Source of the DNA: an uncultured Acidobacteriota bacterium
GTDB taxonomy: Bacteria > Acidobacteriota > Terriglobia > UBA7540
Reading direction: 5' to 3'
Assembly (NCBI GenBank): GCA_963804995.1
Contig: CAWDSK010000005.1
Location: 928,001-992,000 of the forward strand
Length of the DNA stretch: 64,000 nt
The translations under genes and the position numbers were made by a program. The notes below the pieces were generated by a model. The model searched no databases and had not been told where the DNA came from. It was given only the letters and a program-made list of their open reading frames with translations. The stretch's first letter is position 1. Each line of letters opens with the position of its first letter. Of the stretch, positions 1-64,000 are shown one piece after another.

Positions 1-8
1 CCCAGCCC

Positions 9-341
9 ATGCGGCGCGGCTCCCTATCGGAGCGTTATGTGAAATGCGGCAAGCCGGGTTGTGGTTGCGCGGAGGATGCCAAGGCGCGGCACGGCCCTTA
101 TTACAGTCTGACGCAGGCGGTGGGAGGGCAGACCCGCTCCCGCTTCTTGAACCCCGAGGAAGCGCAGCGGGCGCGAGAGCAGATCGAGACGGGCCAGCAG
201 TTTCGGCGTCAGGTGGAGGCTTACTGGGCTGCCTGTGAGCAATGGGCGGATGCCCAGCTGGAAGCCCGGGAGGAAGAAGGGCAAGCCGAGGTTAAAAAAA
301 ACCGCACTCGGCGAGGCTCTGGCGCACGACCTCACCGCTGA
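9..341 (+). CDS. IS-associated accessory protein (DUF6788-like), probably 5'-truncated by the window edge
   Basis: Motifs RGSLSERYVKCGKPGCGC and HGPYYSLT are typical of this family; overlaps the transposase ORF. Confidence 0.7.
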   Translation: MRRGSLSERYVKCGKPGCGCAEDAKARHGPYYSLTQAVGGQTRSRFLNPEEAQRAREQIETGQQFRRQVEAYWAACEQWADAQLEAREEEGQAEVKKNRTRRGSGARPHR

Positions 342-1647
342 GATTGAGCGCCTGGTGGGTCGGGAAGCCACGGCGGCTCTGGACTTCGAGGCGGTGGAAA
401 CGGCCGTACGCCGTCAGGCTTTGCGCTTCGCCGCGCGGGTGGTGGAGCAGCGGCTGAATGCCGACCACTCCGACTTTACCGGAGCCCGTCGGCCGTGTTC
501 CTGCGGTCAGCCCGCGCGCTATGTAGACCGGCGGGCCAAGCCTTTCCAGACCGTGCTGGGCGAATTACGGCTGGAGCGCGCCTACTATTATTGTGCTGCC
601 TGCCAGCGCGGGTTCTGTCCTCGTGACCAGCAGTGGGGAATGGAGGACACTTCTCTGTCCCCGGCGGTGACACGCATGGTGGGCACGGTGGGAGCCTTGG
701 TGAGCTTTCAAGAAGGGCGTGAACTCCTCGGGGAATTGGCGGGCGTGGAAGTAAGTGCCAAGCAGGTGGAGCGTACGGCGGAGGCGCTGGGAGCGGAAGT
801 CGCCGAGGATGAACGCCAACCGGTGGAGGCGGTGAGGGAAGGACCCTTGCCGCCCACCCTCTATCTCGGCCTGGATGGTACCGGCATTCCCATGCGCAAG
901 GAGGAACTCACGGGGCGAGCGGGCAAGCAGCCGGATGGCTCCGCCCAAACCCGCGAGGTCAAGGTCTGCGCCATCTGGAGCGCGGAAGCGCGCGATGCCG
1001 AAGGCCGGCCCCGGCGTGATGCTGGCTCGGTCAGCTACTCGGCGGCCATCGAGACGGCGGCCTGCCGCGACACCGACTCCCAGATCGCAGCATTTACCCA
1101 GCGCGTCGAGCGTGAGGCGAAGCGTCGAGACTTCGGGCAAGCCTCTCGCCAAGTGGTGATCGGCGACGGGGCTCCCTGGATCTGGAACATCGCCGCGGAG
1201 GTGTTCCCGCAAGCCCTGCAAATCGTGGATCGTTACCACGTGAAGGAGCATTTGAGCCAAGTGGCCAAGGCCCTCTATGGGCAAGCGGAGGCATCCCATC
1301 GCTGGGCGCAACGTCGGCACCAAGAATTGGATGGCGGGCGTTGGCGGAGTCTGACGACGGCGCTGGCCCGCCATGCGGCCCGCTCACCGGAAGCCCGCAA
1401 CTGCCTTCAGTACTTGCAGCGCAACCGGCACCGCATGCGCTACGCGGAATTTCATGCCCAGCACCTGTGTACTTCCTCAGGGGTTCTGGAGGCGGGTTGC
1501 AGGGTCGTCGTGGGGTCGCGCCTAAAACGTTCGGGCATGCATTGGACCGTGCGCGGCTCCAATGCCATCATCGCTCTGCGGTGTTACAAACTCAGCGGTC
1601 GCTTCGAAGACTTCTGGGAACGCCGGGCGCACAGGGTGGGGGCGTGA
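235..1647 (+). CDS. ISKra4/UPF0236-type DDE transposase (true start uncertain)
   Basis: CxC/CxxC zinc motifs, LGLDGTG, IGDGAPWIW, VDRYH, SGVLEAGC, RLKRSGMHW. Confidence 0.85.
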   Translation: MSNGRMPSWKPGRKKGKPRLKKTALGEALAHDLTAEIERLVGREATAALDFEAVETAVRRQALRFAARVVEQRLNADHSDFTGARRPCSCGQPARYVDRRAKPFQTVLGELRLERAYYYCAACQRGFCPRDQQWGMEDTSLSPAVTRMVGTVGALVSFQEGRELLGELAGVEVSAKQVERTAEALGAEVAEDERQPVEAVREGPLPPTLYLGLDGTGIPMRKEELTGRAGKQPDGSAQTREVKVCAIWSAEARDAEGRPRRDAGSVSYSAAIETAACRDTDSQIAAFTQRVEREAKRRDFGQASRQVVIGDGAPWIWNIAAEVFPQALQIVDRYHVKEHLSQVAKALYGQAEASHRWAQRRHQELDGGRWRSLTTALARHAARSPEARNCLQYLQRNRHRMRYAEFHAQHLCTSSGVLEAGCRVVVGSRLKRSGMHWTVRGSNAIIALRCYKLSGRFEDFWERRAHRVGA

Positions 1648-1853
1648 GCCCGCTCACTCCTTCGTCGTGCACCCCTCCGCAATCGTCAAGTGGAAGGGAA
1701 GGAGGGATTCTGGTATTCTATTTACTTAACATCCAACGGCTGGATCAGGGCATCCTACATAGGCGTTATCAGGGCTTCGAAACTATTCGAACGCGCTAAC
1801 GCACGGAAGACGAGTCTCGCAGGAAGCGAACCGAGCGGTCAGTGGTCCCGTGC

Positions 1854-4112
1854 ATGTTTCAATTCTTTTTCAAGTACCCACGCCTGGTTTTCTCGCGAGG
1901 GGAATTCGTCCTGTTGAGCAGTTGGCCCAAGTGGCTTCTGGGCTTGCTTCTCCTCGCGACGACCGGCGCCCTGGCGGGGCTGATCCGTGCGCGTCTGCCC
2001 CAAGCGGCCCCCAGCGTGAAGAACTGGCGGGCAGCCGTGATCTGGCTTCTCCAGTCCTGCCTGGCTGCCCTCTTGCTCGTCTTGCTTTGGCAGCCCGCCA
2101 TCATCATTGCTCAGCTTGAGCCCCAGAAAAACATCATCGCAGTCTTGGTCGATGACTCCCGAAGCATGTCCACTTTGGAGGACGGCGCGACCCGCCTCGA
2201 CCGGGCCGTCAAAGTCCTACAGGGCGGCGTACTCGCGGAACTCCAGAAGCAGTTCCAGACTCGCCTCTATCGCCTCGACAGTCAGGTAACGCGGGTTGAG
2301 AGTTTGGGAGAATTGCAGGCCACGACCCCCGTGACGCGCATCGGCGCGGGCCTGAAGCAATTGACCGAGGAGACCACCGATTTACCCATCGGCGCCGTTG
2401 TCCTCTTGAGTGATGGGTCCGACAATTCCGGCGGCGTCGACCTCGACACTATCGCGGCTCTCCGTTCCCGGCGGATTCCCGTCCACACCGTCGGCTTCGG
2501 CCGCGAACAGATGGCGCAGGATGTGGAAATCGACGACGCGAGTGTGGCGCCCCGCGCGCTGGCCGACTCGCGCCTGGCGGCTACGGTCCGCTTCCACCAG
2601 CACGGCTACGCCGGGCGGAAGTCCACGCTCCGGGTTCACGATGGGGCGACGGCGCTGGCATCGCGGGGCATCACCTTTGCCGGTGATGGCGTCATCCAAA
2701 CCGAGGATCTGATGTTCAACGCCGGAAGCGCGGGAGCCAAGGATCTCCGCTTCTCCATTGACTTGCTTCCTGGCGAGGAAAATCCCTCGAATAACGCGGT
2801 AACGCGGTTGGTGAGTGTTGAATCCAGCCGGCGCCGCATCCTGTACGTGGAGGGTGAGCCGCGTTGGGAGTACAAGTTCATCCGGCGTGCGCAGTCGGAT
2901 GACCGCGTGGTGCAGTTGGTTTCTATGCTGCGCACGACGGAGAACAAAATCTACCGTCAGGGAATCGACGACCCTAAGGAACTGGCGCAGGGGTTTCCAG
3001 CTTCCGCCGAAGAGCTTTTCGCTTACCAGGGGTTGATAATCGGCTCGGTCGAAGCGGATTACTTCACGCCCGCCCAACGAGAGTTGATCCAGCAGTTCGT
3101 CGACCGTCGCGGCGGCGGTCTGCTGCTGCTCGGCGGCCGCTCGGCACTGGCGGATGGAGGCTGGGGAGCCTCCGGCCTGACCGATCTTCTTCCTGTTCTT
3201 CTGCCCAGCCGGAAGGGAACGTTCCACCGGGACCCTGCCACGGTCACGCTTGAGCTCGCCGGAGCTGATAGCATCATTTGCCGATTGATCGAAGACCCGA
3301 CGCGCAACCTGGCGCGCTGGAAGAAAGTTCCCTACCTCGCGGATTATCAGGATCCCGGCACACCCAAACCCGGCGCAGCGGTATTGGTTGAAATGAACGC
3401 GGGCGGGCGGAAGATGCCGTTGCTCATCACCCAGAATTACGGGCGCGGGCGCACGGCCATCCTGGCCACGGGCGGGACGTGGCGCTGGCAGATGACTCTG
3501 CCCTTGGAAGACCACACGCATGATGCCTTCTGGCAACAACTGTTGCGCTGGCTCGTTGCGGATACTCCGGGCCACGTCGTCGCCACCGTCCCCAACCAAA
3601 TGTTGTTTGACGAAGGGCGTGTGAAAATTTCGGCTGAGGTCCGCGACAAGGATTTCGCTCCCGCCCCTGACGCCCTGGCCCAGGCGCACATTTCGGGGCC
3701 AGGAGGCGCTGGCGCAACGCTTGACTTGGCCCCCGACCCGAACACGCCGGGCGTCTTCCAGGCCGATTGGACCGCGGACCGGCCCGGTTCGTACTCCGTC
3801 CTGGTAACCGCCAAGCGCGCGGATGCCGATCTCGGCAGCGACACCCTGACAATCGATCGCATGGACGGGGTCGCGGAGAACTTTCACCTCGCGCAGAATC
3901 GCGAACTCTTGGAAAGACTATCTCGTCAGACCGGGGGGCGGTACTGGCAGCCCCAGGAGCTTTCTCGCCTCGGCCGCGACATCCCCTATTCCGAGGCGGG
4001 TATCAGCTTTCGTCAAATTAAGGATTTGTGGAACATGCCGGCGGTCTTCCTGCTGATTTTAGTCTTGCGCTGCTCCGAATGGCTCTTGCGCCGGAGGTGG
4101 GGGATCGTGTGA
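1854..4112 (+). CDS. Membrane protein with vWA (MIDAS) and glutamine-amidotransferase-like domains
   Basis: N-terminal TM helices, VLVDDSRSM MIDAS, LLSDG, ILYVEGEPRWEYKF, YGRGR, C-terminal TM EWLLRRRWG; first gene of the MoxR operon. Confidence 0.85.
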   Translation: MFQFFFKYPRLVFSRGEFVLLSSWPKWLLGLLLLATTGALAGLIRARLPQAAPSVKNWRAAVIWLLQSCLAALLLVLLWQPAIIIAQLEPQKNIIAVLVDDSRSMSTLEDGATRLDRAVKVLQGGVLAELQKQFQTRLYRLDSQVTRVESLGELQATTPVTRIGAGLKQLTEETTDLPIGAVVLLSDGSDNSGGVDLDTIAALRSRRIPVHTVGFGREQMAQDVEIDDASVAPRALADSRLAATVRFHQHGYAGRKSTLRVHDGATALASRGITFAGDGVIQTEDLMFNAGSAGAKDLRFSIDLLPGEENPSNNAVTRLVSVESSRRRILYVEGEPRWEYKFIRRAQSDDRVVQLVSMLRTTENKIYRQGIDDPKELAQGFPASAEELFAYQGLIIGSVEADYFTPAQRELIQQFVDRRGGGLLLLGGRSALADGGWGASGLTDLLPVLLPSRKGTFHRDPATVTLELAGADSIICRLIEDPTRNLARWKKVPYLADYQDPGTPKPGAAVLVEMNAGGRKMPLLITQNYGRGRTAILATGGTWRWQMTLPLEDHTHDAFWQQLLRWLVADTPGHVVATVPNQMLFDEGRVKISAEVRDKDFAPAPDALAQAHISGPGGAGATLDLAPDPNTPGVFQADWTADRPGSYSVLVTAKRADADLGSDTLTIDRMDGVAENFHLAQNRELLERLSRQTGGRYWQPQELSRLGRDIPYSEAGISFRQIKDLWNMPAVFLLILVLRCSEWLLRRRWGIV

Positions 4113-5050
4113 GAACTGCATCTTGGGGCTGGTCGCTCATACTCTTGTTTCTGTCCGTGCTTCCGGCGCAGGGGGCCGCATACTACCTCACCGTCGCGGG
4201 CCTGGGTGGCGAGCCGGAGTACGACAAACGCTTCACGGAGCTGGCCAACGATCTCGACAAGGTCTTCAAAACCTCGGGAGGCGATGTGCATGTCTATACG
4301 CTGACGGGCAAGGAGGCATCCCGCGCGCGCCTTACCGAAACCCTCGGCGTCATCGCGAGCCAGGCCAAGCCGGAGGATGACCTCGTCCTCATTCTCATCG
4401 GTCACGGCTCCTTCGACGGCATGGAGTACAAATTCAATCTCGTGGGCCCGGATATCTCCGCTGAGGAACTGGCGGGGCTTTGTGATCGCGTGCCAACCAA
4501 ACGCCAATTGATCGTTAACACCACGAGTGCGAGTGGCGGCTCCATTCCCGGCCTGCAGCGGGCGGGCCGAGCTGTCATTGCCGCCACCAAGTCGGGAACC
4601 GAAAAGAATGCCACCATCTTCTGCCGCTACTGGGTCGAAGCGCTGCATGACCCCGACGCGGATGTTGACAAAAACGAGGCGATCAGCGCCCTCGAGGCGT
4701 TCCAATATGCAGACCGCAAGACCGCGGCCTATTACGAATCGGAGAAGCGCCTGGCTACGGAACACGCGGTGTTCGAGGACACAGGCAAGAACGAAGCCGT
4801 GCGCCCGCCCTCCAGCGAAACCGGTGAGGGATTGTTGCTTTCGACTTTCACCTTGATTCGATTCGGCGCCGCCGACAAAGCCGCGCACGATCCGGCCAAG
4901 CGCGCCCTGCTCGCCAAGAAGGAGGAACTCGAACGGCAAATTGATACCTTGAAGTACCAGAAAGCCGCCATGACGGAGGACGATTACAAAAAGCAGCTCA
5001 CCGAGGCGCTCGTTGAGCTGGCGCGAATTCAGCAGGAGTTGGATAAGTGA
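4109..5050 (+). CDS. Exported caspase/peptidase C13-like protein
   Basis: GTG start overlaps the previous stop; signal peptide; LIGHG motif; IVNTTSASG at the position where clan CD proteases carry the Cys; coiled-coil C-terminus. Confidence 0.7.
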   Translation: MRTASWGWSLILLFLSVLPAQGAAYYLTVAGLGGEPEYDKRFTELANDLDKVFKTSGGDVHVYTLTGKEASRARLTETLGVIASQAKPEDDLVLILIGHGSFDGMEYKFNLVGPDISAEELAGLCDRVPTKRQLIVNTTSASGGSIPGLQRAGRAVIAATKSGTEKNATIFCRYWVEALHDPDADVDKNEAISALEAFQYADRKTAAYYESEKRLATEHAVFEDTGKNEAVRPPSSETGEGLLLSTFTLIRFGAADKAAHDPAKRALLAKKEELERQIDTLKYQKAAMTEDDYKKQLTEALVELARIQQELDK

Positions 5051-7254
5051 CGCGCTTAAACCCAATCCGGGCCTTCTGGGTGATCGGGATCGTGGGCGCG
5101 AGCCTCGCATGGGCCGCCACCCCGGACGATTGCCATGAGCTCCGCATGCACGGCCGCCAGGTTGAGGCGCGCGCCTGTTACGAATCGCTGACGGCGGCGC
5201 ACGATCCCTACCTCCGAGCCGAAGGTTTCTGGGGACTCGAAAGGTACCAGGAGGCCAACAATCACTTTCGTGATGCGGTGGCCCAGAACGATCGCAATGC
5301 CAATTACCGCGTTCGCTGGGGCCGCCTGATGCATGAGCGGTTCAATAACACCGAGGCTGAAAACCTATTTGAAGAAGCCCTGGAGCGAGACCCTAAGAAC
5401 GCCGCAGCCTATCTGGGCCTTGCTCTCGTCAGTGCGGATGGCTTCGATAGCAGGGCAGTGAAATGGGCGGCCAAAGCATTGGAACTTGATCCGAAGCTCC
5501 GGGAAGCCCATGAGTTAATGGCTAATCTTGCGCTCGAGAATTCGGACCCGGAAGAGGCCCTTCATCAGGCGGATGAGGCCCTCAAGCTTTCTCCCGACAC
5601 GCTCGACGCCTTGGCGATCCATGCGGCGGTTGAGGTGCTGGCGGATCGCTCACCCGACGCCTGGCTCGAGAAAATCCGCCGGGTCAATCCCTCCTATGGT
5701 CAGGGCTGCTCGATCGTCGCCCACCACCTGCTGCTGAACTACAGGTTTGAGGATGCCATTGCCTATTACCGTAAGGCGCTCGAACTCGACCCGCAGCTCT
5801 GGTCGGCTCGCTCCGCGCTCGGGGTCAACCTGATGCGTTTGGGGGAGGAGGACGAACCGCGCCGGCAGCTTGAGATGTGCTATGCCAACGGTTACCGGGA
5901 CGCGGCCACGGTGGACAGCCTTCGTCTACTGGATAGCTACAAGAACTATATTACCTTTCGGGATGAAACCACGATCCTGAAGCTGCACAAGAAAGAAGCT
6001 GAGCTGTTGCGCCCCTATTTTGAAGAGGAGTTGAAGCGCATCATCGCCACGTACGAGAAGAAATACCAGATGAAACTTCCGGGCCCCGTGCAGGTGGAAG
6101 TCTACCCTGACCACGAGGACTTCGCGGTTCGAACCATGGGAATGCCCGGGCTCGGCGCCCTGGGTGTGACCTTTGGTGAGGTCGTGGCTATGGACAGCCC
6201 CTCCGGCCGCAAGCCCGGCGACTTCAATTGGGGCAGCACGCTGTGGCACGAGATGAGCCACGTCTACATCCTCACGGCCACCCACCACCGCGTGCCGCGT
6301 TGGTTCACCGAGGGGCTGGCCGTCCACGAGGAGTCGGAAGGTTCTCCCGAATGGAGCAGCCGTGTGACCCCGGACATTCTCGTCGCCCTGCGCGACAAGA
6401 AATTGCTCCCCGTCGCGCAACTCGATCGCAGCTTTGTTCGCCCCGAATATCCCGGGCAGGTTCTGGTTTCCTATTTCCAGGCAGGCCGCATCTGCGATTA
6501 CATCCAGGGCCGTTGGGGTAACGACAAGCTTCTCGACATGGTGCATACGTTTGCCGAGCGCAAGACCACGCCCGAGGCCATTCAGCAAAACCTCGGCATG
6601 TCGCCGGAGGATTTCGATAAACAGTTTCAGGCGTGGCTTTACGGGGACCTTGGTAAGACTGCCGTGGGCTTCGATGACTGGCGCAAAAGCTTGAAGGCTC
6701 TGGCCGCGTCCGCCAAGGACGGCAATTACGTCCAGGTGCTGAGGGAAGGCGAGGAAGTTCGCCGCATGTATCCGCAGTATGTCGAGGGCGCCAACGCTTA
6801 TGAGTTCCTCGCCCAGGCCCAGCTCGCCAAGGGGAACAAGCAGGCCGCCGCCGCGGTGCTTACGGAGTATGAAAGAGCCGGAGGGCAGAGCCCGTCAACG
6901 CTTAAAGAGCTGGCCTCACTCGAAGAGGAGTTGGGCGAGCCCGCGGAAGCTGCTGCCACGCTGGACCGGATCAATTACATCTATCCGGTGGGCGACGAGG
7001 ACCTGCACCGCCACCTCGGCAGCCTTTGGCTTACGCAAAAGAATTACGCCGGCGCCATCCGCGAATGCGGCGCGGTAGTGGCTTTGCACCCTCTCGATGC
7101 AGCCTCCGCCCAATTCAGACTGGCCCAGGCCTATTTCGCCGCCGGCCAGCGCGACAAGGCGGAGGAACATGTGCTGGCGTCGCTCGAGGCCGCGCCCGGT
7201 TACCGGCCGGCGCAAAACTTATTGTTGGAACTTCAGGATTCAGCGAAAAGGTGA
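5047..7254 (+). CDS. Exported TPR protein with a peptidase MA-like zinc domain
   Basis: Signal peptide, many TPR-like repeats, WHEMSH (HExxH) and PRWFTEGLA. Confidence 0.85.
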   Translation: MTRLNPIRAFWVIGIVGASLAWAATPDDCHELRMHGRQVEARACYESLTAAHDPYLRAEGFWGLERYQEANNHFRDAVAQNDRNANYRVRWGRLMHERFNNTEAENLFEEALERDPKNAAAYLGLALVSADGFDSRAVKWAAKALELDPKLREAHELMANLALENSDPEEALHQADEALKLSPDTLDALAIHAAVEVLADRSPDAWLEKIRRVNPSYGQGCSIVAHHLLLNYRFEDAIAYYRKALELDPQLWSARSALGVNLMRLGEEDEPRRQLEMCYANGYRDAATVDSLRLLDSYKNYITFRDETTILKLHKKEAELLRPYFEEELKRIIATYEKKYQMKLPGPVQVEVYPDHEDFAVRTMGMPGLGALGVTFGEVVAMDSPSGRKPGDFNWGSTLWHEMSHVYILTATHHRVPRWFTEGLAVHEESEGSPEWSSRVTPDILVALRDKKLLPVAQLDRSFVRPEYPGQVLVSYFQAGRICDYIQGRWGNDKLLDMVHTFAERKTTPEAIQQNLGMSPEDFDKQFQAWLYGDLGKTAVGFDDWRKSLKALAASAKDGNYVQVLREGEEVRRMYPQYVEGANAYEFLAQAQLAKGNKQAAAAVLTEYERAGGQSPSTLKELASLEEELGEPAEAAATLDRINYIYPVGDEDLHRHLGSLWLTQKNYAGAIRECGAVVALHPLDAASAQFRLAQAYFAAGQRDKAEEHVLASLEAAPGYRPAQNLLLELQDSAKR

Positions 7255-7257
7255 ATT

Positions 7258-8286
7258 ATGGCTACCTTCACTGAGATGCAACTGGACTCCACCCAATTGA
7301 AGAGCCGGATTGAGCGGTTCCAATTGGTGCGGGACAGAATTCTCACCCAGGTCCGGGAAGTTATCGTCGGGCAGGAAGAAGTTCTCGATCAGATTCTCAT
7401 AGGGCTCTTTGTGGGAGGCCATTGCCTTATCACCGGCCTGCCCGGCACGGCCAAGACCCTCATGGTCCGCACCATCGCCCAGACGCTGGGACTGGTCTTC
7501 AAGCGCATCCAGTTCACGCCGGACCTGATGCCATCGGATATAACCGGCACGGATATTATTGAGGAAGACCCGACCACCGGCCATCGGCGCTGGACATTCG
7601 TCCAGGGCCCCATCTTCGGTAATGTCGTGTTGGCTGATGAAATCAACCGCACGCCGCCCAAGACGCAGGCCGCCCTGCTCGAAGCCATGCAGGAACTTTC
7701 CTGCACGGTGCGCGGCAACCACTATCAGTTGCCCTTGCCCTTCTTTGTGCTGGCCACGCAGAACCCTATTGAACTCGAAGGGACGTACCCGCTGCCCGAA
7801 GCGCAGCTCGACCGTTTTCTGTTCAACACCCTCCTTGATTACCTGAGTCCGGAGGACGAGGCGAGGGTAATCGACCTGACCACCACCACGCGCGTGCCCA
7901 AGGTGGAGGCGGTTACCAATGCCGAGGAGATTCTCGATTTCCAGCACCTGGTGCGGATGGTGCCGATCGCCGACTCGCTGGCCCGCTACGTCGTCAGCCT
8001 GGTCCGCGCCACGCGCTCGAACAGCGGGACGGCGCCCGATTTCGTCAAGAAATACGTCAACTACGGGGCCAGCGTCCGCGCCGCGCAATTCATTGTGCTG
8101 GCGGCCAAGGCTCGTGCCCTGACGCATCGCCGCTACCACGTGACTTACGACGACATCACGGCGCTGGCCACGCCCGTCCTGCGCCACCGCATTCTTTTGA
8201 ATTTCCATGCGGAGTCGGACCGCATCGATTCTGACGAAATTCTCCGCCGCTTGCTTGAACATATGCCGCCACCGGCGGGAGGCTAA
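7258..8286 (+). CDS. moxR: MoxR-family AAA+ ATPase
   Basis: GLPGTAKT, RIQFTPDLMPSDITG, LADEINR, ATQNPIELEGTYPLPEAQLDRF. Confidence 0.95.
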   Translation: MATFTEMQLDSTQLKSRIERFQLVRDRILTQVREVIVGQEEVLDQILIGLFVGGHCLITGLPGTAKTLMVRTIAQTLGLVFKRIQFTPDLMPSDITGTDIIEEDPTTGHRRWTFVQGPIFGNVVLADEINRTPPKTQAALLEAMQELSCTVRGNHYQLPLPFFVLATQNPIELEGTYPLPEAQLDRFLFNTLLDYLSPEDEARVIDLTTTTRVPKVEAVTNAEEILDFQHLVRMVPIADSLARYVVSLVRATRSNSGTAPDFVKKYVNYGASVRAAQFIVLAAKARALTHRRYHVTYDDITALATPVLRHRILLNFHAESDRIDSDEILRRLLEHMPPPAGG

Positions 8287-8288
8287 CG

Positions 8289-9176
8289 GTGCAACGTTTC
8301 ATCGATCCGGAGGTGCTGGCCGGCATTTCCGGTCTGGACCTTATCGCCAAGACCGTGGTGGATGGATTCATCGCCGGCCTCCACCGCTCGCCAAACTTCG
8401 GCTTCAGCCAGGAGTTCGCCGAATACCGCGCCTACGCGCCCGGCGATGACGTGCGCCACATCGACTGGAATGTTTTTGCCCGCACCGAGCGCGCCTACCT
8501 GAAGCGTTATCGTGGTGAAACCAACACCCTGCTGACCGTGCTCCTCGACGCCAGTAACTCCATGAAATTTTCCTCGCATCGCGTCAGCAAGATGGACTAC
8601 GCGCGTTACACGGCGGCCGCGCTGTTCTATCTCACTACCCAAACTCAGCGCGATGCTGCCGGCCTGATCGTTTTCGACGATGAGCTCCGCAATTACATCC
8701 GGCCCTCCAACCGTCAAGGGCAGTTGCACCGGCTTTTGAGCGGCCTCGAGCACGCGGAGCCCCGCGCGCGCACCGACTACGCAAAACCCTTGGAGCACTT
8801 CCAGGAATTTCTGCGGCGGCGGGGCGTGGCTGTCATCATCTCTGACTTTTACGAAACTCCCGAGCGGATCATCCGGACGCTTGAACCCCTGCGTTTCCGC
8901 GGCAACGAGGTGGTCCTCTTTCATGTTCTCGATCCCCAGGAGGTTCGCCCGGAATTTCGCGGACCGACCACTTTGATCGACCTTGAGACCCAGGAGTCCT
9001 TGGAGGTCAGCCCCGAATATGCCCGGGAGGAGTACGCGCAGAAGATTGACACGCACATTGAGGCGCTGCGGGATGGCGCCCGGGGCTCAGGCATGGACTA
9101 CCATCTGCTGGTGACGGACCGCCCGCTGGACGACGCGCTGCGCGAGTACCTGGCGATTCGACAGGGGAGGGCGTAA
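8289..9176 (+). CDS. DUF58 domain protein
   Basis: GLHRSP, EFAEYRAYAPGDDVRHIDWN, LLDASNSM, IISDF; follows moxR. Confidence 0.93.
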   Translation: MQRFIDPEVLAGISGLDLIAKTVVDGFIAGLHRSPNFGFSQEFAEYRAYAPGDDVRHIDWNVFARTERAYLKRYRGETNTLLTVLLDASNSMKFSSHRVSKMDYARYTAAALFYLTTQTQRDAAGLIVFDDELRNYIRPSNRQGQLHRLLSGLEHAEPRARTDYAKPLEHFQEFLRRRGVAVIISDFYETPERIIRTLEPLRFRGNEVVLFHVLDPQEVRPEFRGPTTLIDLETQESLEVSPEYAREEYAQKIDTHIEALRDGARGSGMDYHLLVTDRPLDDALREYLAIRQGRA

Positions 9177-11189
9177 TGGGTTTGCTTTCCCCATGGTTCC
9201 TCGCGGCGGCGGCGTTGGTGGGGCTCCCCATCTATCTCCATCTGCTCCGCCGTCACAAGGCGGATCCCCAGCCGTTCAGCTCGCTCATGTTTTTCGAGCG
9301 GCGCACCCAAAGTTCGATCAAGCATCGCCGCCTCCGTCATCTGCTGCTGCTGTCACTGCGAGTTGCGGTTCTGCTATTGCTGGCGCTGGTATTTGCAAAT
9401 CCATTTATTAACCGTTCCGTGGCAGGCATGGGCGGCAATAAACTGGTTCTGTTGGTTATCGATAACTCTTTCAGCATGCGGGCCGGGTCGCGCCTGGCCG
9501 ACGCGCGGCAGGCCGCGCTTGCCGTGCTGGCGTCGCGGAATCCTGGGACCCGGGCTCAGGTCATGACGCTTGGCTCTGAGCTCCACGTGTTGACCGGGCA
9601 AACTCAAGAAGCAGGGGAGTTGCGGAACGCCGTGGAAAGCGTCACGCCTGGCGACTCCCGCGCGAGTTTCGGCGATCTCGCCAGGGGCATGCGCTCCCTG
9701 GCGGAAACAGTTCGTACTCCCGTTGAGCTGCACCTCTTCAGTGACCTGCAGAAATCCAACCTGCCGGCGAGCTTCCAGGAAATGACCTTGCCACCGAACG
9801 TCACCCTTGTTCCGCATGCGGTCGCGAAGAGCGCAGCGCCCAACTGGACGGTCGAAAGCGTCACTGCCCCGGCCCAGGTTTGGGACCCGAAGAAAGCTCG
9901 CGTCCAGGCCGTGGTTGCGGGATTCCACACCCCTGCGGCCACCCGAACCGTTTCCCTGGTTGTCAATGGCAAGACCCTCGCGACGCGCAGCGTCAGCGTA
10001 CCGGCCGATGGTCGCGCGACCGTGGAGTTTGATTCCCTGGATGTGCCCTACGGCTTCAGCCGTTGTGAGGTGAGGATTGATTCGGCAGACTCCTTAGCGG
10101 CCGACGATCAGTTCCTATTTTCCGTCGAGCGTTCCGACCCCCAGCGGGTTCTCTTCGTCCACGAGGAGAACGATTCGCGCTCTCCCCTCTACTTCCGCTC
10201 TGCCCTCGCCTCGGCGGCGGAAGCGGCCTTCACGGTGGAAACCCTTACGGTCGACCAGGCCGCGAACACGCAACCCTCGCAGTATGCTTTCGTCGTTCTG
10301 TCTGACGTTGGATCGCTGCCCTCTGCGTACGAAGAAAGTCTCCTCAACTATGTACGCGGCGGCGGGAGTATCCTGATTGCTCTCGGCACATCCGCGGCGC
10401 GCCGTCCACACATTCCCGTCTTCGGAGGTGACATCCGGGGTTCGCGCAATTATGCGCGCGCTGGCCAGCGCTACCTGACCGTGGGCGAAGCTGATCCAAC
10501 GCTATCCCTCGATTGCCAAGGCCGAGCGCTGGGCCAACGTGGAGTTCTACTTTGCCGTCGAGCCCGACACGGCCAATTCGCGAGTTATCTCACGCCTCAC
10601 CGATGGGACGCCTTTGCTGGTGGAAAAGAAGTTGAGTGAGGGGCGAGTTCTGCTTTTCACTTCGGGCCTGGACAATCTCACCAATGATTTCCCGATGCAT
10701 CCGACCTTCGTCCCCTTTGTCGAGCAAACGGCGCGGTATCTCTCCGGCGCGGAGCGGCGGAGCGGCTCCCGCGTGGTCGATTCCTTCTTTGAGCTGCGCA
10801 CCGACAAGGATCATGCCGCCAGCGTCGAGGTGGTTGACCCCGACGGGCGCCGCCCCCTTTCCTTGAAGGAGGCGGCTTCCACCCCGACGTTCCGGTTGAG
10901 CCGCTCCGGCTTTTACGAAATGCGCCTTGCCAATGGCCGCCATGAGGTCATCGGCGTCAACGCGGACCGCCGCGAGTCCGACCTCGACGTCATCCCTGAT
11001 GATGTTCTGGCGCTTTGGCGGGGCAATGCTGCACCAACCCCGCAGCCGGCTTCGGTGGCCGGGACAGTGCAGCAAGAGAAAAAGCCTTACAGCGTCTGGT
11101 GGTACTTCATGCTGCTCCTTCTGGTGGCAGCGGTAGCGGAATCATTGGTAAGCGACCGATACCTGGGCAAGCTGCGGGAGGAGCCATGA
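9176..11189 (+). CDS. BatA/vWA domain membrane protein, frameshifted near 10500
   Basis: BatA N-terminus (LPIYLHLL...FSSLMF), VIDNSFSM MIDAS, LFSDLQ. ORFs 9176-10639 and 10539-11189 join into one coherent protein with a C-terminal TM. Confidence 0.85.
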
Positions 11190-14100
11190 ACTCACGAGAC
11201 CAGCTCGCTTCCTACCTCAAGAAGATTGAGGGACGCCTACGCCTCGGAACCGTGATGCGCGGGGTGGCCGTCTTGATTTCGGTCGCCTTGATGACAACCG
11301 TGGTGCTGGTCCTGATCACCAACCGTTTCGCTTTCTCCGACGTGAGCCTTCTCTTCGCCCGCGTCGTGCTCATCCTCACGCTTGCCACCGCAGTGGGCTA
11401 CGGGTTGGCCTTGCCCTGGCGCGCTCTCAACCGGAGACGGGCGGCGCGTAAAGCGGAGGTGGTTTTTCCGCAATTCGATCAACGCCTGGTAACTTTCGCC
11501 GAACGCGACCAGGGTGACCGTGATCCCTTTCTGGAGTTGCTGGCAGCGGATACTCTGGAAGTCGCGCGTGCGGCCGAACCTGCGTCCCTGGTTCCGGATG
11601 GTAAACTTGCAGCCTGGATTGCGTGCGGCGGCGTGTCACTGGTCGTGCTGATTTGGTTGATCGTTGCCGGCCCGGGATATCTCGGCTACGGCGCCGGGCG
11701 GCTATGGGCCGGCTCGCTCCACAGCGCTGCTCCGTTTTATGACGTTCGAGTGAGTCCTGGTGACGCCGCCGTGCGCCGGAGTGCCAACCAACTGGTCACG
11801 GCGCAGGTTATCGGCCGCCAGGTGGAGAACGCCCGCCTCTTTGCCCGCTATCAAAGCGCTTCGAAGTGGGAACAGGTCACCATGCAGCGGCAATCTGCGG
11901 GCGCGGGATTTGAATTTCTATTCGCGGGGCTTCCTGAAAGCGTCGAGTACTACATTGAAGCCGGACCCCTTGCGCTCACGAAATTATCAAACTTCGAGTT
12001 GTGGATCTGCCCTCGGTCAAGCAGATTCGCGTGACCTACCATTTTCCGGCCTGGACGGGGATGAAGGATTCCGTGGAAGAGCACGGCGGCGACCTGCGCG
12101 CCGTGGAGGGCACCGAGGCGGACCTCAGCGTATTGTTCAGCCAGCCGGTGGGCCACGCCTTCCTCGCGCTCGACAGTGGAAAGGAGATTGACCTCGCCGC
12201 CAGCGATCACAACTTTCACAAGGGCGCCGTGCGGATTGAAAAGGATGGACTGTACCACGTCGCCACGTTCGACCAGGGGCAGCCCGTGCGCTTGTCCGAA
12301 GACTTCTTCATCGAAGCGCGCAAAGTGAATCCGCCGGATATGCGCATTACGCGGCCCGCGAGCGAATACCACGCCAGCCCCATCGAGGAAGTCACGGTCG
12401 GCGTACGGGCTACGGATGATTTTGGTTTGAGCGACTTGACCCTTCACTATTCGGTTAACGGTGGGCCGGAGAAAACCTCACAGCTTGCTCAAGCAAAAGG
12501 GCGCGAAGGAGGCGGAGGGTTCCACGACTCTTTTTCTAGAGGACTTCAAGCTGGTGCCGGGTGACTTGGTGAGCTTGTATGCGAGCGCCAGGGACGCGCG
12601 GGCTGAGTCCCATACCGACATGATGTTTATCCAAGCCGAGCCCTTCGCCAGGGAGTACTCGCAATCCCAGGTAACGGGCGGAGGCGGGGGCGGCGGCATG
12701 GGGGGCGAACAATCGCAGATTTCCCAGCGCGAGAAGGAAATCATCGCCGAGACCTGGAAGCACCAGCTCAGTAAGACCGCCTCCCAGCAGGACCTTACCG
12801 AGGCGGCCAAATTCCTTTCCGGCGTGCAAGCCAAGCTGCGCGACCAGTCTCTCTCTTTGGCAGGTCGTCTGGAAAGGCGCGAGCTGACGGAAGAGAATGA
12901 GGAGTTCAGCCAATTCCAGCAGGATATGAACGCCGCCGCGCAGGCGATGGCCCCTGCCTCTCAAGCGCTTCAGCAACAAAAGTGGAAGGAAGCCATCCCC
13001 GATGAGCAGAAGGCCCTGCAATTTCTGTTGCGGGCCGAAGCGACCTTCCGCCAAATCGAAGTGGCCTTCGGCAACCGAGGGGGGAGGTGGCGGGGGAGGT
13101 CCGGCCGGGATCTCCAGAGCCTCTTCGACCTCGAGTTGGACACTGAGAAGAACCAGTACGAGACCGAACAGACGGCCAGCTCCGCCAATCAGCGTGGCGA
13201 GGAGATTGACAAGGCGCTCCAGAAGCTGGATGAATTGGCTCGCCGGCAGGAGGAGTTGGCCCAGCAGCAGCACCGCAACTCTCAAGATTTCCAAACTCGT
13301 TGGGAGCAGGAGATGCTGCGCCGCGAAGCCGAGAAGTTGCAGGAAGAGATGGCGGCAGCTCGCGCAGAGCGGTTCGCAGCAGGGAGGCGCCTCGGGATCA
13401 TCCAGCCAGTCATCGTCGGGGCGCGGGCAGAGCACGGCGGACGCGCCAGTCCAGCAGGCCCTCGACCGGCTTCGCCAGGCCAATGACGATATGCGACGTG
13501 CCGCTTCGCCGGAGCAAAGTGGCGCTGACGCGCGCCGCGCCGCCGAGCGCCTCCGCGAAGCCTCAAACCTGCTCAATGGCTTGCGAAAGCAGGACGCTAC
13601 CGAGCGGCTCGGTCGACTGGCTAGCGAGGGGGAGCGCTTGACAGGTGAGCAACGCGCCGAAGCGGAGCGCATGCGGCGGGCCTTCGATCCCTCCGAGGTC
13701 GCCAAGCGCTCGGGCGCGGGTCAATCCGACGCGGCCGTTCAGGAATTGTCGAAGCTGGCGGGCGACCGGCAACGCCTGGCGGATGAGCTTGGGAGCCTCG
13801 AGAAGGAAATGCAGGACGCCACGCGCGAGCTCGCTTCGGGACAGCGCCCTGCGGCCTCGAAGCTCCGCGACGCTCTCAGCGAGATGCAGCAATCCGACCT
13901 CCGAACCCGCATCCAGAGGAGCGCGGACATGATCCGCCGCGGCATGCCGAATCCCGGCGAGGCGGCTATTACCGCCGGCATCGACCACCTCAACGATCAA
14001 CTGCGCCAGGCCCAACAGTCGCTAGGTGGCGGGCAGCAGAATCCGGAAGAGGCGCTGGACCGCGTGGCGCGCTTGCGAAGCCAACTCGACACGCTTACCC

Positions 14101-14666
14101 GGAGTCCGAGTGCTCATGGTGGCCAACCGGGGCAGGGTCGCGAGGGTGGAAATGTGCCCAATGGTCCCGGAAATGACGGAGGCCGCGAGGGTGGAAATCT
14201 GCGCAGTGGCGTGGGAAATGGCGGCGGCCGCTGGGACGGTGATCGCTACTACGGCGGGTACGATCCCGGTGGCCAGTCGTGGCCGCAGGGTAGCGAGCGC
14301 AAGGAAACTCCGACTACTCAAGCTGACATCGAGCGCGCTTACCAGGAGGCTCTGCGCGACTTGAACGAGCTGCGCCAGACCGTACGCGGCGGGCCCGGGC
14401 CGCTCGGCGATATTCAAGACTTGCTCCGGGAGCTCAACCGGCTGGACCCTCGGCGCTTCCCCGGCAACCCGGCGATGCTTGAACAACTCCGCGCGCAAGT
14501 GCAGACCAGCGTGGATAAACTTGAGCTGCAAATCCGCCGCGAAATGGACGATAAGCAGAAGGGACAGGTCCGCACCGGCGATGCCCTGCACGTCCCCGAC
14601 GGTTATCAGGAATCGGTCGCGGAATATTTCCGGCGGTTAAGCAAGCGACCGGACGCGAACAAATGA
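11186..14666 (+). CDS. Large TM + Ig-like + coiled-coil protein (DUF4175-like), several frameshifts
   Basis: ATG overlaps the previous TGA. Consecutive ORF pieces (ending 12034, 12564, 13486, 14666) give TM helices, ATDDFGL, LVPGDLVSLY, long coiled coils and the terminal VPDGYQESVAEYFRRL. Confidence 0.8.
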
Positions 14667-14775
14667 GCGCGTGCGACCGTTACAGTGAGGAGTGGCCGCC
14701 CGCCATTAAGATCGGCGACCATTCGGCCAAGGCCGGGCGCCGCTCGGCCCGTCGCGCTCCTGTCGTGCGGTTCGT

Positions 14776-14804
14776 TTGACAGAGCGGGGCGTCGCCTTTA
14801 CACT
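14776..14804 (+). promoter_or_regulatory. Sigma70-type promoter of the parDE-like TA pair
   Basis: TTGACA-17 bp-TACACT upstream of the antitoxin. Confidence 0.65.
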
Positions 14805-14846
14805 GACAGAAGCGGTTGATCGCTGCATCCGCGTGGAGATTTGGCC

Positions 14847-15101
14847 ATGGCTATTCAGTTAAAGCCCGAACAGGAGCACCGCATTGCGGAAGCGATACGC
14901 TCCGGCGCTTATCAAAGTCCCGAAGACGTAATCGACCGGGCGCTGGAGGTGCTGCACGAGCGGGATGAATGGTTAATGGCCAACCGCCAGACGGTGGATG
15001 CCAGGATTCGCCAAGGGTTGGAAGAACTGAACCGGGGGGAGGGGATTCCCGAGGACCAACTGGACACTCACCTTGCACACCTGAAAGCTCAACCTGAATG
15101 A
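14847..15101 (+). CDS. ParD-like RHH antitoxin
   Basis: IAEAIRSGAYQSPEDVIDRAL motif; overlaps the toxin gene by 4 nt. Confidence 0.85.
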   Translation: MAIQLKPEQEHRIAEAIRSGAYQSPEDVIDRALEVLHERDEWLMANRQTVDARIRQGLEELNRGEGIPEDQLDTHLAHLKAQPE

Positions 15102-15406
15102 CCCGGCGATATCTCCTGGCGCCGCAGGCGGCCCGCGACTTGGTACAAATCTGGCGTTACGTGAAGCGGGAAGTCAGCCGGGAAGCCGCCGACCGAGTTG
15201 AATCTGTCATTCGAAGCAAGTGCGTCTACCTGGCCAGCTTCCCCGACGCGGGGCACTGGCGGCCTGATTTGACCTCTGCAGCCGTGCGGTTCTTTTCTGT
15301 TTACTCTTACCTGATTGTGTACCGACCTGAAACCCAGCCAATACAAGTGGTTACCATTCTGCACGGCAGCCGTGATGTAGCAGGGATCTTAAGCGAAGGG
15401 TTCTAG
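15098..15406 (+). CDS. RelE/ParE family toxin
   Basis: LAPQAARDLVQIWRY, YLIVYR, ILHGSRD. Confidence 0.9.
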   Translation: MTRRYLLAPQAARDLVQIWRYVKREVSREAADRVESVIRSKCVYLASFPDAGHWRPDLTSAAVRFFSVYSYLIVYRPETQPIQVVTILHGSRDVAGILSEGF

Positions 15407-15421
15407 ACGCGGCCCTTCGCG

Positions 15422-15466
15422 GCCGACTGCTTCGCCGCCGCCCTCGCCCAAGCTCGCAAGGCAACC
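15422..15466 (+). pseudogene. 45-bp fragment duplicating part of the downstream vapC
   Basis: Matches 16292-16336 at 44 of 45 positions (ADCFAAALAQARKAT). Confidence 0.8.
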
Positions 15467-15535
15467 GTGCTTTACCAGCCTAACCGTTCATCTCAACAAT
15501 GGGGATAAGACCACGCTGTTGGTCCAACTGCCTCG

Positions 15536-15751
15536 CTATGTAGGAATTATATGGATTGACTTACATGAGTCCAATAAGTAAGATGTAGCGCAGTGCGGCG
15601 AAGCTGCAAGCAAAAGAGAATCATAGCCCTCTCCGCAGGGGAGAGGGTGGACCGCGGTCCCGATGCACTTGATCGGGACGGGTGAGGGGTCACTTTCGGG
15701 AAGTCGAACAGTATTCTTGCTAAAAAACACATGAATTTACGGCATTGCATT
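15536..15751. repeat. MITE-like palindromic repeat (CCCTCTCC-GGAGAGGG family)
   Basis: Near-identical to 63880-64000; internal motif shared with 32475-32548 and 36450-36520. Confidence 0.7.
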
Positions 15752-15767
15752 GCAGGGTGGGTGACCA

Positions 15768-16004
15768 ATGAAGATCGAAACCAGCGTCGTCACGACCAAG
15801 GGACAACTCGTCATCCCCGCTCGGCTGCGCCGGCGGTTCGGGATCAAAAAGGGGACGAGGGTCACCTTTGTCGAGGATGCCGGGCGCATCATCGTGCAGC
15901 CCGTCACCCGCGAATTCATCCGCGGGCTGCGCGGGTCGCTCGCAGGGGACCCCTCCGCGCTCGGCACTCTGCTTGAGGAGCGCAAGCGCGAGCGGACCCT
16001 ATGA
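15768..16004 (+). CDS. AbrB/MazE/SpoVT antitoxin
   Basis: VTTKGQLVIPARLRRRFGIKKG signature. Confidence 0.9.
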   Translation: MKIETSVVTTKGQLVIPARLRRRFGIKKGTRVTFVEDAGRIIVQPVTREFIRGLRGSLAGDPSALGTLLEERKRERTL

Positions 16005-16399
16005 AAACCTACGTGTTGGACGCGAGCGCCCTCATGACGTTTTTCGAGAACCGCGCGGGGGCCGACAAGGTCGAAAAACTCCTGGTTGACGCGGCGGATG
16101 CCGAGCGCCCGCACGTCATGTCGGTGGTTAACTGGGGTGAGGTCTATTACGCGATCTGGCGTGCGCACGGAGAGAAGGCGGCCGCCGTCAAGCTCCAGGA
16201 CATCGCCCAGCTTCCCATAGAGATAGTGGACGTTGATATGGAACTGGCTAAGCTCGCCGCCAGCCTTAAAGCTCAGTACAAGCTTCCTTACGCCGACTGC
16301 TTCGCCGCCGCCCTCGCCCAAGCCCGCAAGGCAACCTTGGTCACAAGTGACCAGGACTTCAAGCGCGCGGGCACCGCCCTCAAAATCCTTTGGGTCTGA
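16001..16399 (+). CDS. vapC: VapC PIN-domain toxin
   Basis: YVLDASAL, NWGEVYY, YADCF, LVTSDQDF. Confidence 0.92.
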   Translation: MKTYVLDASALMTFFENRAGADKVEKLLVDAADAERPHVMSVVNWGEVYYAIWRAHGEKAAAVKLQDIAQLPIEIVDVDMELAKLAASLKAQYKLPYADCFAAALAQARKATLVTSDQDFKRAGTALKILWV

Positions 16400-16403
16400 T
16401 TTT

Positions 16404-16565
16404 GTAGCGCGGACCTGTTCTGCAGGTCCGCGGCTCTCAATATCAAATTCTCTCATTTCCATTCGAGGGCACGAAAAACCGCGGACCTACAAAACAGGTC
16501 CGCGCTACCCTTAACTTGTAGGGCCGAACGGCGTTCGGCCTTGGCCGAGCGCTGCTCGGCCCTAC
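16404..16565. repeat. Two GTAG-type REP doublets (REPIN-like)
   Basis: GTAGCGCGGACCTG..CAGGTCCGCG paired with CGCGGACCT..AGGTCCGCGCTAC (16404-16508), and GTAGGGCCGAACGGCGTTCGGCC..GGCCGAGCG..CTCGGCCCTAC (16518-16565). Confidence 0.8.
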
Positions 16566-16709
16566 AATTCCGCCGCCGCCCCCTGATCCCCTCCTTAACG
16601 AGGAAGGGAATAAACCGTCGAAGCCAGCGCCGCCGTTGCCGCCACTATTCACCGGAGGTTGGGCATCAGGGGAAAAGCTTGCGGAGAGAAGGGCACTGCC
16701 CGTGGCCAC

Positions 16710-17057
16710 TCAAAGTCCCAGTGTATTGCGCAGTGCCTGATCGACAGCTTCCATTCGCGGCATTCGCCCGATGGCCCGTTTGACCAGTTGCAGTTCTATG
16801 GTCGCCAAGTTGTCGGTCATGATCACCGAATCGGATTTCAGGCCGGTCTGGAGAGCGAGCGGATCCTTCAACGAGACCGTGACACGGCTGGGATGCGCGG
16901 CGCGGGCCAGATTGCTGCTGACCATGGCAACGACCACCTGCGGGAGTCCGGTGTTGAGCTCCTCGGCTTGGACCACCAGAACCGGCCGCAGCTTCACCGT
17001 CCTGAGGTCGGAGTGGGGAAAGTAGACCAAGGCGAAGTCGCCGCGTCTAAGGCTCAT
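16710..17057 (-). CDS. PemK/MazF family toxin
   Basis: RRGDFALVYFP, KLRPVLVVQ, TGLKSDS. Confidence 0.9.
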   Translation of the reverse strand: MSLRRGDFALVYFPHSDLRTVKLRPVLVVQAEELNTGLPQVVVAMVSSNLARAAHPSRVTVSLKDPLALQTGLKSDSVIMTDNLATIELQLVKRAIGRMPRMEAVDQALRNTLGL

Positions 17058-17247
17058 TGTAAACGTCCATGCTGGGGTCGTCCCAATCGGCAGCGAACGT
17101 CGTCAGCTTGGCGCGCACTTCGCGCGCGCGCTCACGTGTCCACCCCAGGTCATGGATGGTGAGCTTGTTTTTAGTCGGGGTAACTCGCTTCGCAGCTTTT
17201 CGTGGCCTGGTTGCAGGCTGCTTCCCAATCAGAGCTTTAACGTGCAT
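17047..17247 (-). CDS. Putative antitoxin of the MazF toxin
   Basis: GAGGAGG RBS, 66 aa, C-terminal DWDDPSMDVY, overlaps the toxin start. Confidence 0.7.
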   Translation of the reverse strand: MHVKALIGKQPATRPRKAAKRVTPTKNKLTIHDLGWTRERAREVRAKLTTFAADWDDPSMDVYNEP

Positions 17248-17883
17248 CCAGACCTCCTCAGCGGTCGCTCGAACCCAAGCACCCACCATTCTATAACACC
17301 TTCCAGCCGGGAACTAACTGAACCTGCCCCAAATGCAGGAGCCACCCCCTATTCAGGGGCGCTGTGTGTTTCCCCCTGACACCTGGCACCTAGCACCTGA
17401 CACCCTGGCGGGGAGCGCCGACATTGCAGCCACAATTGACCGGAAGTTTGGCATCAAGGGAAAGGCCCACGGACATGAGGGCACGGTCCGTGCCTACCCG
17501 CTTTGCGTCTCGGCGCGAGTTTATATATTTTTTCACACCTTCAGTCGGCGATCTGCGCCTAAGTTGAATAGCCACCCCAATACGAGGGGCCGCACGCCGC
17601 GCTAAGCTGAGCGAGGCCAGACTCCGGCGTCCGCCAAAAGTCAACCAAGGGCGCCGTTGAATGGAGCGGGGACGCAACGGCGCTGGGGGGGAGCGATTGA
17701 CCAACTGTTCGAAATCCGCGACAACGTTGTTATGGTACCGCATGGACACCATAGATTCCCTCCGCTTTCCCAACCGGGCTCATATGGAGCTATTCCCGCG
17801 GGCTGCGCGTTCGCCGTCAAGTGAAGAACCCACAGTCAGAACTGCGTTGACTGAGCCTACCTGCTTTGCGCCGGCCCAACGGT

Positions 17884-19800
17884 CTAGGAAGGCCCGGAAG
17901 ACATCGAGATGCTCGAAAGGCAAGCTGACTTTAGCTCCGCCGCGCGCGACAGGTACACTCCGAACTGCTCAGCGGATTGTGCGAAATGCCAACGCCCCCA
18001 TGCTTGACATGCAGCGTCGATTATGTGCACTGTAAGCGCGGCGACCGCTTTCACTCCTTCAAACGCCGTTCCTTCGACCGTCTTGTTTCCATCAAGGAGG
18101 TCGGCGACACGGAATGCCGGATGCCGACCGTTGATTGCGAGTTGACGACGATCGGCTCGGACCTCCGCCTCATCGTCCCTTTCACCCATTTCCCAGTCCA
18201 TAATCGGAGTCAACTGCATTCCCGACACATAAGCTGCTGCCCCTCCCAACACATCATCGAGCGGAGTTGGCGGGTTGGTTTGCCTGAGGTTGTCCCGTGC
18301 AACGTTCTCTTTTCGCCGCACGTTTTGGCTGCCACAGCCCGGTTTCTCGCTCGGGCGGCCGTCCCTCCCCACAGAAAATTCCCTGCAATGAGTCGGGACC
18401 TGCTCTTTTGGAGCCTTCCACGAATCGAGACAATCGAGGCATTCCCAATGTGCATTGCGGGTCTCCTGTGCAGGTGGAGGCGTTATAAGCTTCTTTCTTA
18501 CCTCCTTGTCTGACGATTCGACGGCTCTGCGATACTCATCGCTCCTTATTTGATTCAGCCCTGCTGTGAGGGGCTCTAACGCTTTGGTGTAACGTTCTTG
18601 ACTTCGCAGGCGCTCTTCACGTAGTTCTTCCTCACGCAGTAGATCGGACAGATTACTGACCTTTCCGAGGATGTAGTCAAGGAAGGCGGCATATTGCTCA
18701 TTTGCATCCAACCCCTCCCGACTCGTGGTGTCCCGTAGTTGTGGATTTTGATCCTTGGAAATGTGTATTGTTCCCTCCAAGTAGTGAGGCTTTAGCCGGA
18801 AGCGGCTACCTCTCAAGTATCGGCTGCGGTAAATCTGGAGCCAATCGCCTTCTGGACCAGGCTCACCGTAGGGGCGAACCCTACATCCATCACGAAAGAT
18901 CCTTACGCCCATGTTCCAGTCTAGGCTGGCATCTCCTCCTCTGCTCGCCTCGGTCTTGGTCAACCCTTGGCCGAAGTACCGCAACCGCCCCCGGATGGCC
19001 CCGAAGGAGGGGGGGCCAATATCCTTGATCTCGCGAGCTTCCTTACCCTCCGAAAAGATAACGCTAGTCTCCCATCCGTCGGAGCTCACCTCAAATACTA
19101 TGCGGTGAGTTTCATTGCCCGGCAGGGGATTCTTGAGCGAATCGTTTAGGTCTTGCCAAGGGGTAATGAATATGATTCTAAAATCCGTTGCGGTTTCTGG
19201 ATCGATCAGGCTCGATAGTTGCGCACGGAGCTTTTCGATCCTTTTCCTCGTCCAATTTAGCCTCAACCTGCGTATTTCGAGCCTCGTTCCATGAGGCGGG
19301 TCGAAGCCTTCTGGATTCTTGTACTTAATGGGAAAGCTGTAATCGGCTAATTCACGCTCCCCGCTGAGCTCATCCCAGTTAAATCTGACTTGAAGAAACT
19401 TCTGTTGGGCTTCGACCTTCGTGCGAAGAATCAACTCGTGGCCCAGCTTCTCGGCCGCAAAACGTCCAACCCCCTTCTGCCCGAGTCGCTTGCGTCGGGA
19501 CAGCGGACTCCTATCCTCGCGCAACTTATTCTCGGTTGCCAGGAATGCCCACTTTGAATGAAGATCGTCCTCTGTCATTCCGGTGCCGTCGTCCTGAATT
19601 CGAAGTGCTTGCCCCTCTTCAGTCCCACGCAACTCGACTCGGACGCTTGTTGCGTCGGCGTCATAGGCGTTCTTCACTAGTTCGATAACGGCAGTAATTT
19701 CGTCACGGAGCTGCTCTGATCCGAGCCGTGCGAGCATTGCCGCTCCGGTCCGGAAGCGCAGCATCTCACTGCTAGCTATTGCGACCTGTGTTTGCCCCAT
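17884..19800 (-). CDS. GHKL (MORC/paraMORC-like) ATPase with a Cys cluster and no histidine-kinase domain
   Basis: ELVKNAYDADA, DDGTGM, GQKGVGRF, GT; S5-like GVRIFRDG..RPYG..DWL; coiled coil; CLDC..HC..GC; AINGRHP. Confidence 0.85.
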   Translation of the reverse strand: MGQTQVAIASSEMLRFRTGAAMLARLGSEQLRDEITAVIELVKNAYDADATSVRVELRGTEEGQALRIQDDGTGMTEDDLHSKWAFLATENKLREDRSPLSRRKRLGQKGVGRFAAEKLGHELILRTKVEAQQKFLQVRFNWDELSGERELADYSFPIKYKNPEGFDPPHGTRLEIRRLRLNWTRKRIEKLRAQLSSLIDPETATDFRIIFITPWQDLNDSLKNPLPGNETHRIVFEVSSDGWETSVIFSEGKEAREIKDIGPPSFGAIRGRLRYFGQGLTKTEASRGGDASLDWNMGVRIFRDGCRVRPYGEPGPEGDWLQIYRSRYLRGSRFRLKPHYLEGTIHISKDQNPQLRDTTSREGLDANEQYAAFLDYILGKVSNLSDLLREEELREERLRSQERYTKALEPLTAGLNQIRSDEYRRAVESSDKEVRKKLITPPPAQETRNAHWECLDCLDSWKAPKEQVPTHCREFSVGRDGRPSEKPGCGSQNVRRKENVARDNLRQTNPPTPLDDVLGGAAAYVSGMQLTPIMDWEMGERDDEAEVRADRRQLAINGRHPAFRVADLLDGNKTVEGTAFEGVKAVAALTVHIIDAACQAWGRWHFAQSAEQFGVYLSRAAELKSACLSSISMSSGPS

Positions 19801-19904
19801 GAGCCCCCCTTCGTATCAGAAGCTTGGAGCGGCTGGCGAGACGAAGTGCGGCTCTTCCGCCCACCCCGGCCTCTGTCGCTCGCGCTTCGTGCGCAAGTGT
19901 CAAA

Positions 19905-21167
19905 CTATCTTTCAGAGGAAGCGGCCCCCTCCAGTCTCGCGACTTTCCCCTCTAGATACCATCGGCGGACTTCAGAGTACAGCGCGGTATACACTTGCCC
20001 ATCGCGGCCCACCGCATGCGGGTTGTCCCCGATCGCGTCGTTGGCCGCCATAACGGTCTTAACCAACCTGCTTCCGTGCATGTCAAAGAACTCAAAAGGG
20101 GAGGTGTACCACTTGAACTTACCGTCCCTCTCCTCAAGTAGCGCCCGGAGGCTGGCAACGGTAGGGATAGCGAACCCCTTTTCGACGGGGAGGTTCTCCC
20201 CCTTGACGGGCCCGTTTTTGGGGTCCAGGAAGTAGTAGGTCGCCATGGCTGCCCGGTTCCTCTTTCGCTGGTGCATAACGCTCCGCGAACCGAGTCTCCC
20301 ATGTTTACCGGCGTCGTCTGGGGCGTTGTAAGCCTGTTTCCAGTTGAATCGAATGTGGTCGTACAATCTCACAATGTCACGACAGAGCGGTTTCAGTTTC
20401 CTAAACCCGTATCTATCGTCTTTCTCAATAAAGTATTCGAGGCACTTTCCAGCGTTCTTGTATGCCTCCACGGCCGCGACCCCGTCAGGAAAAAGCGTGG
20501 GATTGACGGCGCACATCACCTGGATCAAATCCAGGATGCCGATGGGCTCTTGGTCGTTTTCGCTAACCTTGATGTATTTTCTGAAGTCCGGCCCTAAGGC
20601 GTCGAGGAACCACTCGAACTTATCGCGGTAGCCGGCCAGCGTCCACGCCTTCAGTGATACGCTGAAGTTGCGTGCCTCTGCGATGTCAGCGAGATCGTTC
20701 TCGATATTAACCAGCACTTCAAGATGAACGTATTGATTCTCCAAGACGGGCGATCCCTCATCTTCATCGGACGGCGAACCAGAGCTCTTAGGTGGCTTGA
20801 GGGATTCGACCACATCTGTAATGGCGCGGTAGGTGTGACCCCCATCGATGATGCCGTACACTTCGGTCTCGGAATCGGGTATGTTGAGCTTCAGGGAGTT
20901 CCGACGGCTATCGAACTCTACTTCGCGCGCTGAAATAGTGACCCCGCGATTGAGGAGATGGAATCTTCCATCATTCGATTCGAGAGATCTGGAAATCCTG
21001 GTGATTATGGGTCCGTGCGCCTTTGGCACTCGAGGGTCAGGATCCATCGGGATATTTCGAGGCAGGTCGCCAACGGGCACGAGCGCGTGGATAATCCGTA
21101 TTTGCGGACGGTTCGGATCCTTGATGGTGCGGATTTGGTCGGACAGGACGGGCAGGTGGAAAATCAT
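19905..21167 (-). CDS. AIPR family protein
   Basis: AAGGAG RBS; PNRP/DPR, FHLLNRGVTI, GIIDGGHT, IAEARN motifs. Confidence 0.85.
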   Translation of the reverse strand: MIFHLPVLSDQIRTIKDPNRPQIRIIHALVPVGDLPRNIPMDPDPRVPKAHGPIITRISRSLESNDGRFHLLNRGVTISAREVEFDSRRNSLKLNIPDSETEVYGIIDGGHTYRAITDVVESLKPPKSSGSPSDEDEGSPVLENQYVHLEVLVNIENDLADIAEARNFSVSLKAWTLAGYRDKFEWFLDALGPDFRKYIKVSENDQEPIGILDLIQVMCAVNPTLFPDGVAAVEAYKNAGKCLEYFIEKDDRYGFRKLKPLCRDIVRLYDHIRFNWKQAYNAPDDAGKHGRLGSRSVMHQRKRNRAAMATYYFLDPKNGPVKGENLPVEKGFAIPTVASLRALLEERDGKFKWYTSPFEFFDMHGSRLVKTVMAANDAIGDNPHAVGRDGQVYTALYSEVRRWYLEGKVARLEGAASSER

Positions 21168-21399
21168 GTTCTCTCTCCTTAATGCTTGGAGGCATTGGCC
21201 TCGCAAGATTCGTTTAGCTGGGTGACCAGCTCGCCATCTGGGGATTGCCGCCAGTAGCTTTTCCTAACATACCATTAACTTCGATGTGTTGCAAGAGGTT
21301 TTCTTAGGGCAAACATAACGCGAACCCCTCCTCTAATTCCGCGGCCTCCTGCTTCAAATCCTCGCGTTCTCATCGGCTGGCAAAGGCACGCGGTCAATG

Positions 21400-21545
21400 G
21401 TCAGTTGGGGATTAGGGGTTGGGGGCAGTATGCAGGATACGGGAGACGGGATTCGGGACACGGGAAAAGGGAATCCCAAATCCTGACAGTAGACAGGAGC
21501 TAGAATTCGGGATTCAGGAAGCAGAAGGCAGTAGGCAGTAGGCGG
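21400..21545. repeat. Degenerate heptamer tandem repeats (STRR-like)
   Basis: GGGATAC/GGGAGAC/GGGATTC/GGGACAC and AGGCAGT runs. Confidence 0.7.
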
Positions 21546-21555
21546 TGCTACACGC

Positions 21556-21933
21556 TCAAAGGTCTGCGGGCAGAATCCCCATCGCCAGTACGACGCATCG
21601 GGCAATCTGGCCAAGTCTGGCAGCGCTTAGGGCTCGGAGCCGTGACCGCGAGGGTACCAAGCTTTCCTTCCTCACCGTGCTGATGTTCTCCGCTTGGGCC
21701 TCGGAAACCTCTCCCAAACCTGTCTCGCCAGGCTCCAGTCGGACGTGAGTGTCGAATCCGCGCAGAGTCGTCGATAGCGGCACCACCAGTACCGTGCTGG
21801 CTCGCGGATGCTGATTCCTGGCGTCGAGCGAGACAACGATCACGGGACGGGCATGCTTGTCAGGAGGATCCGAAGGTATTCGAACAAACCAAATCTCGCC
21901 GCGGTGCGGTTGAACAGGTTGGGGGATCGACAT
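21556..21933 (-). CDS. PemK/MazF family toxin
   Basis: RGEIWFV, RPVIVVS, VVPLST, TGL. Confidence 0.9.
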   Translation of the reverse strand: MSIPQPVQPHRGEIWFVRIPSDPPDKHARPVIVVSLDARNQHPRASTVLVVPLSTTLRGFDTHVRLEPGETGLGEVSEAQAENISTVRKESLVPSRSRLRALSAARLGQIARCVVLAMGILPADL

Positions 21934-21938
21934 AAGGC

Positions 21939-22247
21939 TTATTCCTCAGTATGAGCAAGTCCCAGCTCACCCAATCCTCCCCATGCCCGCTGCTCTTCCG
22001 TCTCGCGGGAGGATAAGGAATCGTAATAAAGTGCTGTGCGGGCGCCCAGCTTTTCGAGTTCGGCGCGGGCTTGGGCTTCCGCGACCAGCCGCTCGATAAA
22101 CGCGCTCACCGACGAGACTCCGGCTTGTCCGCGGTGGGCTTTGATAAAGCGGACTTTGTCCTTTGAGAGTGAAATGGTAATGCGCGCTTTTCCTGCGCCC
22201 TGAATGGTTGTATGACCGCGAGCGGCCCGGTCCTGTGGCATCTTCAT
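21939..22247 (-). CDS. RHH-type antitoxin
   Basis: ITISL beta strand, SAFIERL helix, YYDSL..EEQRAW tail; upstream of mazF. Confidence 0.8.
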   Translation of the reverse strand: MKMPQDRAARGHTTIQGAGKARITISLSKDKVRFIKAHRGQAGVSSVSAFIERLVAEAQARAELEKLGARTALYYDSLSSRETEEQRAWGGLGELGLAHTEE

Positions 22248-22254
22248 ACCCTCC

Positions 22255-22298
22255 GTATGAAATTAATTCATACTACTCGCAGCGCCGCGATGCGTCAA
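22255..22298 (-). promoter_or_regulatory. Promoter with palindromic operator for the TA pair
   Basis: Minus-strand TTGACG-17 bp-TAGTAT overlapping the palindrome GTATGAA-N5-TTCATAC. Confidence 0.65.
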
Positions 22299-22808
22299 GC
22301 AATCTTCCAGGACGGGCGGTTGGAGGAACGGCGCCCAAAAGGCAGTGGGCAGTAAGCGGTAGACAGGAGCTAGGAGTCAGGAGGCAGAAGGCGTCGCGCG
22401 CGGGGGTGCAGTCATATCGAATAACTCCATGTTGCCGCAAATTGACGAAGGCCGGACAACAGCAACAGATTTGTTGCTTTCATAAGGGCACGATAACAAA
22501 ACCTGTTGCTTGTCGGCAGTCTTCAGCCGTGGGTGGCGCATATGTTCCGCATTATGGGTGGTATGCGATCCCAAAGTTTGGAATCAAGGCAGGCTGGCGC
22601 AGGGCGAGCGCAGCCCTGCGATTTCTTCGAATCAAGCCAGCCGGTCCATGGTCAAGACGGACGAACCATTTAACAATGGAATTCGAAGCTTGAGGTGGCC
22701 GGGCTCGAAGTGGCGTCTATAGATCGGCACAATAGGAATATCGGCGAGTATAGTCAAAGGCGTGAATCGCAGAGCTGGGCTCGCTCTGCGCCAGCCTTAT
22801 CTTAGCCC

Positions 22809-23099
22809 TCAGCTCCGCACTTGTTTCGCTTCCTCTTGTTTCAGCCGCTCGGCCAGCAACACCTTGAGTAGAGACTGATAGGGAACATCACGCTGGTTGG
22901 CCAGGACTTTGAGCCGGGCGATCAGAGGTTCGGGCAAGCGCAGTGAAATGGTTCGGGTCGAAGGTTTCAGGTTGGGCAGCACAGCGCGTTGGGCTTTCGT
23001 CCAATCCAGGTAATCGCTTGAATCGTGGCTGGCCCAAAAAGCCCTTTCGTGCTCTGTGGACTTAAATTTCGGAATAACCTTCTTCTTCGGTTTGCTCAT
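22809..23099 (-). CDS. BrnA/CopG-type antitoxin
   Basis: IPKFKS..ERAFWASHD, TISLRLP, VPYQSLLK. Confidence 0.88.
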   Translation of the reverse strand: MSKPKKKVIPKFKSTEHERAFWASHDSSDYLDWTKAQRAVLPNLKPSTRTISLRLPEPLIARLKVLANQRDVPYQSLLKVLLAERLKQEEAKQVRS

Positions 23100-23103
23100 G
23101 GCT

Positions 23104-23382
23104 TTAATAGATTCTCCGTTCCTGGCGCGTCATGTCGCGCGCTGAAATCACGCGGATAAGTTTCCCTCGAAGGGTGAAGACCACAAACAGCCCGCGGCTT
23201 CGATCTGTCTGCCCCAGTGCATAGAACCTGGATTCTTCCTGGGAGGGTTCGAGGTCCCGGCGAACAACCATGGGTTGGTTAAAGAAAACCTCCTCGCACT
23301 CGGAGTCCGAGACGCGGTGCTTTGTCCAGTTCTTAACGGAGTTGCCCGGATCAAACCCAACGCAGTCAGTCCACGGATTCAT
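23104..23382 (-). CDS. BrnT family toxin
   Basis: KNWTKHRV, ECEEVF, VVFTLR, IRVISAR. The usual F-x-W-D motif appears shortened (GFDPGN). Confidence 0.85.
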   Translation of the reverse strand: MNPWTDCVGFDPGNSVKNWTKHRVSDSECEEVFFNQPMVVRRDLEPSQEESRFYALGQTDRSRGLFVVFTLRGKLIRVISARDMTRQERRIY

Positions 23383-23419
23383 TGTATATGATGTTTATAT
23401 ACGCTGTGCGGTAAAAAGT

Positions 23420-24790
23420 CCAGAGGGAAACAAGTAGCCACGCAGTGAAGTCCTGCCCGTGGCCTTTTCTCCCGCCCGATGCCCAGTGGAAACTGACGGT
23501 GGCTAAGAGCTGACAGCTAACAGCCAACAGCTAACAGCCAACAGCTCTCAGCCCTCAGCTTTCAGCTCTCAGTTTTCTGTTGCAGCGCGGGTGTCCTCAC
23601 CCGCGTCTTCGCGGTAACGCGACACGTAAAACCCGGGTGGGGACACCCGGATTAGACGCAGGTGGGAACACCCGCGCTACAAGTTGACAGCTCACAGCCG
23701 ACCAATGGGACCTGGTCTAGGGGTTGGGGGTTGGGAATTTGGGATACGGGACACGGGTTACGGGGTTAGGGATTCGGGGTTAGGGATTAGGGGTTAGTGA
23801 CTCCTGGCTCCTGGCTCCTGGCTTCTGGCTCCTCACTCCTAGCTCCTGACTCGTAGCTCCTCTCACCCAGTCCCGAATTCCCAATCCCAAATCCCGAACC
23901 CCTAGTCCCCAGTCCCGAATCCCGTGCCCCGTTTCCCGTACCCCGAATCCCGTATCCCGAACCCCTAATCCCGAGTCCCGTGTCCCCTACCCCGTCTCCC
24001 GTTTCCCGGCCGCTGAGCCCTCCCCCCTCGGACATTATGGCCCCCGGGGGTGTCCCAGAAGTTGCTTTCCGCGGGGCATAGCGAGCGACGTTCCCACCAA
24101 AAAGCTCCAATGTGGGACTGGTAATACCTCGCACGGCGATGTCCGGACGCCCGGAGCATTCAGCCATGGTCACCCACCTGACCGACTTCGCCCCGCCCGT
24201 GACACGCACTCCCCTGAGCTGACAGCTCACAGTAAGTCCCCAGCCCCGAATCCCAAGTACCTAGGTCCCAGTCCCGAGCGCCGTATCCCGAACCCCTAAT
24301 CCCTCGTCCCCCGGTAGCCGGCCGTGACACACTACCCCGTATCGGTTATCGACGGATTGCTCCACGAACATGAGCCACAAATCGATATCGGGTTCGAAGA
24401 TCACTCGAACGGCTCGATGAACCGATGTACCGATGACCCGATCACCCGATGCATGAATTGCCCACCCCCCAACCGACATGACTCGGCCGCGACACACTCC
24501 CCCCTATCGGTGATCGGTGGGATCGACGCCAAGGATGAGGCAATTTGAGTACCCCGGAACCAACCGCTTGCCCCCTCACCCGGCGCGCCCCGGCTGGTAA
24601 AAGCGCCGGCAGCGCGCCACCCTTATCCGCCACGGCGGAGCTGCGACCCCTCGGAGAGGGCTATGCATCTTCACCTTGTGCTGATATACCCATGGACCGA
24701 TGGCCCACCCCCCAACCGACCTGATCCGGCCGTGACACACTACCCCATATCGGTGATCGGTGGGTTGTCTCACGAGCATGAGCCCAACTT
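23420..24790 (-). repeat. Composite repeat block (REP triplet, heptamer tracts, GTGACACACTACCCC repeats); inverted relative of 36385-37200
   Basis: REP hairpins at 23582-23680; heptamers at 23505-23575 and 23720-24000; three copies of GTGACACACT..TATCGGT(T/G)ATCG near 24324, 24490 and 24732. Confidence 0.8.
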
Positions 24791-24885
24791 CACAAAGACC
24801 TGCAAGAACCGATAGCTGCGGCGTTCTCCCTGTGAGTGCAAAAAAGCTGTTGCGGCGCTAATCAAGCGCCCCCAGGAGACACGTC

Positions 24886-27800
24886 ATGAACGCCCCGCAG
24901 GCCCACCACCCACGCAGGTTCTGGTTCTTCATTCTCACTGCTTCCCTGATGATTACCTCACTCATGGTGATGCAGCCCTTCTCCGCGACCGATGGAGAGA
25001 AGGCTACTGCTACCTACACGCAGGGTATGCTGCACGTGGCCATCCCTTACCGGGCTGTTAGCGGCGGTGCGGGGCAACTGACCCTGGAGGTTCTGGACCC
25101 GGAAGACAGAGTCCTGGCGCACGCCGAGCGGGGCGTCGAAGTCGCCGAGGGGAAGGGGCGATGGCGGGAGGAGGTCAAGCTCGACAAACCGCTGCCGCTC
25201 GAAGACCTGGTCTGGCATCGCCTGCGTTACCGCTTTGAATACCGCGAGGGCAAAGGTGAGGCGCTCGAGGGCACGGAATCTATCTCGCAGATCATCCGCA
25301 CGCCGGTGGTTCACATCTTGGGGCAGCAATCCTACCTGAGCGGTGGCCAGGCGGCGGTGCGGGTGATCGTGACGGATTCGAGGGATGAGATCATCACCGG
25401 CGCGGGCTCGGTGCGAATCGAACTCGTGGCCGAGAACCAAAAGCCTCGCGTCCTCTTCACGGGGCGGCTGAATCGCCGCGGCACCACCGAAGCGCAGTTC
25501 CGCTTTCCTGCCGGCCTGGTGGGTGGTTATGACCTGCGTTATGTCGTGGACACCTCGATCGGCTCCACGGAATTCACCCAGTCCATGCGCCTGGAAGACA
25601 AGGTTTCGATCCTTCTTACAACTGAGAAACCAATCTATCAGCCGGGGCAGACCCTACACGTGCGCGCGCTGGCGCTTGACCGGTCGAACCACCAGGCAGC
25701 CGCCAGCCGCAAGCTGACCTTTGAATTGGAAGATTCCCGCGGCAACAAGGTCTTCAAGAAACTGACCGCGACGGACGAGTTTGGAATCGCTTCGGCCGAA
25801 TTCGCGCTCGCGGACGAGGTGAACCTGGGAACTTACCACCTCCGAGCGTTGATGGGTGAGGCGGACGCTGTCCCAGCCAATCAAGCGGAAATCGCACTGA
25901 ACGTCCAAAAATACGTTTTGCCGAAATTCAAGGTGGCGATCGACTTCGCGGGCCCAGACAACAAGGCGAAGCGTGGGTACCGGCCCGGCGACCACGTGAC
26001 GGGGACCGTCCACGCCAACTATTTTTTTGGAAAGGCCGTGGAGAATGGTGAGATTACGGTCAAGGCCTCCAGCCTCGACGTCACCGTGTTTGAGGTGGCC
26101 TCCGTCGATGGTAAGACCGATCGCGACGGGACCTATCACTTTGATCTCCGCCTGCCCACCTACTTTGCCGGACGCCCACTCAGCCAGGGTGCCGCGCGCG
26201 TGTTGATTGAAGCCACAGTGAAAGATTCCGCCGGTCATGCCGAAACCCGCGGCGAACCGATCACCGTCAGCGAATCGCCCCTGCTTATCACGGCAATTCC
26301 CGAAGGTGGCACACTTATCCCTAATTTGGAGAACCAGGTTTTCATCCTGACTTCCTACCCAGACGGAACGCCCGCGAGTTCCAATCTAATTGTCCGATCC
26401 GAGGGAAACCCCGAGCAGCATATGACCACTGACGATGGTGGCGTAGGTGTGGTTCTATTAAGGGGTTTAACAGGTACCAAGGCTTTGTCAATCGAAGCGC
26501 GGGACAAAGAGGGCAACCACGCTGCGAGCTACGGTGCAGCTCCAAGCCCGCGAGGGACAGGACCAGATTCTGTTGCGCACGGAGCGCGCCGTCTATCGCG
26601 CGGGAGAGCAGATCCAATTGAAAGTTTTCTCCACGCGCCAGCGGGGCACGGCGTACTTGGACATCGTCAAAGAAGGACAGACGGTGCTGACGCGCGACCT
26701 GGACATCGAAAACGGCCAGGCGATGCTCACGCTTACCGCCACGCCGGAAATGGCGGGGACGGTGGACTTCAACGCCTATCTCTTTAGCCGCAATGCACAG
26801 CCGGTCGGCGACCATCGGCTGGTGTTCGTACAGCCGGCGGATGAGCTAAAAATTGAAGCGGTGGCGGATTCCGCCGTCTACAAACCCGGTGAGGACGCGC
26901 GCATCCGTTTCCGCGTGACGAATGCGCGTGGTGAAGGGGTCCGTGCCGCAATGGGCCTTCAGGTCATTGATGAAGCGGTATTCGCGCTGGCGGAAAAGCA
27001 GCCGGGTTTTGCCAAGGTATTTTTCTACCTGGAACAGGAAGTGCTGAAGCCTCGCTATGAGATCCACTCGATCGGTATGCCCGAAATCGTCGAGCCGGTT
27101 GAAACCTCCAAGGTTGACCAGCGCGATCGTGCCGCGCGCGCTTTGTTTTCAGCCACGGAAATCGTGAGCGCCAACAAGTTTGAAACGGAATTCGGCGGCA
27201 CCGTACCTTCGACGAAATATGCTGATTATGCCAATCGATACCAAACGCAGTTCCTCGCTGAGGTGCGCCGCCTGGCGGAAAAACTCAGTAGCGCCTACGT
27301 GGAAAACCCCGGCTCGGGAGACGTCGCGCGGATTGCCGGCAAGATGGCGCGAGCCGGCGCACCTGAGATGCGCGATCCCTGGGGCGCCGGCCTGCGCGTC
27401 GAACCCGCGGAGTGGGATTCCCAGAAAACCTACTATCGAGTCCGCAGTGCGGGCCCCGATAAGGAATTTGACACTGGAGATGACCTCGAGATCTACCTGG
27501 AAGTTCACCACCGGAAGATTGTGGGCCGCCCCAGTTCGAGTCCCAGCAGCATCGGGATAACTATCGAACCTGATCGCGGGCCCTTTGGTTCGACCGGCGA
27601 GATTGTGGGAACAGTGGTTGACCAGAGGGGCGATGTACTGGAAGGCGCCACGGTCAGCGCACGCAAACTCTCCACAAGGCATTTGAGGACGGCGACGGTA
27701 GATGCCCGGGGCAATTTTGGATTGCGTGCTCTGCCAGCCGGCAATTACGAAGTCGTGGTTTCCATGGGTGCGGAGAGCGTCTCAAGGACCAAGATCACGA

Positions 27801-30239
27801 TCGCGCCACGCGACCGCGCCATCCTCGCCGTCCTTCTTCAGTCGAAAGACGCGGAAACCGTAGTGGTGGTGAACGAAGCCATGCGACACCATGACCAAGT
27901 TCAAAGTCGGGCCCAGGGGTGGAATCGGTGGGCTGGGGCCGCGGGATTGGCGGGCGGCGTCTTTGAAGACGCGCGCCATGCGCAGAATATGGCGGACGGT
28001 TAGGAGCCGGCGCATGGCGATGCCCGCGCCGCGCCGCCGCGTCACCTAGGGGCGCGCCCGCTCCCGTCAGCAGTGCGACGCTTGCCAAGGATGAGTCCGG
28101 CTTCCTCCGCCCCGCGCGTGCGCTCATACTTTCCGGAGGCGCTCTACATCAATCCGGAAATCATTACGGACGGTGACGGCCGCGCCAGCATTGCGATTCC
28201 GCTGGCCGATTCCATTACCACTTGGCGGATGGCGATGCTGGCCTCGACGCCGCACGGCGCTCTGGGAAGTGCCACATCCAGCCTGAAGGTTTTCCAGGAT
28301 TTCTTTGTGGACCTCGATCTCCCCGTCACGCTCACGCAAGGTGACCGGGTTTCGATCCCCGTGGCCGTTTACAACTACTCCGGCCAGCAGGGGGACGTCA
28401 GCCTGCAGCTTCAGCCCGACGACTGGTACTCGCTGGCGGATGATGTGGCCGATAAAACCGTTGCGGTGGATTCCGGGCGCGTGGGTGGATCGCAGTTCAC
28501 GCTGGAAGCCAAGCGCATCGGGAAATTCAAACTGACGCTTTCCGCACGCATGCAGGGCGGCGCCAGTCGCGCTGACATCGTGGTTCGGGAAATCGAAGTC
28601 ATTCCCAACGGGCGCGAGCAGAATCTGGTCTTCAATGGACGCCTGGAATCCTCCGTGCAGCATGAACTGAATTTCCCTGCCGGGACTATCCCCGACGCCA
28701 CCAAGATTTTCGTCCGCCTCTATCCCGGCCCGTTGAGCCAGGTTATCGAAGGCATGGACAGCATCTTGCGCATGCCGGGCGGCTGCTTTGAGCAGACTTC
28801 CTCCAGCACTTATCCCAACGTGCTGGCGCTTGATTACATGAAGCGCACCAAGAAGCTGACTCCCGAAGTGCACGCGAAAGCGGAGGGGTACATCGCCAAC
28901 GGCTATCAGCGCCTGCTGACGTTTGAAGTTCCGGGGGGCGGCTTCTCCTGGTTCGGCAGCGCGCCCGCCAACAAGATCCTGACGGCATACGGCCTGATGG
29001 AGTTCTACGACATGTCGAAGGTCTACGAGGTTGATCCGAACCTGATTCTGCGCACCCAGCAATGGCTCGCCGGGCAACAGCAGGCGGACGGCAGTTGGAA
29101 GCCGGATACCTCCTTCATCAACGAAGGCGCGACGAATCGCTACAACTCCGATGTGTTGCGGATTACGGCTTATATCGCGTGGTCGCTGGAGAATACGGGT
29201 TACCAGGGACCGGCGGTGGAAAGAGCAAAGCAGTTCATCGAGAAACATCTGAACGCCAAGCTGGACGCCTACACGCTGGCGGTGCTCGCGAACTTCGCCA
29301 CGGACTTTGGCAAGGACCGCGACTTTACCCGCCAAACGATGCAAATGCTGCTCGATGCCCGCACCGAAAAAGACGAGCAGGCGTGGTGGAGCGCGGAGGA
29401 AACCGCGGTCTATTCCACCGGCGCGAGCGCCAGCGTGGAGACCACCGGGCTGGCCGTGCAAGCACTGCTCAAGTGGGGCCAGGCCTCGGGCACAGCGCGC
29501 AAGGCGCTCGCCTACATTGCCGCAAAGAAGGACGCGTCCGGCACGTGGGGCACGACGCAGGCGACCATCATGGCGCTGCGATCCTTGCTGCTCGCTACCG
29601 AGAAAGGTTCGGCGGACGTCCGCGGCACGCTGGAGGTTTTGCTGAACGGCAAGCCGGTGGAGAAGCTCGTTCTGACGCCGGAGAATAACGACCTGCTCCA
29701 CCAGTTTGTTTTCAAGGGAATCGATTCCCAGGGCGCCAACCGCGTGGAAATCCGCTTTGAGGGAAAGGGTGGCTTGGCCTACCAGGTGGTGGGGCGATAC
29801 TTCCTGCCCTGGGACCAGAAGCCGGCGGATGAAGCTCTCTCCATTAATGTGGCATACGACCGCACGCACCTTGCGCAGAACGACATCGCCACGGCCACCG
29901 CGACAATCAAGAACAACCTGGCGAAGTCCGCGAACATGGTGATGGTTGACTTGGGGATTCCTCCCGGATTCGACCTGCTGAGCGAGGATTTGCAGGCATA
30001 CCAGGAAAAGAGTGCGGGGCAGCAAGAGCGGTCACCTGGAGAAGTTCAGCCTGACGGCGACGCAGGCCATCCTCTACTTCGATTCCTTCACGCCGGGCGA
30101 GACCGTCACGTTACAGTTCCGCCTGCGCGCCAAGTATCCCATCCGCGCTCACACCTTCCAGTCGCGCGTGTATGAATACTACGATCCGGAAGTCAGCTCG
30201 ATCGCGCGGCCCGTGCAACTGGAGGTTCGCGAGCGTTAA
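24886..30239 (+). CDS. Alpha-2-macroglobulin family thioester protein, frameshifted near 26525, 27900-28070 and 30020
   Basis: TEKPIYQPGQ, YVLPKF, RSYFPE, LADSITTW, GCFEQ thioester motif (28781-28795), GGFSWF, YEYYDPE. Confidence 0.9.
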
Positions 30240-30397
30240 GTCGGCACGTCAGGGCACGATCTGAAGTCTACTCAACCGGCGGCAAGGTGTTCCCAATCAG
30301 GGTCGCCTTCCGCCAGTGCTCCCACGCTGGCGATACCTCTTACTGTTTTGCCTTCTGAGCCATCGATCACCCTACCTCACAGCCTTCTCTAGCCAGC

Positions 30398-30411
30398 GTG
30401 ACAAAAGTCAT
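30398..30411. promoter_or_regulatory. Crp/Fnr-family-like site upstream of ric
   Basis: GTGAC-AAAA-GTCAT (TGA-N6-TCA) followed by a TAACAT -10-like box. Confidence 0.5.
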
Positions 30412-30492
30412 CGGCACGCCCTTGCTGGTCCACTAACATCGAAATGTTGAGCGCGGCTGCAAGGCATGGACCTGGCCCGCGAGGAGGATGCA

Positions 30493-31218
30493 ATGAATGT
30501 GACTACGGAAAAGACGGTACGGGAGATTGCCTTGGAAAGCTCTGGCGCCACAAGAGTTTTTGAAAAGTTAGGGATCGACTATTGCTGTGGCGGCAATAGG
30601 ACGCTTGAAGAAGCTTGCCGCACGGCCAGCCTTTCGGTTAGGGACGTACTGGACTCGCTCGAAGCGGCCGACCAATCAGCACGCGCTACTCCGAGGGACC
30701 GCGATTGGCAAGCGGAGTCCTTGGTCGAACTGATCTCACACATCACGAACACTTACCACAAGTACACACGCGAAGAGATTGCCCGGCTCGGTCCACTTTT
30801 TGACAAAGTTTGCTCTGTCCATGGAAACAATCATCCCGAACTTCTTGAGCTTCGTGCCACTTTCCAGGGCTTGGCTCAGGAATTGACCCTGCACATGATG
30901 AAAGAAGAGAAGGTTCTGTTCCCACACGTAATAAGAATGGAAGTGGCAGCTATCGCGAAGGCGCCCATCCCGTCGTCACCCTTCGGCAGCGTACAGAACC
31001 CCGTGTCGATGATGGAGCATGAGCATGACTCCGCCGGCAACGCCCTTCGTGCCTTGCGGGGGGCCAGCAACGGCTATGCCGCACCTGGCGATGCCTGTGT
31101 GAGCTACCAGACCCTCTACAAAGCCTTGGCTGAGTTTGAGGCCGATCTGCACCAGCACATTCATCTTGAAAACAACATCCTGTTTCCCCGCGCGATTGCG
31201 TTGGAAAAGACGCAGTAA
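30493..31218 (+). CDS. ric: Iron-sulfur cluster repair di-iron protein (Ric/ScdA/YtfE)
   Basis: GAGGAGG RBS; GIDYCCGG, HMMKEE, MEHEH, HIHLENNILF. Confidence 0.95.
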   Translation: MNVTTEKTVREIALESSGATRVFEKLGIDYCCGGNRTLEEACRTASLSVRDVLDSLEAADQSARATPRDRDWQAESLVELISHITNTYHKYTREEIARLGPLFDKVCSVHGNNHPELLELRATFQGLAQELTLHMMKEEKVLFPHVIRMEVAAIAKAPIPSSPFGSVQNPVSMMEHEHDSAGNALRALRGASNGYAAPGDACVSYQTLYKALAEFEADLHQHIHLENNILFPRAIALEKTQ

Positions 31219-31245
31219 CAAATCACTAGGCATGGCCGGGATTCT

Positions 31246-31482
31246 CTAGCGTGTAATGCGCAGGGTCCACTTCGACTGGAGGGGCGGCGTGTCGGCCCGC
31301 AACAGAATGCGGTACAGGCGTTCCCCCCAGGACTGGCGAAGCTCCGCGTTGTCGATGGGAATTTCCTCCACAGCGGCATGGAAGGCTCGTCCGTCGTAAG
31401 CGATGCGCACGGGCTCGCCCGAGGGCATCGTCAATATGAGCTTGCCGGGAGCCGGAGTCTGTTCCTCTGCCAAGCTGGTCAT
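31246..31482 (-). pseudogene. Probable C-terminal remnant of a heparinase II/III-like protein
   Basis: IPIDNAELRQSWGERLYRILL resembles the C-termini of that family; no N-terminal part present. Confidence 0.4.
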
Positions 31483-31531
31483 GCCCGGATATAATAAGGT
31501 TCTATCGCAATGGCTTTGTGAGGAGACAACT

Positions 31532-32254
31532 GTGGCTACTAGCTTTCAGGGATTCACGGCTGATTCATTTCTTTTTTTCGAAGAACTCGCGCGCAACAAT
31601 CACAAGGCGTGGTTTGACTTGAACCGCGCTCGCTACGACCAGCACGTCGTGGGAGCCTTTCGTGGACTGCTGGAGGCTTTGACGCCGTTCCTCGTGAAAC
31701 TCAATCCGCATTTTGAAACCGGCGGCAAGACCAACGGTAACTTTTCGCGCATCAATCGCGACATTCGTTTCGCCAAGGACAAGAGCCCCTACAAGTCGAA
31801 CTTCTATCTTTACGTGTACGACAGCCGCCACGAGCGCGGCCATGCGGGGCGCTTATACGTAGGGCTTTCGGCGGATTGCCTCACGGTGGGCTTTTCGATT
31901 TATGGAAGTTGGCGTGGTCCCAAAGGGGCGCTGGAAACTTTGTTTCGCAAACGCCTGGTCACTCATCGCAAAGTTTTCGACGGCCTCCTGGCGCGCGTGG
32001 TGCGTGGGCGTCGTTACGAAACTTACTGGCATCGTGAGGAGAAAGGTGAGTGGGCGCAGCACGCAGGTTTGCCGCGGCGCGATGAGGACTGGCAGACTCT
32101 GCACGCCTGGGTGGTGCGCAAAGTGTTTTTGCCGAACGCCCGCGGTCTTGCCAAACCGGGATTCGTTCGTGAGGTTGAGCGTATCTTTTCCGAACTCTAT
32201 CCGCTTTATATGTTCACCTCCGATGCCAAAATCCGGTGGGACAAGGGTCGCTAG
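31532..32254 (+). CDS. DUF2461 family protein
   Basis: AGGAGA RBS + GTG; FFEELARNNHKAWF, RINRDIRFAKDKSPYK. Confidence 0.9.
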   Translation: MATSFQGFTADSFLFFEELARNNHKAWFDLNRARYDQHVVGAFRGLLEALTPFLVKLNPHFETGGKTNGNFSRINRDIRFAKDKSPYKSNFYLYVYDSRHERGHAGRLYVGLSADCLTVGFSIYGSWRGPKGALETLFRKRLVTHRKVFDGLLARVVRGRRYETYWHREEKGEWAQHAGLPRRDEDWQTLHAWVVRKVFLPNARGLAKPGFVREVERIFSELYPLYMFTSDAKIRWDKGR

Positions 32255-32670
32255 GCCTCTCTACGGGTAACAATTGGGACATCCGGGGCCTGACCAATCC
32301 GCCTAGTCGGGCATTTTGTGGGGCAGGTTATGGTGGGACAAAGCTGGGACGGCCTTGCTGAGATTCGGACTCTATGGCGTGGCTGGCGGGGTCGGCAGGA
32401 TCAATTCCAGAGTCAGAGGCGGAATCTCAGACCTGGGAATCTGGTAGTGTCCTAGTTTGGAAAAATGCCCCACGTGCCCCCTCACCCGTCCCGCCCCGGC
32501 TGATGAATACGCCGGCGGCGGTCCACCCTCTCCCCTCGGAGAGGGCTGTTATTCACGGTGGGGTGCTCCATCGGCATATGCAGAAGATAGGTCTCCAATT
32601 CGGCCAGTGGGCGCTTCGATATAACTTTCCCGTGGCCGGAACTACCCTGAAATAATAGCCTTCTCCCCAG

Positions 32671-34375
32671 GAGCTTGTGACTTTTTGGGTCACCAGTGAG
32701 GGGGGATGGGTGGGGGGAGGAGGCAGAAAATCGGGAGCGGAGGTACGGAGAGAGAAAAAAGCTGGCGGTTGGGTCGGTACTTGTATTAATATAAATGTTA
32801 TGGACAACGTTTTACATTCAGATGATTTTAAATTAGGAATGGAACCGGCGGTAGGTCAGGAAGCGGAAGGAAAGGAAGAGAAGGGCGCGAAGGGGGCAGC
32901 AGAGCGGCGCGGGGCGGTGCGTTTGCGCCGGCCGGAGCGCCAGCAGATGGCCTGGGTGGCGCAATGTCCGGACGATCTGGTGGGGCCGGGGCACGGGGTG
33001 CGGCGGGTGGCGGCGGTGGTGGAGCGCTTGGACTTAGCGGCGTTCCGCCTGCCGATCAAGGCGCGGGAAGGAGGGGCTGGACGGGACGCGACCGATCCCC
33101 AGCTTTTAGTGTCGCTGTGGTTATACGCCTGTGTGCGGGGCATCGGTGCGGCGCGCGAACTGGCGCGGCAGTGCCAGGAGCATGCGGCCTTTCGCTGGCT
33201 GTGCGGAGGGGTGACGGTGAACCACCGTTTGCTGTCGGACTTTCGCACCGATCACGCCGAGGCCTTGGACACCCTGTTCACGCAAGTGATCGCTGCTCTG
33301 GTGGATAAAGGAGTGGTGAAGGTCAGCCGCATCAGCCAGGACGGAATGCGGGTGCGGGTGGGGGCGGGGAAGAAGAGTTTTCGGCGGGAAAGGCGGCTGG
33401 AGGAACTGCTGGGGGAAGCGGAACGGCACGTGGCGGAGTTGAGACGGCAACTGGAGTCGCCGGAAGGAGCGGGGCTGAGCGCGCGGCAAGCGGCGGCGCG
33501 GAAGCGGGCGGCGCAGGAGCGGCAGAAACGCCTGCAGGAGGCGATTGCGCAACTGCCGGAGCTGCAACGCCGGCACACCGCAAGGGTAAAGCGGACGGGG
33601 GGAAAACGGGGCCAGGAGATTGCGGCGCAGCCTCCGCGGGTGAGCACGACGGATGCGGAAGCGCGCATCATGAAGATGCCCAACGGGGGCTACGACCCGG
33701 CGGTGAATGTGCAGTTGGCGGCGGACCCGGAGAGCCGCGCCATTGTGGGGGTGGAGGTGAGCGCGGAAGGTTCGGACTCGGGAGGACTGAGCGCGCCGCT
33801 GCGGGAACAGGTGGAACAGCGCACGGGCGGGAAGGTGGAAGAGCACTTGTTGGACGGCGGGTACCTGCGCAAGGAAGACTTGGAAGCGGCACACGCGCAG
33901 GGCGTGGCGCTGTTCATCCCGCCGCACACGGCGCAAAATCGTCAGAAGCGGGGGAAGGAACTGGAGCCCCAGAAGGGCGACAGCGAGGCCGTACGAGAGT
34001 GGAAGCAACGCATGAAAAGTGAGGAGGGAAAGAAAATCTATCAGCAGAGAGCGGCGACGAGTGAAACCGTCAACGCCGACTTGCGCACCTATCGCGGTTT
34101 GGGCCGCATCCTGGTGCGCGGGCTGGCCAAGGCACGCTGCGTGGCACTGTGGTGCGCCCTGGCTTACAACGTGATGCACTTCGCGCCCCTGTTGCTGGGC
34201 TAACCAAGCCCTGCCCAGCCGTACCGGGCACGGGTGTAGGGCGGATTCCCCCGGTACTCCTTGCCGCGCGGCACCGCTCCACCGGCCAAGGGGAGCCCTC
34301 TCGCGCACTTCCCAAGCTGCCCACTACCTGACCCGCCCCACCGCGTAACGGTGGCTTCGAAAAAGTCACAAGCTC
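32671..34375 (+). mobile_element. IS1182-family insertion sequence
   Basis: IRs GAGCTTGTGACTTTTT / AAAAAGTCACAAGCTC with a CAG direct repeat; single transposase ORF. Confidence 0.9.
32800..34203 (+). CDS. IS1182-family transposase
   Basis: LVSLWLYA, NHRLLSDFR, QDGMRV, STTDAEARIMK, LLDGGY, YQQRAATSETVN. Confidence 0.9.
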   Translation: MDNVLHSDDFKLGMEPAVGQEAEGKEEKGAKGAAERRGAVRLRRPERQQMAWVAQCPDDLVGPGHGVRRVAAVVERLDLAAFRLPIKAREGGAGRDATDPQLLVSLWLYACVRGIGAARELARQCQEHAAFRWLCGGVTVNHRLLSDFRTDHAEALDTLFTQVIAALVDKGVVKVSRISQDGMRVRVGAGKKSFRRERRLEELLGEAERHVAELRRQLESPEGAGLSARQAAARKRAAQERQKRLQEAIAQLPELQRRHTARVKRTGGKRGQEIAAQPPRVSTTDAEARIMKMPNGGYDPAVNVQLAADPESRAIVGVEVSAEGSDSGGLSAPLREQVEQRTGGKVEEHLLDGGYLRKEDLEAAHAQGVALFIPPHTAQNRQKRGKELEPQKGDSEAVREWKQRMKSEEGKKIYQQRAATSETVNADLRTYRGLGRILVRGLAKARCVALWCALAYNVMHFAPLLLG

Positions 34376-34651
34376 CAGGGGAGAAGGTGGCTGACGTAGG
34401 AGGCCGGATGAGGGGTTACTTACACACTCAGGGCGTCGAAACAAGTTACAACCTATAAATTCAAAAACCATTAGCCCGGCGCTACGTCAAACTAGGACAC
34501 TACCGGGAATCTGTGAGGATTGTAGTAGGGTCTATCGGCCCCGAAGTGTCAAGGGCTATACACCACGGCCGGGCGCAGGCAGGGCAGAACTGAACTCAAG
34601 CTCGACCAGACTTCCTCCGGACGCCGCGGATTCAGCGGAACTCCATCTCGA

Positions 34652-36070
34652 CTAAACTTCTTCTGGAACGACATACGGCGCGCGATAGGTGCCTCGCAGC
34701 ATTTTATTAGCTTCCTCGTCGCCGATGACCTGTTCAGTTTCCGGATCAAACTTCAGCGTCCGTCCGAGGCGATACGAGGTATTAGCCAGATGGATTAGAG
34801 CGCAGGAGATATAGCCTTCCTCGATCGGAGCATTCTGTTCTTCCGGCTTCCGGCTGCGCACGCAATTGATAAAGTTCTGCCAATTATTTCCTTCCCGCGA
34901 GCTGCTGGGCCCGCGCTCCTGATCCTCACCGAGCCAGGTGCGATAGGACGGGAATTCCTCGTTGGACATGGCCATATAGCCCTTCGATCCGTAGAAGATA
35001 TTCCCGACGGAGCCGTTGACCCGGTAGCGTCGCGAGCGGGAAGGATTTCTGGGCGGAGGCCCGAGGAATCCCGGAATGTCGATTCCGAATCCCAGCGACC
35101 CGATGCCCGCCTCCTGATTGGTAATCCAGTGGCGCACTTCAAATTCCAGAATCTTGGGCTTGCCCCCGGGCTGATTGAATTCGAAGGCGGCGTTGAGAGT
35201 ATTGGGAACTTCCTGGTCGTCATCGAACATGAAGTGTCCGCCCATGGCCGAAATCTTGTTGGGGAATTTCACGCCCAGCCCCCAACGGGCCACATCGATC
35301 TGGTGGGCGCCCTGGTTGCCGATATCGCCGTTGCCGGTATCCCAGAACCAATGCCAATTGTAGTGGAACCGGTTACGCGTGAACTCGTGGAGGGGAGAGG
35401 GGCCGGTCCAGAGATCGTAGTTCACGCCCGCCGGAACGGGTTCAACCGGGGCGTGCCCGATGGTATCGCGATCGTTGAAGCAGAGGCCACGCGCCAGATA
35501 GACGTCGCCGATCAGCCCCTCGCGCAGTTTTTGGATGCCCTCGATCACGGCGCCGGCGGAGCGGTTATTGGTTCCATGCTGCACGATGCGGTTGTATTTC
35601 TTGGTAGCCCGAACCAGTTGCCGCCCTTCCCACAAATAATGGCAGCAGGGCTTTTCGATGTAGCAATCCTTGCCGGCCTGGCAGGCCCAGATGCCCATCA
35701 GGCTGTGCCAATGATTGGGTGTGCCGAGGGAAATGGCGTCGATCGAGGAGTCTTCGAGGAGTTTGCGGATGTCGACGTAGGTTTTGGGCGTTGGCAGGGC
35801 CATGAGGTCCATGTCCGCCAGGCGCCCGCGCATAATGTTATCATCCACATCGCACAAGGCCGCGACTTCCACATTCGGCATGCGCGAGTACTGCTCCACG
35901 GCCGTAAAACCCTGTCCACGCACCCCGACTACCCCGACGCGTACGCGGTCGTTCGCGCCAAAGACCCGTTGGGGTTCGGTAATAAAGCTGATTCCCGCGA
36001 AGGCCGCGGCGCCGGCGGCAGCGATTCCCTTCGTGATCTGGTCCGTCCCCTGCTTTTTTTCTCCTGACAT
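34652..36070 (-). CDS. Gfo/Idh/MocA oxidoreductase
   Basis: GANDRVRVGVVG, TPNHWH, AGKDCYIEKP, WHWFWDTGNGDIGNQGAH. Confidence 0.93.
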   Translation of the reverse strand: MSGEKKQGTDQITKGIAAAGAAAFAGISFITEPQRVFGANDRVRVGVVGVRGQGFTAVEQYSRMPNVEVAALCDVDDNIMRGRLADMDLMALPTPKTYVDIRKLLEDSSIDAISLGTPNHWHSLMGIWACQAGKDCYIEKPCCHYLWEGRQLVRATKKYNRIVQHGTNNRSAGAVIEGIQKLREGLIGDVYLARGLCFNDRDTIGHAPVEPVPAGVNYDLWTGPSPLHEFTRNRFHYNWHWFWDTGNGDIGNQGAHQIDVARWGLGVKFPNKISAMGGHFMFDDDQEVPNTLNAAFEFNQPGGKPKILEFEVRHWITNQEAGIGSLGFGIDIPGFLGPPPRNPSRSRRYRVNGSVGNIFYGSKGYMAMSNEEFPSYRTWLGEDQERGPSSSREGNNWQNFINCVRSRKPEEQNAPIEEGYISCALIHLANTSYRLGRTLKFDPETEQVIGDEEANKMLRGTYRAPYVVPEEV

Positions 36071-36214
36071 AATGCCTACCCTTCGTGATGGATGATATCG
36101 AACCGCCTTCTACACCTCGGCGTAAATGAGGAATACAAATTATGAACAAAGAAAGGGGATGTCAAGGGGATTAAATCCCTGGTAGTGATTCAATTTGAGG
36201 TGCCACGGGCGTCC

Positions 36215-36342
36215 GAAGGTGTAAAAAAATACCATTTTCACCGCTGAGACGCTGAGACGCAGAGAAATGACCCTTTGTTTTCAAACCTCTGCGCCTCCGC
36301 GTCTCCGCAGTAAAAGGTTTGATGGGATTTTTTCACAGCTTC
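36215..36342. mobile_element. Small MITE inserted at a REP hairpin apex
   Basis: Ends GAAGGTGTAAAAAAAT / ATTTTTTCACAGCTTC with a TCC duplication inside CACGGGCGTCC|CGCCCGTG. Confidence 0.75.
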
Positions 36343-36384
36343 TCCCGCCCGTGTCCAGTCACGGCCAAGACCCCGATGGATCGG

Positions 36385-37200
36385 GGCAGGTCGGTTGGGG
36401 GATTGGGCCATCGGTCCATGGGTTCATCAGCACAAGGTGAAGATGCATAGCCCTCTCCGAGGGGAGAGGGTGGCGCGCTGCCGGCGCTTTTACCAGCCGG
36501 GGCGCGCCGGGTGAGGGGGCAAGCGGTTAGTTCCGGGGTACTCAATTTGCCTCATCCTTGGCGTCGATTCCACCGATAACCGAAGTGGGGCAGTGTGGCA
36601 CGGCGGGGGCAGGTGTCGGTTTGGGGATCGGAGCGTCGGCTCATCGATCCCTCGATTCGTCGGCTGATCCGCTCATCGAGTCATGGCGTGATCTCGCGAT
36701 CTGGCGATTGCGTGATTGTGAACCCACTGCCGATTTTTGGGCTCATGTCCCCGTGCCAACCTACCGATTACCGATACGGGGCAGTGTGTCACGGCGGGGT
36801 TAGGGGGACGAGGGGTTCGGGCTAGGGATTCGGAGTTCGGGATTCGGGGCGGGGCGAGAGGAGCTAGGAGGAGTCAGGAGCTAGGAGTTAGGAGTCAGTA
36901 GCCCAAACCCTAACCCTAACCCTAACCCTAACCCCTAGGCCCCCTGTCCCATCTGTCAGCTGTCGGCCGTTAGCTATCACTTGCCATCTGTCTGCTGTGA
37001 GCTGTCGGCTTGTAGCGCGGGTGTCCCCACCCGCGCTTTACGTGTCTCGTTGCCTCGGAGACGCGGGTGAGGACACCCGCGCTACAAGCGATCTGATAGC
37101 TGAGAGCTGAAAGCTGAAAGCTTTTCCTCAGCACCATGCCTCATCCCGATTGACCACATGCAGTTGCCGCTGGGGTATCGGGCAGAGAAGCCCCTCGCCC
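36385..37200 (+). repeat. Composite repeat block including (CCCTAA)4 and GTAG-REP unit 1 of the array
   Basis: Reverse complement of much of 23420-24790; REP doublet at 37012-37085 followed by a conserved tail. Confidence 0.8.
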
Positions 37201-37235
37201 TTGACTCGCCGTGCATACAAATGCATGCTCAGTAA

Positions 37236-37301
37236 ATGGAGATCGTCTGGGACCGCGCCAAAGCGAGGCAAAACGTGGCGAAGCACGGCGTGCGGTTTTA
37301 A
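37236..37301 (+). pseudogene. Truncated BrnT toxin (21 codons)
   Basis: MEIVWDRAKARQNVAKHGVRF then a stop; preceded by TTGACT-17 bp-CATGCT. Confidence 0.8.
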
Positions 37302-37303
37302 GC

Positions 37304-37558
37304 ATGAAAACCTACGAATTCAGTAAAGGAAAACGCGGACCGGTGCTGCCCGTGCCACCCGGCAAGGAACGCATCACCATTCGCCTGGACACCGACATTC
37401 TGGAATATTTCCGGGACGCGGTGGAGAGCGCCGGGGGCGGTAATTATCAAACCTTGATCAACAACGCGCTGCGCGCCTATATCGAGGGTGGACAGAAGCC
37501 CTCAATCGAGGAAACGCTCCGGCGGGTGATCCGCGAGGAACTGCGGACCGCGCCCTGA
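37304..37558 (+). CDS. BrnA antitoxin
   Basis: YEFSKGKRG, ITIRLDTDILEYF, NYQTLINNALR. Confidence 0.88.
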   Translation: MKTYEFSKGKRGPVLPVPPGKERITIRLDTDILEYFRDAVESAGGGNYQTLINNALRAYIEGGQKPSIEETLRRVIREELRTAP

Positions 37559-37659
37559 GGGGGCGGGATTGGGGAGCTGGGGGCCGGGATACGGGGCTCG
37601 GGATACGGGATTTGGCGATCCTGAATCTAGAATCTCAAATCTGGAATCGAAACTCGGAA

Positions 37660-37930
37660 CTGGCTGTCGGCTGTGAGCTTGTAGCGCGGGTGTCCCCACC
37701 CGCGTCGAATCCGGGTGTTCCCACCCGCGCTTTACGTGTCTCGTCACCTCGAAGACGCGGGTGAGGACACCCGCGCTACAACCAATCTGATCGCTGAAAG
37801 CTTCTCTCCAGCACCATGCCTCAACCAGATTGACCACATGCGTTTGCCACGGGGTGCAGGGCATGAGAAAAGCCCCTGGTCACGACGCCACTGAACGTGG
37901 CTTTTAGCTACCCGCGTATTCCCTGTTTGC
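37660..37930 (+). repeat. GTAG-REP unit 2 of the array
   Basis: GTAGCGCGGGTGTCCCCACCCGCG..CGCGGGTGAGGACACCCGCGCTAC (37681-37779) plus the tail CAGCACCATGCCTCA..GATTGACCAC..GAAAAGCC. Confidence 0.85.
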
Positions 37931-37976
37931 GTGCTTAGCCAGTCTGCGATATCCTCTCGCCCCGAGACACGCTCCT

Positions 37977-38237
37977 ATGCCTGAGACCGACAAAATTCTC
38001 ATCCAGGTTTTGCGCGGACAGTCCGACGCCAACCTGCGCTTTGCGGACCTCAGAGGATTACTTCAGCGGCTGGGCTTCGTTGAGCGAATTCGCGGCAGTC
38101 ATCACATCTTCTGGAAAGAGGGCGTCGAAGAAATTCTAAACCTCCAGCCCAAGGGGGGCAAAGCCAAACCCTATCAGGTGAAGCAGGTCCGGCATGTTAT
38201 ACTCAAGTACAAGTTGGGAGGCGGTTTAGATGCCTAA
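37977..38237 (+). CDS. hicA: HicA family toxin
   Basis: LGFVERIRGSHHIF, KAKPYQVKQV. Confidence 0.9.
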   Translation: MPETDKILIQVLRGQSDANLRFADLRGLLQRLGFVERIRGSHHIFWKEGVEEILNLQPKGGKAKPYQVKQVRHVILKYKLGGGLDA

Positions 38238-38439
38238 GTACGAAGTCATCATCTATTGGAGCGAGGAGGACAAGGCCTTCATCGCCGAAGTGCCGGAACT
38301 TCCCGGCTGTGCGGCCGATGGCAAGACCTATCGGGAAGCCCTCGCCAACGTAGAAGTGGTCATCCAGGAATGGATCGAAACCGCCCAGGAACTCGGCCGC
38401 TCCGTCCCCGCCCCCAAGGGCCGATTGGTGTTTGCCTAA
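38230..38439 (+). CDS. hicB: HicB family antitoxin
   Basis: YWSEED, AEVPELPGCAADGKT. Confidence 0.9.
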   Translation: MPKYEVIIYWSEEDKAFIAEVPELPGCAADGKTYREALANVEVVIQEWIETAQELGRSVPAPKGRLVFA

Positions 38440-38620
38440 CTGGCCCGGTTGACTTTCAAATTGCTTCTTTCCGTTCTTGATAACTTAAAACTGACAACTA
38501 AAGACCTTTTTCTGCTGTCGGCTGGTAGCTTGTAGCGCGGGTGTCCCTACCCGCCCTTTACGTGTTTCGTCACCTCGAAGACGCGGGTGAGGACACCCGC
38601 GCCTGGAGTTTCTACATTTA

Positions 38621-40000
38621 TTATGCATCAGCGGCGTGGGTGAGGGCGCGGTCGGTGAGTTGGAAGCCCAGAGATTGGGGACATTCCGGGTGGTCGACCA
38701 TTTCTTGGCGCAGCAGGGTGACGAGGTCGAGGCAGGAAGGGCGGTGGGCCTTGCGTCGCCACCGGGGCAGAGCCTGATAGGCCGTGCCACGCTCGGTGCC
38801 GAAGGCTTGGAGAGAAGCCAGGAGCAGCGCGCTGTAGGCGGCCACGACCAGGGCAGGTTGCTTGGGCACGGCGTTAACGTTCCATAACTGGGCTTGTCCG
38901 ACACCCAGCGTCTCCTTCTCGTCGCGGTGGTTGACTTCGATCTGCCAGCGGTCGAAGTAGATTTGCAGCAACTGAGGGGCAGAGTGCCGCAGGTCGGTGG
39001 TCAGCAGGTAGGCCGGTTGACGGTAGTAGAGTCTGGAGCTCTTCCGTTTGCGATAGGGGGTAGGAGCCACGACGAAGAGCCGCAGGGGGATCTGGCCGGC
39101 GCCCCGACGCCAGTAGACTTGCGACACCTCTTTATAACGGAGGCGGCGGCGCTTGCCTCCGTAGAAGAGCTTGGTTTGCTGCCAGAGGTGGGACTCGTCC
39201 TGCCGGACCTGTTCGGGGGTAAAGGTGGAGAGGGCGTAAAAGCGGCGAGAAGGCTGGGGAGCGCGAAAGCCGAGGCGCGCATCCTTGCGGGCGCGGGCGA
39301 TCAACTCGGTGCGATCGCGGGGGGCGCGCAGACAGGTGCGGTTGCAGAAGCTGCCATCCAGAGCCAGCACCAGCAGCTTGGCCCCACCCCCGGCCGCATC
39401 CAGCGCCTGGCGCAAGGGGGCCACGCTCTGCACAAAACGCTGCGAGAGGTTGTGGAGCTTGCGCATCCTTTTATATTCCTGCCAGGCTTCCTCTTTCGCC
39501 TTGCGGGAGGGCTTTTTCAGCGGCGCCGCCTCTTCAAAGCGCACGGGCAGAGCGCGGCAGCTGGCGGGGGCGTACCGATGCAGGGGCAGCAGCAGGGAAG
39601 CTTGCAGAAAGCGCACGCCGCGCAGGAGGTTGACATGAAAGGGGGGCGAGAGGGGATCGCGGTGATAACGCGCCTGGGGAATGGCGCGGCCGGTCTTGCG
39701 CAGGCGGGTGTCGTCGACGGCCACGCCCACCAGGCGGCCGGGACAATAGGGCAAGGCGCGGCGCCAGACGCCGGCAAACAACGTCTGCGGTTCCCAGTGA
39801 CAACGCGAGTGGAGAAAGTATTCGCTCGACCAACTGCGCTGCTGGCGGCCCTGGGTCCAGAGGATACGCGAAAGACAGCGTCGACCCACGCAGACCAAGG
39901 CGCCCAGGGCCTGGCGCACGGCGCGCTGCAGGGTGCGCTGCTGGGGAAAAGTGGGGGCCCAGTCCGCCACGATCTCCGACCAGGCGGCGAACAGAGTCAT
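38621..40000 (-). CDS. DDE transposase (IS701-like)
   Basis: VAVDDT, LALDGSF, YFDRWQIEVNHRDEK. Confidence 0.88.
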   Translation of the reverse strand: MTLFAAWSEIVADWAPTFPQQRTLQRAVRQALGALVCVGRRCLSRILWTQGRQQRSWSSEYFLHSRCHWEPQTLFAGVWRRALPYCPGRLVGVAVDDTRLRKTGRAIPQARYHRDPLSPPFHVNLLRGVRFLQASLLLPLHRYAPASCRALPVRFEEAAPLKKPSRKAKEEAWQEYKRMRKLHNLSQRFVQSVAPLRQALDAAGGGAKLLVLALDGSFCNRTCLRAPRDRTELIARARKDARLGFRAPQPSRRFYALSTFTPEQVRQDESHLWQQTKLFYGGKRRRLRYKEVSQVYWRRGAGQIPLRLFVVAPTPYRKRKSSRLYYRQPAYLLTTDLRHSAPQLLQIYFDRWQIEVNHRDEKETLGVGQAQLWNVNAVPKQPALVVAAYSALLLASLQAFGTERGTAYQALPRWRRKAHRPSCLDLVTLLRQEMVDHPECPQSLGFQLTDRALTHAADA

Positions 40001-40332
40001 CGGGCCTCCGGACGTAAGCCGAAAGTGTTCTTCCCGGTACGCAGGAAGCGATCGCCGCGGGCGACTTTTTTGGTCAGCGAAGAGACCAGGCTCTCGCGAT
40101 CGACGGTGACGTAGAAGGCGGCGCGGAGGCGCGCCAGGAGTTCGGAAATGTGCAAGGGGGTACGGGCCTTCTTGAGTATGTCGTACGCCATGTCCACTTG
40201 GGACAGACCTGTGCGGCGCGGCCTCGGGGCGGGGGCTGGGGAACCGCCGCGGAGACGGCGAACCGCCCGCAACTGGGCATCCAGTGAGGCCTCGAATATC
40301 GAAAGAATGGAATCCTTGAGATCGTCAGGCAA
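39997..40332 (-). CDS. Small winged-helix accessory protein of the IS
   Basis: Lies inside the IRs, overlaps the transposase start; AYDILKKARTPLHISEL..FLRTGKNTFGL. Confidence 0.7.
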   Translation of the reverse strand: MPDDLKDSILSIFEASLDAQLRAVRRLRGGSPAPAPRPRRTGLSQVDMAYDILKKARTPLHISELLARLRAAFYVTVDRESLVSSLTKKVARGDRFLRTGKNTFGLRPEAR

Positions 40333-40605
40333 GTTAACCTCCGGAGCCAGGACTCAGGAGGAAGGTAACGGAAATCAGGTCGGTCTGTCAATAGAAATAT
40401 TACTTTGCCAGACCTAAATGTAGAAACTCCAGACGCGGGTGAGGACACCCGCGCTACAACCAATCTGATCGCTGAAAGCTTCTCTCCAGCACCATGCCTC
40501 ATCCAGATTGACCACCTGCGTTTGCCACGGGGGCATTGGCATAAGAAAAGCCTATAGTCACAACTATGCGGACGGTCGACCGCTAATCAATCTTTGCCGC
40601 GGAAT

Positions 40606-41574
40606 TCACCAGTGCTTGGGGTCGTCCTTGAACTCGCTGTCCTCTAATTTCCTCAGTTCCGAAAGGCTTCCCGCCGCTTGGGACTTGACCATCTTCCACA
40701 CCTCGGCAAAAGCCTGTCGTGATAGATTAAGTTTCATGCCATCGGACCAATTTACCCACGTCTTCGCACTGATACGGCCGCTCCGTCTCAGAAATACTTG
40801 CTCATTAGATAGGTCCAAATAGTGGTAGATTCCATCCATACACTTAGAGAATTCGTCTGGAGTCAACGTCTGGCCCAGGAGCGCCTTGACGGGGATAGTC
40901 TTAAGGATTTCTCTGTATTGGTGCGATAGCCCATCCTCGAAAGCGGTTATGCTCTGTCTCTTGCTCAGCCAAATTTGCCAGCCAACGAAAATAACGCCGA
41001 GCGCTGTTGCGCATGATCCAATTGCCTGCCAGTTCATGATAGTAATCCTCAACTTGTAATCGTGGCCGTGCGGATACGTTGCGCTCAAGGCCAGACAGGT
41101 CAAGCAAAGCCACGCGATAAAGAAGAGCGAGGGCACCAACCGCATCAACCAACGGTAACTCGGCCAATCCACCCGGTGGATCTTGTAAAGCTCCGCAGCG
41201 TTGTTGTCATATTTGCTCGCAAAGTTCCATTTCGGTAAATCGGATTTTGTGTTCGATGTGGAATCCGAGGTAAGCGATTCCTTTTCAATTTGTTGGATCG
41301 CCGCCCACCAATAGTCAATATAGGATTGTACCTTCTGGTCGTTTCTAATCCAGACTCCAGTCAGGGCAAGTCCAAATGCGCAGGCAATAATGCCAAGAAA
41401 GTTGTTGCAGCCATCTAGGATTACCTTGCCAACACCAAGTAGTAGGGCCGTCTCAAACGCAGCGAAATAGTTTGTTCGGTGCCAGCCAGAATCTACCTGG
41501 AATCGCCAAGTTTCAAACAACAGGCGATATATTCCCAACGTCTCGGTTCGGTTCCGTTCTTGATCGGGCGTCAT
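40606..41574 (-). CDS. Multi-TM membrane protein, apparently a fusion of two small domains
   Basis: N-terminal half W..RTNYF with TM helices (RipA/SLATT-like resemblance). C-terminal half begins MNWQAIGS with one TM and a helical domain (AFED..QYRE..YLDLSNEQ). Confidence 0.65.
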   Translation of the reverse strand: MTPDQERNRTETLGIYRLLFETWRFQVDSGWHRTNYFAAFETALLLGVGKVILDGCNNFLGIIACAFGLALTGVWIRNDQKVQSYIDYWWAAIQQIEKESLTSDSTSNTKSDLPKWNFASKYDNNAAELYKIHRVDWPSYRWLMRLVPSLFFIAWLCLTCLALSATYPHGHDYKLRITIMNWQAIGSCATALGVIFVGWQIWLSKRQSITAFEDGLSHQYREILKTIPVKALLGQTLTPDEFSKCMDGIYHYLDLSNEQVFLRRSGRISAKTWVNWSDGMKLNLSRQAFAEVWKMVKSQAAGSLSELRKLEDSEFKDDPKHW

Positions 41575-41590
41575 GCGGTATTCCTGCTTG

Positions 41591-42043
41591 CTAGTTATCC
41601 AACAACGCTCCACTATCAAATTCGCTTGAAGCCTTGCGGCGGGCTGCAACGAGCCGCGCCCTAAGATCCTCAGGAATCACTGCACAAACAAACTCAATTT
41701 CTTTTGGTACGCGGCCTCCTGCTACCTCCTTTTGGCACTGGTCGAACATGTCAGGCTCCGTAAGAACGATGACCCGGCGCTTTGCCTCGACCAAGGTCAA
41801 AAAGAGCATGTCGGATCGTAGCTTCAGGATCTTGCCGACGGCGTGCTTTCCTCCCGAAGTCTTGGCGCCACTGGTTGAGACAGTGGCGACGATGGAGCGG
41901 TCTTCGCTTACTGCGTCAAAATCAAAGACCCCACCAGATCGGAGCGGCAGGCGCTCCCGCGAGAACTTGGTTCCAAAGTGCGAAAGCATCCAGTTACGCC
42001 TTACCCAGTCTTCCACTTCAACTTGAACGCGGGTATCTGCCAT
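41591..42043 (-). CDS. Small restriction-endonuclease-fold-like protein
   Basis: VEDWVR..FDFDAVSED..IVATVSTS..K pattern resembles PD-(D/E)xK folds; family uncertain. Confidence 0.5.
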   Translation of the reverse strand: MADTRVQVEVEDWVRRNWMLSHFGTKFSRERLPLRSGGVFDFDAVSEDRSIVATVSTSGAKTSGGKHAVGKILKLRSDMLFLTLVEAKRRVIVLTEPDMFDQCQKEVAGGRVPKEIEFVCAVIPEDLRARLVAARRKASSEFDSGALLDN

Positions 42044-42225
42044 TTGTTGCCCCCTCTGGCTACCTCCTCCTCAGGATCGCAAGAACAATGCCGACCACGA
42101 TCAGTCAAATCAGAAATGAGAAATGCACACGGCCAGATTACGACTGACCGCGGCCGATTGCTGGAAGAGAGTCCCCTCGGGAGATCGCAGACGCTAAGAT
42201 GCAACCGTCTCGCCCGCCCGTTTGC

Positions 42226-44650
42226 TCATGGCACCCTGCATTCAAGGGATTTGCGAAAAGCCGGGTGAATACAATAGCAGAACTGTTGAAGCCCGCTCTT
42301 CATCTTCTGCACGTTATGTTCGAACTGGTACGAATACCGTTCCCGATCATCTGGGTAGGTATAAATACCTAGAAAACCGAACCATAGGAGGAGGTCTTTT
42401 ACCTTGTCCACATCCTCCATCCTGATACCTGCCTCCGCAAGCGCTATTGAAACATCTGAGGGGGTAAGCTGAGCCAATGACCCTATGAACGCATACGTCG
42501 CATTTCCAAATTCCGGCTTTACATCCTTCAACTCAAAGCTAAGATCAACCAGTGCGTCCTCGGAGTACGATCTTTCCGCCGTACAAATGTCGTCCTCAAG
42601 CACTAGTTCATGGCCCCTATTCACTGCCACGTTGATGCAGTCTCTCATAAACCGCAAAACCTCGCGGGGCCGCATGAGGGTCCTTTCAAGAATGTACGAG
42701 AAGGATTCTTCGCCTGATACATGGCTTACAAAGAAGAGTCTCCATAGCTCGTCAAAACTCTCGTCAAGTCCCGTGCTTAGAACGATCCTTCTTCTTAGCA
42801 TTTCCTTGAGCGTTTCCGGGTCGTTCCAATCTAGCAGGGCGGCATTGTCCTTTCCTCGGTCGGCCGGGTCGACTATTAGGTGGTCATATATGTCATTTCT
42901 CAGGAAAACCACGGCATGCAAGTCAACGGACCGGCTTTCGAATTGCCGTTGCAGTTTTCTAGTTGCCTCAAGCAAACTCTTAATTAGGGAAATGTCTTCA
43001 TTCTTCACGTCGAATATCGGCCATCCTTTATCCAAATTGTCGAATAGAAGCCAAATATCCTCCTTCCTGCTCGCGCGCACGAATTCTCCTATGGCATCAT
43101 TGAGTGGTCGGATGTCCTTTCGGTAGATGAGTTGGGTCACCTCAGCTGCCGCACCCACCTTTCCGATCGAATCTTTTCGTTTCAGGATCTCGTCAACGAG
43201 TGCCAAGAGGCGCTCAGAAAAATCACCTTGCTCTGCGCCCGAGACAGAGTAGGTTTCGTAAGCCGCCCGGGTCGCCTCGTAAGCTCCCCGGAGGCGTTCG
43301 TCACGATATGATTGCGGCTCCTCGAAATGAACAATCTTGTGAGCAATTTCCATTAACAACAGGTAATTCCAGAATGCCGTAAGGACATGCATTTGTAAAC
43401 CGGGCGAAAGGTCCTTTAGGACGGTCTCGCGCAATTTAGTAAACTGATGACCCTCCGGTTTCAAATCTAGAACCAAACGCGACCGCTCCTGTGAGTATGC
43501 AGCACGAATCCCGTAGAAGATGGCTGTCTTTCCGGCTCCCTTCCGACCCACGACCAGCCTGGCGTGCCCGCGCTTGGCCTCGTTGTATTGCCCAGTAGGG
43601 ACGAAATAGGAGCGGAGCGCAAGGATTCTCGTTTTCCGCCGCCAAGTCTCCCAGGTCAACCTTCTCGAGGGGGGTCAAGGGAAGAGACGTGGGAATGAAA
43701 CGGCTGTCCTGTAGCATCCCTACAACCGACTTAATGAATGGAATTATTAGGTCGGGTATTGCCTTCGGAGTCTTGTAGCAACGGATTACGTCCCGATAGT
43801 CGATCGGCTGCGTAACTTGGGTTTCCTGCAACATCAGGACATGCTTCCCTGCGGCCATCGCTAGCCCCGCTACAAAGGAGCACCGTGAATTGTGGGGAAT
43901 GTAGCCGGCGCGATTTGGAGCCATCAAGTGGACCACGACACCAAGCGACGACTGAACCTGTTTGAAGGCCTCGTGCAACGAAAGACGAGCCGACTCCCTT
44001 GGATCGAATGCACGGAATCGGAGCCCGGACTTCTTCAACGCGGACATTAAACGTACCATTCCCTCGCTTTGAATCGGACTCTTCATGAGATAAAGGGGTT
44101 GCTCTTTGTTTATGGGAGGCCCCTGGGGCAAGGCGAGACTGGGTGCTGGCTTGGTGAGAAGCTCGTTTGCTATTTCCAACGAGTTTTGGAAGTCGAAGTA
44201 TCCCAGAGTATCGATTAGCCCCAGTTCTGCGAAGGTCCTGGCGTCTTGTATGTATGATGTGTCACGGATTGGAAGGACAGGGATGCCGAGACCGATTGCG
44301 TAACCTATTTCGAACAGAAGATTGAAATTCAATGTTGTCACATCGGCTACGATGAACCTCGTGAAACGCATGCCCTTGCAAATTTGGCAAAAGATTATTT
44401 GGCCAGAAACTCCAAGGTCCTTCCATCCCAGCCAGTTCTTATTGCCTGCAACAGCTTTCAGGCGCCTTAAGGCTTCTTCAATGGTGCTCGCGATAATCTG
44501 GGGTTCGGCCGGATATAGGAATAGCGCGTCTGAGCGGACTGTGTTCTCAAAGGATTGGTCGCAAGGACCGGCGGCATACTCGCAAAAAAGTGGTGGCTGC
44601 GCGATTAACGGCAACTGCATGTTCGGCAGGCTCGAGGACATCCGACACAC
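42226..44650 (-). CDS. NDT/TIR-like domains fused to a P-loop ATPase (Sll1717-like), frameshift near 43625
   Basis: IVADVTTLNFNLLFEIGYAIG. DLGDLAAENE continues as LRSYFV in the next frame, then GRKGAGKT, LFDNLD, FLRNDI, RPRE. Confidence 0.8.
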
Positions 44651-44888
44651 CGCTTCCCTGCTCTTAAGGCGACCGCATCCATTGTGCTCTTTGTGATGGG
44701 TGCGGCTTATTGTGCTTCAAAGACGCACTCGTCGCGTTTAGCTCGGGCGGCCGCGTCGTGGTCCCTGTATACACCTACTGTGGGAGCATCGCAAGTGGGA
44801 AGGGTAGGTTACAGTGGACGGGTTACCGGGACCGCGGAGAGTAGGTGAATTCTGAAGTGCGAATCATGGAAAACAGATTTCGTCGCCT

Positions 44889-45135
44889 GTAGCGACTATG
44901 GGCCGGACCTATCTTGAGGTCCGCCGCTTTTCGCGCCCGCCAACGTTTGTAAGCTCAGTTCAATGTTGCCTCCGCGCGGCATCTGAGAACAGTGGCTAGT
45001 GGTTAGTGGCTAGTGGCTAGTGCTACGAACAGTGACGAAAGGCAAGTGACAAGTGACGAGCAAGGTCCCAAGTCCGAAGCACGGGATCGAAGATCGAAAC
45101 TCGGAAATCGAGAATCCCAAATCACCAATCGAAAA
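44889..45135 (+). repeat. Left scaffold repeat (homologous to 53514-53770)
   Basis: Shared AGGTCCGC.GCTTTTCGCGC, TTGCCTCCGC.CGGCATC and GTGACAAGTG.CGAGCAAGG blocks, plus heptamers. Confidence 0.7.
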
Positions 45136-45142
45136 TCGTCAA

Positions 45143-45358
45143 TTAGAGGTCTTCCGGCTTAAGGCCGGTGTGCTTGGCGATGCGGGCAAGCATTCTGGGT
45201 CCAATTTCCTCCGAGGCATGGAACGCCCAGGTGAATTCACCTTTGTGGGGGTGGCTAAGTTGAATGTGCGAGGAACCCTTTTGTGCCTTGACGGACCAAC
45301 CGCTTCGGAGAAGGGCACTGAGAACCTTGCGGGCTTTTGTACTCGGCCAGTGACTCAA
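45143..45358 (-). CDS. hicA: HicA family toxin
   Basis: GWSVKAQKGSSHIQL, EIGPRMLARIAK. Confidence 0.88.
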   Translation of the reverse strand: MSHWPSTKARKVLSALLRSGWSVKAQKGSSHIQLSHPHKGEFTWAFHASEEIGPRMLARIAKHTGLKPEDL

Positions 45359-45576
45359 GGGCAGCAGGCAATGGAGATTTCGAGGGGTTTGTCCTTCTTC
45401 TCTTTCTCGATTTCGTCGGCAAGCACGCGCAGGGCAAGTGCCTTAACCTTGGCCACCGCTTCCCGTTTGTTCTTGCCATAGGCGAGGACTCCAGGAAGTG
45501 AGGTGATTTCGGCAATCCAACGCCCGTCCTCTTCGCGGTCCAGCTCAATCTGAAACTTCACGCGGCTCTCTCCCAT
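45355..45576 (-). CDS. hicB: HicB family antitoxin (upstream of hicA)
   Basis: REEDGRWIAEITSLPGVLAYG. Confidence 0.88.
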   Translation of the reverse strand: MGESRVKFQIELDREEDGRWIAEITSLPGVLAYGKNKREAVAKVKALALRVLADEIEKEKKDKPLEISIACCP

Positions 45577-45664
45577 CCGGTTTTCGCTAGTGCCATCGTA
45601 AAACACGGCCGGCGGCAGGTCAATGTCGAAATATCACCGCTTCTCTACGTGTGGCGCCGGTTGC

Positions 45665-45993
45665 TGTAGCGGCGTTCGCCGCCTCGGTTCACTATTGCCC
45701 CCGCACGGCATCCCGCGCAGTTTGTGCCACAGCCGACCTGCCCCGATGCATTGGGGTCTTGGCCGTGACCCTTCACGGGCGGGAGAAGCTGTGAAAAAAT
45801 AGATAATCTCGCGCAGAGCCGCTGAGGCGCAGAGATTTTAAGCAAATAACTGATTTGTTTTCTTTGGGGCCTCCGCGCCTCTGCGCGAGATGCTTTTGCT
45901 CGTTCAGGGATTTTTTCACGGCTTCGGACGCCCGCGGCACTTTTCTCGGACAATTCGTTGCCCGCATTGCATTTTAGGGCTACCGGTAGCCCA
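45665..45993 (+). repeat. Right scaffold repeat with a nested MITE (45785-45925); near-copy of 54374-54750
   Basis: Long near-identity; MITE ends GAAGCTGTGAAAAAAT / ATTTTTTCACGGCTTC with a GGA duplication. Confidence 0.85.
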
Positions 45994-46550
45994 AATCGTA
46001 CGCAGGGGTATTGACTTTGCCATAACAATAGTGGTTATCATAAGGGGTGGAAGCGATGGCGTCCTCATGAAGTAGTGCCGAGCCTGCTATGAGTGGGACG
46101 AAGGATCGGCAGATCGGGCACCCGCGAAAAATGCTCACCATAAGGCGGCGCTGCAATGGCCTCGGCTCTCGCGATGTGTCGCATAATAAAGGTGTTAGCG
46201 GTTAAGACTCGAAACTTGTCGAAACCCTATCTCATTCATTTAACAAGGGTTAGCATGAACTGCGGGAGCCGATGCGAAAAAACGCGGGGGGAAAAAATGA
46301 AGGATAGTGTCGCGATATTGTTGAAAACAGATTCCAGCCTGCGCCAATTGTGGCGGCTCACCCGTGGTCCGCCGGGGGGCGCTGATCTGTAGAGATGTTA
46401 AAAATGAAGGAACCTCCGGGGATGTGTATGAAAACACAGGAGAGGGGACAATTTGTCAGGCTATTTTTCGAGCTTTTTACAGAAAATTCCCGAGTTTTGC
46501 GACTATGGAGGGCAATCGAGCGGGATTGTTGGCCTGAAATACGCGAATTG

Positions 46551-47257
46551 GGGTATCCACTTGACTCAGCCACCCCCTACATCTTGTGGTTTGGCCGGGG
46601 CGGTTCGGATGATGGAGGCGTAGGTGGCTGGTTCTACGGCGACAGCCTGTTGCACAAGCCGAAAGAACAATTTGCCCCGGCTGCGCGATCTCCGGCGGTT
46701 GAACCGGAAGGTGAACTCGTCCAAATAATAATCTAGGTGTTCGATACGGACGGCCCCTTGATGGGTACCCAGCAGCCATCGCTTGAGCAGCGAGATAACC
46801 CGATGGACCCGTGGCAACAGATCGGACGGAGACTTCTCGGGATTTCGACCCGAGGTGGTCCAATGGCGGTAACCCCTCCACCTCCACCGTTCCGGCCAAC
46901 CGGTCCCGGCCCGGTCGTACCATCGCCCGGCGCAGTTTATGCAGCCAAGCCCAAGCGGTCTGGTAACTTCCCAACCCCAACACCCGCTGCAGCCCCAAGG
47001 CACTCACGCCGTTTTTCTGAGTGGTCACCCACCACATCGCCCGGAACCAAACTGTCAACGGGGTGTGCGTGTCCTGGAAGATCGTTCCTGCTGTCACCGA
47101 TGCCTGGCGACCGCACCCCGCACACTGCCACAGACCCGAACGCATCGACCAAGACGTGGCCGCCCCGCAGCCCAGACTCAGTGCCTCTGTCGCCGTCCGA
47201 GCTGACCCTTGTCTTCTCTTCAACCTTTGCAATACATGCGTTCTAGGCAGGGACACG
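46551..47257 (-). pseudogene. IS1595-family transposase remnant with an internal deletion
   Basis: CAGC..SVTAGTIF, GVSALGLQRVLGLGSYQTAW, then a jump to LKRWLLGTH..YLDEFTFRFNRR; probable end GGGTATCCACTTGACTC. Confidence 0.85.
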
Positions 47258-48961
47258 TCAGGGGGGGAGCCCGATGCGGTCAAGCAGGTTACGAAAGCGA
47301 GCCGAGTGTGCGAGGGGTTCAAACCTTGGGTCGCAGTTGAGGAAAACCAGAAGCGGGTCGTGCTGCTCGTAGGCCTTTTCGATGCACCCCAAAGTGCATT
47401 CGTTGTTTCCCAGGTGGACCGCCGCCTGCGCCAGGAAGATGTAACGCACGTATTGTTGTTTGCTCAGGGTGGCCAACTCTTCCAGCAGGCGCTCCGCGGA
47501 CGTTCGTCGCCCCGCCAGGGCATAGACAGAACAGAGCGTTGAAGTAAAGATGGTCTGGCTCCTGGCGAGGGCTCTGGCCTTCTCGCAATGGGTAAGGGCG
47601 TGAGCGAAATCGCCCTTTTGTGCCAAGCACACCCCCAGCATCATGTGAATCAGGGCCGTGGAGGGATCATGGCTCAGTAGCTTTCGGCAAACCTCGATGG
47701 CCAGATCGTAACTCCGGGCGAGGATTCCCAGAACGGCCAGCGCCGAGCCGATTACCGGCGACAGGGGGTCGAGCCGCAACGCCTGTCTCAGCTCCTCGGC
47801 GGCCTCGTCAGGCCTAAAGACAACCAAGTGACACGCGGCCAGGAGCATCCACGCGCTTCCATCGCTGGAATTAAGCTCGATGGCGCGCCGGCAACTGGCC
47901 TCGGCTTCCGGCCAGTTCCAAGCGCCGAAGAGGTGCCATGCCGCCAGCGCGGCATGGGCGCGGCAGAGCTGCGGATCCAAATCCAAGGCCTTCAGGGCAA
48001 GTTCCCTGGTTGCCCACAACGCGGCGGCGGGTGGATAGTCGTACCAAAAGGCCAGACGAAACCAGGCCGTGGCGAGTTCGGCGTACGCGGGAGCACAATT
48101 CGAGTCGATGGCAACCGCCCGGCTGAAAACATCAAGGCTCTTCTTGATATCCGCCTCCGACCACTGGAAAAGCAGGGTCCCTGAAAGGTAGGCATTATGG
48201 GCCGCCGGGATCCAGGTGGTCTGCGGATGCGGGTTCTGCGTAATAGGCAAGCCGAGCTTGGCTGACAGGGCGCCAGCAAGTTCCCGTGCCAACCCTTGCT
48301 GGAGTGAAAATAAAGCCGGGAGCTGGATTTCAAAACTATCTGCCCAGACTTGGGCCTGGTCGCGCGCCGCAATGAGTCGTGCGGTCAGGCGGACCTGCCG
48401 CCCGTGCCAGCGCAATCCTCCCTCCATGACGTAATCCACGCCTAATTCCTTCCCGATTTGCTCGATGCTTTTCGCCAATTGCTTGTAGTACACGACCGAG
48501 GTGAAACCGATGACCCGGAGATGTCCCGGACTCAGTTGGCCGAATTCGGAAATGACTTCATCGGTGAGGGCGTCCGCAAACGTTCCCTTCGCAGGATTGC
48601 TCGTAAAGTTTCTGAAGGGAAGGACGGCAATCATGATTGGCCGCCCTGAGGAGGGTTCGTGTTTTGTAATCCCAGCGAGTGCTGGCAAAAGCCCTGAGGT
48701 GAGGGGCCCCGGGCCATGACCCGTACTTTCCGCCCTCCTGCGACTCTTTAGCCAAGCATCAATCTTATCGGTGAAGGCATAGACTGTTTCTTTCTTATGA
48801 TGCAGGTGACGGCGGACCGGCAGACCCTCCGCCCGCTCCCAGCGGCGGACCGTCCGCGGGCTGCGCTTCAGATAGGCCGCAATTTCCTTCCAGGAATCGA
48901 GTCGCAGTCCGGGGGCGGGAGTGACAATGCTCGGCTCCGGGGACGTTCCTGCGTTTGACAC
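47258..48961 (-). CDS. MerR/excisionase-like HTH + TolB-like + TPR regulator
   Basis: RLDSWKEIAAYLKRSPRTVRRWE, IAVLPF, TPR repeats, C-terminal DPRFEPL. Confidence 0.85.
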   Translation of the reverse strand: MSNAGTSPEPSIVTPAPGLRLDSWKEIAAYLKRSPRTVRRWERAEGLPVRRHLHHKKETVYAFTDKIDAWLKSRRRAESTGHGPGPLTSGLLPALAGITKHEPSSGRPIMIAVLPFRNFTSNPAKGTFADALTDEVISEFGQLSPGHLRVIGFTSVVYYKQLAKSIEQIGKELGVDYVMEGGLRWHGRQVRLTARLIAARDQAQVWADSFEIQLPALFSLQQGLARELAGALSAKLGLPITQNPHPQTTWIPAAHNAYLSGTLLFQWSEADIKKSLDVFSRAVAIDSNCAPAYAELATAWFRLAFWYDYPPAAALWATRELALKALDLDPQLCRAHAALAAWHLFGAWNWPEAEASCRRAIELNSSDGSAWMLLAACHLVVFRPDEAAEELRQALRLDPLSPVIGSALAVLGILARSYDLAIEVCRKLLSHDPSTALIHMMLGVCLAQKGDFAHALTHCEKARALARSQTIFTSTLCSVYALAGRRTSAERLLEELATLSKQQYVRYIFLAQAAVHLGNNECTLGCIEKAYEQHDPLLVFLNCDPRFEPLAHSARFRNLLDRIGLPP

Positions 48962-49060
48962 GTTGAGGCTCCAGGGACCCGCGTTGCCACAACTTTAAAC
49001 CATTTCCGGGCAAGCTTCAAAGCAAATGTACGAATTTACCAAGTGGGCCGTGGCAAAAGT

Positions 49061-49100
49061 TATGGCCAAGTGCGGCCAAACGCGGCCACGAAGGCCATGG
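49061..49100. promoter_or_regulatory. Helically phased GGCCA direct repeats in the divergent intergenic region
   Basis: GGCCA at 49064, 49074, 49084 and 49093. Confidence 0.5.
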
Positions 49101-49226
49101 CCCGCTTTGTCCGTTGCCGCCCTTGGCATTGGCCGCGTAGTTTGGATGAGGGGAAGAAAGATCAATCAAGGATTCATTCGCGGGCCGGCGCCACCAAGAC
49201 CAAGGCGATCAACTAAAAGGGGGAGT

Positions 49227-49580
49227 ATGAGTTTGGAAGTGCAGATTCATGAGGGAGAGACCCACTTGTCAATAAAAGCTGTGGGCCAATACAGTCTGGC
49301 CAATCTCCACGACCTTTTCGATCGAGTAGGAAAGGAGAGTGAGAATCGTGCCAAGCAGAGAATAATCCTCGATGTCACCGAGGTTGCTGGGGCCATTCCA
49401 GTTTTGGACATGCTGAAGCTGGGCGAGCATTGTGCCCGGTTTTGGGAGCAGGCGCTCAAAGTTGCGATCATATCCCCGGTGGGGGGGCTCAACATGTTCT
49501 TCGAGAATGTCGCATGGAACCGAGGAGTACAAATAGCTGTTGTTCCGAATCAAGGCGCGGCGATTGAGTGGGTAAGGTGA
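49227..49580 (+). CDS. STAS/SpoIIAA-like small protein
   Basis: GGGAG RBS; IILDV, KVAII, FFENVA.NRG, AAIEW pattern. Confidence 0.75.
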   Translation: MSLEVQIHEGETHLSIKAVGQYSLANLHDLFDRVGKESENRAKQRIILDVTEVAGAIPVLDMLKLGEHCARFWEQALKVAIISPVGGLNMFFENVAWNRGVQIAVVPNQGAAIEWVR

Positions 49581-49623
49581 TCAGCGAACTGATGGATATG
49601 ACTGTCTCGAGTGAGGACTACAG

Positions 49624-49884
49624 ATGGGAAAGAAGACCCGGCAAAACGCTATTCGGGTGACCAGCGAGTTGTTCGAGCTGGGAAGAATGATGATGTCCCG
49701 TAGAAGCGCAGGGAACTTCTCAGAATATGTTCGAGGTCTGATTCTGCTGGACGCCGCTCATCACTCCCCCGAGCTGCTGGCCGGCCATGACCTTCCTGTA
49801 TGGATCACCAGGGATAAGAGATTCGAATTGTATTTTTTCACCAGAGAGGACAATGCCGTGGAAGAAGAGGAAGGTACAGCATGA
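49624..49884 (+). CDS. Putative RHH DNA-binding protein
   Basis: GAGG RBS; AIRVTSELFE..NFSEYVRGLI. Confidence 0.55.
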   Translation: MGKKTRQNAIRVTSELFELGRMMMSRRSAGNFSEYVRGLILLDAAHHSPELLAGHDLPVWITRDKRFELYFFTREDNAVEEEEGTA

Positions 49885-50240
49885 ATTTGGAAGTGCAAGT
49901 TCAAGAGGTGAACAACTACTTGTCACTAAGCGCCGAGGGCCAATACAGTCTCGCTGGTCTATTCGGCCTTTGCGACAGAGTGAAAGCCGAGAGTGATAAA
50001 AGTACCCATTAAAGAGTCATCCTTGATGTCTCCAGGATTACTGGAACCATTCCACTAATGGACATGTTTATGCTGGGCGAACATTGTGCAAAGGTCTGGA
50101 AAGGGTCATTCCGGATCGCGCTCATTTCCCCGCCAATGGGAATCTACGAATTCTTCGAGAATGTCGCCAGCAACCGAGGAGTACCAATAGCGGTGGTTCC
50201 GAATCAAGCCGCGGCGATGGAGTGGTTAGCTTTGCACTGA
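49881..50240 (+). pseudogene. STAS-like paralog of 49227-49580 with an in-frame stop
   Basis: MNLEVQ..GQYSL..STH*RVILDV..FFENVASNRG; TAA at 50010-50012. Confidence 0.8.
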
Positions 50241-50458
50241 GTCTCGATAACCCACCGCCTTACCTGCTAGACAATCCACAACATTCCGTTATCCTAAATC
50301 TATCGTGCATTACAAATAGATATATGACTGCACTACGAATGCAATGCACGATATTTTCAAGTGGCTCCAGCCCCCGCCGATAAGTGTCCTGTGAACGGCA
50401 AGTGAGACCGGCAATTGAGTGATCTTCAGTTCACAAAATGGGGGAAAGAGGAGCCTTT

Positions 50459-51442
50459 ATGAAGAACCTGCAATACGTATTCATTCTCACGCTGGGCCTT
50501 CTGAGTATTCCAGTCCTGTGGGCGAAAGAGGGCGGCGACCAGTACCCGAACGGGGCGGAAAACTGGTTCGCGGGGGCCGTACCCCCGCCCGGCTTCTACT
50601 TTGTTAACTACTCTGGCTACTACGGCGGTGAACTCAAGAATGGTTCAGGTCAAAACGTCAATGTGAATGGAGCGACGCCGACCGTAGGCGCAGCTTTCGA
50701 CGCTCTCCGTTTTATAGATATGACTCGATTCAAGATCTTTGGGGCGGAGTGGGGGATGCATGTGATTGTCCCGGTCGTGTATCAAAGGATGGACTTTGGA
50801 GGCTGGAATAGCCGGGCGAACGTCGGTGACATTACCATCGACCCGCTCATCCTGGGATGGCATCACCCGACATGGCATGCCGCAGCGGCTTTTGACATTA
50901 ACCTTCCCACTGGGTACTACGACAAGAATGACCCGCGGGTGTGTATCGGTGCCCACTACTACAGCTTTGAGCCGATTGTAGCTTACAGCTACATGCCAAA
51001 ATCCGGTTGGGAAGTCTCCACGAAACTGATGTACAACCTGAAAACAATCAATCCTGCCACCCAATACCACTCGGGTCAGGAGTTCCACGCCGATTACGCC
51101 GCCGGCAAACACCTTGGGGCCTGGATGCTTGGAGCCACTGGCTATGTGGTCAAGCAGACAACCAATGATGTGGTCAATGGCCAAACCGTAGCCGCAGTGC
51201 CGGAGATGTGGGATACCGGTCGCCGAGGGGAGGCCCTGGCGGTGGGTCCCAGCGTTGGGTACACAAACAAGCGCCATATAACCTTTATCGTGCAGTGGCA
51301 GCACGAAACGCTGGTCAGGGACCGCTTTGGGGGAGACAAGTTCTGGTTCAAGATGATTGTCCCCACGGCCAGTCTGTTCCCTGGCCAGAAACATCAAGCC
51401 AGCAGCCGCAGTACCCACGCAAGCACTTTTCGTGGCATTTGA
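50459..51442 (+). CDS. SphA / MetA-pathway-of-phenol-degradation family outer-membrane protein
   Basis: Signal peptide; EGGDQYPNG, PPPG.Y, YHSGQEFHADY, KQTT.D. Confidence 0.85.
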   Translation: MKNLQYVFILTLGLLSIPVLWAKEGGDQYPNGAENWFAGAVPPPGFYFVNYSGYYGGELKNGSGQNVNVNGATPTVGAAFDALRFIDMTRFKIFGAEWGMHVIVPVVYQRMDFGGWNSRANVGDITIDPLILGWHHPTWHAAAAFDINLPTGYYDKNDPRVCIGAHYYSFEPIVAYSYMPKSGWEVSTKLMYNLKTINPATQYHSGQEFHADYAAGKHLGAWMLGATGYVVKQTTNDVVNGQTVAAVPEMWDTGRRGEALAVGPSVGYTNKRHITFIVQWQHETLVRDRFGGDKFWFKMIVPTASLFPGQKHQASSRSTHASTFRGI

Positions 51443-51499
51443 CGCGAAGGCCCGTAATCACCGTCTTCAGTTTGGGCGGGCGGACACCAAGGAGGACCA

Positions 51500-52102
51500 A
51501 TGAAAGCAACGGATTTCAATCTTGCGAAGGACCTGAAGTTTGACCTTCAAACCGGGATGACCACTCACCAAAGCAGCCGGCTGGTTATCCTGGATGCCAA
51601 CTCGATGGGCCTGCTACGGCAGAAGTTGCTGGAGAAGTTGGGATGGGAAAAGGCACGCGAACTGTTTCTCAAGTTCGGCTATCAGAATGGTTATGCCGAT
51701 TTCCTGCAAATGAAGCTGGCCTATAAATTCGACTCGGAAATGGACCTGCTCGCTTCCGGCCCGGTCATCCATACCTGGGAAGGTATTGTCCAAGCCACCC
51801 CAAAAGAAATCCGCTTTGACCGGAGCACCGGGGAATTCTTTTTCACGGGAGTGTGGTCAAACTCCTATGAAGCAGAGCAGTTTCTATGTTTCAACCAACC
51901 GGCAGCCGAGGCCGCCTGCTGGTCACTCGTGGGCTATGCCTCCGGGTGGTCCACGGCATTTTTCGGAAAACGTTTGTTGGCCCTTGAGCCGCGGTGCGTC
52001 GGCAAAGGGGACGATCACTGCGAATGGAAGATCCAACCGGAATCGGCTTGGGGCAAGGAAGCCGATCCCTATGTCGAAGCGTACAGGGAATTCCCTGTTT
52101 GA
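51500..52102 (+). CDS. Stand-alone XylR N-terminal + V4R ligand-binding protein
   Basis: RLVIL..MGLLR, GP..HTWEG, W.NSYEAE, CW.L.GYASG, E..C.GKGD..C. No AAA+ or HTH domain. Confidence 0.88.
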   Translation: MKATDFNLAKDLKFDLQTGMTTHQSSRLVILDANSMGLLRQKLLEKLGWEKARELFLKFGYQNGYADFLQMKLAYKFDSEMDLLASGPVIHTWEGIVQATPKEIRFDRSTGEFFFTGVWSNSYEAEQFLCFNQPAAEAACWSLVGYASGWSTAFFGKRLLALEPRCVGKGDDHCEWKIQPESAWGKEADPYVEAYREFPV

Positions 52103-52112
52103 GGAGTCTACT

Positions 52113-52304
52113 ATGGCAGCGAAACTCATGCAGTACTATCAATATATTTCCGACCAGGCGGGCGCCATGGGCAGGACCCAGCTCGCCATGAAAACCAAAG
52201 TCCCATCCACCAAAGCGGCAATGGAGCCAGACACGCCCGAAGCGATTCAGAGATTCATGGTGGCGGTGCGGGAAATCACCGGCAAGCCAGCGCCTGCATT
52301 GTAA
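52113..52304 (+). CDS. 63-aa protein coupled to the V4R gene
   Basis: GAGGAG RBS just after the V4R stop; LAMKTKVPSTKA..PDTPE..F..AV.EITG. Confidence 0.7.
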   Translation: MAAKLMQYYQYISDQAGAMGRTQLAMKTKVPSTKAAMEPDTPEAIQRFMVAVREITGKPAPAL

Positions 52305-52601
52305 TGAGCTTCATCTTCAGAGGGTTGGCGGATAGTGAGCACACCGACCGGCCAGGGAATTTGGAATTGGCCGCCGAGACAGGCGCCCGCCCAGATCAAT
52401 CATTTGAAGGATGAGAGCAAGATGAAAAGAGGAACCCATGGAGAGCACGGTACAAAACGTGCCGTGACAGAGCGCCCTGACGTTGTTGAGGAGGCCCACC
52501 GCTTACTCAGCGCAGCATCCGAAGGGCGGCTAACGTAGTCCTGCAAACGGGAACTGATTTCAGTTCTTTCGTGATGGGAAAGAAATCGAAGGGAGATCAT
52601 C

Positions 52602-52991
52602 ATGTACAAAATAGAAAAGCGGCCCTCCGCCTTTGTCCTGACCTTTGGAGGGAATATTAATAGGGAAGAGATGGACAAGTGGTGTTCCGATTCCCGCGGG
52701 CAGCTCGCTGGGACATCGGCCCCGTTTGGCGTGTTGGTCGACATGCGCGACCTCAAGCCCCTGGCGGCAGACGCCCAAGAAGCTATGGTTCGTGGCCAGA
52801 AGCTTTACAAGGAAGCGGGCATGCAGCGCTCGGCCGTGATCCTAAAAAACGCCGTTATCACATTGCAATTCCGCCGCCTGGCGAAAGAGTCCGGCATCGA
52901 TGCCTGGGAGCGATACATCGATGCATCATCTGAGCCGAAGTGGGAGGAAAAGGCGTTGAGCTGGATCAAGTCCGGCATTGACCCCAGCTAG
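52602..52991 (+). CDS. STAS/SEC14-like small protein
   Basis: GGGAG RBS; FGVLVDMRDLKPL, GMQRSAVI, ALSWI. Confidence 0.7.
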   Translation: MYKIEKRPSAFVLTFGGNINREEMDKWCSDSRGQLAGTSAPFGVLVDMRDLKPLAADAQEAMVRGQKLYKEAGMQRSAVILKNAVITLQFRRLAKESGIDAWERYIDASSEPKWEEKALSWIKSGIDPS

Positions 52992-53513
52992 GCAGCGTAG
53001 TCTGGACTGATCCGGAGTGGGGTTCGGTCTCCGTCGTCATGGGCAGCCATCGACCCCTATGGAAGACTCTCGCGCCATTAGGCGAGATGCCGATTTGACA
53101 GGCCGAATTTGGAAGCCGATGGCCCAGGAGCTTCAAAAAAAGGAAGGGGGTCCTTCTCTCGAAAAACGTACGGGAGCGCACCAAATAAGACGCCTCGCCC
53201 GCCGGCGGGGCTCTTACTGAGCGTTAAACGTCGAAGAGTGCCCTTAGGTATTCTTATGCTTGGAGAAGAAGGTGATGAAGAGCGTGCCATGCCGATACCC
53301 CCTTCGGCGGATTCTCCCCGCATGGACAGCCCGAATTCTTAATGCGTTTCGGTGTCCTGTTGAGGCATTATAATGCCAGTCCGCGTTGAAAGCGACGCGG
53401 GTGGACCTATCCAAGACGGACCACAACAGGCTCGGCAATCGTGCGGCGATTCGGAAGCCGACACCCTACTTCCTGCAGGACTTGTTCACGTGACATTAAC
53501 AGCAAGCACAGAG

Positions 53514-53770
53514 TGCACCTGTTTTGTAGGTCCGCGGCTTTTCGCGCTCGCAAGCGCGCGCCCATTCGGTTCACTATTGCCTCCGCACGGCATCGCGCGC
53601 GGTTTGTGCCACGGCCGACCTGCCCCGATGCATCGGGGTCTTGGCCGTGCCACTTTTGCGGTGTTGGTTCCTTTATGACCGCGACAGCTAAGAGCCGTGA
53701 CGTGTGACGCGTGACAAGTGGCGAGCAAGGGCCGAAGTTCGAGGTCGGGCACCCAATCACCGGATCGGCG
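53514..53770 (+). repeat. Left scaffold repeat of the dinJ-yafQ cassette
   Basis: Homologous to 44889-45135; its first part also matches 54374-54530 and 45665-45780. Confidence 0.75.
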
Positions 53771-53777
53771 GCAGCTA

Positions 53778-53814
53778 TTGACAGCACCCGTGTGGTGAGA
53801 TACATTGTATCTCA
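53778..53814 (+). promoter_or_regulatory. Promoter with palindromic operator for dinJ-yafQ
   Basis: TTGACA-17 bp-TACATT within TGAGATACA-T-TGTATCTCA. Confidence 0.75.
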
Positions 53815-53830
53815 GTGAGGTTCGAATCTT

Positions 53831-54085
53831 ATGGCGACGACGATGGTGCATATTCGGGTAGACGAGAAGGTGAAGCAACGGGCGGCAAAAACCCTGTCGG
53901 ACATGGGCATGTCCGTGTCTGACGCGGTCCGCATCTTGCTGGTTCGGGTGGCCGCAGAGAAGGCCCTGCCCTTCGAGGTGAAGGTTCCCAATAGAACTAC
54001 GGTGAAGGCGATGGAGGCGGCGGATCGAGCGAAGGGGAAGCGCTTCAAGTCTGCCGGCGCCCTGTTTAAGGACTTGGGAATTTGA
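53831..54085 (+). CDS. dinJ: RelB/DinJ antitoxin
   Basis: HIRVDEKVK, GMSVSDAVR, LPF, PN.TT..AM. Confidence 0.9.
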   Translation: MATTMVHIRVDEKVKQRAAKTLSDMGMSVSDAVRILLVRVAAEKALPFEVKVPNRTTVKAMEAADRAKGKRFKSAGALFKDLGI

Positions 54086-54354
54086 GCGCCCGTAACCTGA
54101 TTAGCGGTACGCAATTCCGCCGTGACGTCAAACTAGCCCAGCGGCGGGGCAAAGATATGTCGAAGCTGCGCGAGCTGATCTTGCTGCTGACTGAAGGGAA
54201 CCCGCTCCCACCCCAGTACAAAGACCATCCACTCGCCGGAGAATGGAAACACCACTGCGACTGTCACCTGGAACCTGATTGGCTGCTGATCTACAAGATC
54301 GACGGTAACGCTCTGTACTTGGTCCGCACCGGCACCCATTCGGATTTGTTCTAA
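54082..54354 (+). CDS. yafQ: YafQ family toxin
   Basis: KDHPLAG.W, DCHLEPDWLLIY, RTGTHSDLF. Confidence 0.92.
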   Translation: MSARNLISGTQFRRDVKLAQRRGKDMSKLRELILLLTEGNPLPPQYKDHPLAGEWKHHCDCHLEPDWLLIYKIDGNALYLVRTGTHSDLF

Positions 54355-54373
54355 CCGTCGGGCCAGGAGCAAG

Positions 54374-54750
54374 CGTAGCGCGGGCTTGTTCGTTGGGTCC
54401 GCGGCCTTAGCCGCGCGCCAGCGCTCCCCCGTTCGGTTTACTATTGCCTCCGCACGGTATAGCCCGCACTTTGTGCCACGGCCGACCTGCCCCGATGCGT
54501 CGGGGTCCTGACCGTGACCCTTCACGAGCGGGAGAAGCTGTGAAAAAATAGATAATCTCGCGCAGAGCCGCTGCGGCGCAGAGATTTTAAGCAAATAACT
54601 GATTTGTTTTCTTTGGGGCCTCCGCGCCTCTGCGTCTCTGCGCGAGGTGCTTTTGCTCGTTCAGGGATTTTTTCACGGCTTCGGACGCCCGTGGCACTTT
54701 TCTCGGACAATTCGTTGCCCGCATTGCATTTTTGGGCTACCGGTAGCCCA
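54374..54750 (+). repeat. Right scaffold repeat with a nested MITE (54534-54682)
   Basis: Near-identical to 45665-45993. Confidence 0.85.
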
Positions 54751-54906
54751 GTTTAGGGACTCGCGATGGGTAGTCTGGGCCCTCTACCAAGCCCCTGGAC
54801 TCAGCCAAAGAAAGTGCGCTGGAACCCGTCGGGGGGTGTATAGTGCGGGGCGGTTGGGAGCCAAAAGGGGAATTCCGGCTCAGAACCCTTCGAAAGGAGC
54901 AACCCA

Positions 54907-56238
54907 ATGTTTTTGATCAAACACGGTCCCGCCCGTTTTCTGGTTGCATGCCTGACAGCTTGGGCGCTTATGGGTGTGGTGGCATGTTCAAATTCTCAGA
55001 CCGGCAAGAAACAGCCTTTGGTGGTCACGGTCGGTCACGACAACGCCGACGTGATTGGCGATGACAACGTCGCCATTCAAAAAGCCATCGACCGGGTGGC
55101 AGCCGCAGGAGGAGGAGTTGTCCGGATAAAAGCTGGCACTTACATCTTCTCCAACTGGGTGCGCCTGGCCAGTCATATGACCCTGGAGGGAGAAGGCGCC
55201 GACAAGACGATTCTCAAGAAGGGTCCGCGCGTGGAAAGCCGGGTGACGGTCGATGCCGACTCCACCGAAGCGGAGGCCACGGTCGAGGACGCGAGCGCGT
55301 TCAAGCCCGGCATGGGCGTCGTGGTCTTTGACAACCACCTCTGGTGCCGGTATCCCTATGTGCGGACCGTTTTGCGCATCGAGGGCTCCAGGCTCATCTT
55401 TGACGACATTCTCGAGGTCGACCATGCCGCCGCCCAGTCCGCCATGGCCAGCAACTGTTTTCCGCTGATTGCCGGCATCAATGTGGAAGATGACCAGGTC
55501 CGCAACCTTACCGTCGAGGGCAATCGGACGGGGAAGGAGCCCGCTGTCGAAGCCCATTTGGTCGATCCCAGCGCGCTCCTCTTTTACGGTTCCAAAAAGT
55601 TCAGCATTCGCGGGGTCGTAGCGCGCAATTTCGCGGGCGATGGCATCAGCGCATGGTACGCGGAAGATCCCACCATCGAGGATTGCGAGAGTTATGGCAA
55701 CACCGGTTTGGGCATCCACTTGGGGAGCAGGGCCCTGCGCGGCCAGGTTCGACACAACCGCAGCCACAACAACCACTCGGACGGAATCTATCTATGTTGG
55801 GGCGTGCAAGGCGGCAGATGGGAAGAGAACGAGTCCATCGCGAACGACGGCGACGGAATTTCGATCGGCCACAAGGACACGGACAACATTTTCATCAAGA
55901 ACGTGGTGCGTGAGAACGGCAAGGCGGGCGTCTACTTCCGCGACGATCCGGAAAGCACCGCCGGGCACCGCAACAGTTTGCGCGAGAACATCATCGAAAA
56001 CAATGGTTGCCTTTCCCACCCCGGGTATGGCGTTCGCATTGACGGGGCCACGCAGCACATCGAACTGATTGCGAACACCATTCGCGAAACCCGAACGGGA
56101 GCCCAGGCGCGCCAGAACGTTGGCCTCTATATTGGGCCGCGGGCCGGGTACGTGGTCGCCACGCAAAACGAGTTTGCAGGAGCCATGCAGAAGAAAATTG
56201 AGGACAAATCCACGGGCGGCCACAACAAGCTCGATTAG
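54907..56238 (+). CDS. Right-handed beta-helix (pectate-lyase-like) lipoprotein
   Basis: Lipobox VVAC, DDNVAIQKAID..GGGVV, repeated N..DGI motifs. Confidence 0.85.
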   Translation: MFLIKHGPARFLVACLTAWALMGVVACSNSQTGKKQPLVVTVGHDNADVIGDDNVAIQKAIDRVAAAGGGVVRIKAGTYIFSNWVRLASHMTLEGEGADKTILKKGPRVESRVTVDADSTEAEATVEDASAFKPGMGVVVFDNHLWCRYPYVRTVLRIEGSRLIFDDILEVDHAAAQSAMASNCFPLIAGINVEDDQVRNLTVEGNRTGKEPAVEAHLVDPSALLFYGSKKFSIRGVVARNFAGDGISAWYAEDPTIEDCESYGNTGLGIHLGSRALRGQVRHNRSHNNHSDGIYLCWGVQGGRWEENESIANDGDGISIGHKDTDNIFIKNVVRENGKAGVYFRDDPESTAGHRNSLRENIIENNGCLSHPGYGVRIDGATQHIELIANTIRETRTGAQARQNVGLYIGPRAGYVVATQNEFAGAMQKKIEDKSTGGHNKLD

Positions 56239-56243
56239 AAAGC

Positions 56244-58580
56244 TCACCCGCGGGCCTCACTCAACCAGTCGAAGATGGCCTCCTCCATGGCGGGCGTGAA
56301 AGAGTTGAACGCCAGGGGCGTTTGGAACTGGAGGGCGTTTTCATTCCCCAGGCGCGCATAGACTTTCCTGGCCTGTTCAACCTGCAATTGCACGTCGGCG
56401 ACCGGCGCGTAGCGATCGAGGCTGGGTGCGATGATCAAGGTGCGGCGCGGAGCAACGGCGGCCAACACATCGTCAAAATCAAAGGGCAGGCGGCTTTCCT
56501 CGCCAACAAAGAATCCGAGGCGGGGCAGCAGTCCGTGCAGGTGCGAGTACTGCCGTACGCCTTCAGTGCCCTTCTCGGCCGTGCTCAGGCGCAAAGGATC
56601 GACGCCGCAGACCGCCGCGACGCCTTTGACCCGGTCATCCAAAGCGGCGGTTATCAGTCCCACCTTGGCCCCCAGCGCGTACCCCACCAGGTAGATCCGC
56701 GAGGAATCCACTGCCTCTAGCGTCGCAATCGCATCCAGCGCGGTCCGGGTGTCCGTAACCATTTTTCCCAGCAAGGACCATTTCGGGTAGCGCTGGTAGA
56801 AATAGCGCGCATCGCGGACGCGAGTGCCGAAGCCTATCTGGTCAAAGGCGAGAACCGCAAATCCCCGCTTGGTCAGGGCGGCAAAAAACGGTTGGGTGTA
56901 GCGCGAATAGCCGGTGGCATACGCGTAAGGGTGTATCCAAACCACCACCGGCCAGTTGCTCCCCTGGGGTGAGCCGTTCGCGCCGACGGGGAAATAGAAG
57001 TTGGCCGCGAGATCGTCTCCATAGTCCAGGTCAACCTCTCCCATCGACGAGTTCTGGAAGGGGCGGTCGAGCAGCAGGGAAATCCATCCCGCATCCGCCA
57101 TGACCTCGCCCTTGAGCTCATGGCGGGCAGGGAAGCGAACGCCGGCGGGTTCTTCCCCCATTGCCCAGTTAATTTTCTGAAGGATGCCCTGCCGGGTCGC
57201 GTCGCTCCATTCGGCCGCGAGGTCGCGTTGACCGATGGCCGGGAACTTTGACGGGTCAACGGTCTCGCCCGTGAGTTTTTTCCAGCGATCAAAGGTGTAA
57301 CCGTTGACCCAGGGTTCGCGCCGAGGATAGGTTCCCCGGCCGAAGAGGGTATCGAGGAAATCACAAAAGATTTCGATGTCTCCCGCGGTGGTGGAATGTT
57401 CGCCGTCGCGCAGATTCAACCAGACCTTATCCTCGTGTCCAAGAAATCGGTAGACTTTCTGGACCGCTGGAAAGGCCTGTTCAAAGCCAAAAGGATTTCC
57501 TTGGTGCTCCGCGTAACCGGAGTACATCATGAGCCCGCGCGGGGCTACCATGGCCAGCAGAGCATGCTGGTCCACGGGAAGTTTGTGCTCCCGGCCCGCA
57601 AAAAAACGCAGGCGAGGATGAAACCAATGGGGGAAGACGCCGGTGATCTGCTCGATACTCTCGTTCGCGAACATGTCGGTGGTGTAGCGCCAGGGGTCGC
57701 ACTCGCCAGTATTGCCGCTGGAGGCGATGACGGCGGCAATGCGGTCGTCGAATGCCGCGGCCAGCAGGGCTTGTTTGCCATTCCGCGAGTGGCCGGTTAT
57801 GGCGATCTTCCGTTTGTCAACCTCGGGCAGGGTTTGCAAGTAGTCGATGGTGCGCATGCCGGCCCACGCCCAGCGCGCCAGGCAGGAAAAGTCATACTGC
57901 GGATAAACGTCGATGAATTTGTCCGAGTCATCGGCCGGGCCGAAAATCGGGTCGGTGGCAAAATAGATGCAGCCTATGTAGCCACGCCGCACTGCCGTCG
58001 CCACCCACGGCCAGGTGCGTGGATGGTTGGTGAGGAATACCGGAAACGGCCCCTTCCCCGGTGGGATGATCAACTGCACCCGCAAGGTGGCGCGGTGGTC
58101 AGGACCGAATTCGAGGCGCACATTCCTGATGGTCAGCTTGCCGTCGGTCTCGGTTCCCGTGATCACCCCGCGAAGGTTGTCAGGCGGGGGTGGCATTTTT
58201 CCAACAACCCATTGCTCATATTGGGCGCGAATCTGCTGGCGCTTCTGTTGCCATCGTTCAGGAGTCCGGACACCTTCGAGCAGGTCAGCCAGGAAGGGTT
58301 GGGACGGCATAGCGTCGAAATCCGGCGGCAGCTCGCCGGTGCGCTGGAGCCAATCTTCCCACGATTTGTCGTAGGCGTTAATCCTTCCCTCATCGAATTG
58401 CGGTTGGCGATGGGGAAGAATCTTGAGAAGCGCCTGGAGTATTTCGCGGCGTTTGTCCATTGCGTCCATGGCTACCGCCGTGGCATGGGGATGGGCATGG
58501 GCATCCGCCGCGAGCGCTGACGCACTGGCGGCCATCGTGGCGGTCTGCGTGATGAATTCTCAACGTGTGATTCCTGCCAT
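56244..58580 (-). CDS. Tandem alpha/beta-hydrolase (CE15/glucuronyl-esterase-like) with a stop codon in its Tat signal
   Basis: GHSRNGK nucleophile motif; second domain GYALGAK. The upstream in-frame sequence reads MAGITR*EF. Confidence 0.8.
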
Positions 58581-58751
58581 ATCTTTATGATCCTTTCAAT
58601 GCTTGAAGCCCGGATTTCCCCTGATGCGAATCAGGATCTCCATGCTGGCATCATGACCCGCCGCAGTATACAACTGTGTGCCGTCAAAAAGACACCGTCG
58701 TTCCACATGGCCAGCACGCAGACAGGTTCGTTTTAAGGGAGGATGCGGAGT

Positions 58752-59576
58752 TCAGTGCGTCATTGCGTAGATGACGTAATTCACGCCGATGCGGATTCCC
58801 ATATCAGAAAATTTCTGCGGATAGCGCGGATCACCCGCCCATTCCCAGGAGTCGCCCACATCCGAATTGTAGGTGATCGCCACCATGATGCGGCCCTGGT
58901 CGTCGTAAATGCCGCGCCAGTGCGGCTCGATGCCGTCAAGCTTGTGACCCTCGCGCAAGTGCTCGGCGCCCACAATCTGGAACCGGTCATCCAGATCGAA
59001 AACCGTATGGAAAATGGGGTCGGTGTTGGGGATTTCCACGATGGGGCGGTCCGGGAAAACCAGCTTCATGCTCCGTTCGAACACCTCCCATTCCAGGGTT
59101 CCGTGGAAATCGTCGGCCATGAAAAAACCGCCGCGCAGCAGGTATTCGCGCAACACTTTCGCCTGCGCTGCGGTCAAGCCCCATTCGCCTGTCTGGACGG
59201 CATAAAGCCAGGGCCAGTTGAAAACTTCGTCCCCATCATCCAGATTCACCGGTTGCTCAACGGAGCGCACCTGGAGGAGAGTCAGACGCCGGAGGGCTTG
59301 GGAAAAATTCCGATCCGCCATAGGATAATCCTGGGTCCAAAGGGAGAGCCCCTGGCGCCAGTCTCCATCAAAGCGGCCGCGATAGCCGTCATTGGGGCCC
59401 GGCGGATACATCAAGCGGGCGAAGGTCCACTCACCCTTCTCCTTCCAGTCCGGTGGCAACTGTACGTAGCCGTATTCTACGGAGGGATATTCCCGGAACG
59501 GGCGCTGGAATGCGTACAAGGCGCCGAGAAAAACCAACGCGCACCCTAATCCCCACACGGCCTTCATGATACACAT
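58752..59576 (-). CDS. DUF4159 domain protein
   Basis: W..DYP.AD, LREYLLRGGF...DDF, D.GD.WEW, GVNYVIYAMTH. Confidence 0.9.
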   Translation of the reverse strand: MCIMKAVWGLGCALVFLGALYAFQRPFREYPSVEYGYVQLPPDWKEKGEWTFARLMYPPGPNDGYRGRFDGDWRQGLSLWTQDYPMADRNFSQALRRLTLLQVRSVEQPVNLDDGDEVFNWPWLYAVQTGEWGLTAAQAKVLREYLLRGGFFMADDFHGTLEWEVFERSMKLVFPDRPIVEIPNTDPIFHTVFDLDDRFQIVGAEHLREGHKLDGIEPHWRGIYDDQGRIMVAITYNSDVGDSWEWAGDPRYPQKFSDMGIRIGVNYVIYAMTH

Positions 59577-60044
59577 GCCAGCCCGGAACTTCCGATTTCA
59601 ATTTTCGCCCCTATGTAAAACCATACGTCGGACGCCTTGCCGAATCAAGCTAGAATTGCCACGGCCTCAAAGGCGTTTGAATCTTGCCCGCGTCTGGAAT
59701 GAACTGCGGCCCATGGACCTGGGCGCGGCACTGCGTCCTTCTGTCACGGGGGCCGGAACCCTGGACTTCTGAAGTCTTTCCAACCCCAGAAAACACAGTA
59801 TTAAGGCACGTTGACTTGCGAACGGGTGGGGACTAACATGGCTTCCACCGGTGAACCTTGATGACGGGCGAGACGATTTCTGTTCGTGGATTCTGGAAAA
59901 CTGGCTGACAGTAGCGGGGGCTCGGTCGGGCGTTGGCATTCAAGTTGACAAGGGCAAGTTATGGGGCCACACACGTAGCGCCAGCCGCCGCGTCAACCCC
60001 GCGGGCAGCCGCCATCAGGACCCCTCATTCACCCGAGTACTCTC

Positions 60045-62679
60045 ATGGCTGAGCCCGGAATCCAGAAGCAGAAGAGTATGCTGGACTCCCGAGACCTGAC
60101 GGGGAAGACGGTGGGGCGATTTGTGGTCCGTGCCTTCTTGGGCGCGGGCGCGATGGGTGAAGTTTACCTCGCAGATGATTCCCGGCTGAAGCGCGCCGTG
60201 GCCTTGAAGCGACTGGCGCCGCATCTCCGTGCTGACCCGAGTTTTCGCCAGCGCTTCATGCAGGAAGCTGAACGCGCCTCCGCCCTGAACGACCCCCACA
60301 TTGCCCAGATTTATGATGTGTTCGAGGAGAGCGGTGAAGCCTATCTGGTCATGGAACACGTGGCGGGGGCAACGCTCCGCCATCGGCTGGAAAAGCCCGT
60401 CAGCATTGGCGAATTCCTGGAACTGGCCGTGCAGTGTGTCCGGGGGCTGGTGACGGCTCACGAAAAGGGCGTCCTGCATTGCGACCTCAAACCCGATAAC
60501 ATCATGCTGACCCCCACTGGGGGCGTGAAAGTTCTGGACTTTGGGGTCGCCAAGCGCTTGCCGAGCGCCGAACCCACCCAGGCAACCACCGTCGGCCACA
60601 GCAACGCCGGCATGTTGGTGGGAACACCCGCCTACATGTCCCCGGAGACTCTGCTTCTGAAGGAGCCCGACGCTCGCGCTGACATCTTTTCCTTGGGGGT
60701 TGTCTTCTACGAAATTCTGGCCGGCCGCAATCCTTTTTTGGCGGGCAGCGTGACGGGCACAAGCGACAGGATTCTGCATGAGTCTCCCCCATCTCTCACC
60801 CGGCTGAACCCGCTGGTTTCGAAGGAGCTCGAACTGGGTCATCCTCAAGATGCTTGCCAAGGACCCGGCGGAACGTTACCTGAGCGCGCGCGCCCTCCTG
60901 GACGACCTCGAAGCTCTCCGGGAAACTTCCCACCTCCCCGCCGCGTCTTCAGCGCGTCCCCGTCGGATGAACCATCGCTGGCGCGCTGCCCTGGCCGCCC
61001 TCAGCGCTGCGATGGTGTTGGGGCTGGCCGCCGCCTCGCCGTTTCTCCTGCGAAAATTCGGCCACCGCGTGGTCACCCCGGGCGTCCCGGCACGACAACA
61101 ACTGGCCGTGTTGCCATTTAACGTATTGGGCGGCGACGCTGAAACCACCGCCTTCGCCAAAGGTCTGGGTGAAACGTTAACCGCGCGGCTTACCCAACTC
61201 ACCCCCAACCATTCGCTCGATGTCGTGCCGACAAGTGAAGTCCGGGCCATCGGCGTTAATACCGTGCGCCAGGCGCGCGAGGAGTTTGGAGTGAATATCG
61301 GCCTGGAAGGCAGTCTGCAACGGTCCGGATCCATGGTGCGCGTGACCTACAGCCTGATTGACGCCAAGACGCTCCGCCAACTGCGCGGCGATGCCATTAC
61401 CGCCAGCGCGTCTGATCCCTTCGCCCTGGAAGACAAGGTGGCGGAAAGCGTGCTCCGCGCCCTGGAGGTTGAGCTCCAGCCGCAGGAACGGCGGGCCTTG
61501 GCGGCTCACGGCACCACCCAGCCGGCCGCCTTCGACTACTACCTCCAGGGGCGTGGATATTTACAAGATAACTTGAAGCCGGAAAATATCGATACTGCCA
61601 TTACCGTATTTAAACACGCCCTCGAAAAGGACCCCCATTACGGTCTGGCCTATGCTGGCCTGGGAGAAGCGTACGGATACAAATACTACTACACCAAGAA
61701 TAGCGCCTGGGTCGCCCTATCCCGGTCCGCTTGCTCGCAGGCGACCCAGTTGGCAGGAGACCAGGCCGAAGGGCATATCTGCCTGGGCGAAGTCTTTGCG
61801 CGGACCGGGGAATATGAAATGTCAGCAGAGCAGTTCCGCCGCGCGATTGAGGTGGATGCCACCAATGATTTGGCCTTTGCGGGCTTGGCGAAGGCTTACG
61901 AAGGGCTCGGAAACGAACGCGGGGCCGAGGAGACTTACCTTCGGGCCATCAGCCTTCGCCCGAATTATTCGGGAGGCTACAACGCCCTGGGAGGATTCTA
62001 TTTCGACCACGGTCGTTACGCCCAGGCCGCTACCGCGTTTCAGCGCATGGTGGCGCTTGCCCCCGACAGCTTTGTGGGATTCCAAAACCTGGGTGCAATT
62101 TACGTCCTCCAGGGCCGCTACGCCGAGGCTATCCCTGCCCTCGAGCGCTCAGCTTCCATCCGACCCACCGCCGGGGCAAGTTCCAATCTGGCTACCGCCT
62201 ACTTCGCGCTGCGACGCTATGCCGACGCGGCCCGTCTCTACGAGAATGCCGTGAAGCTGAGCGGCCAGGAATTCGAATTGTGGGGAAACCTCGGCGACGC
62301 ATATTACTGGGCGCCAGGCAGGCGCGACGAGGCCGCCGGCGCCTATCACCACGCTATTTCACTGGCTGACCGGGATTTGACGGTGAACCCCCGTGACTCG
62401 AAGACCCTGAGCTTCGCCGCCTACTATCACGCCATGCTGGGGGAGCAACCCGCAGCGCTCTCCACCCTGCGGCGAGCCCTGCAGGTGGATTCGCATAACG
62501 TGGAACTGCTATTTAACGCGGCGCTCATTTACAATCAACAGGGCGACACCGACCTGACGATCAATTGGTTGGAGAAGGCGCTTGCCGCCGGCTATCCGCC
62601 CGCCGCGGTTCGTCACACGCCGAACTTCGACGCGCTTCGCGACAATCCGCGTTTCCAGGCCCTAATGAAGAAATACTGA
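60045..62679 (+). CDS. Ser/Thr protein kinase + TolB-like + TPR protein, frameshift near 60835
   Basis: LGAGAMGEVY, VALK, HCDLKPDN, DFG, GTPAYMSPE; TM, LAVLPF, TPR repeats. Confidence 0.9.
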
Positions 62680-62701
62680 CTCCGCAAACAAGGAGGAATC
62701 T

Positions 62702-63187
62702 ATGGCCAATAGTAGTCGAACCGCAGTCTTGATGTTTATCGCGGGCGGCATCGTCGGTGCACTCGCGATTTACCTGTCGCTCGGCAGCAAACCGAAAATT
62801 ACACCCCCGCCCCAGCCACAGCCCACACCTATCGTGCGTCAAATGGCTCCCTGCGGCCAGTTTACGGGACGTGTGATGATCACCGTGTTGACCACAAAAC
62901 CTTTTGTTGACTGCCAGGGCGTGACCATGAACGTCCACGACTCCATCGAGTGGACGCCTGGCCCCGGCGTCACCAACTTCGTCATCGACTTTAAGATGAG
63001 TAAGAAACCCTTCAAGGACAAGAACGCAAATAAGAAGGGACATTTCACTGAAAAGCCTGGAGAATCCTCAGGCGAGGCGGATGACCCGTGTCCGGGCACG
63101 AACCCTTGCGCACCGTACTTTCCTTATAGCATTTCGGTAAACGGGGGTCCACCCTTCGACCCGGGCGTTATCATCACCAGGCCTTAA
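62702..63187 (+). CDS. Membrane-anchored beta-rich hypothetical protein
   Basis: AGGAGG RBS; N-terminal TM, Pro linker, four Cys, C-terminal YSISV..DPGVII. Confidence 0.7.
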   Translation: MANSSRTAVLMFIAGGIVGALAIYLSLGSKPKITPPPQPQPTPIVRQMAPCGQFTGRVMITVLTTKPFVDCQGVTMNVHDSIEWTPGPGVTNFVIDFKMSKKPFKDKNANKKGHFTEKPGESSGEADDPCPGTNPCAPYFPYSISVNGGPPFDPGVIITRP

Positions 63188-63399
63188 AAACGCGGGGGGT
63201 ATTTTGAAACGGCAGCTCCCGCCCGTTTCTGCACCGTGGGCTTCGGCTTGTTACGGGCTGCTAAGGTTCCGTGATTAGTTATCAGCGGGCAGAGTTCGCG
63301 GGTCAAATGTCGCCGACGGTCCAGTGTGGACAGGCATGCCGTTCTGAGGACGGCGCAACACATGCGCCGCCGCCCCGCCCATTTTCTCCTGGTGGTCCG

Positions 63400-63762
63400 A
63401 TGCAACCTGAACGCCAGGTATCCGTCGCCTTTATTGGGATTGGTGCAGCACTGGTCATCCCCGAATATGTCGCCCTGTCGCGCCACCCGGGCGTCACGCC
63501 AGGCGCCAGCCTCGCGGTCGGGACGGTACTGGGAGCACTCGGTGTGCTCCTCGGTAGTCTCGTTATCAGCTCGCACCCGGCGCGCTCGGCGCGTGTGCTG
63601 GGCTTGGGGTTCTGGATCTTGGTGGCTCTGGCGTTCAGTGCAGCGGCCTTCGCGGGCGCCCTGCACTGCGCTGGATGGGGGCGTCGCATTGTCTTTGGAC
63701 TGGCGGGAGTCCTGCCACTGGTGGGTCCAATCCTGGTCCTGGCCCGGGGGGACGCGGCGTAA
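63400..63762 (+). CDS. Small hydrophobic membrane protein
   Basis: Four hydrophobic segments; start codon uncertain. Confidence 0.45.
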   Translation: MQPERQVSVAFIGIGAALVIPEYVALSRHPGVTPGASLAVGTVLGALGVLLGSLVISSHPARSARVLGLGFWILVALAFSAAAFAGALHCAGWGRRIVFGLAGVLPLVGPILVLARGDAA

Positions 63763-63879
63763 CCAGTTGCGGAGTAGGCTGGCACAGAGCGATCTCAGCT
63801 CTCGCGAGGTGAAACCTGTATAATCTGGCCTTTCAGTGGCAAATCCCACCAGCGGCACCGTAGAGAGGGACGAGAACTG

Positions 63880-64000
63880 GGCGCAGAGCAGCGATGCCGC
63901 AACCAAAAGAGAATCATAGCCCTCTCCGCAGGGGAGAGGGTGGACCGCGGCCGGCGTACTCATCAGCCGGCGCGGGACGGGTGAGGGGTCACTTTCGGGA
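63880..64000. repeat. MITE-like palindromic repeat, copy of 15590-15700, running off the window
   Basis: AAAAGAGAATCATAGCCCTCTCCGCAGGGGAGAGGGTGGACCGCGG..GGGACGGGTGAGGGGTCACTTTCGGGA. Confidence 0.8.

Follow-up and report, generated by a model that had tools for sequence, protein, structure and literature searches.

How do toxin–antitoxin (TA) modules come to alternate with copies of a direct repeat where no integrase is found? The window, that is, the whole stretch of 64,000 nucleotides analysed here (its genome is called G000), raises this question. A sequence-only reading had pointed to three direct-repeat units with TA modules between them, the last unit split by an insertion sequence (IS), and to the lack of an integrase. 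All of this was borne out: the units start at 37010, 37679 and 38530, the third is interrupted by an IS701-like element, brnA, hicA and hicB pass their Pfam cut-offs, brnT' is a stub, and 0 of the 12 IntI matches in the genome reach the TIGR02249 cut-off. The features of the window are the following.

22809..23382, minus strand: brnT (PF04365) and CopG-type antitoxin gene (PF12441)
23433..23682, minus strand: fourth copy, with REP-A doublet, heptamer filler and a short diverged REP-B piece
37010..37087, plus strand: REP-A doublet of unit 1 (inverted GTAG-REP pair; second repeat family, nested)
37136..37200, plus strand: tail of unit 1, a RAYT 3' remnant with the REP-B hairpin deleted, adjoining the brnTA -35 box
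37236..37301, plus strand: brnT' stub of 21 codons, lacking about 205 bp that intact homologues have
37304..37558, plus strand: brnA antitoxin gene (PF14384, above Pfam cut-off)
37560..37678, plus strand: heptamer-repeat filler, present behind brnA in relatives too
37679..37782, plus strand: REP-A doublet of unit 2, long hairpin (unit z-score -7.2)
37816..37915, plus strand: tail of unit 2, RAYT 3' remnant, decayed REP-B hairpin and terminus
37977..38237, plus strand: hicA toxin gene (PF07927, above Pfam cut-off)
38230..38439, plus strand: hicB antitoxin gene (PF15919, above Pfam cut-off)
38530..38602, plus strand: REP-A doublet of unit 3, left part
38603..40432, minus strand: IS701-like element of 1830 bp inside the REP-A arm, with a 22-bp target duplication
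40433..40460, plus strand: right REP-A arm of unit 3, duplicated
40494..40578, plus strand: tail of unit 3, RAYT 3' remnant and decayed REP-B
40606..44650, minus strand: accessory block adjoining unit 3, with an 8xMP gene, an unassigned gene and an Sll1717-type ATPase (two overlapping frames)

In each unit, two repeat families, REP-A and REP-B, are combined with the heptamer filler into a chimera. The GTAG doublet and the conserved tail, of which the earlier reading had composed the unit, are both present. The tail, however, is itself composite: by sequence comparison we could show that it consists of the 3' end of a gene for a REP-associated tyrosine transposase (RAYT), reading as the C-terminus of that enzyme, and of the gene's right REP (REP-B), a worn copy of a non-autonomous element of about 185 bp that we call REPIN-B. 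The working part of the unit is this tail, and the GTAG doublet, REP-A, is a later passenger. Units 1 and 2 are 91% alike in the 91-nt doublet family, unit 2 agrees with unit 3 in 125 of 135 tail positions, and the REP-B copies in the window are 5'-truncated and decayed. Tail 1 resembles a hybrid of the local unit and a brnTA-linked remnant. At G000:C6:1377285-1377487 there is a further near-complete unit, matching unit 1 at 93%, whose neighbour is a Crp-type gene and not a TA module. The inverted fourth copy that had been proposed does carry a REP-A doublet, but in place of the conserved tail it holds only a short diverged piece of REP-B; in G043, the homologue of the brnT/CopG pair has a remnant and REP-B directly upstream, too. 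A gene block indeed adjoins unit 3, where a defence operon had been suspected, but PADLOC returned one weak match for it (3.8e-5) and no downstream unit bounds the block. At gathering score, Rfam gave no match in the window, L030, L232 or L054. A sigma-70 scan of 36900-38600 missed the TA promoters, whose -35 and -10 boxes were assigned by eye from the alignment.

REP-A was considered as the cassette site and rejected. It is near-absent from the cassette-bearing relatives, with 0 or 1 match in G022, G023, G043, G001 and G013, where the same cassettes carry REP-B, and it is rarely found near TA genes (2 of 28 loci outside the window lie within 500 bp of one). No RAYT flanked by REP-A was detected among a sample of 14 Y1 loci in G000, and none adjoins REP-A in 36 REP-A loci, one Y1 gene lying about 1.6 kb from a REP-A copy.

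The parents of REP-B were found in G002, G007 and G044, where intact RAYT genes are flanked by REP-B on both sides. The enzyme shows the motifs DHWH and YMHRNP (the HUH motif and the Y-x-x-x-NP signature) and matches E. coli TnpA-REP (4ER8) at 2e-12, and one parent passes NCBIfam NF047646 with 93 bits against a cut-off of 80. Inverted GTAG-REPs stand at both ends in 10 of the 10 intact RAYT loci listed. A 631-bp parent with REP-B ends is present in one genome as two copies of 97.8% identity with unrelated flanks and no target duplication. A further pair, 96.8% alike, has unrelated flanks within one genome as well and ends at the other CT. From these within-genome copy pairs we infer that the parent RAYT is neither single-copy nor domesticated and behaves like an IS. 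Additionally, the alignments allowed us to show that one internal deletion of the parent gave the derivative of about 185 bp that is now genus-wide. At the deletion junction, 43 of 44 copies have a spacer of 2 nt; a CT-to-CT join as its origin was rejected, as 13 of the 13 parents listed have no CT at the gene-side junction. At the right terminus of REPIN-B, conservation extends as far as a CT (C 77%, T 69%), past which the sequence is random (n=101), and the intact element folds end to end (z=-5.05). REPIN-B has the make-up of a REPIN, being a multicopy, intergenic hairpin of an inverted REP pair with no enzyme gene. REP-B matches occur in 20 of 28 relatives, copies of one (short) subfamily have a median identity of 0.93, and those within one array are 73-98% alike. 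In G000 (assembly 92% complete) we detected no intact cognate RAYT for REP-B but only fragments, and the nearest intact Y1 proteins there are 39-42% identical to it.

A comparison of the genomes established that REPIN-B arrays alternate with TA or defence cargo at unrelated loci across the genus. Arrays of 3-6 copies with Pfam-confirmed TA cargo are found in G000, G001, G005, G013 and G022, and L354, a separate metagenome contig, holds a three-copy array around the same brnTA. The cargos found again in other genomes number at least 11, with 86-99.7% identity (core genes 76-92%) and with breakpoints at the repeat. Shared segments reach 99.7% for G005/G013, 98.7% for G000/G013, and 98.0% and 93.6% for G013/G001; the core genes are 76-90% identical, or 89-92% for G005/G013. 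Measured in this way, the identity of the cargo between species exceeds that of the core genes, and the cargo usually starts at the right terminus of the element, often together with the next element. None of 23 shared-flank pairs has both flanks in common (0/23, leaving out one duplicate of the same DNA and one pair due to an IS110 insertion). The DUF4160-DUF2442 cassette starts immediately 3' of the terminal CT in the genomes of four species at 94-99% identity, behind four different upstream elements with an exact upstream match of 14-21 bp only; the REP-B element upstream of the G021 copy is of a different kind. In the parDE and DUF4258 pairs the cargo is 98% identical, and at least 2 mismatches fall within the 9 bp preceding it on the upstream side. 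The downstream element accompanies the cargo right up to the element's last bases. Finally, trmD and rimM, at most 350 bp apart in 28 of the 28 other genomes, are split in G005 (1 of 29) by a 6.8-kb six-copy array. The idea that TA and defence cassettes travel with a REP unit under a RAYT acting in trans thereby finds partial support, in cassette-precise sharing across the genus and in empty and filled trmD-rimM sites, but the repeat that had been named was REP-A and should have been REP-B.

Around the window itself the flanks are poorly conserved among relatives, and synteny yields no empty site. Among the nine best matches to the flanking Gfo/Idh/MocA gene, the one in G013 has an array of its own with different cargo, and 8 of the 9 are without REP-B. 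Public sequencing runs do not match the window closely, the best share being 0.09, and the contigs of four runs, which covered pieces of the window, contained no clean cassette-skipping joint.

Genome-wide scatter of the repeat with no enrichment next to TA genes had been named as the outcome that would speak against cassette movement. The repeats are indeed scattered, most of the roughly 107 REP-B elements in G000 adjoining ordinary genes, yet they are enriched near TA genes: REP-B lies beside 18 of 112 TA blocks versus 60 of 1924 small non-TA blocks, a five-fold enrichment. The latter blocks are the better control because a long-ORF-stop control is biased to operon interiors. The TA set comprises 132 of 135 matches to seven Pfam families, with three split duplicates dropped, and misses other TA families. 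The remnant neighbours scanned in G000 are mostly ordinary genes (TA-type, 13 of 89), and the difference between clustered and solitary REP-B near TA genes is not significant (7/37 vs 9/70, p=0.29). Two signals were left unused, namely a weak foreign base composition of the flanks (GC 0.578 vs 0.585) and a slight bias to small genes beside remnants (33% vs 23% at 150 aa or below).

We read the window as a decayed REPIN-B/TA array and consider it somewhat more probable than an even chance that the modules recurring in the genus were excised and inserted at the element by the cognate RAYT acting in trans. The RAYT would bind the REP hairpin on single-stranded DNA and cut between C and T in the right ends of two co-oriented REPIN-B copies. 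The cut ends would be joined to a circle of cargo and one REPIN, which would then insert next to a resident copy, at its right end, and in this way lengthen direct-repeat arrays. TA modules would be favoured as cargo because they are compact, have a promoter of their own and are hard to lose. In the window units, REP-A and the IS would have settled later, and the array looks decayed. TnpA-REP cuts and rejoins between C and T, including at sites in the inverted REP, according to the available text of two reports (PMC8266576, PMC3333891). Strand transfer by RAYT at CT sites in REP ends is likely here as well; as far as the terminus logo and the end positions go, they are consistent with cleavage and rejoining between C and T by the parent. 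More tentatively, with a chance that we place a little short of even, the RAYT and its miniature derivative may form an integrase-free cassette system, in which the right REP end would act as a single-stranded DNA recombination site and the excision and insertion of cargo plus REPIN by the HUH enzyme, at the C|T of that end, would feed a horizontally exchanged TA/defence pool shared across the genus. This would be a host-relevant function of RAYTs and REPINs. The excess of convergent over divergent REPIN-B pairs (14 vs 4) is not explained by the proposed mechanism. Also counting against it are the merely fragmentary cognate RAYT of G000, the many cargo homologues that lack REP-B (numbers below), the mostly ordinary neighbours of the remnants, the similar closeness of clustered and solitary copies to TA genes, the enrichment of other repeat families near TA genes, a likeness among REPIN copies that suffices for homologous recombination, and an internal deletion that is no CT-to-CT join.

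The cargo could also be exchanged by homologous recombination, with selfish REPIN-B copies as portable homology between which RecA would swap or insert DNA, the RAYT merely seeding copies. On this view the 185-bp copies are more alike between species than core genes; the median of 0.93 in the short subfamily fits, as about 93% suffices, and so do the flanking elements partly common to both genomes in some pairs, the lack of an intact cognate RAYT in G000 and the hybrid look of tail 1. We nevertheless regard this as unlikely, given that identity falls at the terminus (as in the parDE and DUF4258 pairs), that the exact upstream match in G021 spans 14-18 bp only and that the element downstream comes along up to its final bases. 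Quite improbable, in our view, is a mere pile-up, in which REPINs, ISs and TA modules insert independently in the same tolerant islands, the alternation arises by chance and nothing moves as a unit. It can draw on the dozens of repeat families in the genome, several others of which are also enriched near TA genes, on GTAG hairpins of any family flanking 55 of 112 TA blocks versus 479 of 1924 small non-TA blocks, and on a TA island of more than 10 modules in G017 that has only three REP-B hairpins. Moreover, of the 70 homologues of 12 array cargos, 49 lack REP-B within 300 bp; one vapBC module has it near 0 of its 7 homologues, and the hicAB of the window near 1 of 9. The strain comes from the shared junctions: cargo and adjoining element are common to species at 94-99.7% at different loci with identical junctions, and REP-B-bound homologues make up 5 of 6 at 95% identity or above versus 16 of 64 below. 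A pile-up may still fit older, decayed parts such as the window.

Were the RAYT to use the outer ends of two REPINs, the entire REPIN-cargo-REPIN block would move, as in IMU-type MITE composites. The parent does move as a unit, converging arrays show outer ends on both sides, and REP-B stands on both cargo sides in both genomes in 8 of 70 cases; the upstream elements, however, are not alike in kind and length, either among the four DUF4160 copies or in the vapBC and antitoxin pairs, which leaves this reading a very small chance. Mis-joins at repeats in assembly or binning could create apparent arrays and sharing, all genomes being drafts or metagenome bins (several in 500-990 contigs) and no public run closely covering the window. 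We hold such an artefact to be extremely improbable: the shared segments differ by 0.3-14% and are therefore not one molecule, the arrays lie inside contigs of 377-1318 kb, their repeat copies are only 73-98% alike, and the brnTA array recurs in L354. Excision and insertion by the cognate RAYT remains our preferred reading.

Integrons and CALINs combine cargo with a downstream folded single-strand site in direct-repeat arrays, with TA-rich cargo and an inter-species cassette pool. The exchange of cargo plus downstream site described here works like such a cassette, which is a likeness and not membership. An attC core-site pattern was found on neither strand of the three units and one intact REPIN. 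Unlike in integrons, the sites are transposon ends, inverted copies occur in arrays, and most site copies are solitary. pdif modules show a repeat-gene-repeat layout with TA cargo, and ISCR/IS91 one-ended capture is HUH-mediated capture of neighbouring DNA. The present sites are not dif-like by their anatomy, which identifies the repeat as a RAYT end, and the enzyme is a short Y1 and not an IS91-type rolling-circle protein.

As far as the available text of the papers goes, REPtrons, REPINs and BIMEs with TnpA-REP/RAYT (Nunvar 2010, PMC2817692; Ton-Hoang 2012, PMC3333891; Corneloup 2021, PMC8266576; Bertels 2017, PMC5581495; Quentin 2018, PMC6006769) share with our elements the HUH-Y1 enzyme between inverted GTAG hairpins, the non-autonomous REP doublets and the ends cut between C and T. 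In the same portions, RAYT 3' ends caught between REPs are already known (PMC2817692), and the sequestering of flanking genes by REP units is only proposed (PMC3333891). The differences are that the parent here is duplicated like an IS and that the derivative punctuates whole TA/defence module arrays recurring between species at different loci; of the latter we found no description in the portions of the literature covered. The 170-aa enzyme lacks the C-terminal HTH extension that the available part of PMC6006769 describes for subclass 2.1. As in MITE composites (IMU) and TIMEs, gene-less miniature elements flank cargo and would rely on a transposase in trans. In the text available (Delihas 2011, PMC3184786), transposition of IMU duplicates 5 bp of target and takes both copies along; here the enzyme is of the HUH type, the parent ends show no target duplication, often a single copy travels, and the upstream copies differ. 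TIRtrons (TIRYT) have inverted repeats framing tyrosine transposase genes, with an Acidobacteria group named, and their TIRs are by definition not GTAG-REPs in the part of the source covered (Di Nocera 2013, PMC3733652), whereas the ends here are GTAG hairpins.

What RAYTs and REPINs do for their hosts, and how they move, is the wider question here; in the accessible part of PMC3333891, TnpA-REP cuts and joins REP DNA in vitro, and gene capture is proposed only. The genus supplies natural products with defined ends, namely the 631-bp parent, the 185-bp derivative and cassettes bounded at the right-end CT, and the idea can therefore be put to a direct test using one small enzyme and short oligonucleotides. 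Should RecA perform the exchange, the meaning would be more modest, a selfish repeat serving as portable homology between species. If the enzyme does it, an HUH nuclease would rank with integron integrases and Xer recombinases among the enzymes that build cassette arrays, and this would help to explain the more than 100 TA loci in these genomes.

The array in the window (G000:C5:928001-992000, G000 being the whole genome) contains three direct repeats at 37010, 37679 and 38530, with brnT'-brnA and hicA-hicB lying between them and an IS splitting the third unit, just as the sequence-only reading had described; it had also stated that there is no integrase, and no integron integrase scored over the cut-off in G000. 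The association of repeats with toxin-antitoxin (TA) genes is real, but that reading had taken the GTAG-REP doublet (REP-A) for the repeat linked to the cassettes, and this part has to be corrected: the repeat unit is a chimera of two repeat families. A BLAST search with unit 2 gave 43 loci in G000, in which doublet and tail matched mostly separate places, and the doublet marked 33 loci. The translated tail is the C-terminus of a REP-associated tyrosine transposase (RAYT), running into a second hairpin family, REP-B. In relatives, the same heptamer filler stands behind brnA and hicB and borders immediately on the remnant, with no REP-A in between, showing that REP-A entered the unit later. The genomes that display the cassettes best have no or one REP-A match, and outside the window only 2 of 28 REP-A copies lie within 500 bp of a TA locus. 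Two further REP-A copies (G000:C5:1262354-1264200 and 1268503-1270386) flank copies of another repeated gene, a 503-aa ORF, which is apparently a second IS inserted in REP-A.

Intact parents of the tail were found in relatives as genes of ~170 aa that carry HUH and Y-x-x-x-NP motifs and are flanked on either side by REP-B. One of these RAYTs passes the NCBIfam RAYT cut-off and also matches E. coli TnpA-REP; the parent enzyme has its closest relatives in records titled Terriglobia or uncultured Acidobacteriota. One genome carries two parent copies with 97.8% identity across exactly 631 bp, a span bounded by the two REP-B termini; their flanks are unrelated and there is no target duplication. 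A second pair places the end at the CT of the CTAC tail. REPIN-B, ~185 bp long, arose from the parent by one deletion of internal sequence, and in 43 of 44 copies the junction has the same 2-nt spacer. The element folds over its whole length (z = -5.05) and has matches in 20 of 28 other species. At the right end, conservation stops after a CT, past which the sequence is random (n = 101). We found no intact cognate RAYT in the G000 assembly (7.55 Mb in nine contigs, 92% complete). In the window, the REPIN-B copies have lost the left REP-B and their right hairpins are decayed. At four sites (G000:C6:540926-541001, C6:2030614-2030684, C3:1259655 and C6:1341293), an IS110-family element interrupts a REP-B right hairpin, each time at an identical base position.

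A cleaner array than that of the window is present in the same genome:

G000:C1:653-661 kb, REPIN-B array

Arrays with three to six copies also occur in the relatives G001, G005, G013 and G022 and on one metagenome contig; among the array loci are G013:C6:171-179 kb and G005:C8:246-253 kb. Their cargo consists mostly of TA modules (PIN, ParE, BrnT, DUF433, MNT-HEPN, DUF4160), together with some nuclease and ATPase genes. In G005 a 6.8-kb, six-copy array separates trmD and rimM, which are at most 350 bp apart in 28 of 28 other genomes. In G013, the best match to the gene flanking the window's array has a separate array upstream, with different cargo; eight other best matches of this gene have none. 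Neighbouring copies form 43 direct, 14 convergent and 4 divergent pairs, and several arrays read ++++-- or +++---.

Whole inter-repeat segments recur in other species, at different loci and in different order. G005 and G013 share 611 bp at 99.7%, G000 and G013 1040 bp at 98.7%, and G013 and G001 834 bp at 98.0% and 2009 bp at 93.6%, compared with a core-gene identity of 76-90% in the pairs tested and of 89-92% for G005/G013. For at least 11 distinct cargos, two or more genomes have a REP-B boundary at the same position. Of the pairs formed by 258 oriented elements, 23 share a flank and none shares both, in a test that needs 85% identity over 200 bp and thus leaves old vertical copies uncounted. 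In three pairs the downstream element is carried to its last bases together with the cargo. A DUF4160-DUF2442 module starts directly after the terminal CT in four genomes (G017, G021, G022, G044; identity 94-99%) and has a REPIN-B 3' of it in each; upstream, the exact match extends over only 14-21 bp and the elements are of different kinds. For the parDE and DUF4258 pairs, mismatches begin 6 bp upstream of cargo that is 98% identical. As for the cargo of the window itself, brnTA homologues at eight loci have no flanking genes in common, and six of these loci have REP-B within 300 bp; 3 of 11 close metagenome homologues are bounded on both sides, and one has the same sequence as a locus counted before. 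For the hicAB module, a link to REP-B is seen in only one of nine cases. Comparison of the genomes shows that REPIN-bounded cassettes are exchanged between species. In several genomes (loci L220, L222, L223, L225, L226, L231) the last codons and the stop of the parE toxin coincide with the REP-B terminus, so that the gene seems to have taken in the end of the repeat.

The sequence-only reading had held that genome-wide scatter lacking enrichment near TA or defence genes, together with an absence of cassette-precise polymorphism in related strains, would speak against it. Scatter is what we see, with 107 REP-B elements in G000, yet REP-B lies within 300 bp of 18 of 112 TA blocks versus 60 of 1924 small non-TA blocks (p = 7e-8), and the enrichment is real despite the scatter. 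Other repeat families in G000 have 0 to 16% of their copies within 500 bp of a TA locus. REP-B remnants cluster, 19 of 57 lying within 3.5 kb of another versus 2.9 expected; TA adjacency is not significantly higher for clustered REP-B copies than for solitary ones. Of 89 genes scanned next to REP-B remnants, 13 are TA-type; many other neighbours are housekeeping genes, for example citrate synthase and DnaE. The TA load of G000 is very high (121 loci from seven families, 59 PIN hits), and its intergenic repeat families number dozens, heptamer arrays among them.

Among homologues of 12 array cargos, 49 of the 70 lack a nearby REP-B, which speaks against a dedicated system, as does the absence of an intact cognate RAYT from G000. 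The association with REP-B is closest for recent transfers: it is found in 5 of 6 homologues at 95% identity or above versus 16 of 64 below, some of the top-identity cases having first been met via their arrays. Searches across the genus with array DNA brought up no unlinked copies that were closer. Because TA modules distant from REPIN-B are also common to other species (85-92%), and some modules sit behind other GTAG-REP families, TA modules move by several routes, with REPIN-B as one vehicle. Three loci in other species (L029, L041, L221) have the same TA promoters with other GTAG-REP families in front, hinting that several RAYT/REP pairs handle the same TA cargo. A second TA island (window 14847-23382) holds parDE, vapBC, two mazF modules, AIPR, a GHKL ATPase with weak type II restriction matches, and brnTA; relatives carry its modules at identities of up to 85-92%. 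A TPR-containing gene (window 47258-48961) is 93% identical to its counterpart in the relative G020, with a core gene at ~76%, suggesting transfer by a route unrelated to REP-B.

On single-stranded REP DNA, TnpA-REP cuts at C|T on either the 5' or the 3' side of the hairpin and carries out strand transfer (PMC8266576). It also cuts within inverted REP and recombines two such sites, and the authors suggest that such units could sequester whole genes (PMC3333891). If two co-oriented REPIN-B copies were cut at the right-end C|T, the cargo would be released with one REPIN while the other stays behind, and this unit, on insertion at the right end of a resident copy, would lengthen a direct-repeat array. 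The model predicts the observed unit of cargo plus REPIN, the CT-defined ends and the short upstream matches; the excess of convergent over divergent pairs is not accounted for. We infer that RAYT strand transfer at the right-end C|T rather probably exchanges the cassettes. Exchange by homologous recombination between REPIN-B copies, which are 93% alike, is the main rival, though an unlikely one. Elements and TA modules could also have piled up independently, which we regard as still less probable. Composite transposition is very improbable, and an assembly or binning artefact we consider hardly credible. The arrays are of neither the IMU type, as outlined in PMC3184786, nor the TIRtron type, as outlined in PMC3733652 and PMC6006769.

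The IS in unit 3 is an IS701-like element (window 38603-40432, 1830 bp) with six more copies in G000, 99-100% identical and located in palindromic repeats of several families. At the four sites with both ends read, the target duplication of ~19-22 bp is the whole palindrome. The element resembles an IS that targets hairpins and makes long target duplications. An IS1182 element (window 32469-34504) has three near-identical copies elsewhere in G000. Two overlapping frames at 42226-44650 (-), of 404 aa with a weak nucleoside deoxyribosyltransferase-like match and 477 aa for a Sll1717-type ATPase, look like parts of a single gene interrupted by a frameshift or sequencing indel. The ORF at 40606-41574 (-) joins an 8xMP domain (PF24838) in frame to a second membrane-anchored domain with a start-like sequence, and is possibly two fused genes.

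RAYTs, GTAG-REPs, REPINs and RAYT 3' ends caught between REPs are already known (PMC2817692). The function of RAYTs is treated as open (PMC5581495; 10.1101/2024.07.17.603846), and the latter source reports that no REP circles were seen in E. coli. Our search, which covered literature other than subscription journals and supplements, found no account of REPIN-punctuated TA cassette arrays exchanged between species. The feature functions like an integron cassette array but is no integron, and what the window holds is a decayed representative of a pool of REPIN-bounded cassettes that spans the genus.
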